Sequence record: SRR31156797_1620
Strand: one strand, 5' to 3'
Length of the DNA: 32,932 nucleotides
Made by a program: the position numbers and the translations under genes. Below, piece after piece: positions 1 through 32,932 of the stretch (position 1 is its first letter; each line of letters begins with the position of its first letter). Under the pieces are notes generated by a model. That model had not been told where the DNA came from and ran no database searches. It saw only the letters and a list, made by a program, of their open reading frames with translations.

Positions 1-210
1 GTGCTCAAATACGGCGACGCGCTACATTCGTCCTCCACTAAGTCAATGAGGCTACTATCCATTTAAATGTTCAGTTAATCTCCTAATTAAATTTAATAAG
101 CTTAATTATTTGATTATTGAGTTTATTAACCCTATAGATCTGTAAAAACAATGGCTTTCAATGTTTTGAATTTAACGAGTTCTAAACACTTTAATCGGAG
201 TAGTTAAGAG

Positions 211-870
211 ATGAGTTTGCAAAGACCCTTAGCATTAAACGTAATATTGACAACACTGTTCTTCTCCATATGCCTCGCAGTACAAGGTGCCAAGGCGTCA
301 GAAAACCTTGATAAAAAGAATGTCAAAAAAGAGAGTGCTATCCAAAGAACGAGTCAAACAGATTCATGCCAAGCTGCCCTAAGCCGTGTAGAAAAATCAA
401 TGTGTAGTAGTACGGAATTGAAGGCACTTGATTCGAAATTATCGAACATTTATTCCATTGCACTGAACAAAGCCGGAAACAATGAAAGTTACTTAGTTCG
501 TGAACAATCAGGGTGGGTTAAAGGCAAAAATGAATGCTGGAAGCATGAAGATATATACACTTGTATAGAGCAAGAGTACTTGCGCAGAATTGCTTATTTA
601 CAGGCGAAATATCAATTGGTGCCTTCTATTGGGCCATTGTTCTTTGCTTGCGAAGGAAACGCAGCCAATGAAATAGTGCTGACGTACTTTCATACAAACC
701 CGAGAACGTTGGTCACAGAAAAAGGAGATTCGGTATACTTCATGTATTTAGCAACGATTGATCCTTATCGATACCAAGGTAGGAACGAGTATGTTGAGGA
801 AAGAAATACTGAACTTCTGGTTTCTTTAGGCTATAAGAAACCAGAAGAACGTTGCATCGCAAAGCCATAA
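211..870 (+). CDS. Exported LprI/DUF1311 + MliC-like protein (lysozyme-inhibitor family architecture)
   Basis: N-terminal signal peptide. The DUF1311-type Cys pattern is present (C-x9-C, LKALDSKL..Y, EQSGW...NEC, CI...Y..RI..L). The C-terminal MliC-like part (FAC...RYQGRN...C) lacks the usual SASGARY loop. Confidence 0.7.
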   Translation: MSLQRPLALNVILTTLFFSICLAVQGAKASENLDKKNVKKESAIQRTSQTDSCQAALSRVEKSMCSSTELKALDSKLSNIYSIALNKAGNNESYLVREQSGWVKGKNECWKHEDIYTCIEQEYLRRIAYLQAKYQLVPSIGPLFFACEGNAANEIVLTYFHTNPRTLVTEKGDSVYFMYLATIDPYRYQGRNEYVEERNTELLVSLGYKKPEERCIAKP

Positions 871-915
871 TTCTCTGTAAACAAACTTAAATATAGGCAT
901 TAAAAAACACACTAT

Positions 916-1677
916 TTATACGCAGACGCGATCTTTCGCTGTGACATTTCGCTCCTTAGCTATGTTTCGCAATAGAATTAGAGCAAAAATTGCATTTGGA
1001 AAATTAAGTAAAATTGGACCATAGAGCGCCATCGAGTTAGAACCTTCACTGCTTACCTCTGGCGCTGCAGAACCAACAAGAAACAATAAGCAATCCCACA
1101 AAAAGTGGTAAATGATGGCTGTCCATATCGAGCCCGTACGGAGAACTATGGCTAACAATACCAGCCCACTCATACCTGCCGCGATAGACTGCATAATGGC
1201 AGGCCCAAGCTCACCGGTTATAAATACATTCAACGCGTGAACCGCTCCAAACAAAAAAGAAGTCAGGAGAATCGCTGACCAGATAGACATCGCTTGTTCA
1301 AACGCGCGAAATAAAATTCCACGAAACATGATCTCTTCTGAAGTCCCAACAAGGAAAGTATTTAACACAATGAACAATATAACGTTCTCAGTCGGTAACC
1401 CAAAATAGACAAGCCCTGCTAGGAATAAAATGAGATAAACACTAGGAAACCACATGGTGCGAAGAATCGAATACGGCTTGTTAAAACCGATATCCCTCCA
1501 TTTAAAAATGGCAATAGCGATAAGTAACAACGCAATGGCCAACAAGAAATGCCACCCTATTCCTTCGCTAACCAATTCAACCAATGAGACTTCGCTGCCT
1601 GCAATATATCGAGCACCAAGCATTGTGATTAGCACCCATGCAATATAAATAGCGAGGCTTATCAATATCCGTTTCAA
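916..1677 (-). CDS. CPBP/Abi (CAAX protease-like) intramembrane metalloprotease
   Basis: Multiple TM segments with motifs EEIMFRG, LFGAVH and HFLWD. Start moved to TTG 1677, which follows the SD AAGGAAGG. Confidence 0.88.
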   Translation of the reverse strand: MKRILISLAIYIAWVLITMLGARYIAGSEVSLVELVSEGIGWHFLLAIALLLIAIAIFKWRDIGFNKPYSILRTMWFPSVYLILFLAGLVYFGLPTENVILFIVLNTFLVGTSEEIMFRGILFRAFEQAMSIWSAILLTSFLFGAVHALNVFITGELGPAIMQSIAAGMSGLVLLAIVLRTGSIWTAIIYHFLWDCLLFLVGSAAPEVSSEGSNSMALYGPILLNFPNAIFALILLRNIAKERNVTAKDRVCV

Positions 1678-1745
1678 GTAGCCTTCCTTATACCTATTCA
1701 CTAAAACCTGCTCTCAAAGTACTACTCACGCTCTCGTAGGCAGAA

Positions 1746-2729
1746 TCAATCCTGATTGAAGAAGAAAACCAAACTTCCACCTTTAAACGCACTGCCATAG
1801 TTCACAGTCAAACCAATCCCTATATTTTCGATAAAACTGATATCGAAAGGTGGTGTCATCAACCAGCCTAACGTTGCTTCATAATAGAATGTGGTTCCTA
1901 AATTAGCGACAGCGTCGCTTCCGACATCAACCCTTCTAAGCGTGCTATATATTGACTGTTCAGAGGTTCCTATATGACTAAAATTATAGATAGCAGTCGC
2001 ACCGTTAGCGATATACCATCCTTCAGGGTTGCCTATATCCCCGTCATTCGCATCGCCCCAACCGTAGCCATAAAAATAATGACTGCTGGAAAACAATTTC
2101 CATGTTCCCCAATCCTCTTCTTGCTGATAGCTGAATTTGATGTGTGGTTCGTAAATATTAGCCCAAGCTGAAGTGTTGAATAACAGATCGTCAAATACGG
2201 GTTGAATTGCCTTACCGATTACGCTGTTATAAGTCATTGTATTTTGGTAATACATTAAGTGAGAGCCTAACCCTGGCTCAATCCGCCAGTTATCAGTTAA
2301 AGCGTATTCGTAACGATAGGCTATAAACATGTCCAGAACAGTTTGACTTAAATTATCGTCAACCGTTTGGTTATCCGTCCACCTAAGGGACTCTTCGGTC
2401 GCTAAGCCTGAAAAGCGGACCAATAACTCGTGCTTATTCGTCTCATTTTCATCATTCAGCCTAAATGATAGAGGTAACATGGAAATAGCGTATTTTTGTC
2501 TATTCTCAACAGAATCATCAGTACCTAGCTCATCGAACTGGCTATTGAACAAACTGTTTGGATTGAAGTCAGCGAAACCGACAGTGAAAACATCACTGTC
2601 ACTCATGACTACCGTGTAAGCAAAACTATGCTCGAGGAAATTGCTGATAACATCGTAACTCTGTGCATAAACCTTATTGCCACAGACTAGATATAACGAG
2701 AAGACACAAACCAAGCCTTGTTTTGACAC
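1746..2729 (-). CDS. Solitary outer-membrane autotransporter-like beta-barrel protein (Omp_AT/DUF3233 type)
   Basis: Signal peptide, VVMSDSDVFTVGFADFNP motif, amphipathic aromatic-rich strands and C-terminal GGSLVFFFN. Confidence 0.72.
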   Translation of the reverse strand: MSKQGLVCVFSLYLVCGNKVYAQSYDVISNFLEHSFAYTVVMSDSDVFTVGFADFNPNSLFNSQFDELGTDDSVENRQKYAISMLPLSFRLNDENETNKHELLVRFSGLATEESLRWTDNQTVDDNLSQTVLDMFIAYRYEYALTDNWRIEPGLGSHLMYYQNTMTYNSVIGKAIQPVFDDLLFNTSAWANIYEPHIKFSYQQEEDWGTWKLFSSSHYFYGYGWGDANDGDIGNPEGWYIANGATAIYNFSHIGTSEQSIYSTLRRVDVGSDAVANLGTTFYYEATLGWLMTPPFDISFIENIGIGLTVNYGSAFKGGSLVFFFNQD

Positions 2730-3105
2730 TGCGACCCTTTCCTTTTGGTATGTTGGATTTTCATCAAAATATTTTTATTAGCCTAATCATATGCCTAGGC
2801 AGTAGTTAGATATTATTAATTAGCAATCGTTATCTGAACAAGTAAATTCATCTAATTGTTCCCTTAGCCACATATGCAGACGCTCAAATATTCATCGTAG
2901 TTCATAAGTTTACCTCAAATACAAACACCAAACCTACACCTAAGTTAATTCATTGATTTTATTAATTATTATCATTATTAAATTTAATTAATCTTATTTT
3001 CCTCCAGACTGACCTAATCTCACGAAATCGATAATGCCCTTGAAGTTCGTTCTACATTCCTTGGACCTTAAGTAGCAGAATGATTTCTAAATAGTGGAGG
3101 CCTCT

Positions 3106-3945
3106 TTGCGGTTATTAATCCTATCTCTTATTTTGGCAGTAAGCGGCTGTGTGTCTGTTCAAACACCAACAGCTCCCCCAAAAAGCGATGTTGCTTCAAT
3201 TGAAGTCATTGAAGATCTACCAAGCGAAATGCCGAGAGGTACAACTCAGTTCAATCAATCGCAGCTCGTTTTTGTTCATGCTGACCAAGCATCGGAATTT
3301 TTAACCGGCTTAGTCGTACCTGTCCCTTTTGTTACAGGTATTGTCGTTGACTACGTAAACGATAGTGCTGCCGAAGGGTATGAAACAAAATTAAAACAGA
3401 TGCGCGTGTATGACATAGTGAACAACGAACTGGCGAAACAAGATGTGTCACAACTAAATAGTGAAGACTACAAACTATACCCGTTTGTGTTCATTGAAGA
3501 GTGTAATGATGACGTGTATAGGTTGTCACTAGCCTACCAATTGGAAAAAGATGGATGGATAGGGCGTTACTATTATCATCTGCCGACTACGATTCAAATA
3601 GAAGATATAGCCTCCCCAACACTCGAAACGCTAAGTTCCATAGACAATGATTTACACTTTGGCGTCCCAGTACTACTTCAAATTGTAGAGAATGATATTA
3701 AAGGTGAATTACCGCATTCAGGCAAAAAAGTTGAGGTCGGCAGTCTCTATATCGTGGGAGGTAACATCTCTGGGATAATTAGCCCAACAGTGTCTACGTT
3801 TAAAAACGCAGAAATCATTGATGAAACAACTTCGAATCTCACTATTAGTATTCCTGGAGACCCCACCGGCAAGGCAAAGAATGGAGGTATGGCTTTCGGA
3901 ATCCACTATTTCGAAAAGGGTCAATTGCATACTCTTATTCGTTGA
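3106..3945 (+). CDS. Hypothetical lipoprotein
   Basis: SD GGAGG (3096-3100) precedes TTG 3106; lipobox LAVSG-C. No family recognised. Confidence 0.75.
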   Translation: MRLLILSLILAVSGCVSVQTPTAPPKSDVASIEVIEDLPSEMPRGTTQFNQSQLVFVHADQASEFLTGLVVPVPFVTGIVVDYVNDSAAEGYETKLKQMRVYDIVNNELAKQDVSQLNSEDYKLYPFVFIEECNDDVYRLSLAYQLEKDGWIGRYYYHLPTTIQIEDIASPTLETLSSIDNDLHFGVPVLLQIVENDIKGELPHSGKKVEVGSLYIVGGNISGIISPTVSTFKNAEIIDETTSNLTISIPGDPTGKAKNGGMAFGIHYFEKGQLHTLIR

Positions 3946-4054
3946 ATAAAGTATGTAAAGTGTATAAAGAGGCTGGTTCAGACAACGCAATTAGCTGAGT
4001 ATCTAGTTGATTGCTTGTAGTGAGGATGATCTTAAGTATCGAAAAAATCGTCAA

Positions 4055-4119
4055 AAAAAACAAATTATGTGTAGAAAACTGTATGTTTTTTGGGGGGACG
4101 ATTTATGGATTCAGGGACA
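4055..4119 (-). mobile_element. Right end of a second (distal) Tn7-like element extending leftward
   Basis: The minus strand from 4119 reads TGTCCCTGAATCCATAAATCGTCC, with a terminal TGT and CATAA at position 13. Further CATA cores at 4085 and 4069 give 22- and 16-bp spacing, the same as the ffs-proximal right end. Confidence 0.72.
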
Positions 4120-4138
4120 ATATTTTTGCTAGAGCAGA

Positions 4139-4240
4139 TGTCGCTGAAACCATAAGATATCCTAATTACCTAAAGAAAATTAATCAGTTACCAACATAGT
4201 AAAACTATATAGTATCCTAGCATGAAAGCATAAGGTGTCT
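4139..4240 (+). repeat. Tn7-like left end with widely spaced TnsB-type binding sites
   Basis: TGT terminus and CATA-core sites at 4151, 4195 and 4229. CATAAGGTGTC (4229-4239) matches CATAAAGTGTC in the right end (12129-12119, minus) at 10/11. A partial IHF-like AATCAG lies at 4182-4187. Confidence 0.78.
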
Positions 4241-4645
4241 TATTTAACGCTTCCGTTTAACCCTAATGATAATTATTAAAGAAAACTACTTACATACTAT
4301 TCACATCAACTACTTGATTTCATCCAGATGCATATAAATCTCAATGACAAAGCCGCTTGGTAATGACGGTACAACAAATAGGATTTGTGTGATTGTTTTA
4401 CCTATACGCTAATTTTAATGCCAATTATTCATTACAACTTAACAGTTAGAGGCTATAACACGATACCGCGATTGAAACATAGTCCAAACAAATCATCATG
4501 CGCTCTTGAATCGCTGATCCCATTAAGGACTGAGCACGATGATTATCGCTTGCAGACATGATTTGCTTATTCAGAAGAACGGCAGAACTTCTTCAGAGAA
4601 TAACGCCCCAGTTCTTTACTACACGTGTTTAAGTAAAAAAATTAT

Positions 4646-6949
4646 TCATTGATATGTTTCCCATGCCCCCCAAATACTTGCGCTATCTTTTCGGTTCGAT
4701 AGTTTTGTCGCCAACATAGCTTGGACTTCCCTAATGGCTGCAGGAGGAGAATATGAGTCTGTATTGATGAGGTCAGCGACTTGCGACATAAATTCATACG
4801 TCTCATCAGAGACGACATTCCATTGCGATGCAATTACGCTTGATGCTCCAGCATACTGAAACGAAGTGATCAGTGAATTGAAGCTACCCTCTACTTCACC
4901 TGCACCCGCAGTGTTACATGCGGCAAGCAGTACAGAACTGTCGCTGATATCCAAGTTAGCTATCTCATCAGCCTGTAGAATACTATCATTGGATTGATCA
5001 TTAAAATCGATACTCATTGCCAGCCCTGGGTATGGGACTGGATTGCTTTTCGAAGGGAATATCGTATGAGTCGAAAAGCTGATGAAATTCCAGTTTCCCT
5101 GGTTAATTGAGCTCTTGACTGTCGATTCCACAGCTTCTTCCTGCGTTAGCAATAACCGGCGATAACGACGATGCTGCCCTAGTAGAGCCAGAGACTCTAA
5201 TAACGTATCAGGCAAGGCATCCAGCCTGATCACCGTATTCTGACTTTCAAAATAGGGCGACATCTCAAACTTTGGCGGTGGTGGTGCGTAGAACACAGGG
5301 TCAGAGATGGCGAGTCGATTATTGGTACCGCCAGCCTTTTCCTTATTCACTCCGATACGATTTAGTAAGCTGTATCGAGAAACGGACTTTTCTTCCACTA
5401 ACCACTTTTTGCTGCGTGAATTATAAAGCGTCGCGATAGGCAACTGCTCCAAAACCCCATAGGAAACAACTGATATTGCAGGACTGGATATATTTTCAAT
5501 ATCCAGTGTCTTTGTCAGTTTATAGCCGCTTTTACGCGCATCTCTGCGCTCAATGATATTTTGACGATGTGCTGCAATGGCTTGATAAAGAGAATTTGAC
5601 TCAACCACTTTAACCCGAAAGTCGTGAGAATTGATATAATACATCACGCTCTCTGTCCCTAGGTCCACTACATACAGAAGTGTCTCATCCTTTCGAAGAT
5701 TCGACTGGATATTTGTCATATCACTCGCACTGGTTCTCGAAGAAGCTTGGAACTTACTGGCCAGACTAGCAATGCTTTGGATTAAAGATTCATTGTTTAG
5801 CTCGCCGTTTTTTAGCTTCCTGGACAATTCCTGCTGAAGTGAGACTAACTGTTTATAGCGTTGTTCGGATTTCCCTTCCAACCTCATTACCGGTGCGACC
5901 GGATTAGTCACAAACAAATGTTGGGATATTTCGAAAACAACCTTCTGGACTTCCTTACTGTTGGGGTAGGCATTAAGAAGTGATACTAACAGCGCGTTAA
6001 TTTGGGGCTTCATTTTAATTTGTCGACCGTAATCATAGGCATTTAAAATGAGTCTGAATGAGCGAACGGCGTCCTCCAAAAATGCGCGTCTTTGAGGCTC
6101 TTGGTTAAATGCACTCAATAGATTGATTAGGAGTTGGTTTTCAAGTGATATGTTTTCAGGTTTTCTCGAAAAGTATTCGCCAATTTCCTTGTCCAAACTG
6201 TAGCGATGGGCAGAACCTTTGAGTAACACGATTTCTTTCATCACTGCGATAGAAAGCAGGTTATCAGATACAAATGTTGTCTTTTTATCTATGTAGCCAC
6301 CGGCATCAAACGCTCTTACCTGTTTGTTTAACTCGGAATAGGCCCCCTCTGAAAGTAGCCGTTGTAAATAATCCAAATATCGTGTGGATGCATGATAAGG
6401 GACAAGCGTCGATGAAATAAACACTTGGTTGTCTTGCCGTAACGCTGCAATCAACCGTTCCTGATCTTCTCTGGCATTATAGTCTGATGGATGGGTTAAA
6501 GAGAACGCATCGAGTCTGAGCTCATCATCCTCTATATCAGAGTCATTAATCACTTGCCTTGCGTAATAGTACGCCAGTGTTTGTCGACCAGATTTAATGT
6601 ACAAGGACAGCAGTTGACCAAGTATTTGTTGATATTCTGATAAGTAATAATCTTTGATCGGGTAGATTTCACTTTTCAGTGTTAGCAACTGATTTTCTGC
6701 CGCAACTAACTCTGTCCCAAGTAATACTTGCAGATCCGAGATATTCAGTGCAAGCTCCAGTGTATCCAAAGGGTCCGAGCAAGCTGCGGAGGCCTTTTGG
6801 TAGACCTTCTTAAGGTTATCCAATTGAGTGTAGTTAGGGTTTTGTAACCATGATCCCATTAAGGCCCTGTGCTGACGGTTTACGTCTTCTAGGTTACATG
6901 AATATGCTGTCGAAACAAACAATAGCCCAAGTAGTAGCAGAAACTTCAT
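4646..6949 (-). CDS. Exported CHAT-domain (caspase-like, clan CD) protease with helical/TPR-like N-terminus
   Basis: Signal peptide MKFLLLLGLLFVSTAYS. CHAT motifs: SYGVLEQLPIATL, WLVEE, ISDPVF, LDALPDTLLE, FISFSTH (His628), VLLAACNTA (Cys678), FQYAGASSVIASQWNV, WGAW. Confidence 0.9.
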   Translation of the reverse strand: MKFLLLLGLLFVSTAYSCNLEDVNRQHRALMGSWLQNPNYTQLDNLKKVYQKASAACSDPLDTLELALNISDLQVLLGTELVAAENQLLTLKSEIYPIKDYYLSEYQQILGQLLSLYIKSGRQTLAYYYARQVINDSDIEDDELRLDAFSLTHPSDYNAREDQERLIAALRQDNQVFISSTLVPYHASTRYLDYLQRLLSEGAYSELNKQVRAFDAGGYIDKKTTFVSDNLLSIAVMKEIVLLKGSAHRYSLDKEIGEYFSRKPENISLENQLLINLLSAFNQEPQRRAFLEDAVRSFRLILNAYDYGRQIKMKPQINALLVSLLNAYPNSKEVQKVVFEISQHLFVTNPVAPVMRLEGKSEQRYKQLVSLQQELSRKLKNGELNNESLIQSIASLASKFQASSRTSASDMTNIQSNLRKDETLLYVVDLGTESVMYYINSHDFRVKVVESNSLYQAIAAHRQNIIERRDARKSGYKLTKTLDIENISSPAISVVSYGVLEQLPIATLYNSRSKKWLVEEKSVSRYSLLNRIGVNKEKAGGTNNRLAISDPVFYAPPPPKFEMSPYFESQNTVIRLDALPDTLLESLALLGQHRRYRRLLLTQEEAVESTVKSSINQGNWNFISFSTHTIFPSKSNPVPYPGLAMSIDFNDQSNDSILQADEIANLDISDSSVLLAACNTAGAGEVEGSFNSLITSFQYAGASSVIASQWNVVSDETYEFMSQVADLINTDSYSPPAAIREVQAMLATKLSNRKDSASIWGAWETYQ

Positions 6950-6951
6950 AG

Positions 6952-8190
6952 TTACATTAAGCCTTCACCTAACGGCGTACGATTCAAGGTGCCCAAATAA
7001 CCGATAACGGAAAACTCTTTCGAAGACTGATCCGTAAAGTCTACATAATCCTTCCTCAGCAAAGAGTATTTTTTGTCCATAGAACTATAGTAATTTCCTT
7101 TCGGTTTAGGTACGTCCAGAACATCACGATACATCACGTGAGTTGCCACAACTAGTTCATCAATGGCTGATTTTGGTGAAGACTTACTCAGCACAATATT
7201 GACCGCTTCACTGAGAGAGTTCTTGAACTGTTTCTGTCGTTCAGAGTTTAAAAGATGGAAATATCGAATCAAGACTTTTGAATAGTCACCATTAGACGGC
7301 ATCCTCTCGGATTCTGGGACCGATTCATAGCATGACCATAGGTAGATGAAATATAATCTAATTTTTACATCATCCGAATTCGACTCAGTAGAGTCCAATT
7401 TACTTAGGGCTAGCTTAAGGTCTTGAGGTATAAGAATCCGTTGGCCACTTTGAATGTACATGGCCACCATAGCATCTAGATTTGGGGAACGTTCCGATTT
7501 AGGTATCTTATTCCATAGTGTATTCACATACTGTACACGTTTGCCTTTTTTCTGGTCACCAAGAATAACTTTTGACAGTGTGATCTGATAAGCTTGAGCC
7601 CCATTCGTTTTGGACAATTTGCCCTCTAGCAGTTGCCATTCTCGTAAATCTTGACCAAGTCTGAGGTAGTCATGCTTAAGATTCTTTATCTGGCGCTCAT
7701 CGTACCGGACGTCAATAAAATTCGACATAAAGATGGCAGAACCGTAAGGGTTTTGGCGACTAGTATGCGCGAGCGTATTGATAGCTGAATCTGCTGACAT
7801 CCCATCAACAGTTCCTCCAGTTTCAGGTGTGTTCAACTTCGAATGATACAATTGGTTCGTTCCTTTTATCCCCTGTTTAACAGCGTTAGCATCTTGCTCC
7901 AAAGCGAAATTAGAATCTCGATACAGCGCTTTAGCTAACGCTCTGACATGTTTCTGTGCCTGATCATATTGTCTTTCTTGATGGGCCAAATAGGCTTTGA
8001 AATACTCGCATACCGCTATCGAAGCTGTATCTTTGTATTTCCCACAATCCCACTTTTTGATGGTTTGATTATGTGTTTTAACATCACTCGGTTCACTATT
8101 TAGCAATTGAAGCGGAGTCGTTGCAGCGTAAGTACCAAACGAAACTGATACTCCTAAAAGGAAAAGCAATGGTTTATTCATGACAAACAT
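6952..8190 (-). CDS. Exported alpha-helical protein with a TPR-like repeat
   Basis: SD GGAG and a signal peptide ending TYA. TPR-like segment YFKAYLAHQERQYDQAQKHVRAL. The stop lies 2 nt before the CHAT start. Confidence 0.7.
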   Translation of the reverse strand: MFVMNKPLLFLLGVSVSFGTYAATTPLQLLNSEPSDVKTHNQTIKKWDCGKYKDTASIAVCEYFKAYLAHQERQYDQAQKHVRALAKALYRDSNFALEQDANAVKQGIKGTNQLYHSKLNTPETGGTVDGMSADSAINTLAHTSRQNPYGSAIFMSNFIDVRYDERQIKNLKHDYLRLGQDLREWQLLEGKLSKTNGAQAYQITLSKVILGDQKKGKRVQYVNTLWNKIPKSERSPNLDAMVAMYIQSGQRILIPQDLKLALSKLDSTESNSDDVKIRLYFIYLWSCYESVPESERMPSNGDYSKVLIRYFHLLNSERQKQFKNSLSEAVNIVLSKSSPKSAIDELVVATHVMYRDVLDVPKPKGNYYSSMDKKYSLLRKDYVDFTDQSSKEFSVIGYLGTLNRTPLGEGLM

Positions 8191-8201
8191 ATGGCTCCAT
8201 A

Positions 8202-9077
8202 CTAATGGTCAAAATTAAGTGAATCACGTATTAAGGCTTTTAAACGGATAGAAACTCCCTTACTCTCTACAGTCATTGGTTTCTGACTTTTTCCAATGTA
8301 TTTGTACTCTAGGTTCGTCTCACAGACATATTTGTAACCTATTTGACAAAGATGCATAGTTACCAAAAGATCTGTGGGTACACTCGACTGCTGATTTTGT
8401 GTTAGCTGATTGAGAGCCTTGTCTAAATCGTACGAGTCAATTTGAAGCGAGCTTTGTGCGATTTTTTGGTTGGCATGATAAAAGGTTATCTTGTAAGCCC
8501 CCTCATTTAGTCCCGGATTCTTAAACCCTTCAAAAAATGTTCCCATCCGTACCGTTTTGGTACCTTGTGTGAGGATATAGCTTACTTGCGAATAATCTGG
8601 GGCTTTATTACACACAAGTTTCAAAAATGGCACCGAAACGTCCGTTTGTGGCAATAAAATTTGGTCAGGCGACAGGCATTTTAACTCCCCTTCAATCACT
8701 TCATCTCCCCGAACGACCCCGCCAAGCGTTCTCTGCCCTGCAACCTTCACATCGTCACCGATGAACATACCAGGAAAGGTGATCACCGCTGGACCATACA
8801 ATTCTTCACGTTCGACTTTCCCGTAAATCTGCTTGTACCAGACCAACATCCCGCCAGAGTCCAGAGAAACCTCAGTTCCCTCATAAATCGTATTGCTCGC
8901 CTTGAGCGCGGTCTGTCCTGTTTGATTGGGTAAAAGTGCCGTAACTTCCCCTTTTACTTCGACAACTAACGCTTTCATCTCCTTGATGTTGCCAGCCTGA
9001 GTATGGAATGACAGGCACAGAAACAGCATAATGAGGAAGCTCCTTGAGGTGGTCTGCATGATTATTTTTTTTATCAC
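8202..9077 (-). CDS. Exported protein with FecR-like N-terminal beta region and a DUF928-like GGxxRG linker / beta-sandwich part
   Basis: Signal peptide ending TQA. ALVVEVKGEV...LKASNTIYEGTEV resembles FecR N-termini, followed by RTLGGVVRG. Start is GTG 9077 (SD AAGG) or ATG 9059. Confidence 0.6.
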   Translation of the reverse strand: MIKKIIMQTTSRSFLIMLFLCLSFHTQAGNIKEMKALVVEVKGEVTALLPNQTGQTALKASNTIYEGTEVSLDSGGMLVWYKQIYGKVEREELYGPAVITFPGMFIGDDVKVAGQRTLGGVVRGDEVIEGELKCLSPDQILLPQTDVSVPFLKLVCNKAPDYSQVSYILTQGTKTVRMGTFFEGFKNPGLNEGAYKITFYHANQKIAQSSLQIDSYDLDKALNQLTQNQQSSVPTDLLVTMHLCQIGYKYVCETNLEYKYIGKSQKPMTVESKGVSIRLKALIRDSLNFDH

Positions 9078-10389
9078 GGTCGAGTACCTTTGCTGTTGTT
9101 AATAAGACAATGAAGATAGCCAGCAACAATGGTAACGTCAGACTCAGAGACAATTGGTACTCTGAGAAGACAATGCTAGCGTATAGATATGATAAGTAAA
9201 TCAAGACGCCTATGATGGCAAATGCACAGGCAAAAACAGAAAGCTGCCTATATCGTGACTCAAGAAGAGTTGAAGATACAATTCCCCAGTAAAGCACTAA
9301 CAAGACAATACAGATCAAGGTGTAAAACGTATAAGCCACCTTAAGGGAATGGCTAGCTGTTACGTCACTAGCTGGGTGCAGGTAGTAATGACCATCAACT
9401 AGGTTCAAGTACGCACTTATATGCGCATAGACGCCTGGCAGTTTTCCATCATGTCCTGCCTGTTTGGATAACCCTGACCAGATCAGTACTCTGTTGAAAA
9501 ATGAGTCTGTACTTTGCGAACCAATATAAAAATGATCTTGATTGACATCCCATGTGGTCGCCACAAAAACCGTCTTACCTTCCACATCAATCAAGTCATT
9601 TTCTAACTTAAACGCCAAGTCCCACGCACTATAGGTTCTGTTATCCAACTCTGACAAATTGTTGGGAACCACTAACCAATATCGCCCATTTGAAACAAGG
9701 TTGTCTGGAATGCCGACTGCACTCTTTCGCAGTTCTGTATTATTTCCAGCATTATGCGAACGGTGAAACACAGCTAATGACAAAGAGGGTACCCTTTCAT
9801 TATTTACTACCTGATAATAGACCAGACTATTGACGGCACCATAGCGATCTTCGGTGTCAAAGAGCGACAGTTTTCCCCAGTTGTACATTAGTATGTCACC
9901 AGGGAACAGGTTCTTAGGAGGCGCAACTTCAATAGCACGGTTTCCTCGGTAAACAACCTGGCTACCTACTACTATCTTGTTTTTCAGTATTTCAGATATA
10001 GGGAACGCTTCTCCTGAGTAATCGAACAAATAGTCCAGAACGACCAGTTTCGCCTCGTGTTTCACAAGCAATTCGGCCAACTCTAGAATATCTCTTCGGG
10101 TTTCAGGAAAAGAGGTTTCGTGTGAAAACTGTCTGTCGAATGTCACCAACGCAATATCCGACATGGAAGGGCTCTGATACTCTTGTTCGAAGGAGCGGAT
10201 CGCGCTCACTGAAAACACATCATTACCACTGAAGTAGTCCAAACTTGAGATCACTATCAGCGCTGTCACGATCGGAAACAAAAACGTGAGCATTACCATT
10301 TTTATCAATCTTGATGTGTACGTACCCGACATCCATTGAACAGAAGAAAATACCTGCTGACTCTTATAATTTCTAAGGACCCGTTTCAA
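8881..10389 (-). CDS. CHASE2-domain membrane sensor lacking a cytoplasmic output domain
   Basis: N-terminal TM. CHASE2 motifs: DIALVTFD, AKLVVLDYLFD, PSLSLAV, GKTVFV, LPGVYAH...NL. Three C-terminal TMs follow, then only a short tail that overlaps the next gene. Start codon uncertain. Confidence 0.85.
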   Translation of the reverse strand: MKRVLRNYKSQQVFSSVQWMSGTYTSRLIKMVMLTFLFPIVTALIVISSLDYFSGNDVFSVSAIRSFEQEYQSPSMSDIALVTFDRQFSHETSFPETRRDILELAELLVKHEAKLVVLDYLFDYSGEAFPISEILKNKIVVGSQVVYRGNRAIEVAPPKNLFPGDILMYNWGKLSLFDTEDRYGAVNSLVYYQVVNNERVPSLSLAVFHRSHNAGNNTELRKSAVGIPDNLVSNGRYWLVVPNNLSELDNRTYSAWDLAFKLENDLIDVEGKTVFVATTWDVNQDHFYIGSQSTDSFFNRVLIWSGLSKQAGHDGKLPGVYAHISAYLNLVDGHYYLHPASDVTASHSLKVAYTFYTLICIVLLVLYWGIVSSTLLESRYRQLSVFACAFAIIGVLIYLSYLYASIVFSEYQLSLSLTLPLLLAIFIVLLTTAKVLDRDKKNNHADHLKELPHYAVSVPVIPYSGWQHQGDESVSCRSKRGSYGTFTQSNRTDRAQGEQYDL

Positions 10390-11014
10390 AATACATCAAT
10401 CCATGAGTTCATAAAACACGCATCACTCTAGGTATGCACTTACATAAACCGTTTAAGGTAAGAGCACCAATAAGTAAACCAGTCTTTCATATTAAATAAA
10501 TATTAGTAAATCAAGATGAATAAGTGACAATTATGAGAACTAGATCGTCAATCAATGGCTCTAATCTATATAGTTCACCGTAATCTACGTGCGACTAATA
10601 GAGTAATCCTAAACTTAAAAACCACTTCTTAACGTTAACCACATATTAATAGGTTTTAATGTGACTGCATTTACCAATACTTATATACGCTTTAAAAATT
10701 CCATAGTTTCAATAAGTAATAATACACAATCAGAAAAATACAGATCATTCGTTACCATCAACGAACAAATAGTACATTTCTCACTGTATTCATACAAAAA
10801 TGTCGTTAAACTTCAATAAAACTTCTTCTATATGTTCAGTTTCAACGAAAAGAAGAGTCTGCATTTAACAAGAACTACCAACATCAAATAAAATATATGG
10901 TTAACCGAGAGTTTAAAAAATAATGACGCTTTACCCTTGTAAATAGCAACGGCGCATTAAACTACCGCACTATAATGATTTATTCTTGTCATTCCTGACC
11001 TAGAGGCAATTACG

Positions 11015-11800
11015 ATGAAAATTAATAGAATAAGATTATGTGTGATGCTATTGGTAAGTTTCGGGGGAGTGTATTCTGCTTCCGCAGGAAACTACGAACA
11101 TGGCAATTATCCCATGTTTTCACATTCACAATTATTTTCAACGGGCGACACGGTTAGCAGTCGCCCAAATAAAATCAGCAATGCAATCGAATCAAACCAA
11201 ACTGTTAGCCTAGGATACGACAACAAATTTCGCAGTGCAAAACGCTATATATTTCCAGAACAATATTTTGGAAAGAGCTATTACCCCGACAAACTAATGA
11301 CTAGTCAGTTTGTTGATTCTTTTCAACAAGTCATCGCAGAGTTTGCATGTGCAGAATACCGATTCAGAAATAGGATGCCAGAACAAACTGAGTGTGACGG
11401 TTATATTGGAGATCAAAACAAAGTAGAGGAAATGCCTTTTGTATCTGGTCAATATAGTTCAGCAAGAATTGAAGTTAATCGTGACTCTAAACGAGAACAA
11501 GTAAGCTTCTACACTTACTTGAAGAGTTCATCAGAGCGACCTTTAAGTAGCACTTTTGGAGCGGTACACCAATTAGGTACTTTATTTGGAAGAATGGCAA
11601 GCAGTAAAAGCTTAGTGCTAAGTCTTAATTTAGAAGCGTTTACTCTTGATAGCGACGGGATTCGGTTATCTCCAATAAATAACAAACCCCTGACCTATTT
11701 TATTGTCATCCCCAAATCTGCAGATATAGCAAAACAGAAGAACCAAGATACAGCAGCTCGGTTTGTCTTGCAAAACGCAAAACTGATCTTACTTAGGTAG
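11015..11800 (+). CDS. Hypothetical secreted protein
   Basis: SD GAGG, signal peptide ending ASA, 261-aa ORF. No family recognised. Confidence 0.75.
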   Translation: MKINRIRLCVMLLVSFGGVYSASAGNYEHGNYPMFSHSQLFSTGDTVSSRPNKISNAIESNQTVSLGYDNKFRSAKRYIFPEQYFGKSYYPDKLMTSQFVDSFQQVIAEFACAEYRFRNRMPEQTECDGYIGDQNKVEEMPFVSGQYSSARIEVNRDSKREQVSFYTYLKSSSERPLSSTFGAVHQLGTLFGRMASSKSLVLSLNLEAFTLDSDGIRLSPINNKPLTYFIVIPKSADIAKQKNQDTAARFVLQNAKLILLR

Positions 11801-11953
11801 TTCAAAAACCATCGCCAAGCTGTAAGCACAATTGTCTAATTTACTTATCAGTGAAATAACCGTGATTAAATAGTGGGCTGGCTTCTATATCAAGAACTGA
11901 ATAGCCACCGAGTCGGATATTAGTTCGCCTTTTCTAATATTACTTCTCGTACT

Positions 11954-12073
11954 CTACAGGTTACAGCAATGTTCCAATGAGCTTTCGCACATGATGGTGC
12001 AGCCATTTTTTACACTAACAAACTTATAAACGTTTTTGTTTGCTGAAGGTTTTAGAAGATTGTGAACGCACAT
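11954..12073 (-). pseudogene. tnsA: Truncated/frameshifted TnsA endonuclease N-terminus
   Basis: Hand translation gives MCVHNLLKPSANKNVYKFVSVKNGCTIMCESSLEHCCNL* behind SD AAGGA. This matches the recalled I-F3 CAST TnsA start (MYIRNLRKPSPNKNVFKFAS.K....MCESSLE), and it sits directly inside a right end, where tnsA belongs. Confidence 0.85.
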
Positions 12074-12104
12074 AACCTGTCCTTTTTCTGTTGTAAAAAA
12101 CAAC

Positions 12105-12161
12105 CAAAATAGGCTTTGGACACTTTATGGGTTTTATTGGGATGTTTTATGATATCAGATA
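12105..12161 (-). repeat. Degenerate Tn7-like right end with closely spaced TnsB-type sites
   Basis: Cores at 12151 (CATAAAACATCC), 12129 (CATAAAGTGTCC) and a weak one at 12113. The terminus reads TAT rather than TGT and is 2 bp short relative to the left end. Confidence 0.7.
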
Positions 12162-12167
12162 TCAGAT

Positions 12168-12275
12168 GGGTGGAAGCCCCAGCCACATCCCGGCACACAC
12201 GTCATCCGCTGTGGCTGCTTCCTTCCGGATCTGACCAAGTTCACGAACTAGTGTTGCGGGAGGACCAGGGCCTCC
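12168..12275 (-). ncRNA. ffs: Signal recognition particle 4.5S RNA
   Basis: The minus strand contains the conserved GGTCAGATCCGGAAGGAAGCAGCC domain IV, with pairing 5' GGAGGCCCTGG and 3' CTGGGGCTTCC ends. Confidence 0.97.
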
Positions 12276-12312
12276 ATAGAGCATCTTTGGTTTGCGCCAA
12301 AGAGTGGGAAGG

Positions 12313-12341
12313 ATTATCAAGCATCGACTGCTTCATTGCAA
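12313..12341 (-). promoter_or_regulatory. Sigma70 promoter of ffs
   Basis: -35 TTGCAA (12341-12336), 17-bp spacer, -10 GATAAT (12318-12313). Confidence 0.7.
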
Positions 12342-12401
12342 GTCTAATTCCCAGTTATGTCTCTGTTTACGAATCAATTGGCTATCAATTAGGCAAATCG
12401 A

Positions 12402-14426
12402 CTAATTATGTTGCGAACCGTTTTGCTTTGCGCGAATCGGAGTAACAATAGCAGCCCGTTTATGCTTTGCTTCATACATCGCTTGATCGGTTTGGTGCAT
12501 CACCTCTTGCAATGACATGTATTTACCACGATTGGCAGAGATCCCCACCGCTGCGGTCACTTCAAAGCTGACATCTCTTTCAACATCAACAAAGATAAAA
12601 CGCTTAAGATACGCACGTAGCTCTTCCAGTTTATCGACTTTGATGTTGCCCACTAACACAAACTCATCACCTCCGATACGGTACGCTCGACCTTTCCATA
12701 CCTGCGCAATACGTTGAGAAAACTGCTTTAGGACTTTATCGCCGATCTCATGCCCGTAATTATCATTGATTTGTTTGAAGTGGTTTAGATCCAAATAGAC
12801 AAGCGTACACTTACCAGCAATTCCTCGCTTATATCGACGATACAGGGATCGACGGTTACGAAGTTTGGTCAAGTTGTCGGTATTGGATTGTTGATGTAGA
12901 TACAAAGCGACCATGACGAGCAGAGCCATCGCGATGAGGAATAACCATTGGCTGTGACGGGTAAAGCGCTTTTCGACCGCTAAAGTAGCGCGCCAATCCG
13001 GTAGGTAATCGTAGGTTTTCACTATTTTTTGTGTATCCATCATTTTGATGGCTCTTGAAAACAAAGAGGATAGTGTTTCGCCAAACGGTGTTTTGGTAAA
13101 ACCGATTGCCGTATCAAAAGAATAAAAGCTACCAATCATTGTGTCTTCAACAAATGGTACTAAGTCATCCGACTCTCTTAAGAATTGATTAAAGTTCCCT
13201 CGACTCATGACAATATAATCTACTTCTTTCGAATATAGAGCATCGATTAAGTCAGCTTGAGCGGGTACCGTTATTAACGTTTTCCTTGGTAACATTCGGC
13301 TTAATAGATCTTCGAAGAAATCATCTTTCACAACACCAATGCGTTCTGCGACGAGTTCAGACACATTACTGTAGACAAAATCTTTGTAGCCTTCCCTTTT
13401 CACCAGAATGGCTTCTGGGTGATAGTAACTATCACTAAAATTAACCAGTTCTTTGCGCTGTTCAGTCACGGTTAGCGGCGCAATAATATCAATTTTATGT
13501 TGGCGAATATCATTGTACATACTCTCCCAAGACTCGCTGGCTGTACTGGCTAATTCGCATTTCAGCAATAAAATGTCGCACGCTTTAAAAACCACATCCG
13601 CGCTGATACCACTGACTTCACCATCAAGGTGATAAGTTGTGTATGGCGGAACATTCTCTAGTTTTATTTTGAGCGGACGCTGCAAATTGATGCCACCATC
13701 AATCACAGCCTGACGCAAAGCATGTTTACGAATATCAAACTGATACTTTTGGATAGACTCGCGCAATAGTTTCTGAACTTTCGCAGAATGAACGTAATGT
13801 TCGATCTGATTCAACAGTTCGTTGTGTTTATCCAACGGCGCAATAATAGAAACGGGTTGAATGGACAATTGATCATTGAGCAACTGAGCATCAAAACCTT
13901 TTAATAGCATCGGCTTAAGCTGATTAATTGCATCGACCGTACCATCCACCGCTGAAAGCTCGAGTAATCGTTGAGCGTGGGCTGAACCGTAATAGTTCAC
14001 TAGCTTAATTTGAGGAAAATTCTGCTTAATTAAATCACCATAAATCGTGCCGGCAGGCACACCGACTACACTCATATCCTCCAACTTATTGTTGGTTTTA
14101 CTGAATAAATAGGTGTACTCAATGTTGGTTGGACGCGAGAAAGAAAAACGCTTTTCCCGTTCAGGCGTGTAAGTAACATTCGCTGCAAAGTCACTTTTAC
14201 CCGCTTCTACAGACTTTAAAATGGAATCGAAACTGGGGTAATTTACGTATTCAACATCGATATTAAAGTGATAGGCGACATCATCAAAAATGACGCGCGT
14301 CACTACATCGTCAGCTTCTGTTGCGACAAGGTATGTTTTGATTGAATCATTTGCAGCAAAGGCTGGCGACTGTGCAAGACACAGTAACACCAACAACCTA
14401 CTACAAATCGTTAGAGCCCTAGACAT
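12402..14426 (-). CDS. cdgH: Diguanylate cyclase with two periplasmic substrate-binding (family 3) domains
   Basis: Signal peptide, tandem PBP domains, TM, DNLTKLRNRR and an intact GGDEF with no RxxD I-site. Architecture and synteny match V. cholerae CdgH. Confidence 0.85.
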   Translation of the reverse strand: MSRALTICSRLLVLLCLAQSPAFAANDSIKTYLVATEADDVVTRVIFDDVAYHFNIDVEYVNYPSFDSILKSVEAGKSDFAANVTYTPEREKRFSFSRPTNIEYTYLFSKTNNKLEDMSVVGVPAGTIYGDLIKQNFPQIKLVNYYGSAHAQRLLELSAVDGTVDAINQLKPMLLKGFDAQLLNDQLSIQPVSIIAPLDKHNELLNQIEHYVHSAKVQKLLRESIQKYQFDIRKHALRQAVIDGGINLQRPLKIKLENVPPYTTYHLDGEVSGISADVVFKACDILLLKCELASTASESWESMYNDIRQHKIDIIAPLTVTEQRKELVNFSDSYYHPEAILVKREGYKDFVYSNVSELVAERIGVVKDDFFEDLLSRMLPRKTLITVPAQADLIDALYSKEVDYIVMSRGNFNQFLRESDDLVPFVEDTMIGSFYSFDTAIGFTKTPFGETLSSLFSRAIKMMDTQKIVKTYDYLPDWRATLAVEKRFTRHSQWLFLIAMALLVMVALYLHQQSNTDNLTKLRNRRSLYRRYKRGIAGKCTLVYLDLNHFKQINDNYGHEIGDKVLKQFSQRIAQVWKGRAYRIGGDEFVLVGNIKVDKLEELRAYLKRFIFVDVERDVSFEVTAAVGISANRGKYMSLQEVMHQTDQAMYEAKHKRAAIVTPIRAKQNGSQHN

Positions 14427-14632
14427 AGACGTTTATTGTATGTTTTTTTGAATTTTTAATATTATTTAATAATATCTAAACTATTCTAGATTGCACAATT
14501 TTTCATTTAATGAGCATCATAAGTTTGCACTAGATTTGATTTTTATATGCATGACGACTCATTTAGTGCTGAACCACACAAATCGATAGCTAGAATTGGA
14601 TTTGTTAATTATAGACTCAGGATTTGGCAAAC

Positions 14633-14935
14633 ATGGACCAATTTTTAACTCAGATTTTTACGGTTATTTATGACATTCCGGAAGGAAAAGTATCAACTTA
14701 CGGAGAAATCGCGAAAATGGCGGGTTACCCAGGTTATGCTCGCCATGTGGGTAAAGCATTAAGCAAGCTACCGAAAGGAAGTAAAATGCCATGGTATCGA
14801 GTGATCAACAGTAAAGGCGAAATCTCTTTGACTGGCCCAGACTGGGAACGCCAACGCGAACGTTTAGTTTCAGAAGGCATTGCGGTAAGCAGTTTGGGGA
14901 AGATTTCGCTCAATAAATACAAGTGGCAGCCATAA
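14633..14935 (+). CDS. atl: Alkyltransferase-like protein (MGMT family, YbaZ/Atl)
   Basis: IPEGKVSTYGEIA, ARHVG and PWYRV (Trp in place of the catalytic Cys). Confidence 0.88.
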   Translation: MDQFLTQIFTVIYDIPEGKVSTYGEIAKMAGYPGYARHVGKALSKLPKGSKMPWYRVINSKGEISLTGPDWERQRERLVSEGIAVSSLGKISLNKYKWQP

Positions 14936-14945
14936 CGCTGCCACT
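14922..14945. terminator. Hairpin between convergent atl and ybaY
   Basis: AGTGGCAGC-N6-GCTGCCACT. Confidence 0.55.
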
Positions 14946-14968
14946 CTCCAACACTCTGAACTATCGTA

Positions 14969-15406
14969 TTACTTTGAACTTACACCGACCAAACGCATAT
15001 CAACATGTTTAGTGCTGTCGCCATCGGTAATAACACCATAACTGGTATCGGTGATAAAGCGCAGTTTGCCGTTAACCTCAATACGCGCAGATACTGTATA
15101 ACGGTGCTTAGGCTGAATTTTCGAACTGTCATAAGAGAGATCAAAAGTCAGTGGGACTTGATGGCCATTGGTGATGAACTGCTGCTTAGCAATAACCTCG
15201 GCAGGCGCGTCCATCTTAGACACATCTTGCAGCGATACAGTAACTTTCGCATCATCCGGTAGCAGAATACGTTCGCGGTATGCAATTGTGCCTGTCACTG
15301 ACTGAATTTTTTGTTCTGTCATTTTTGTCCCCGATGATTCGCATCCAACAAGAAATACCGAGCCCATCACTAACGCTGCTATATATAAAAGTGCTTTTTT
15401 CATCAT
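14969..15406 (-). CDS. ybaY: YbaY-family lipoprotein
   Basis: Lipobox LVGC; VTGTIAYRERILLP, LQDVSKMDAPA and GHQVPLTFDL. Confidence 0.9.
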   Translation of the reverse strand: MMKKALLYIAALVMGSVFLVGCESSGTKMTEQKIQSVTGTIAYRERILLPDDAKVTVSLQDVSKMDAPAEVIAKQQFITNGHQVPLTFDLSYDSSKIQPKHRYTVSARIEVNGKLRFITDTSYGVITDGDSTKHVDMRLVGVSSK

Positions 15407-15625
15407 ATTTTCTAGCCCTATTTGATTTATAAATCATTATAGATTCAACATCATACCCTGTCATTGTATGCTTTACTTATTGACAAATAACTGACTCAAT
15501 CAACAAACTGTACATTCGAGCGATTAAGAAATGTCTGGGTAAATATTCGTTTAACATGCCCAATACGCATTTTGAAATGACTTGAGTACAATAATTAAGA
15601 TTATAAAAAACAAAGGTGTGAGGTT

Positions 15626-16486
15626 ATGAGTAAACCATTGCAAGAATTATTAAATTTGCTGCAATTAGAAAAATTAGAAGAAGGTTTATACCGCGGTGAG
15701 AGTGAGAACTTAGGTTTACCACAAGTGTATGGGGGTCAAGTCATTGGTCAAGCACTCTCTGCGGCTCACTACACCGTCGATCCCACTCGTACCGTACACT
15801 CTTTCCATAGCTACTTTTTATACCCGGGCGATCCGGAAAAACCGATTATTTATGATGTAGAAAACCTTCGTGACGGAAGAAGTTTTAGTACTCGCCGCGT
15901 TAAAGCTATCCAAAACGGTCGGCCAATTTTTTACCTTACCGCCTCTTACCATGGCGAGGCTGAAGGGTTTGATCACCAAAATACCATGCCTGATATCCCA
16001 GGCCCTGAAAACTTTGCGTCGGAGTCTGAACTGGTCGCCAACGTTGCACATCTACTGCCGGAAAAACTACAGAAAATGTTCTGTGGTGAAAAGCCGATTG
16101 AGATGCGTCCTGTTACCGTCATCAACCCAATGAAACCGCAAAAAGCCGAGCCTAAGCAATACCTTTGGATGCGTGCCAACGGAACCATGCCAGACAATCA
16201 GTTAATCCATCAATACTTGTTGGGCTATGCATCCGATTGGGGATTCTTAGTGACAGCTCTTCACCCACATGAAGTGTCTTTACTAACACCAAAGTTTCAG
16301 GTCGCAACTATCGACCACTCCATTTGGTACCACCGCCCATTTAAAATGGACGACTGGTTGCTGTTTGCGATCGAAAGCCCGACCGCGAGTAACACCCGTG
16401 GATTAGTTCGCGGAGAAATCTATAACCGTCAAGGTGACTTAGTGGCAACCGCGGTACAAGAAGGTGTCATGAGATTTAAGCCTTAA
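15626..16486 (+). CDS. tesB: Acyl-CoA thioesterase II
   Basis: VYGGQVIGQAL, HSFHSYFL, RDGRSFSTRRV, ATIDHSIW and VQEGVMR. Confidence 0.97.
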   Translation: MSKPLQELLNLLQLEKLEEGLYRGESENLGLPQVYGGQVIGQALSAAHYTVDPTRTVHSFHSYFLYPGDPEKPIIYDVENLRDGRSFSTRRVKAIQNGRPIFYLTASYHGEAEGFDHQNTMPDIPGPENFASESELVANVAHLLPEKLQKMFCGEKPIEMRPVTVINPMKPQKAEPKQYLWMRANGTMPDNQLIHQYLLGYASDWGFLVTALHPHEVSLLTPKFQVATIDHSIWYHRPFKMDDWLLFAIESPTASNTRGLVRGEIYNRQGDLVATAVQEGVMRFKP

Positions 16487-16487
16487 A

Positions 16488-16567
16488 TAGACTCAAGTTA
16501 CCTCAAAATGAGCTCCCGAAAGGTGAGTCTTAATCACTGAACTAGTATCTTGAGGTTACTAGATATA
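16488..16567. repeat. Degenerate ERIC-like miniature inverted-repeat element
   Basis: Imperfect inverted arms AGTTACCTCAAAAT and ATCTTGAGGTTACT (12/14) with TA-like termini. Resembles the dispersed Vibrio CAAGTAACCTCAAGAT repeats. Confidence 0.55.
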
Positions 16568-16571
16568 GCTC

Positions 16572-16602
16572 TTTACCTTCCCCTTGGGTCAAGGCTTACG
16601 CT
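16572..16602 (+). promoter_or_regulatory. MerR/CueR-type promoter-operator
   Basis: -35 TTTACC, 19-bp spacer, -10 TACGCT, with the dyad CCTT-N11-AAGG overlapping the spacer. ACCTTCCCCTTG is the same as the recalled E. coli copA operator left half. Confidence 0.78.
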
Positions 16603-16628
16603 AACTATGAAACCAAAGGGAGGACATT

Positions 16629-16742
16629 ATGGGATGCTGTAATCAACCACCGAAAGGCGGTTCAACCGAAATCAAACCATTACTCAAAGCTTTTGCTGGC
16701 TTACTTATCGCTATCTTGCTGATAGCATTTGTATTTGGTTAA
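16629..16742 (+). CDS. 37-aa single-TM microprotein with N-terminal MGCC motif
   Basis: Strong SD AGGGAGG. Sequence MGCCNQPPKGGSTEIKPLLKAFAGLLIAILLIAFVFG*. It fills the intergenic gap behind its own promoter and falls below the ORF-track cutoff. Confidence 0.8.
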   Translation: MGCCNQPPKGGSTEIKPLLKAFAGLLIAILLIAFVFG

Positions 16743-16750
16743 TCTTAAGC

Positions 16751-17215
16751 TCAAACAGCCAACGGAAGCTCAGTCGTATACTTAAGAGATTCCATTGCAA
16801 ATGTGGATGTGACGTTATTCAGTCCATCCACACTGTTGACCAGCTTTTTGTAAAACTGGTCAAAATCGTTCATATCTTTGGCCAGTACTTTCATCATGTA
16901 ATCATACTCGCCTGCCATTCGATAGAACTCCATCACTTCTGGAAAGTCTTCAACGGTTGCAACAAATCTTCTATACCATTCATGAGAGTGGTCATTAGTT
17001 TGAACCATCACAAACACCGTCAAAGATAAGCCAAGTGCTTCTGGCTCTAACAGAGCGACTCGCTTGTTAATCACTCCTAGCTCTTCAAGCTTTTTGAGTC
17101 GCTTCCAACAAGGTGTGGTGGTGAGATTTACCGCATCAGCAATCTCGTTGAGCGATACTGTGCTGTCTTTCTGCAATATTGCTAATATTTTCCTATCCAC
17201 TTTATCTAAAGACAT
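16751..17215 (-). CDS. decR: Lrp/AsnC-family regulator (DecR/YbaO type)
   Basis: [25 protein letters not shown] and [11 protein letters not shown]. Divergent from a cysteine desulfhydrase. Start moved to ATG 17215. Confidence 0.88.
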
Positions 17216-17228
17216 ACAAAACCCAACA

Positions 17229-17251
17229 TTAAGAGAAAAATTTTCTCTTAA
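17229..17251. promoter_or_regulatory. Palindromic Lrp-family operator
   Basis: TTAAGAGAAAA-A-TTTTCTCTTAA has perfect 11-bp arms and an AG-N9-CT core. A weaker copy lies near 17273-17288. Confidence 0.65.
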
Positions 17252-17339
17252 ATTAACTAATGACAAAAAAATTAGCAAAATTTTTCTCCCCTAAAGACGC
17301 TACATTGTCACTATAGAATGTCTAATCAGGGAACTATGT

Positions 17340-18407
17340 ATGTGTACCGACCATCAATGGATTAACAGCGCCATCCGGAAAATTGAAGCCGACTATCAAC
17401 GCTCAGCTGATACCCATCTCATTAAGTTAGATCTACCGCAACTCAGTGGCGTCGATATTTATCTTAAGGATGAAAGTACTCATCCAACAGGGTCACTCAA
17501 ACATCGTCTGGCACGTTCACTTTTTCTCTATGCGATTTGTAACGGATGGATTGGTCCAAACACCCCTATTATTGAATCATCGTCGGGAAGCACTGCAGTT
17601 TCTGAAGCATATTTTGCTCGCCTACTCGGCCTTCCCTTTATCGCGGTCATGCCAAAATGCACTGCGCGCAAAAAAATAGAGCAGATTGAGTTCTACGGTG
17701 GTCGAGCTCACTTAGTTGACAGAACAGATCAAATTTATGACGAGTCTCGCCGCCTGGCGCATGAGCTAAACGGACATTACATGGATCAGTTCACCTATGC
17801 CGAAAGAGCGACGGATTGGCGTGGCAACAGTAACATTGCCGACAGTATCTACAGCCAAATGAAGATGGAAGAACACCCTATTCCAACATGGATTGTCATG
17901 AGCCCTGGCACCGGTGGGACATCAGCAACGATTGGCCGATTTATTCGCTACCAACAATACGATACAAAACTCTGTGTCGTTGACCCCGAACACTCTGTTT
18001 TTTTCGACTATTACAAAACACGTAACTTAAGCCTAAAACTGGAATGCGGTAGCAAAATAGAAGGCATTGGTCGTCCAAGGGTCGAACCCAGCTTTATCCC
18101 AAATGTTATCGATGAGATGTTACAAATTCCAGATGCAGCAAGCATCGCAACCATCTATTGGTTAGAAAGAATATTAGGTCGAAAAGCGGGTGCATCAACA
18201 GGGACTAACTTGTATGGCGCTTTGCAGCTTGCCAGTGAAATGAAACGCAAAGGTGAAACGGGTTCAATCGTTACTCTGCTTTGTGACAGCGGAGAGCGTT
18301 ACTTGGACACTTACTACAACTCTGATTGGGTTAACGGTAATATAGGTGACTTATCGCATTATCAAGCTAAGCTTGAGGCGTTCTCGAAAACCGGAACGCT
18401 AGAATAA
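17340..18407 (+). CDS. PLP-dependent cysteine synthase-family enzyme (CdsH-like L-cysteine desulfhydrase)
   Basis: [35 protein letters not shown] and [13 protein letters not shown]. Confidence 0.9.
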
Positions 18408-18434
18408 TGTCACTGAGCCTAACGGAGCTGTTTT

Positions 18435-18902
18435 GTGAACGTAAAGATTGTAGAGTTCAAACCAAGAAAAGTTGCTGTATATGAGCACCGAGGAGCACCT
18501 GAAGAGTTGATGAACAGTGTTGCTGCGTTTGTTGAATGGAGAAAAGAGACGGGCTTATCGCCTATTGCCTCCAGCGAAACATTCGGCATTCCATACAGTG
18601 ACCCAGCAAACACCGACAAAGCGCTTTTTCGTTTCGATATTGCCGGAACTGTTGCAGAAGATATTCCGGATAACCGTTTTGGTGTTAAAAACGGTACGAT
18701 CCCCGCCGCGAGATGTGCTGTGATCAGGCATTTCGGTAACTTAGATTTGATCAGTCAGACCGTTTACTCACTGTATCAAAATTGGTTACCTCAAAGTGGT
18801 GAACAAGCCAGTGGGGCTCCCTGTTTTTTTCACTACTTAAACATCAGCCCAGAAACCGACAAAAACACGTTACAGACTGACGTTTACTTACCATTAAAAT
18901 AA
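18435..18902 (+). CDS. Stand-alone GyrI-like small-molecule-binding protein
   Basis: EHRGAP, FGIPYSDP, FRFDI, LYQNWLPQSGE and TDVYLPLK. SD GGAG before the GTG start. Confidence 0.88.
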   Translation: MNVKIVEFKPRKVAVYEHRGAPEELMNSVAAFVEWRKETGLSPIASSETFGIPYSDPANTDKALFRFDIAGTVAEDIPDNRFGVKNGTIPAARCAVIRHFGNLDLISQTVYSLYQNWLPQSGEQASGAPCFFHYLNISPETDKNTLQTDVYLPLK

Positions 18903-18922
18903 AGGTGCCATTGGCACCTTTA
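18896..18922. terminator. Bidirectional intrinsic terminator
   Basis: TAAAGGTGCC-ATT-GGCACCTTTA between convergent genes. Confidence 0.7.
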
Positions 18923-18926
18923 CTCG

Positions 18927-19241
18927 TTATTTCTGTTTGGCTTCAAAAGCAGCAAGCTGTTCAGGTGTTGCTGGTAGCTGATGATTCGTTTTCCACTCAT
19001 CGTAAGTCATGCCATAGATTCGCTCACGGGCATCATCGATTGAGATATCTGCACCTGAATTTTCCGCTTCTGCTTGGTACCACTTACAAAAACAGTTTCT
19101 GCAAAAGCCGGCTAAGATCATCAAATCAATATTTTGTACATCTTTGTTGTCATCTAAATGTGCTAACAAACGACGGAACACCGCTGCATCCAGCTTATCT
19201 TGTTCTTCTTGGCTTAGGTTTTTATATTTAAATTCTGCCAC
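18927..19241 (-). CDS. DUF1244-family protein
   Basis: AAVFRRLLAHL, DVQNIDLMILAGFCRNC and IYGMTYDEWK. Start moved to GTG 19241. Confidence 0.88.
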   Translation of the reverse strand: MAEFKYKNLSQEEQDKLDAAVFRRLLAHLDDNKDVQNIDLMILAGFCRNCFCKWYQAEAENSGADISIDDARERIYGMTYDEWKTNHQLPATPEQLAAFEAKQK

Positions 19242-19302
19242 AATACTTTCCCTTCTCATTATTATACATAAAGCTGTAATTAACGGCCCCATAATGCCAA
19301 TA

Positions 19303-19331
19303 ACAAAACGCCCAAGGCAAGCTTGGGCGTT
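19303..19331 (-). terminator. Intrinsic terminator after the Tim44 gene
   Basis: AACGCCCAAG-N5-CTTGGGCGTT followed by a T-rich tract on minus. Confidence 0.7.
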
Positions 19332-19362
19332 AAAAATCATTACATTGTACCGGCTAGAATAA

Positions 19363-20241
19363 TTAAGCCTGAATCCCAACAATCAACCAAGGCGCATTAG
19401 GAACCGTAAGATCACGCTCTAGGTGCCAGATATCCGTAATATCTTCTTCTACATTCTCTACCGCATCACGGTAGCGACCGCTAAACTGCAAGCTTAATTG
19501 AGCTTTGTTTGCATCGTAGTCAGCGCGAACAATTTCAGCATCAACGTACATCACATCAGTGTGCTGCTCGCCTTCTAGCTTTGCACGCTCTTCTTGCAGA
19601 TCAGCGAACAAGCTTGGAGATACGTACTCTTCAATCGTCTCTAGTTGGTTATGGTTCCATGCACCTTGTAGGATGCGGTAGTGTTCACGAGAACCATTAA
19701 CAAACGATGATTGATCGAAGCCCGGTGGGTAGTTGTGCGGAACATCGCTGTGCGCGTTGCTACCAAAACCGCCACTAGCTTGTGGTTGTTCAAAGTTATG
19801 AACATTCGGTTGCTCGTAGGCATTGCGGTTCATACCACCAAAAGCAGGTTGATTTTGCTGCCCATGGTTAATACTGCCCTGCTTAGCACCCAACATGCCA
19901 CGTAAGAATTTAAACGCAAAGAACGCAATCAAACCCATGATCAAGATATCAAGGAATTGAATACCTTCAAATGCGCCACCGAAAAATGCAGCCAATAAAC
20001 CACCAGCTAATAAACCACCTAACAGACCGCCCATTAGCCCTTTACGGCCACTGTTTTGTGCAGCTTTCGTGGTGTCTTTGCTATTCAATGTGCTGGTGTT
20101 TTGGTTTTGTTGCTTAGGCGCTGGAGCCGTTTTAAAGCTTTTACCAAATGACTTACCGCCACCGAATTTCTTCGCTTCAGCTACAGGAGTAACTGCAACA
20201 GAAATCATCAGTAGGGCGACAAGCGAAAACAGACGTTTCAT
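19363..20241 (-). CDS. Tim44-domain membrane protein
   Basis: AEAKKFGGGKSFG, Gly-rich TM segment, LQGAWN and WHLER...WLIVGIQ. Start moved to ATG 20241 (SD AAGGA). Confidence 0.88.
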   Translation of the reverse strand: MKRLFSLVALLMISVAVTPVAEAKKFGGGKSFGKSFKTAPAPKQQNQNTSTLNSKDTTKAAQNSGRKGLMGGLLGGLLAGGLLAAFFGGAFEGIQFLDILIMGLIAFFAFKFLRGMLGAKQGSINHGQQNQPAFGGMNRNAYEQPNVHNFEQPQASGGFGSNAHSDVPHNYPPGFDQSSFVNGSREHYRILQGAWNHNQLETIEEYVSPSLFADLQEERAKLEGEQHTDVMYVDAEIVRADYDANKAQLSLQFSGRYRDAVENVEEDITDIWHLERDLTVPNAPWLIVGIQA

Positions 20242-20364
20242 ACTTTTCCTTAACGTTGACGTTATTTTGAGTGCCAGGATGCTGTAACACATCATATCCA
20301 CTTAATTAAAACAATTAAATGGCTTTAACCAGAGTACTTGTATCAGAATATTGCAAAGCTGACG

Positions 20365-20413
20365 TTGACGCTGATAGTTTGCATAATTAGAATATTGAAC
20401 GTTGTTCATTATT
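20365..20413 (+). promoter_or_regulatory. Sigma70 promoter with overlapping inverted repeat (probable TetR autoregulatory operator)
   Basis: TTGACG-17bp-TAGAAT; AATATTGAAC-N3-GTTCATTATT at 20391-20413. Confidence 0.65.
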
Positions 20414-20425
20414 TTTATATATCCC

Positions 20426-21022
20426 ATGGCGAGAAGAAACGATCATACCAGAGAAGAGCTTATTTCCCTTACCCTAAATTCGGTAAAGGTTTTCCTTAAT
20501 GACCACTCATACCATGAGTTAAGTCTGCGTAAAGTAGCAAATATGATTGGTTATGTTCCAAGTACCTTAGTGAACGTGTTTGGTAACTACAATTTGTTAC
20601 TTTTACACGTCGTGGCTCAAACACTGGATGAACTCGCTCTGGAAGCTAAGTCTGTCGTTAGCCAATGTGAAAATTCCGAGCAGGCTCTCTATGAGTTGGC
20701 GTATTGTTATCACGACTTTGCCCAAAACAACCCTCATCGCTGGCAACTTATCTTTGAACATAACATGAACGGTGAGGAACTGCCTGAATGGCAGAATGAG
20801 AGAATCAATCATATGACGAGCATGCTTGAAGAGTTACTTGCTTTAATTGCCCCACAACGCAACTCAAGTGAAGTATTACAAGCAAGCCGAGTATTATGGT
20901 CCGGTGTCCATGGCATTACACTATTAAGTGTGGATGATAAATTTTTTGCTAATGAACCGATTGATGGTAAAAAACTTATCGAAAACTTACTATCTAACTA
21001 TCTCAGCAACTGGTCACGTTAA
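20426..21022 (+). CDS. TetR/AcrR-family regulator (WHG-type C-terminus)
   Basis: HTH LSLRKVANMIGYVPSTLVNVF and LWSGVHG. Start ATG 20426. Confidence 0.9.
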   Translation: MARRNDHTREELISLTLNSVKVFLNDHSYHELSLRKVANMIGYVPSTLVNVFGNYNLLLLHVVAQTLDELALEAKSVVSQCENSEQALYELAYCYHDFAQNNPHRWQLIFEHNMNGEELPEWQNERINHMTSMLEELLALIAPQRNSSEVLQASRVLWSGVHGITLLSVDDKFFANEPIDGKKLIENLLSNYLSNWSR

Positions 21023-21031
21023 GGACATTGG

Positions 21032-22903
21032 ATGTCGCCACAGCACCCTTCGCTGCTAAAACAGCGACGTTTTTTACCCTATTTTGTGACGCAGTTTTTC
21101 GGCGCTTTTAACGACAATATTTTTAAAAACGTTCTATTGTTGTTTGTCGCTTTTTCTGGGAGTGGTGCTTTACCTATTTCTAGCCATCTATTTATCAATC
21201 TGGCGGCTGGTCTCTTTATTCTTCCTTTTTTTCTATTTTCAGCGTCTGCGGGTGTTCTCGCTGATAAATACGAAAAGTCCTGGTTTATCCGTAAAGTTAA
21301 GCTGATCGAAATTGCCATTATGTGCTTAGGTGCTATCGGCTTTATCACCGAAAGCTATTTAGTATTGCTGTTAATGCTATTTTTAATGGGCACCCAATCC
21401 GCCTTTTTCGGCCCAGTAAAATACGCCCTTTTGCCGCAACAACTTAAGGCAAACGAACTCGTGAATGGTAACGCCTTAGTGGAAGCTGGAACGTTCGTCG
21501 CGATTTTACTTGGTACAATTGGCGCGGGTTTCATCGCTTCTGCCGACGATGCAAAATACATCGCGGCCGGTGCCGTCGTTTTGTTTTCAGTCTGCGGATA
21601 TATCGCTAGCCGGAACATACCCAACTCACCCGCAGGTAACCCAAATATTCACTTCGCCTGGCGGCCTATTCGACAAACCCGCAATACTTTATCAATCGGT
21701 CGAAGTGACCGGGTTATTTTCCTGTGCATCATGGCAATCAGCTGGTTTTGGTTTTTAGGCGCAACCTATCTCACTCAGTTTCCTAACTTCACCAAACTAC
21801 ATTTGAACGGCACAGAAAGCGCGGTCTCTTTTTTACTGGCGTTATTTTCTGTCGGTATCGCAGTGGGGTCGCTCAGTTGCGACAAGCTTTCCCGTCACCG
21901 AATAGAGATCGGCATCGTCCCAATTGGCAGCTTAGGTATTACGGTGTTTGGCTACTTAATGGCGACCAGTATTCCAGATTCCTTACCAATTTTTCATCAG
22001 TTTAGCGAGTTTGTGCTTTATCGCGAACTGTGGCCATTGTTCTGCTATCTGTTATTGCTTGGAGCATCGGGAGGGCTATTTATTGTTCCTCTGTATGCGT
22101 TGATGCAACAACGAGCCAAAATCACCGAGCGGGCACAGGTTATTGCGGCATTAAACATTTACAATTCTCTGTTTATGGTGGGCAGCGCGATTTTAGGCAT
22201 TGTCTGCCTGTCTCTGATGGAACTGACCATTCCACAGCTTTTTACGCTTATCGCTATCGTCAATATCCTGATGGCGGCTTTTGTATTCCTACACGTCCCT
22301 ATTTTTGTCGTCAGGCTACTCGTTTGGGCACTGACTCATACCATTTACCGAGTCAAACATACCAATCTAAACAACATCCCAGAACATGGTGGGGCTTTGA
22401 TTGTCTGTAATCATGTCAGTTATATGGATGCACTGCTGCTGAGTGCAGCCAGCCCACGTTTGATTCGTTTTGTTATGGAAGAAGAATATGCTTCGTTACC
22501 AGTTTTACGTGGTTTTCTAAAACGTGCTGGCGTGATCCCTATCTGTGCTAAAAATAAACGTTCTATCCTTCGTGCGTTCAACGAAGTTGAACAAGCTCTT
22601 AATGAAGGTCATTTAGTGTGCATTTTCCCTGAGGGTCGACTCACCAGCGATGGTGAGATGAATACCTTCATGCGCGGGTTAGACATCATCTTAAAACGCA
22701 GCCCGGTACCTGTTATCCCAATGGCTCTAAAAGGCTTATGGGGCAGTTACTTTAGTCGTTGCAAAGGAAGAGCCTGTAAGGGGCTTCCTACTCGCTTTTG
22801 GTCTCGAATAGAAATCGTTGCGGGACCTGCCGTTTCACCACAAGACGCAACAGCGGAGAATATGTTCCAGCAGGTATCGGACTTACGCGGTCGCGTTCAA
22901 TAG
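21032..22903 (+). CDS. LplT-like MFS transporter fused to a PlsC-type acyltransferase
   Basis: TQFFGAFNDN and FFGPVKY in the MFS part; NHVSYMD and IFPEG acyltransferase motifs. Confidence 0.9.
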   Translation: MSPQHPSLLKQRRFLPYFVTQFFGAFNDNIFKNVLLLFVAFSGSGALPISSHLFINLAAGLFILPFFLFSASAGVLADKYEKSWFIRKVKLIEIAIMCLGAIGFITESYLVLLLMLFLMGTQSAFFGPVKYALLPQQLKANELVNGNALVEAGTFVAILLGTIGAGFIASADDAKYIAAGAVVLFSVCGYIASRNIPNSPAGNPNIHFAWRPIRQTRNTLSIGRSDRVIFLCIMAISWFWFLGATYLTQFPNFTKLHLNGTESAVSFLLALFSVGIAVGSLSCDKLSRHRIEIGIVPIGSLGITVFGYLMATSIPDSLPIFHQFSEFVLYRELWPLFCYLLLLGASGGLFIVPLYALMQQRAKITERAQVIAALNIYNSLFMVGSAILGIVCLSLMELTIPQLFTLIAIVNILMAAFVFLHVPIFVVRLLVWALTHTIYRVKHTNLNNIPEHGGALIVCNHVSYMDALLLSAASPRLIRFVMEEEYASLPVLRGFLKRAGVIPICAKNKRSILRAFNEVEQALNEGHLVCIFPEGRLTSDGEMNTFMRGLDIILKRSPVPVIPMALKGLWGSYFSRCKGRACKGLPTRFWSRIEIVAGPAVSPQDATAENMFQQVSDLRGRVQ

Positions 22904-23015
22904 TAATACTAATCTATATGTTCAACTTTACTTAACATATGTTCAATACATTAAGATTTTCTGACCGTATCATTTTCGCTACAATGCGATTCTTAATTGA
23001 GAAGCGGTAACGATC

Positions 23016-23942
23016 ATGAACATAAAGCTGACTCATCTGCCTTTCTGGCTAGCGGGTATATTTTGCTTAACGCCTTGGATAACATCACCCAGTGCATTGG
23101 TGATTGGCTTTTTGGCTGCTTCTCTTGGTTGGGTTCCTTCCCATGTCCCTATCGCTAAACTCACCAAAAAGTTACTGGCTTACTCTATTGTAGGTTTAGG
23201 TTTTGGTATTCCATTACAGCAGGCATTGACGGTGACAAGTGACGGTATTGGTCTGATCCTAGTCACCATTGGTGGTACGTTAATCATTGGTACCATCGCG
23301 GCTAAAGCAATCGGCCTCGAGAAAAAGACTGGCCATTTAATTGCGTCAGGCACCGCCATTTGTGGTGGCAGTGCCATTGCCGCCGTCGCGCCCGCCATCA
23401 ATGCTGATGACGATCAAACCGGTTTAGCGTTAGGTACCGTATTCGTACTTAATTCGATCGCTTTGTTCATCTTCCCTATGATTGGCCACGCTTTGAATTT
23501 GGACCAGCACACATTTGGTACTTGGGCCGCTATCGCCATTCATGACACATCATCGGTAGTCGGAGCCGCGTCGGCTTACGGAGAAGAGGCATTAAAAACA
23601 GCGACCACATTAAAATTGGCCCGTGCTTTATGGATTATTCCTGTCGCGCTGATTAGTGCTTGGATGTTTAAAAGCGGTTCTAAGAAGCTGACGATTCCCT
23701 ACTTCATACTCTTCTATTGCGTCGCAATTGGCTTTAGTGATTTGTTCCCTCAATGGGAAACGCTCTATCAGGGTGTGTTTTCTGTGGCTAAGCAAGCGTT
23801 AGTGGTTTGCTTATTCTTGATTGGATGCAGTATTTCACCGGAGAAACTCAAAGCTTCAGGTCCAAAACCGCTGCTGTTTGGCATTACTCTGTGGGTGGTG
23901 ATATCGGTGACGTCGTTGAGCTGGCTTGTTTTGACTGCTTAA
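23016..23942 (+). CDS. YeiH-family membrane protein (putative sulfate exporter)
   Basis: [26 protein letters not shown] and KLARALWI. Confidence 0.92.
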
Positions 23943-24078
23943 TACTAATACTTAAAACAATCACCAGTAAGAATGCACACAGCTCTGCAATTGACTTCAC
24001 CCACCCAGTTTGAGTCAGTGCAACCAAAAGTTGTAGTGCAATCGTGGCAATTAAAAGGCCTTTAAATATTGAAGCCAT
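23884..24078 (-). CDS. Small two-TM hypothetical protein
   Basis: SD GAGGG, ATG start and two hydrophobic segments. The tail overlaps the yeiH 3' end by 59 nt. Confidence 0.5.
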
Positions 24079-24178
24079 AGTCTGAAACCCTCGAAAATCT
24101 CAGTCTATTATGCTCTTGAGTTATAAGATGCGAAATTCTGTTTTGGACTATCTCATAACTGGTTTTCAATATTCCCTT

Positions 24179-25615
24179 TTATGCCAGAGGTTCGTATTGC
24201 GCTTGGGCAGCAAAAAACCACTTTTTTAACTCGCTGCGAGAAACTTTAATACCGGTCTCGCGAAGGCTATTTGGCATTGAAAAACAATCCATTGGCCATT
24301 TAAATTTTTCTAACTTGCCCTTACACCAATGATCACAATCCTGTTGAGTAAAGTGCTTATCACTGCAAATAACGGCAATAGGTCGGGCGCCAAACTCTTT
24401 ATCTTGAACCGGAATAACCATCGCTAGTTCGACATCCGCGTGCTGATTTAATACCGCTTCAATCTCTTCACAGTGGACATTTTCCCCACCAGAGATAAAC
24501 AAGTTATCCGCTCGTCCAGTGATCACGAGTTCATCACCCTGCCACAGACCCAGGTCTTTTGTATCGAACCAACCACTTTCATCGGTTAATGGCTGTATCT
24601 GCCCCTGATAGAAGTAACCACTCGCCAACGTTTTACCCGCGACATAAATGGTGTTGTTGTTTATTTTCAGTGCGCGTTCTGCAAGCAATCGCCCCGCTGT
24701 TAATGTCTCATCAATTTGTTTGGCGGTCACCGTCGAAGCCGCTTCTGTCATGCCGTAACCGAGCCAGGTTTCGATTCCTAATTGAGCCGCCTGCTGAGCT
24801 AAACTATGAGGAATGTGGCTTCCCCCAAGCAACACATGAGACAGAGTAAGTGTTTGCTCACTATCAAGTAGCCTTTTTAGCTGCGTGGGCACGAGTGAAG
24901 CGTGTGTTACTCCGTCAATATCCAGAGCGAGATCGCCTGAACCTATCTTTAAACAAGCCCCAGCGTGCAACCATCGATACACTATCGCTAATCCCGAGAC
25001 GTGATAGAGAGGTAAACTCAACAACCAGCGATCTTGGTTATCAAAACGAAAGACCTCAAGTAATCCTCGTGCTGATGCGAAATGTTGTGAATGAGCATGG
25101 GTAACCGCTTTGGGAATACCGGTAGAGCCGGAAGTGAATATAATCGTCGCCAGAGTAAGGGTTTGATAAGCCTTGCTCGTTGTTGGAGGAACATTATGCT
25201 GATAAGCAATTTGCTTAACAGGTCGACCAATCGATTCGATGTCTGTGAAGTCGAACTCACAGTGAGGAGCCAACCAAATGTATGCGGTGTGCTCTGGTTG
25301 ATATAGGGTTTCTAGTTTAGTCGCAAATTGTGCCAAGGGTTGAGGCATAACAAACGAGCAAACAACGCCGTGTTGAAATGCAGCAAGCAGCCAAAAAATC
25401 ATTTCGGGATGATTCTTTCCGACTAACGTAAGTACGTCACCCGCTTTCATTCCCTGCTGAGATAGAGACGCCTGATAGCACGCCACTCTGTCGCACAGTT
25501 GCTGCCAAGTCAGGTCTTCACGGCTATTTTTTGAGGTAGATAAACTCAGTGCCACCTGATTAGGGTGGCACTGTTTATGACGTTCCCAAGGCGTTAAGCT
25601 TGTTCTGACGACCAA
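24179..25615 (-). CDS. menE: o-Succinylbenzoate-CoA ligase
   Basis: AMP-binding motifs FTSGSTGIPKAV, YGMTE and GRADNLFISGGEN; last gene of the men operon. Confidence 0.95.
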   Translation of the reverse strand: MVVRTSLTPWERHKQCHPNQVALSLSTSKNSREDLTWQQLCDRVACYQASLSQQGMKAGDVLTLVGKNHPEMIFWLLAAFQHGVVCSFVMPQPLAQFATKLETLYQPEHTAYIWLAPHCEFDFTDIESIGRPVKQIAYQHNVPPTTSKAYQTLTLATIIFTSGSTGIPKAVTHAHSQHFASARGLLEVFRFDNQDRWLLSLPLYHVSGLAIVYRWLHAGACLKIGSGDLALDIDGVTHASLVPTQLKRLLDSEQTLTLSHVLLGGSHIPHSLAQQAAQLGIETWLGYGMTEAASTVTAKQIDETLTAGRLLAERALKINNNTIYVAGKTLASGYFYQGQIQPLTDESGWFDTKDLGLWQGDELVITGRADNLFISGGENVHCEEIEAVLNQHADVELAMVIPVQDKEFGARPIAVICSDKHFTQQDCDHWCKGKLEKFKWPMDCFSMPNSLRETGIKVSRSELKKWFFAAQAQYEPLA

Positions 25616-26589
25616 ATCAGTTCCTGATCTTCAAGTTGTTGTAGTGGGATCTCACAACCCGGCCACGGTGTCACTAACTGAGCTTTGAAAAGCCCAACGG
25701 TATCCAGACCCGGAATTTCATCAGGAAGCAGCCATTTAGACAGACGAGCAAGCTGAGTTAGCGCTAAGCTTGATTCAATGCTTGAACTGACAACCGCCTG
25801 TATATTGAGTGCGCGTGCTTTCTCAATCAGTGCTTTACAACGGCCAATTGAACCCACAATCGTTGGTTTGATGATGATCGCTTTCGCTCCAACCATCTGC
25901 TCCAAACTGAAATCATCATCACGAACAGAATGTTGTAAGGTTTCATCCCAAGCAATACCAATGCCCGTATCGATAGCAAAGGTCAAACTGTCGCTAGGAG
26001 ACTCACAAGGCTCTTCTAGATAAGCAATACGACCACGACGAGACGGTGCGACATACTGCGCAAACTTAGCGGCTTGCTCACGAGTCCATTTACGGTTGGC
26101 GTCTAAGCGAAGTTGTAAGTCTGGCATCGATTCTAAGAACAAATTCACCAACATACCGTCGCGTACTGGCTCATACAAACCGACTTTAATCTTGGCGACT
26201 TTCTTACCCGGCATATTGTTCAGTGCTGGGATCAAATCATCAGGATCGCCAGTACACAACGGTGCTGCATGGTATTCCCCTTCTTCAGGTAATCCACCAG
26301 CCAGTTCCAACTCGGCCATGGAGAGTCCAAAAGCCACCGATGGGAACATGCCCTGATAATTAAACTCTTGTCCCTGAACCCAAAGCTCTAAGTGTTCTTT
26401 TGCAAGAGCTCCGGCTTCATTCGGCCCTTCAAAGCTGAAACCTTTTAAAGGTGCAATTTCACCTAAGCCTGTTTTGCCATTTTCGCTAAGCTCGACGACA
26501 AAGCCGTCACGTACAGTTAATTTTTCATCACGAAGAATAACGCCGCTATCCATCGGCAATGAATAGCGGTACAGTTTTGCACTGCGCAT
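25594..26589 (-). CDS. menC: o-Succinylbenzoate synthase
   Basis: KVAKIKVG, LRLDANR, EEP, WDE and PGLDT. Start ATG 26589. Confidence 0.95.
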   Translation of the reverse strand: MRSAKLYRYSLPMDSGVILRDEKLTVRDGFVVELSENGKTGLGEIAPLKGFSFEGPNEAGALAKEHLELWVQGQEFNYQGMFPSVAFGLSMAELELAGGLPEEGEYHAAPLCTGDPDDLIPALNNMPGKKVAKIKVGLYEPVRDGMLVNLFLESMPDLQLRLDANRKWTREQAAKFAQYVAPSRRGRIAYLEEPCESPSDSLTFAIDTGIGIAWDETLQHSVRDDDFSLEQMVGAKAIIIKPTIVGSIGRCKALIEKARALNIQAVVSSSIESSLALTQLARLSKWLLPDEIPGLDTVGLFKAQLVTPWPGCEIPLQQLEDQELIWSSEQA

Positions 26590-26609
26590 AGTAAACCTAA
26601 TTCCATTTG

Positions 26610-26642
26610 TTACTGGTGAGCACAAACAGCCCTCACCAGTAA
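26610..26642. other. Intercistronic stem-loop between menB and menC
   Basis: TTACTGGTGAG-N11-CTCACCAGTAA with no U-tract on the coding strand. Confidence 0.6.
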
Positions 26643-26651
26643 GCTTAATAC

Positions 26652-27518
26652 TTATGGGTTGCGAGGGAACTTGTTAAAGTCCGGACGACGTTTTTCATTG
26701 AACGCATTGCGTCCTTCTTGTCCCTCGTCAGTCATGTAGAACAGCATGGTTGCATTACCTGCTAGTTCTTGTAAGCCAGCTTGTCCGTCACAATCTGCGT
26801 TTAACGCCGCTTTCAAACAGCGAATCGCCATTGGGCTATGCTGTAGCACTTCACGACACCAACGAATGCTCTCTTTTTCCAGCTCTTCGACTGGTACGAC
26901 GGTATTTACAAGTCCCATGTCTAATGCTTCTTGAGCATCGTAGAAACGACACAGGAACCAAATTTCACGTGCTTTCTTTTGGCCAACAATTCGCGCCATG
27001 TATGAAGCGCCCCAACCACCATCGAACGAGCCCACTTTTGGCCCGGTTTGACCAAACTGTGCGTTTTCAGCAGCGATGGTTAAATCACACATCATATGCA
27101 GAACATGACCACCACCAACAGCCCATCCTGCAACAGCAGCAATCACTGGTTTTGGACAAGTACGGATCTGACGTTGGAAGTCTAATACATTTAGGTGATG
27201 AGTGCCCGATTCGTCTTTGTAACCGCCGTAGTCACCACGTATTTTTTGATCACCGCCCGAACAGAAAGCATCTTCACCCAAACCAGTTAGAATGATAACG
27301 CCTACACCTTCGTCATAACGCGCATCCGCCAATGCGTTGATCATTTCTTTAACGGTTTGAGGACGAAATGCGTTACGAACTTGCGGACGAGCAATGGTGA
27401 TCTTCGCAATACCGTCTTCTGATTTATGGTAATGAATATCTTCGAAGCTACCAGTACAATCGTGCCATACTGCCGGTGCGTAAAGTTCTTCTTCTGAAAT
27501 GCCTACTGTTTTAGCCAT
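26652..27518 (-). CDS. menB: 1,4-Dihydroxy-2-naphthoyl-CoA synthase
   Basis: [17 protein letters not shown] and [13 protein letters not shown]. Confidence 0.98.
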
Positions 27519-28332
27519 GGTTATTCCCAATATTGTTGTCTCTCACTTCTTGTGGGAGTGAGTCTATGAATATTTGAATAGTCTGAGCAAAAGCTTCAGG
27601 TTGCTCTTGATGAACATTGTGCCCTGCGCTACTGATTTGACTATATACCAGCCCACTTTGTTCTGCGAGTTGGCAAAATTTGTTGTCTTTGGCTCCACAC
27701 ACATATTGCATTGGCAACGGTAGGTCCTGTAACGCGGGTAACAGGTACGGTTGGTGAGCCAAGGAAGTAGATAACAACATGTTTGCTACCTTTTCCCCAA
27801 GGTTAGCACTACGCTTTGTGATCAGAGTTTGTCTTTGCTCATCATTTAGTGAACTAAACACAGGTTGCCGATACCAATCGCTCAATACCTGTTCAATGGG
27901 TTCAATCCTAAACCGATTGGCCCACTGAGTATCATTATCCCAACGCGCTTTACGCTCTTGCTCTGTTCGCAAACCAACATTGCCGCCTTCAATCACAATA
28001 CCCTGTAAGTTAACGTCGGCAAATAGACCCAAGCAAGCCCCTAACATAGCGAGCCTACCACCAAGAGAATAGCCGACCAAAATGACAGGAACACTCTGCC
28101 CAAGTTGAGTGAGGATTGTGTGAGTAATTTTTTGACAGCAATCGGAGAAGTCTGTGCATCCAACAGTTGCACTTTGACCATGGCCGGGTAAATCAATCGC
28201 CAGCCATGGCTGTTCTGGCAGGCATTGCAATGTCCCTTCCCAATCCTCGCCACTACCCAATAACCCGTGCAGTAATACCAACACAGGTTTATCTGAAGTG
28301 ACAGGCGTTGAAGAAGAATAGCTATAAAGCAT
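27511..28332 (-). CDS. menH: SHCHC synthase
   Basis: Alpha/beta-hydrolase motifs [14 protein letters not shown] and AGHNVH; men operon position. Confidence 0.93.
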
Positions 28333-30034
28333 GAATTTGTTCTGTCAGTTGCTTAATGTGCTGTGAAGCTTGCTGTGCTGGCGTTACAACTTCCAGTAAC
28401 AGCGTGCCACTGCCTGATGCGAAATGCGCATCGATTGCCATTTGATAAGCCGCGAGCGTTTCTGGACGGGCATAACTTAAACCAAACTGCAGCGCAGCAT
28501 ATTCGAAGTTCATACCATGTGGCATCTGATACAGAGCCTCACGCTTGGTCTGAGGAACAGGTAACAGATCGAAAATAGCGCCGCCATCATTGTTACAAAC
28601 CACTATCACTATCGGCTGTTTACTGTCTTTGACTAAAGCCAGCGAATTTAAATCGTATAGCAGAGAGGTATCACCCACCATTATCAGCATCGGTGTATTG
28701 GTTGCTCGTTGAACACCAGAAGCCGTGGCGATTAAACCATCAATCCCTGAAGCGCCACGATTAGAATACACTTGCCGTTGTTCAAGCGAACTAAACATGT
28801 CCGCCAACCGGACAATTAAACTGTTACCCAAAAACAAAGTACTGTTTGTGGCTCTCTCACTAACATCCAGCGCTATAGCGACTTCGGTTAAGTTTTGCTG
28901 AGACAAATGTAACTTGGCGAGTTGTGATACGTTTTGCGAGTACAACTTAAGTTCATCAGCCCAGCCAGCAAAGTTTTGCGACAGTGCGTCGTTGTGTTCA
29001 AGGCACATCGACACCCATGTTGGAATGCCTACTACCCAATGTCGCTGAGGAAGGTGCGAAGGGTTATTTCGGTCAGCCGTCAAGCTGACATAGCTGTACT
29101 CGCAGCCTCTTTGCGCCACCTGTTTAGCAAGCCATTGATTAAAACGTTTAGAAACAATACGCGAACCAAACTGAATAATACTTTCACACTGATTAAGAAT
29201 CTGCTGCGCCGATTCATTTTGCATCCACAGATCAAAATGCGCCCACTCACTACTCACTCCCGCTTGCGGGTCACACAATAGTGGCCAGCCTAACTGTTCA
29301 GCAAACCGTTTTGCAGCCTCAGCCTCAGGTAAAGACACAGAACCGACAAACACCAATCCTTTCTTGTTAGTGAAATCAAACGTAGTTGGCTGCGCACTCC
29401 ATTCGACATAGTGACGAGGTGAGTAGACTTCACCAGACTGATGCCAAGAGGAAATACTACTGCGGTAGTCCTTATAAACAGATTTGTCCGCCTTGGAATA
29501 CAAAGGTTCAGGGAATGGGCAGTTAATATGAATTGAACCACCCTGCTGCGCTTGTTGGTAACAAACAGCATCGATGGTGGTTAGCAGCCAGTTCAAAGAG
29601 AGGTGATCTGCAGGGCTAGGCAAGTTAACCGTATCCGTCACATGAGTAGAAAAAATTCCGGGTTGATAAATAGCTTGATTGGCACCACACCCAACTAGTT
29701 CAACGGGTCTGTCAGCAGTGAGGACGATTAACTGCTCGCCAGTCAATTTAGATTCAGCAATAGCTGGTAATAGATTGGCGACCGCGGTTCCCGATGTCAC
29801 GATAATCGCCACAGGACGCTGACTCGCCTTTGCCAGACCAAGTGCAAGGAATCCCAAGCCTCGCTCATCATAGTGACAGTGCAAGTTAAGCTTGCTGTTG
29901 TCGTCAGCTTCCAAGGTCAAAGGGGTCGAACGTGATCCAGGCGCAACACAAACCTCTGTCACACCAAAACGAGTCAGCTCTTCCAGAATGGTCTGACACC
30001 AGATCCGGTTTAGTACAGCTTGGTCTTTGATCAT
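28322..30034 (-). CDS. menD: SEPHCHC synthase
   Basis: APGSRSTPL, DERGLGFLALG, NRGASGIDG and the ThDP motif GD...NNDGG. Confidence 0.97.
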   Translation of the reverse strand: MIKDQAVLNRIWCQTILEELTRFGVTEVCVAPGSRSTPLTLEADDNSKLNLHCHYDERGLGFLALGLAKASQRPVAIIVTSGTAVANLLPAIAESKLTGEQLIVLTADRPVELVGCGANQAIYQPGIFSTHVTDTVNLPSPADHLSLNWLLTTIDAVCYQQAQQGGSIHINCPFPEPLYSKADKSVYKDYRSSISSWHQSGEVYSPRHYVEWSAQPTTFDFTNKKGLVFVGSVSLPEAEAAKRFAEQLGWPLLCDPQAGVSSEWAHFDLWMQNESAQQILNQCESIIQFGSRIVSKRFNQWLAKQVAQRGCEYSYVSLTADRNNPSHLPQRHWVVGIPTWVSMCLEHNDALSQNFAGWADELKLYSQNVSQLAKLHLSQQNLTEVAIALDVSERATNSTLFLGNSLIVRLADMFSSLEQRQVYSNRGASGIDGLIATASGVQRATNTPMLIMVGDTSLLYDLNSLALVKDSKQPIVIVVCNNDGGAIFDLLPVPQTKREALYQMPHGMNFEYAALQFGLSYARPETLAAYQMAIDAHFASGSGTLLLEVVTPAQQASQHIKQLTEQIHAL

Positions 30035-31338
30035 GATGCCACTCCAAGCGGTAAATGATCGGTGATCAAACTCAGTAAGGTCGACATTTTTTTATCCAGC
30101 TCTTGCCATTCATGCTCTGCAACCGAGCCAGGAACAATGCCTGCTCCCGCAAATAGCTGAACTTCTTTATCAAGAATTAATGCACTGCGAATCGCTACAC
30201 AAAATTCCGCTTTCTCGTGGCTAAAATAGCCCATTGAACCCGCATACCAGCCGCGAGCAAAAGGTTCGTTCTCAGTAATAAAATCAAACGCTTCCTTGCG
30301 CGGCAAACCCGCAACCGCGGCCGTTGGCTGTAAAGCTTCGAGTAATTGAATACCATTAATACCCGGCTTCAATTCGGCACGAATGCACCGCTTCAAATGT
30401 TGAACTTTACGTAAACGAACCAAACGCGCTTCTTGCTCTACAGAAACCTGTTCCGAATGAGGCGCTAAACGCTCAACGATATCATCCACGACATACTGGT
30501 TTTCGTTCAGGTTCTTAATATCTTGCGAGAGCCAGTTTGCTAACTCTAGATCTTGAGAGGCATTGCTTCCTCGGCCAATCGTGCCAGCTAAAGCTTCAGT
30601 TTGCAGTTCACTTTGATGACGCAAATAAAGTCTTTCAGGCGTAGAGCCCATAAAGCTATGTTTACTGTCTAATGAGAGGAGAAAGTGGAAGCTATGATGA
30701 TTCTGCGCATAACTCGCTTTTAATAACTCTGCTGCACTGATGGAATGATCTAACTTGAGGCTGGTTCTTCTCGCCAGCACCACTTTCTTAAAATCTTGCT
30801 GCTCAATACCATCAAGCACTTTATCAACCAAGCTGCTCCAATGCTCTTTATTCGGAGTATGAACAATTTGTTCAATATTGTTCTGTAAGGCTCGTACAGC
30901 AGGCACATCCTCAACTAACTGATTCAACGCCGCTATCGTGCGATGTTTTTCACTGGTCACATTGGCAACCAACGTCCAGCACTCGTCAAAGCGGATCAGT
31001 TCAATTTTGGGTAAGAAGAAAAACGACGCCATACAGTAGCGGTTTTTTTCTGTTCGGCCATCAAAAGAGCGGCCACCCCACACTCGTTGCTCGGAACCTA
31101 AAATTGCGTAAGCGGGCTCAGGGTCCGTAAATGTGTACAGTTGACCTAACGCGACCACCTCTTCACGGGTATCACGAGACTGCCAATAGAATTTGGGGAA
31201 AATCGGTTGGGCTTCAAGCCAGTCGATAAACGCGAATGGCGGCTTTTCTGCCAGCTCTTGAGTAAAACGAACCTCGTTTTCCTGCGCGCTATTTATTTGC
31301 TCTATTAACTGAGCTACGGCTTGATGGAAATTTGACAA
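30031..31338 (-). CDS. menF: Menaquinone-specific isochorismate synthase
   Basis: KKVVLAR, GSTPERL, EALAGT, RGWYAG and FAGAGIV. TTG start with SD GAGG. Confidence 0.95.
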   Translation of the reverse strand: MSNFHQAVAQLIEQINSAQENEVRFTQELAEKPPFAFIDWLEAQPIFPKFYWQSRDTREEVVALGQLYTFTDPEPAYAILGSEQRVWGGRSFDGRTEKNRYCMASFFFLPKIELIRFDECWTLVANVTSEKHRTIAALNQLVEDVPAVRALQNNIEQIVHTPNKEHWSSLVDKVLDGIEQQDFKKVVLARRTSLKLDHSISAAELLKASYAQNHHSFHFLLSLDSKHSFMGSTPERLYLRHQSELQTEALAGTIGRGSNASQDLELANWLSQDIKNLNENQYVVDDIVERLAPHSEQVSVEQEARLVRLRKVQHLKRCIRAELKPGINGIQLLEALQPTAAVAGLPRKEAFDFITENEPFARGWYAGSMGYFSHEKAEFCVAIRSALILDKEVQLFAGAGIVPGSVAEHEWQELDKKMSTLLSLITDHLPLGVAS

Positions 31339-31556
31339 AGCAACCTCGAAACTGTGTAACTTAGGCTACTGTATTGAGAGAAGTTATTTAAATCAAGGCT
31401 GTGCTGTATCTTTTACTATCTTCGATCAAATTCCGCTTCCCATTGATGTTTATAAAACAGCAGCTGTTAACCCATAGTTTCTTAGATTTTTATTCTAAAA
31501 ATCTTCTATTTGAGTTACTTTAATAAAGAAATCCATCCATTCTCAGGAATAAAAAA

Positions 31557-32771
31557 ATGCAAAATATCGGGATGTCGTCAAAACTCGATAATGTCTGCTA
31601 CGACATTAGGGGTCCTGTACTCAAACATGCTAAGCGCATGGAGGAAGAGGGGCATAAAATACTGAAACTAAATATCGGTAACCCCGCCCCATTTGGCTTC
31701 GACGCCCCAGACGAAATCCTGGTTGACGTAATCCGTAACATGCCAACATCGCAAGGTTACTGTGATTCAAAAGGCATCTATTCCGCACGTAAAGCGGTTG
31801 TTCAACATTATCAGAAAAAAGGCATTCGGAGCCTGGACGTAGAAGACGTTTACTTAGGTAACGGTGTTTCCGAACTGATCGTAATGGCGATGCAAGCTTT
31901 ACTTAATGATGGTGATGAAATGCTGGTGCCTGCGCCAGATTACCCTCTGTGGACCGCTGCTGTGTCACTTTCAGGTGGTAACGCGGTTCATTACTTGTGT
32001 GATGAACAGGCAGACTGGTACCCAGATCTTGATGACATCAAGAAAAAAATCACACCGAAAACGCGCGGTATTGTACTGATTAACCCAAACAACCCTACGG
32101 GCGCAGTATACAGCCGTGATTTTTTACTGGAAGTGATTGAGATAGCTCGCCAGCATAAGCTTATTATCTTTGCTGATGAAATTTACGACAAAGTCCTTTA
32201 CGACGGTGCCACTCATACTTCTGTTGCCACACTCACTGAAGATGTGCTTGTTGTGACGTTCAATGGACTCTCGAAAGCTTACCGCGTCTGTGGTTTCCGC
32301 AGCGGTTGGATGTTCTTAACTGGTCCGAAACATCAGGCTCTGGGTTACATTTCAGGCTTAGAGATGCTGGCTTCGATGCGTCTGTGCGCCAACGTACCGA
32401 TGCAGCATGCGATTCAAACCGCACTCGGTGGCTATCAGAGCATTAATGAACTCATCCTTCCGGGTGGCCGCTTGTTAGAACAGCGCGATAAAGCATGGGA
32501 AATGATCAACCAAATCCCGGGTGTATCGTGTGTGAAGCCGAAAGGCGCCATGTATTTATTCCCTAAGATCGATACTAAGATGTACAACATCAAAGACGAT
32601 CAAAAAATGGTGCTCGATTTCTTAAAACAAGAGAAAGTGCTGTTGGTACAAGGGACTGGCTTTAACTGGCCAAAACCAGACCACTTCCGAATCGTGACCC
32701 TACCTCACGTTGAAGATTTAGAGCTGGCGATCAGTCGATTTGAACGTTTCTTAACGACTTATAGCCAGTAA
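31557..32771 (+). CDS. alaA: Glutamate-pyruvate aminotransferase (class I PLP)
   Basis: YDIRGPV, LNIGNPA, INPNNPTG, ADEIY and GLSKAYR. Confidence 0.95.
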   Translation: MQNIGMSSKLDNVCYDIRGPVLKHAKRMEEEGHKILKLNIGNPAPFGFDAPDEILVDVIRNMPTSQGYCDSKGIYSARKAVVQHYQKKGIRSLDVEDVYLGNGVSELIVMAMQALLNDGDEMLVPAPDYPLWTAAVSLSGGNAVHYLCDEQADWYPDLDDIKKKITPKTRGIVLINPNNPTGAVYSRDFLLEVIEIARQHKLIIFADEIYDKVLYDGATHTSVATLTEDVLVVTFNGLSKAYRVCGFRSGWMFLTGPKHQALGYISGLEMLASMRLCANVPMQHAIQTALGGYQSINELILPGGRLLEQRDKAWEMINQIPGVSCVKPKGAMYLFPKIDTKMYNIKDDQKMVLDFLKQEKVLLVQGTGFNWPKPDHFRIVTLPHVEDLELAISRFERFLTTYSQ

Positions 32772-32795
32772 TTCACTCCTCAGTGCTAAATACAT

Positions 32796-32834
32796 ACGGG
32801 CTGTCTTGTGTACACTAAAGACAGCCCGTTTTTT
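32796..32834 (+). terminator. Intrinsic terminator after alaA
   Basis: ACGGGCTGTCTT...AAGACAGCCCGT followed by a T-run. Confidence 0.85.
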
Positions 32835-32850
32835 ATGCTAAACAAGTTGG

Positions 32851-32932
32851 TAATACCAACCTTGATAAGTTAATGTTCAGCTAATTGCGCAGAAAAAAAC
32901 GCTAAGAACAAGGCATAGATTGCAGCTAACTA
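32851..32932. repeat. Probable Vibrionaceae dispersed miniature inverted repeat, cut by the window edge
   Basis: Starts TAATACCAA and contains GCGCAGAAAAA...GAACAAGGC, like a recalled dispersed repeat family. The second arm lies outside the window. Confidence 0.5.

What the first reader, a model, noticed from the sequence alone, without database searches (positions are those of the whole stretch)
4055..4138. Second Tn7-like right end back-to-back with the first element: stacked insertions
Seen: 19 bp outside the left end, the minus strand reads TGTCCCTGAATCCATAAATCGTCC. Its CATA cores are spaced 22 and 16 bp apart, as in the ffs-proximal right end, and both ends are followed by a TTGTTTTTT tract. 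No tnsA follows. Inference: another element in the same orientation inserted about 14 bp further from ffs, so a different spacer or insertion distance was used. The locus has grown into an island by serial CAST insertion. The target duplication of this element would be ATATT (4120-4124), and I could not find its left end in this window.
Basis: partly seen in the sequence, partly recalled or inferred. Interest (0 to 1): 0.7.

Follow-up and report, generated by a model that had tools for sequence, protein, structure and literature searches.

The report
Fossil second transposon end near ffs
This is the worn-out right end of an older CRISPR-guided-transposon-type element, sitting back to back with the left end of a second dead element downstream of the ffs gene; it is an ordinary relic of repeated insertion at one genomic hotspot.

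Summary
On the minus strand, 4096-4119 reads TGTCCCTGAATCCATAAATCGTCC. It lies 19 bp from an inverted copy, TGTCGCTGAAACCATAAGATATCC (4139-4162, plus strand).

- **A real end family.** A 24-nt pattern covering both copies hit 6 places among about 185,000 species genomes. All 6 were Vibrionaceae.
- **An intact relative.** In Vibrio albus this end family flanks a complete type I-F3b CRISPR-associated transposon at ffs.
- **L1 is a left end.** 4139-4240 aligns without gaps to four family left ends.
- **The finding (R2) is a right end.** It has a weak second site 22 bp in. It also has the right-end-specific T-rich segment (0 of 2000 shuffles reached its score).
- **R2 is a fossil.** No tnsA or other transposition gene follows it, and no partner left end lies in 1-4095.
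- **The ffs-proximal element is dead too.** Its right end has collapsed and only 37 tnsA codons remain.

V. albus shows the same left-end/right-end abutment, there with a perfect 5-bp duplication. Metagenome contigs of a near-identical strain join 3943 to 12163 and so lack the 8.2 kb between. However, they carry 181 unread letters where R2 should be.

Verdict: stacked insertion at ffs is largely supported, but the order of events and R2's cargo are unproven. This is a new member of a known kind, of modest interest.

The parts
4096..4119 (-). R2 terminal 24-mer: the TGT terminus (4117-4119) plus a strong TnsB-type site (4096-4114).
   Evidence: Sequence read. PWM score 23.4. It fits the family 24-nt pattern whose 6 of 6 genome-contig hits are Vibrionaceae.
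4074..4092 (-). R2 second site, weak (CAAAAAACATACAGTTTTC), 22 bp from the first. This is right-end-type spacing.
   Evidence: It was not a PWM training site and scored 14.0. It scored 9.0 under the flat-background PWM, a level reached at about 4e-5 per position and strand in 30 shuffled windows. It aligns to family site 3.
4055..4073 (-). R2 sub-terminal segment (TACACATAATTTGTTTTTTTT), homologous to the family's right-end-specific TAAACTTATTTTGGTTGTTTT.
   Evidence: Local alignment of the R2 inner part scored 41 against the ET07 right end (shuffles 16.8 +/- 3.3; 0 of 2000 reached it). It scored 37 against V. albus C31 (1 of 2000 reached it). See also alignment A1.
4120..4138 (.). 19-bp spacer between the two termini. 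It is inferred to be original DNA downstream of ffs. It holds the putative duplication of R2's element (ATATT, 4120-4124) and of element 1 (GCAGA, 4134-4138, which reads TCTGC on the minus strand).
   Evidence: Sequence read. The minus-strand TCTGC matches TCTGA at 12162-12166 in 4 of 5 positions. The rest is inference.
4139..4240 (+). L1, the left end of the ffs-proximal element. Sites lie at offsets 5, 60 (weak) and 83 from the TGT terminus.
   Evidence: It aligns without gaps to four family left ends (V. albus, V. crassostreae, Photobacterium sagamiensis, Vibrio sp.) with 72% mean column identity.
12118..12161 (-). R1, the collapsed right end of the ffs-proximal element. It keeps two sites, has lost one 22-bp unit, and its terminus reads TATC instead of TGTCGC.
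   Evidence: Alignment A1 and PWM scores 20.2 and 24.6. Homology with the nearest relative (L124) starts at 12083.
11963..12073 (-). tnsA stub: codons 1-37, followed by stop codons.
   Evidence: tblastn with V. albus TnsA gave 84% identity over 37 residues, E 2e-15. The translation shows the stops.
12162..12166 (-). Putative ffs-side copy of element 1's 5-bp duplication (TCTGA). The sister-strain contigs stop matching at 12163.
12174..12270 (-). ffs (4.5S / SRP RNA), the attachment-site gene.
   Evidence: Rfam RF00169, 70.5 bits, E 6.4e-14.
211..3945 (.). Four accessory genes that may be leftover cargo of R2's element: an LprI-like protein, a CAAX protease, an Omp_AT barrel and a 283-aa protein of unknown function.
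   Evidence: Pfam results are. The 283-aa protein has a homologue in 1 of 285 Vibrio species genomes. The nearest relative's Omp_AT copy is only 64% identical and lies on a different contig from ffs. That these genes belong to R2's element is inferred, not shown.

Best explanation
Window 4055-4119 (minus strand) is the decayed right end, 'R2', of an older Tn7-like element. Its ends belong to the family used by a type I-F3b CRISPR-associated transposon that homes to ffs in Vibrio albus.

**Likely history (inferred)**
1. An element of this family inserted downstream of ffs, right end towards ffs, with its terminus 26 nt past the ffs model end. It later lost tnsABC and tniQ-cas.
2. A second element of the same family homed to the same site 14 bp nearer ffs (at +12, duplication TCTGC/TCTGA). 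That pushed R2 8 kb away and left its own left end, L1, 19 bp from R2.
3. The second element then decayed as well: one 22-bp site was lost, its terminus changed from TGT to TAT, and tnsA was cut to 37 codons.

**Present state.** R2 is inert. It keeps one good and one weak TnsB-type site, has no transposase genes, and has no partner left end inside the window.

**Shown:** the identity and type of R2, L1 and R1; the absence of transposition genes; the parallel in V. albus; and the absence of the 8.2 kb in a sister strain.

**Inferred:** the order of events, the +26 insertion point, and that genes 211-3945 are R2's cargo.
For: - **Family membership.** The 24-nt end pattern hit 6 of 6 places in Vibrionaceae. 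Each has more sites in register, and tnsA follows in V. sagamiensis and V. albus.
- **The family is a CAST family.** V. albus contig C22 runs ffs, then 11 nt, then the right end, then TnsA/TnsB/TnsC. Further on come tniQ, cas8, cas7 (PF09615, E 1.3e-66), cas6 and a CRISPR.
- **R2 is a right end.** Its second site lies at 22 bp. Its inner part aligns to family site 3 plus the right-end-specific T-rich segment (0 of 2000 and 1 of 2000 shuffles reached the score).
- **L1 is a left end.** It aligns without gaps to 4 family left ends.
- **Element 1 is a dead family member.** R1 aligns to family right ends minus one site. A tnsA stub follows at 84% identity.
- **Stacking happens in this family.** On V. 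albus C31 a left end is followed by ATCT and then a three-site right end. ATCTT flanks both the C22 right end and the C31 left end.
- **Element 1 is a discrete unit.** One contig in each of two runs of one study joins 3943 to 12163, skipping 8219 bases. The ffs-side boundary falls exactly at the inferred outer edge of R1.
- **Genes left of R2 are accessory.** The 283-aa protein was found in 1 of 285 Vibrio species genomes. The 9 island proteins gave 0 tblastn hits within 10 kb of ffs in 4 relatives.
Against: - No left end, and hence no testable ATATT duplication, exists for R2's element in 1-4095.
- The sister-strain contigs match only up to 3943, not 4138. They carry 181 letters where about 191 alignable letters were expected if only element 1 were missing. 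So R2 may be absent or different in that strain.
- Those joints come from low-depth contigs (about 3-4x) of a single study, laid at 90% likeness, with only 37 and 30 letters on the ffs side.
- The +26 insertion point is unusual. The Petassi et al. [quoted passage not shown] The other family members seen here sit at +11.
- Element 1's duplication matches in only 4 of 5 positions, and its right terminus is degenerate.
- The total number of PWM hits in the window (8 at score 9 or more) is within the range of shuffled windows (1-9 in 20 shuffles). Only their clustering and register are informative.
Confidence: 0.6

Rival explanations
1. R2 is a genuine family right-end relic, but it does not bound an element containing genes 211-3945. 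On this reading the whole segment 3944-12162 (R2 relic, spacer and element 1) was imported as one block. The route could be homologous recombination after transformation from a donor in which the stacking had already happened. Genes 211-3945 would be older resident DNA next to ffs.
For: Sister-strain contigs are about 99% alike up to 3943, which is the stop codon of the 283-aa gene. They then carry 181 letters that did not lay on 3944-4138 before rejoining at 12163. No tnsA trace or other family homology lies between R2 and 3945.
Against: The 181 letters are close in length to the roughly 191 expected. They may simply be a diverged, indel-bearing, AT-rich homologue that fell below the 90% cut-off; other pieces of the same strain differ by up to 3% (15 letters in 512). 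The 283-aa gene is far from core (1 of 285 Vibrio species genomes). So DNA left of R2 is island DNA in any case.
Confidence: 0.25
2. R2 arose by rearrangement inside a single element rather than by a second insertion. Possible routes are duplication or inversion of an end, or an aberrant one-ended transposition event.
For: R1 lacks one site and a proper terminus, whereas R2 keeps a good terminal site. V. albus also shows collapsed single-site right ends.
Against: R1 and R2 each carry their own site-3-like unit and their own T-rich segment, so they are not two halves of one end. They point the same way. R2 differs from the family consensus in 3 of 24 positions, which fits independent age. The sister-strain joint removes L1 to R1 as one unit.
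Confidence: 0.1
3. The pair is a chance palindrome, or a hairpin or operator unrelated to transposition.
For: The inverted 11-mers TTTCAGCGACA / TGTCGCTGAAA with a short loop occur as palindromes in unrelated bacteria. In one search, 40 of 41 loci were non-Vibrionaceae, and they had no cluster of family sites.
Against: The similarity extends well beyond the palindrome. L1 matches family left ends over about 105 nt. R2 matches the right-end-specific inner segment. The 24-nt pattern is restricted to Vibrionaceae transposon ends.
Confidence: 0.03

Closest known systems
Type I-F3b CRISPR-associated Tn7-like transposons that home downstream of ffs (Petassi et al. 2020 preprint, passages read; Annu Rev Biochem 2024, PMC11406308, passage read)
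   Same: It has the same attachment gene (ffs), with the right end facing ffs and a TGT terminus. It has arrays of repeated TnsB-type sites, and the host group is Vibrionales.
   Different: The window has no tnsB, tnsC, tniQ, cas genes or CRISPR, only a 37-codon tnsA stub at the other end. [quoted passage not shown]
The ffs CAST of Vibrio albus E4404 and its neighbouring relics
   Same: It uses the same end family. The terminal 24-mer is identical to L1 in 17 of 24 positions and to R2 in 16 of 24. A left end abuts a second right end in the same orientation, and there are collapsed right-end relics and a truncated tnsA.
   Different: In V. albus the ffs-proximal element is intact. The gap is 4 bp, with a perfect ATCTT duplication that overlaps the neighbour's first base. 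The distal right end keeps three strong sites and 108 tnsA codons. In the window the gap is 19 bp and both elements are dead.
Islands built by repeated Tn7-like insertion at one attachment site, such as Tn6022 in Acinetobacter baumannii comM (PMC11014353, passages read). The older Tn7/glmS island literature is recalled only; one title was seen in the reference list.
   Same: It shows several insertions at or beside one site despite target immunity. Events are told apart by 5-bp duplications, and relics have ends that are hard to recognise.
   Different: The transposon family, the targeting mode (CRISPR-guided homing to ffs rather than TniQ/TnsF proteins at comM or TnsD at glmS) and the host all differ.

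Membership tests
Tn7-like transposon right end (Vibrionaceae I-F3b end family) | Terminal 5'-TGT | tested here: met
   TGT lies at 4119-4117 on the minus strand.
Tn7-like transposon right end (Vibrionaceae I-F3b end family) | Closely spaced direct repeats of the transposase-binding site (about 22 bp apart), in contrast to the 5/60/83 offsets of left ends | tested here: met
   Sites lie at 4096-4114 (strong) and 4074-4092 (weak), 22 bp apart. There is no site at left-end offsets. Only two sites are present, whereas V. albus and ET07 have three; V. sagamiensis also has two.
Tn7-like transposon right end (Vibrionaceae I-F3b end family) | Sequence homology to ends of elements that encode TnsA/TnsB/TnsC | tested here: met
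   Shown by the pattern hits, alignment A1, the shuffle test and the Pfam hits on V. albus TnsABC.
Tn7-like transposon right end (Vibrionaceae I-F3b end family) | tnsA immediately inside the right end | tested here: not met
   tblastn found nothing near R2 at E 0.01 or better or with the V. plantisponsor proteins. The inward-facing 283-aa gene ends at 3945.
Tn7-like transposon right end (Vibrionaceae I-F3b end family) | Cognate inverted left end with a matching 5-bp target duplication | not testable with these tools
   There is no plus-strand site in 1-4095. No whole genome is held. The probable source run's contig begins 4 letters before window base 1.
Tn7-like transposon right end (Vibrionaceae I-F3b end family) | Binding by the cognate TnsB | not testable with these tools
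   This needs a gel-shift or footprint experiment.
Type I-F3b CRISPR-associated transposon (complete element) | tnsA-tnsB-tnsC plus tniQ-cas8-cas7-cas6 | tested here: not met
   The window has no Pfam hit among 27 ORFs. tblastn with 7 and 8 CAST proteins found only TnsA residues 1-37 at 11963-12073. The feature is met in the relative V. albus C22.
Type I-F3b CRISPR-associated transposon (complete element) | [quoted passage not shown] | tested here: inconclusive
   The window has no array. In V. albus there are two typical repeats, but no 32-mer in the 1 kb downstream of cas6 matched ffs in 21 or more of 32 positions. Atypical repeats and up to 10 mismatches are reported for such spacers.
Type I-F3b CRISPR-associated transposon (complete element) | Location downstream of ffs with the right end proximal | tested here: met
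   ffs lies at 12174-12270 on the minus strand. R1 and R2 both read on the minus strand, away from ffs.

The most novel reading that the evidence does not exclude
CRISPR-guided homing to ffs by this I-F3b family is not effectively blocked by resident ends of the same family. In V. albus an intact CAST sits 4 bp from a three-site right end, and in this window a second element went in 14 bp from R2. If so, the ffs island is a layered record of successive occupants. The +26 against +11/+12 insertion points would point to a second guide register on ffs.
Probability: 0.25. Interest if true: 0.55.

Novelty: new member of a known kind. Interest (0 to 1): 0.3.

Why it matters
- **Annotation.** DNA downstream of ffs in this Vibrio is a patchwork of dead CRISPR-guided-transposon relics and their cargo, not core genome. 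A short end motif is enough to mark the layers.
- **Target immunity.** Together with V. albus, this gives natural examples of re-insertion beside same-family ends. That bears on how strong target immunity is for I-F3b elements.
- **Engineering.** These elements are being adapted as genome-engineering tools, where tandem insertions are unwanted.
- **Limits.** The relic has no evident function, and the phenomenon of islands built by serial Tn7-like insertion is already described.

Tried and rejected
- The 17-nt pattern was too degenerate. It returned 120 stretches across all phyla. In one search, 5 of them had a second PWM hit, none of these 5 at family spacing; only L124 was real.
- Megablast of 3000-5000 against plasmids gave no match.
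- No whole genome is held for the window.
- The 283-aa protein gave no relatives in genome contigs by the search for related loci.
- The metagenome-contig scan with the 219-aa protein gave one irrelevant 27-residue match, so the DNA left of the window was not reached.
- PADLOC gave 0 families for the 9 island proteins.
- CAST proteins of the unrelated V. plantisponsor element gave nothing below E 0.6 in the window.
- No ffs-matching spacer was found in V. albus.
- An attempt to define the native gene downstream of ffs failed. The DUF4432 gene that follows ffs in Vibrio sp. Y2-5 lies on other contigs in two relatives.
- The back-to-back pattern scan found V. albus plus 40 unrelated palindromes, so it gives no estimate of how common stacking is.
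- Short-word blastn of 3900-4140 against 14 family loci found nothing useful.
- There were no earlier notes of this scan.
- X2-X4 give no cover over 4341-12152. Where no joint crosses such a gap, the missing cover is not evidence. X4 had no bridging contig.
- The G119 homologue of the 283-aa gene has no family sites or synteny nearby.
- **Rejected idea.** R1 and R2 are not two halves of one split right end, because each has its own inner site and T-rich segment.

Full report
**What the window is.** The window is Vibrio chromosome. A GGDEF protein gene next to ffs found four Vibrio loci at 77-90% protein identity. The nearest, MAG ET07-04 (L124), is 84-89% identical in DNA over about 12 kb. ffs (Rfam RF00169, 70.5 bits) lies at 12174-12270 on the minus strand. 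To its right are ordinary core genes such as the men operon and an aminotransferase. Synteny with all four relatives stops within a few bases of the ffs 3' end: at 12156-12164 in three of them and at 12083 in L124. Pfam found no Tn7 or Cas domain in any of 27 ORFs.

**The observation.** The minus strand of 4096-4119 reads TGTCCCTGAATCCATAAATCGTCC. After a 19-bp gap (4120-4138), the plus strand reads TGTCGCTGAAACCATAAGATATCC from 4139. The two TGT termini face each other across the gap, so the bodies of the two elements lie on opposite sides. Minus-strand CATA cores start at 4107, 4085 and 4069, giving spacings of 22 and 16, and a T-run follows. The ffs-proximal end has only two CATA cores, at 12151 and 12129. 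The position 16 nt further on reads CCTA.

**It is a real end family.**
- A loose 17-nt pattern gave only chance hits in all phyla.
- The 24-nt pattern TGTCNCTGAANCCATAARNNRTCC gave 6 places in genome contigs. All 6 are Vibrionaceae: five Vibrio, one of them the ET07 place already held, and one Photobacterium.
- Each place has further sites in register. V. sagamiensis and V. albus C31 show contiguous sites followed by a tnsA reading frame. V. crassostreae, P. sagamiensis and Vibrio sp. 99-70-13A1 show sites at offsets 5, 60 and 83, which is the left-end layout.

**The family belongs to a type I-F3b CAST.** On V. albus contig C22, ffs is followed after 11 nt (CCACCCATCTT) by the right end. Next come TnsA (207 aa), TnsB (635 aa) and TnsC (328 aa), then type I restriction-modification cargo. 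After that come tniQ (403 aa), cas8 (696 aa), cas7 (PF09615, E 1.3e-66), cas6 and two CRISPR repeats. I did not find the ffs-matching spacer. This agrees with passages of Petassi et al. 2020 and the 2024 Annual Review, which place I-F3b elements downstream of ffs. V. plantisponsor and a related MAG carry a different intact I-F3 CAST at ffs, with ends starting TGTGCAAA, 14 nt past the ffs model end.

**Typing the three ends in the window.**
- **L1 (4139-4240)** aligns without a gap to four family left ends over about 105 nt, including the conserved inter-site block.
- **R1 (12118-12161)** aligns to family right ends but lacks one 22-bp unit, and its terminus reads TATC rather than TGTCGC. It is followed by 37 tnsA codons, 84% identical to V. 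albus TnsA (E 2e-15), and then by stop codons.
- **R2 (the finding)** has a strong terminal site. A PWM found a non-training second site at 4074-4092, 22 bp in.
- **R2's inner part.** Its inner 60 nt align to family site 3 plus the right-end-specific T-rich segment. The score was 41 against the ET07 right end, where shuffles gave 16.8 +/- 3.3 and 0 of 2000 reached it. It was 37 against V. albus C31, where 1 of 2000 reached it. Homology ends there.
- **Nothing follows R2.** There is no tnsA trace or other CAST trace near it.
- **A caveat on the PWM.** The total of 8 hits at score 9 or more is within the range of shuffled windows (1-9). Five of the 8 hits were training sites. One training site was entered one base out of register and corrected afterwards. 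Only the position and register of the new hit carry weight.

**Geometry.** Count from the first base after the ffs model end (12173 = +1). The minus strand reads CCACCCA TCTGA and then the degenerate R1. Outside L1 it reads TCTGC TCTAGCAAAAATAT and then R2. This fits element 1 inserting at +12 with duplication TCTGC/TCTGA (4 of 5 positions match). V. albus and ET07 sit at +11. R2's duplication would be ATATT (4120-4124), which is untestable here.

**A parallel case.** On V. albus C31 a left end (terminus 4962) is followed by ATCT and then a three-site right end with a 108-codon tnsA remnant. The C22 right end is flanked by ATCTT. The C31 left end is followed by ATCT plus the T of the next TGT, which also reads ATCTT. 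The intact C22 CAST has no left end on its own contig and runs off the contig start. So it most likely ends at the C31 left end, having inserted 4 bp in front of an older right end. A third, single-site right-end relic (terminus TAT) with a tnsA start lies 15 kb further on. ET07 has an orphan three-site right end at ffs with no tnsA. Right-end fossils at ffs are thus recurrent in this group.

**Evidence from sequencing runs.**
- Eight runs were listed. X1 holds all sampled words and may be the source.
- When laid on window 1-13000, X1's contig spans from 4 letters before base 1 to 12195. The assembly therefore breaks at the window's left edge.
- X2, X3 and X4 are soil metagenomes of one study. 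They hold 1-3943 in short contigs at about 2-5x depth, mostly 95-100% alike.
- One contig in X2 (463 nt) and one in X3 (388 nt) join 3943 to 12163. From the listed pieces, each has 181 letters between the two matched parts (463-245-37 and 388-177-30).
- X4 had no such contig.
- The ffs-side boundary (12163) coincides with the inferred outer edge of R1. This supports element 1 being a discrete 8-kb unit that a sister strain lacks.
- The other boundary is 3943, the stop codon of the 283-aa gene, and not 4138. So the sister strain's 181 letters did not lay on 3944-4138, where about 191 alignable letters were expected. They could be a diverged copy of the R2 region or something else. I could not read them.
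- Cautions: one study, low depth, 90% likeness, and short sides.

**Are genes 211-3945 core genes?** No.
- The 283-aa protein has a homologue in 1 of 285 Vibrio species genomes, at 62% identity and in an unrelated context.
- Omp_AT homologues are common (173 of 285), but the best is only 71% identical. The nearest relative's copy is 64% identical and on a different contig from ffs.
- None of the 9 island proteins has a tblastn hit within 10 kb of ffs in four relatives, or in the family loci apart from the G119 homologue.
- GC content is about 0.40 over 1-12000 and about 0.44 beyond.
- In Vibrio sp. Y2-5, ffs is followed by TetR, HPP and DUF4432 genes with no family sites. This looks like an unoccupied site.

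**Verdict.** R2 is almost certainly a fossil right end of the I-F3b end family (about 0.95). It most likely marks an older insertion later displaced by a second homing event (0.6). The main rival is that R2 arrived as part of the imported 8.2-kb block (0.25). Target immunity, and multiple insertions recognised by their duplications, are described for Tn6022 (passages of PMC11014353). Island building by Tn7-like elements is established knowledge, which I recall rather than read; one title appeared in a reference list. My two literature searches listed no paper whose title or abstract start describes stacked I-F3b relics at ffs. They are a thin basis for saying nothing is in print. I did not see the supplements of the Petassi preprint, which list the elements. 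This is a new member of a known kind, of modest interest.

Noticed in passing
window 4646-10389 (minus strand): Element 1 carries a four-gene cassette as cargo: a CHASE2-domain protein (502 aa), 291-aa and 412-aa proteins with no Pfam hit, and a CHAT-domain protease (767 aa). None hit PADLOC. It could be a signalling or defence module.
   Followed up: partly
window 12152-12166: A 7-bp direct duplication (TCTGATA twice on the minus strand) sits at the junction of ffs and R1. The R1 terminus reads TAT instead of TGT. A V. albus relic (L139:19848) also has a TAT terminus.
   Followed up: partly
L124 12268-12370 (MAG Vibrio ET07-04): An orphan three-site right end lies 11 nt after ffs with no tnsA. 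It is followed by two Band_7/SPFH genes and nhaA.
   Followed up: partly
L139 4861-5034 and 19848-19930 (V. albus C31): A left end abuts a right end 4 bp apart. A third, single-site right-end relic with a tnsA start lies 15 kb further on. That relic's outer flank, CACCATCT, resembles the ffs 3' flank CCACCCATCT.
   Followed up: partly
L121 and L122, about 12250-21630: A different, intact I-F3 CAST (ends TGTGCAAA..., then tnsABC-tniQ-cas8-cas7-cas6) occupies ffs in V. plantisponsor and a related MAG. It sits 14 nt past the ffs model end.
   Followed up: partly
window about 12166 (run X1, record 3): A 350-nt contig at depth 490 (the main contig is at 3259) joins the ffs 3' flank directly to a terminator-like hairpin (AAAAAGCCGCTAATAAAAGCGGCTTTTT). 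This may be an unoccupied ffs site in a co-occurring genome or a subpopulation. A similar hairpin flanks the left end in L130.
   Followed up: no
L143 7755-7851 (V. albus C22): The CAST's CRISPR has only two typical repeats. No ffs-matching spacer was found at 21 or more of 32 positions within the 1 kb downstream of cas6.
   Followed up: partly
G001:C23:24126-25535 and G004:C14:15498-16915: The DUF4432 gene that follows ffs in Vibrio sp. Y2-5 is interrupted by stop codons in two relatives.
   Followed up: no
window 1-60: The probable source run's contig begins 4 letters before window base 1. The island therefore runs into an assembly break.
   Followed up: no

Follow-up and report, generated by a model that had tools for sequence, protein, structure and literature searches.

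Probable remains of an immobilised type I-F3b CRISPR-associated Tn7-like transposon beside ffs in a Vibrio

Among the CRISPR-associated Tn7-like transposons (CASTs), Tn6900/AsCAST is a named type I-F3b example at ffs in the table of a CAST review. The preprint of Petassi et al. (2020) places the expected insertion downstream of ffs, approximately 48 bp from the protospacer and with the right end proximal, and describes an I-F3b sub-branch in which the final spacer is 10-12 bp shorter. Tn6677/VchCAST (type I-F3a) has similar ends by description, with an 8-bp terminal sequence containing a TG dinucleotide and three TnsB sites per end, but it belongs to a different branch, whose attachment sites are given as guaC and yciA in the CAST review. 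In the VchCAST mutational map, as reported in PMC10201428, transposition requires positions 1-3 of the terminus, the TG dinucleotide and a spacing of ~8 bp to the first TnsB site, and is ablated when this spacing is altered by -1 bp or +2 bp. Remnants at nrdB and multi-end islands in Acinetobacter baumannii, described in PMC11014353, resemble the locus presented here in their fixed-site cycles of insertion and deletion and their immobile cargo. According to that description, however, the A. baumannii elements are of the TniQ/TnsD type and reside in another genus, whereas the family discussed below is CRISPR-guided at ffs. Our literature search returned no description of gutted I-F3 CASTs, which is not proof of absence, as the supplementary tables of Petassi et al. 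may list some.

We analysed a stretch of 32,932 nucleotides from sequence record SRR31156797_1620, referred to as the window. Comparison with relatives indicates that positions 4139-12161 are very probably (probability roughly 0.88) the immobilised remnant of a type I-F3b CAST at ffs, in a Vibrio. Like I-F3b elements at ffs, to which we liken it by description, the window has Tn7-like ends and places its right end and tnsA beside ffs. Unlike those CASTs, the window copy has lost its right tip and all transposition and CRISPR genes except for 34 tnsA codons. What survives is the intact left end, TnsB sites 2 and 3 of the right end, a tnsA stub of 39 codons and the cargo proximal to the left end. 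The original prediction of a gutted I-F3-type CAST that homed to ffs, its tnsA-proximal right end facing the target, is supported, as relatives with the same ends are full CASTs. The frame of the element and its target are laid out as follows.

4040-4119 (inner limit approximate), minus strand: second right-type end, solo and decayed, lying back-to-back with the left end (terminus match and profile).
4134-4138, no strand: left-end flank GCAGA, candidate copy of the target-site duplication (4/5 match to 12162-12166).
4139-4300, plus strand: intact left end, with TGT terminus and three spaced TnsB sites (alignment A2; window-free profile, E 8.2e-31).
11954-12073, minus strand: tnsA stub, 34 conserved codons (12073-11972) followed by 5 unrelated codons and a stop (tblastn).
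12074-12151, minus strand: right-end interior, carrying TnsB sites 2 and 3 as well as the conserved sequence before tnsA (nhmmer E 4.1e-23, 78.4 bits).
12152-12161, minus strand: 10-nt filler in place of the outermost 33 nt of the right end, which hold the TGT tip and first TnsB site in intact relatives (alignments, blastn and profile).
12162-12166, no strand: right-end flank, TCAGA on the plus strand, candidate copy of the target-site duplication (read directly; same 5 nt in relative G267).
12174-12270, minus strand: ffs, the small SRP RNA and attachment-site gene (Rfam RF00169, 70.5 bits, E 6.4e-14, full length 1-97).
12213-12232, minus strand: protospacer within ffs, to which the final, short spacer (20 nt) of intact relatives corresponds.

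The left end is as first described, with a TGT at 4139 followed by three spaced CATAA-type sites. A profile built from the left ends of seven relatives, with the window left out, matches over 4135-4295 with 103.6 bits, and the left end of G001 is 80% identical over 156 nt. In a contig of run X2, the match to the window begins exactly at 4139, with 389 unmatched letters lying outside. The 11-mer reported to be shared by the two ends at 10 of 11 positions is indeed present (4229-4239 versus 12129-12119). However, the window contains 340 inverted pairs, and the pair formed by the ends is outside the 25 longest. The inverted repeat is thus unremarkable in the window alone, and the proof comes from comparison with relatives. 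The island cannot be told from the core by GC content, and a search of the window for transposon ends beyond the left, the right and the second right-type end found none.

The right end is real, but it has not simply decayed by point changes as first thought: its terminal site has been replaced. Alignment A1 and a pairwise alignment with G065 both open a gap of ~19-21 nt, and the TG terminus is absent. In blastn, intact right ends align to the window only as far as 12151, which corresponds to their position 34, and only positions 39-147 of a window-free right-end profile align to the window right end. Inward of this break, window 11969-12151 is 92.9% identical to the right end and tnsA start of G065 over 184 nt, and the core of site 3 occurs as an exact copy at 12118-12130. 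The packed TnsB-binding sites of the right end are therefore reduced to sites 2 and 3, with no 5′-TGT. The 15/19 (15/20) match between the ends that had been assigned to the first site does exist, at 12159 on the minus strand, and is the only match of 15/20 or better elsewhere in the window (mean of 0.5 in shuffled windows), but it is orthologous to right site 2 rather than site 1.

Vibrio relatives with the same end sequences as the window (alignments A1 and A2) include G065 (L056/L057), G267 (L044/L045) and G027 (L042/L043). By Pfam and tblastn, G027 and G267 are complete I-F3 CASTs and G065 is near-complete, with CRISPR arrays in all three; the same-end elements are arranged tnsA-tnsB-tnsC-xre ... 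tniQ-cas8-cas7-cas6-CRISPR. Like the window, two of the three (G065 and G267) lie at ffs, their right ends abutting the gene, which is not the case in G027. Unlike the window, the relatives keep tnsABC, xre, tniQ-cas and their arrays, reaching 25-26 kb in G267 and G027, and carry type I restriction-modification genes and a VasX/PAAR-like protein as cargo, while the CHASE2-CHAT operon of the window is absent from them. The closest types by end are G001, G010 and G065 for the right end and G001 for the left end. The I-F3b assignment is accordingly one of homology, drawn entirely from the resemblance of the ends and tnsA stub to elements that carry cas genes, tniQ and arrays, and would apply to the window through them. 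As in type I-F3b, these relatives have xre, tniQ-cas8-cas7-cas6 and an array with an ffs-matching last spacer of 20 nt, a length that fits the described sub-branch with a short final spacer. CAST-derived islands can be recognised without any transposase or cas gene, the ends and a 34-codon tnsA stub being sufficient, and gene-based CAST surveys would miss such islands.

The tnsA stub noted earlier within the right end is genuine. With TnsA of G267 and G273 as queries, tblastn aligns window 12103-11963 with 31/47 identities (E 2.6e-14). Pfam does not find TnsA in the stub even at E 10, because the stub lies upstream of the TnsA domain (residues 55-132 in relatives). The window is near-identical to the tnsA of G065 up to a breakpoint at ~11972 and unrelated after it. 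The predicted loss of tnsBC, tniQ and Cascade is borne out across the whole window: tblastn with the proteins of two relatives gives nothing better than E 0.09 for TnsB, TnsC, TniQ, Cas8, Cas7, Cas6 or the HTH regulator, and nothing better than E 0.3 for TnsB or TnsC, and the Pfam domains of tniQ-cas are absent from the window ORFs. Hence, in place of a tnsA-tnsB-tnsC operon beside the right end there are only the 34 conserved tnsA codons, and the window holds no tniQ-cas8/5-cas7-cas6 operon. Four contigs of run X2 part from the window at 11972; by eye, the continuation past this point resembles the TnsA sequence of G065.

The geometry at ffs fits a guided insertion. The last spacer of G065 matches window ffs at 17/20 positions, with mismatches at positions 6, 12 and 18 only (every sixth base), and that of G267 matches at 16/20; 0.05% of 2000 shuffles reach a match of at least 16/20. 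When the homing spacer is instead taken as a 32-mer, the match to ffs is 16/32, which is equalled by 24% of shuffles and not significant. Between the protospacer end and the element junction there are 51 bp in the window, and 49 and 51 bp in relatives. The insertion is therefore downstream of ffs, with the right end proximal, and near the expected distance from the protospacer. The junction falls 12 nt past the Rfam end of ffs, a distance made up of CCACCCA and 5 nt; the ffs-adjoining right ends of relatives begin 3-6 nt past CCACCCA.

The flanks GCAGA and TCAGA match at 4/5 as claimed, which is weak taken alone. Read on the minus strand, they are TCTGC and TCTGA, respectively; the right junction is damaged, and with the terminus gone the original junction is unreadable. 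G267 has the same TCTGA flank, positioned between CCGCCCA and its TGT terminus. G027 and G273 show a perfect 5-bp duplication; that of G267 is offset. A search for a conserved native gene downstream of ffs found none common to the flanks of G267, G273, G065 and L001-L004, and window 1-4100 has no match to the genes flanking ffs in this same set.

Outside the left end, and 19 bp from it, lies the second right-type end. Its tip agrees with the 17-nt terminus at all but 2 positions (0.10 such matches expected by chance), its first 25 nt agree with the right end of G001 at 22/25, and the window-free right-end profile detects it with E 2.4e-4. No TnsA-like coding sequence follows it by tblastn. With this solo end at 4119, the locus is a tandem array, and consequently the empty-site sequence of the original prediction is not simply native DNA. 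We also considered whether a difference in spacer length explains why the second right end is offset by 14 nt, which is unsupported, as this end is closest to the same sub-family; G010, in which two stacked elements sit only 4 nt apart, also speaks against it.

We propose the following course of events. First, judging by the intact relatives, the ancestor would have inserted downstream of ffs by guide-RNA direction, right end first, ~51 bp past the protospacer. Next, a deletion that began at tnsA codon 35 and extended into the cargo would have removed the rest of tnsA together with tnsB, tnsC, xre, tniQ, cas8, cas7, cas6 and the CRISPR array. The loss of the tns, tniQ and cas genes is evident, and we infer that it took place in one single event; one deletion could strip all machinery at once, and the selection for the cargo that was first suggested is no more than plausible. 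In what would be a separate step, 33 nt were lost from the tip of the right end, and with them the TG and the first TnsB-binding site, as is plain from the alignments. Within the tandem array, the solo right end 19 bp beyond the left end would be older. The case adds to the insertion, gutting and stacking known from such sites an example at the ffs hot spot in which the decay events are mapped to the base, and it is useful for how target immunity is lost and cargo fixed, although the understanding of CAST mechanism is unchanged.

A composite origin is the alternative that survives best, and we regard it as unlikely. Here, the left end with the cargo and the right end with the tnsA stub would come from two tandem ffs insertions fused by a deletion. 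Tandem arrays at ffs are frequent: G010 has back-to-back ends, left ends of this family abut second-family ends in G167 and G074, and the window itself holds a second right-type end. In addition, G167 contains a 5.7-kb mini element with non-matching flanks, and the window flanks agree at only 4/5. That same 4/5 agreement, together with the TCTGA flank of G267, nevertheless fits a single insertion, the closest types of the two ends are compatible with one sub-family, and the same cargo recurs in contigs of four other runs, one of which links it to the same left end. We therefore favour the gutting of a single inserted CAST over the fusion of two.

The state of this CAST's right end bears on whether the remnant could still move. 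With neither a TG at its tip nor a first TnsB site at the proper spacing, the remnant falls short of published end requirements and should be unable to move, and its cargo should thus now be fixed chromosomal DNA. By analogy with a different I-F3 element, as the prediction is based on the VchCAST map (PMC10201428), we infer that excision or mobilisation of the remnant, even in trans, should be impossible. It is correspondingly very improbable that the locus is a non-autonomous mini-CAST that a cognate CAST at another genomic site could still mobilise. Its left end is intact, two right-end TnsB sites are left, and cognate I-F3b CASTs are common in Vibrio, but the loss of the TG terminus and site 1 alters the spacing from tip to first site, features on which transposition depends in the part of the VchCAST work cited here, and genes for TnsB, TnsC and TniQ-Cas are absent from the window. 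A non-CRISPR Tn7-like ancestor (for example TnsD/TniQ-targeted), or end-like motifs arising by chance, would accord with the absence of cas and tniQ from the window and with an inverted repeat not above its background, but is hardly credible given profile matches of E 8e-31 and 4e-23 to the ends of elements with TniQ-Cas8-Cas7-Cas6 and arrays, 92.9% DNA identity to the G065 CAST, and a junction as far from the ffs protospacer as a guide would predict.

The cargo retained by the CAST remnant comprises a four-gene operon, encoding a CHASE2 membrane protein, a 286-codon protein, a 412-aa protein and a CHAT protease, and one further ORF that accompanies it. All ORFs are intact.

4646-6949, minus strand: CHAT-domain (caspase-like) protease, 767 aa, signal-peptide-like start (PF12770).
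6952-8190, minus strand: putative secreted protein, 412 aa (translation).
8202-9059, minus strand: putative secreted beta-rich protein of a very small family, 286 codons (285 aa and stop) (translation).
8881-10389, minus strand: CHASE2-domain membrane protein, 502 aa, first gene of the operon (PF05226, residues 69-339).
11015-11800, plus strand: ORF of 261 aa, signal-peptide-like start (ORF list).

Both named domains score well above their cut-offs (CHASE2, PF05226, 43.5 bits versus 26.3; CHAT, PF12770, 95.4 bits versus 24, E 5.3e-27). The 3′ end of the CHASE2 gene overlaps the next gene by ~180 nt. The product of that 286-codon gene has a signal-peptide-like start, with five homologues among 5.8 billion proteins, where Vibrio harveyi and V. 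vulnificus appear among the source names, and three clusters among 1.84 billion. Its AlphaFold model has a mean pLDDT of 64, and Foldseek returns weak Ig-like and MtxA-C similarities (best TM 0.41); the impression by eye of a FecR-like protein is unsupported by the model and by Foldseek. The 412-aa protein has no Pfam, NCBIfam or PDB match, and the neighbours of the 412-aa and 291-aa ORFs in a protein atlas are unnamed or weakly TPR- or MtxA-like only. For the 261-aa ORF, searches of Pfam, NCBIfam, PADLOC and PDB sequences gave no match, and PDB sequence searches of the cargo proteins gave nothing below E 0.4. In the CHAT protein, H628 and C678, which we take to be the predicted catalytic His/Cys dyad, are invariant across six sequences (the window and five homologues). 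Three close full-length homologues (93, 88 and 79% identity) occur among 5.8 billion proteins, and the gene is found in 0/285 Vibrio species genomes at E <= 1e-10. A defence system was considered and rejected, with PADLOC recognising 0/6 proteins and NCBIfam 0/5 cargo proteins.

Judged from their sequences, these genes probably form a rare envelope operon, in which two members would be secreted proteins without assigned function and the CHAT protease is predicted to be secreted. As an uncharacterised, putative secreted caspase-like protease system with few homologues, it could merit functional study. Contigs of four other runs (X2, X3, X14 and X5), at ~95-98% identity to the window, carry the same cargo, and in one run it is joined to the same left end. 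No contig in these runs bridges an empty site, where uncovered parts prove nothing, and an intact progenitor with this cargo was not found. Selection on the cargo is plausible. More tentatively, and at odds well below even, the CAST may have served as a one-way delivery of a rare envelope module, its vehicle disabled and its cargo domesticated under purifying selection in several Vibrio lineages. If true, recurrent gutting at ffs would be a regular route in Vibrio for fixing cargo, clearing target immunity and letting the next element stack.

With at most one mismatch, the 17-nt terminus is present in 43/285 Vibrio species genomes; of 38 terminus loci retrieved, 18 were scored as true family ends and 20 were not. 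Loss of tnsA like that in the window was seen in five of the 12 Vibrio genomes examined. Such remnants are common in Vibrio, which makes the find real but fairly ordinary.

The element at window positions 4139-12161 belongs to a family already described and, though decayed, sits at the attachment site known for that family, beside ffs (the SRP RNA gene). The original prediction, a gutted I-F3 CRISPR-associated transposon (CAST) at the ffs homing site, holds in its main reading with three corrections: the tip of the right end is lost, a second end lies in tandem, and selection for the cargo is plausible at most. Comparison of the ffs-side flank with Vibrio genomes identifies Vibrio as the source of the window; positions 12083-24317 share 84-89% identity with a Vibrio MAG (locus L004, genome G001) and 72-79% with three other Vibrio genomes. 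Homology ends at 12156-12164, a few bases beyond ffs, in L001-L003 and extends to 12083 in L004, and the window DNA below this limit is variable island DNA. The features of the ffs side are as follows.

12174-12270, minus strand: ffs (Rfam RF00169, 70.5 bits)
12402-14426: GGDEF protein with solute-binding domains
14969-15406: YscW-type lipoprotein gene

Farther into the core side (24179-31338), a series of chorismate-binding, TPP enzyme, hydrolase, enoyl-CoA hydratase-type, MenC-type, and AMP-binding domains suggests a menaquinone gene cluster.

The left end starts at 4139 with TGT, followed by three spaced CATAA-type sites. Among 285 Vibrio species genomes, 43 have its 17-nt terminus with at most one mismatch; 38 loci were fetched around such matches, and family ends score in 18 of them (9 right-type and 9 left-type) and in none of the other 20. 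The window left end aligns over ~160 nt with seven left ends of other genomes (alignment A2) and matches a profile built from relatives' ends, with the window left out, at E 8.2e-31. In metagenome run X2, the match of a 3262-nt contig to the window begins exactly at 4139, with 389 preceding letters unmatched, much as a mobile-element boundary would look. Together this makes it a genuine Tn7-like left end that is still intact. Just inside it (4314-4396), contigs from runs X5 and X2 carry ~290-325 other letters in place of ~20-80 nt, suggesting that lineages differ here by an indel.

On the opposite side, positions 12151-11969 (ffs orientation) hold sites 2 and 3 of the right end, the conserved stretch before tnsA, and tnsA codons 1-34; they share 92.9% identity with G065 over 184 nt and 91.8% with G010. 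The predicted tnsA stub is thereby confirmed, and relatives' TnsA matches the window by tblastn at E 2.6e-14. Past ~11972 there is no kinship to tnsA, and the frame stops after 5 further codons; four X2 contigs part from the window at exactly 11972 and, judged by eye, read beyond it like the TnsA sequence of G065. No other CAST protein had a tblastn match in the whole window (best E 0.09), which agrees with the predicted losses: the 3′ part of tnsA and all of tnsB, tnsC, xre, tniQ, cas8, cas7, and cas6 have been lost, probably together with the array.

Intact right ends run in the order TGT tip, site 1, A-run, site 2, and site 3. Homology in the window begins at right-end position 34, the window-free profile aligns only from column 39, and 10 nt (12152-12161) occupy the place of 33 nt. 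Rather than having decayed by drift, as first proposed, the tip with its TGT and site 1 is absent, replaced by these 10 nt. The 15-of-19/20 match reported between the two ends is real and the sole one of its kind in the window, but it pairs left site 1 with the ortholog of right site 2 plus filler. This filler and the flank form a 7-nt tandem repeat (12153-12166), and because the same 7 nt recur after CCACCCA in L001 and L002, the filler may be a duplicated flank; it may alternatively be a decayed tip. One ffs-reaching contig of run X5 passes at 12164 into 27 letters that, by eye, look like the intact right tip of the family in reverse complement.

Transposition of VchCAST, an I-F3 element other than that of the window, requires terminal positions 1-3 and the TG, and is lost when the tip and site 1 are brought 1 bp closer or moved 2 bp farther apart (PMC10201428). 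The window right end has neither the TG nor a correctly spaced first site, and carrying the VchCAST rules over, we infer that the element could not be mobilized, even in trans. Its flanks, TCTGA and TCTGC in ffs orientation, agree at 4/5 positions as claimed; the identical TCTGA lies between ffs and the TGT terminus in G267, and 51 bp separate the window junction from the protospacer. Flanks and distance fit guide-directed insertion, the duplication being weak evidence by itself.

The family sharing these ends belongs to the type I-F3b CASTs.

Elements between family ends in the three genomes inspected for gene content
G027: 25.4 kb between two termini; TnsA, TnsB, TnsC, Xre-type HTH, cargo, TniQ, Cas8, Cas7, Cas6, and CRISPR array
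G267: 26.5 kb between two termini; gene set as G027, and CRISPR array
G065: gene set as G027, cas8 seemingly split; CRISPR array present

The G065 cas8 (L056:9897-13195) is found as two tblastn pieces ~1.2 kb apart, as if an insertion interrupts the gene. The right end adjoins ffs in G267, G065, and several others, 3-6 nt past CCACCCA, and 5-bp target duplications are perfect in G027 and G273 and offset in G267. In both G065 and G267, the 20 nt that follow the final typical repeat agree with ffs at 16/20 positions (mismatches at position 3 and positions 6, 12, and 18), a score that 0.05% of 2000 shuffles equal or exceed. From the end of this match to the right end is 49 bp in G065 and 51 bp in G267; taken as a 32-mer, the same spacer has no significant match to ffs. 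One I-F3b sub-branch, according to Petassi et al., has a final spacer 10-12 bp shorter and an insertion point shifted to match. Because their last spacer is ~20 nt and matches ffs, the G065 and G267 elements fit this already described short-spacer sub-branch. A diverged repeat follows the ~20-nt spacer of intact relatives (L056:15116-15205; L044:~6070-6160), whose ffs mismatches fall at every sixth base.

The cargo comprises four genes of shared orientation and an ORF on the opposite strand, all of them open reading frames.

Minus strand: CHASE2 membrane protein (PF05226, 43.5 bits)
Minus strand: 286-aa protein
Minus strand: 412-aa protein
Minus strand: CHAT protease, 767 aa (PF12770, E 5.3e-27)
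Opposite strand to this operon: 261-aa ORF

Judged by eye, the 286-aa, 412-aa, and CHAT proteins have signal-peptide-like starts, and that of the 261-aa ORF is similar. The CHASE2 frame runs ~180 nt into the following gene (8881-9059), which may be a genuine overlap or reflect the loss of a stop codon. The cargo operon is rare. A search of 5.8 billion proteins yields 3 close full-length homologues of the CHAT protein, at 93, 88, and 79% identity, none of the 285 Vibrio species genomes matches it at E <= 1e-10, and the 286-aa protein has 5 homologues, with 3 clusters among 1.84 billion representatives. Four other runs contain contigs ~95-98% identical to this cargo, among them one of 7210 nt spanning 4210-11173. 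Residues H628 and C678 of the CHAT protein are invariant, and conservation along its full length at 79% identity speaks for a gene that is functional in general. Nothing usable on cargo function came from PADLOC, NCBIfam, PDB, or fold searches. A single deletion would remove all machinery at once, so the intact cargo alone demands no selection, and selection after the gutting is a plausible proposal at most.

The locus was first read as a single element, which overlooked a second end back-to-back with the left end.

4040-4119, minus strand: solo, decayed right-type Tn7-like end
4119-4103, minus strand: its terminus, 2 mismatches to the 17-mer (0.10 matches expected by chance)

Its layout is right-type (site 1, A-run, and a degenerate site 2), 22 of its first 25 nt agree with the G001 right end, and it matches the window-free right-end profile at E 2.4e-4. 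It points away from the left end across a 19-bp gap, made up of the 5-nt flank and 14 nt, and relatives' TnsA found no tnsA after it by tblastn. This back-to-back arrangement makes the locus a tandem array of ffs, the first element (right to left end), and the solo right end of an older element, which lies 14 nt farther from ffs than the family's usual junction. Window positions 1-4100 contain no left end of the older element and are not beside ffs in the genomes examined.

Stacking in tandem also occurs in G010, G074, and G167, including against elements of a second CAST-like family whose ends differ. This second family, with its own tnsA, is likewise found at ffs (L001:12256-12700, L002:12256-12700, L047:6620-6665, and L023), stacked against first-family elements. 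Among 12 genomes with right-type ends of the window's family, tnsA is full-length in seven (G027, G065, G126, G164, G204, G267, and G273) and absent or fragmentary in five.

State of tnsA in the five genomes
G001: none
G010: ~120 aa
G042: right end fused to tnsA of another family
G165: partial
G167: stub of ~31-33 aa within a 5.7-kb mini element

Decay like that of the window element is common in Vibrio, such wrecks being frequent in the genus. The G167 mini element (L047:897-6619) has GroEL and Hsp20 genes aboard. Further gutted or truncated copies lie at L048:4946-5402 and 19851 (G010), L033 (G165), L018 (G042), and L004:12268-12400 (G001), and the gutted copies include one right end cut to a single site with a TAT tip. 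In G001, the closest genome (contig C1, 112584 and 635077; L008 and L010), an intact right end lies at ffs, and after it comes a stretch that by eye resembles a fragment of an IS3-type transposase, without tnsA. The matching left end is 522 kb off on the same contig, which suggests a rearrangement or a mis-join in the MAG.
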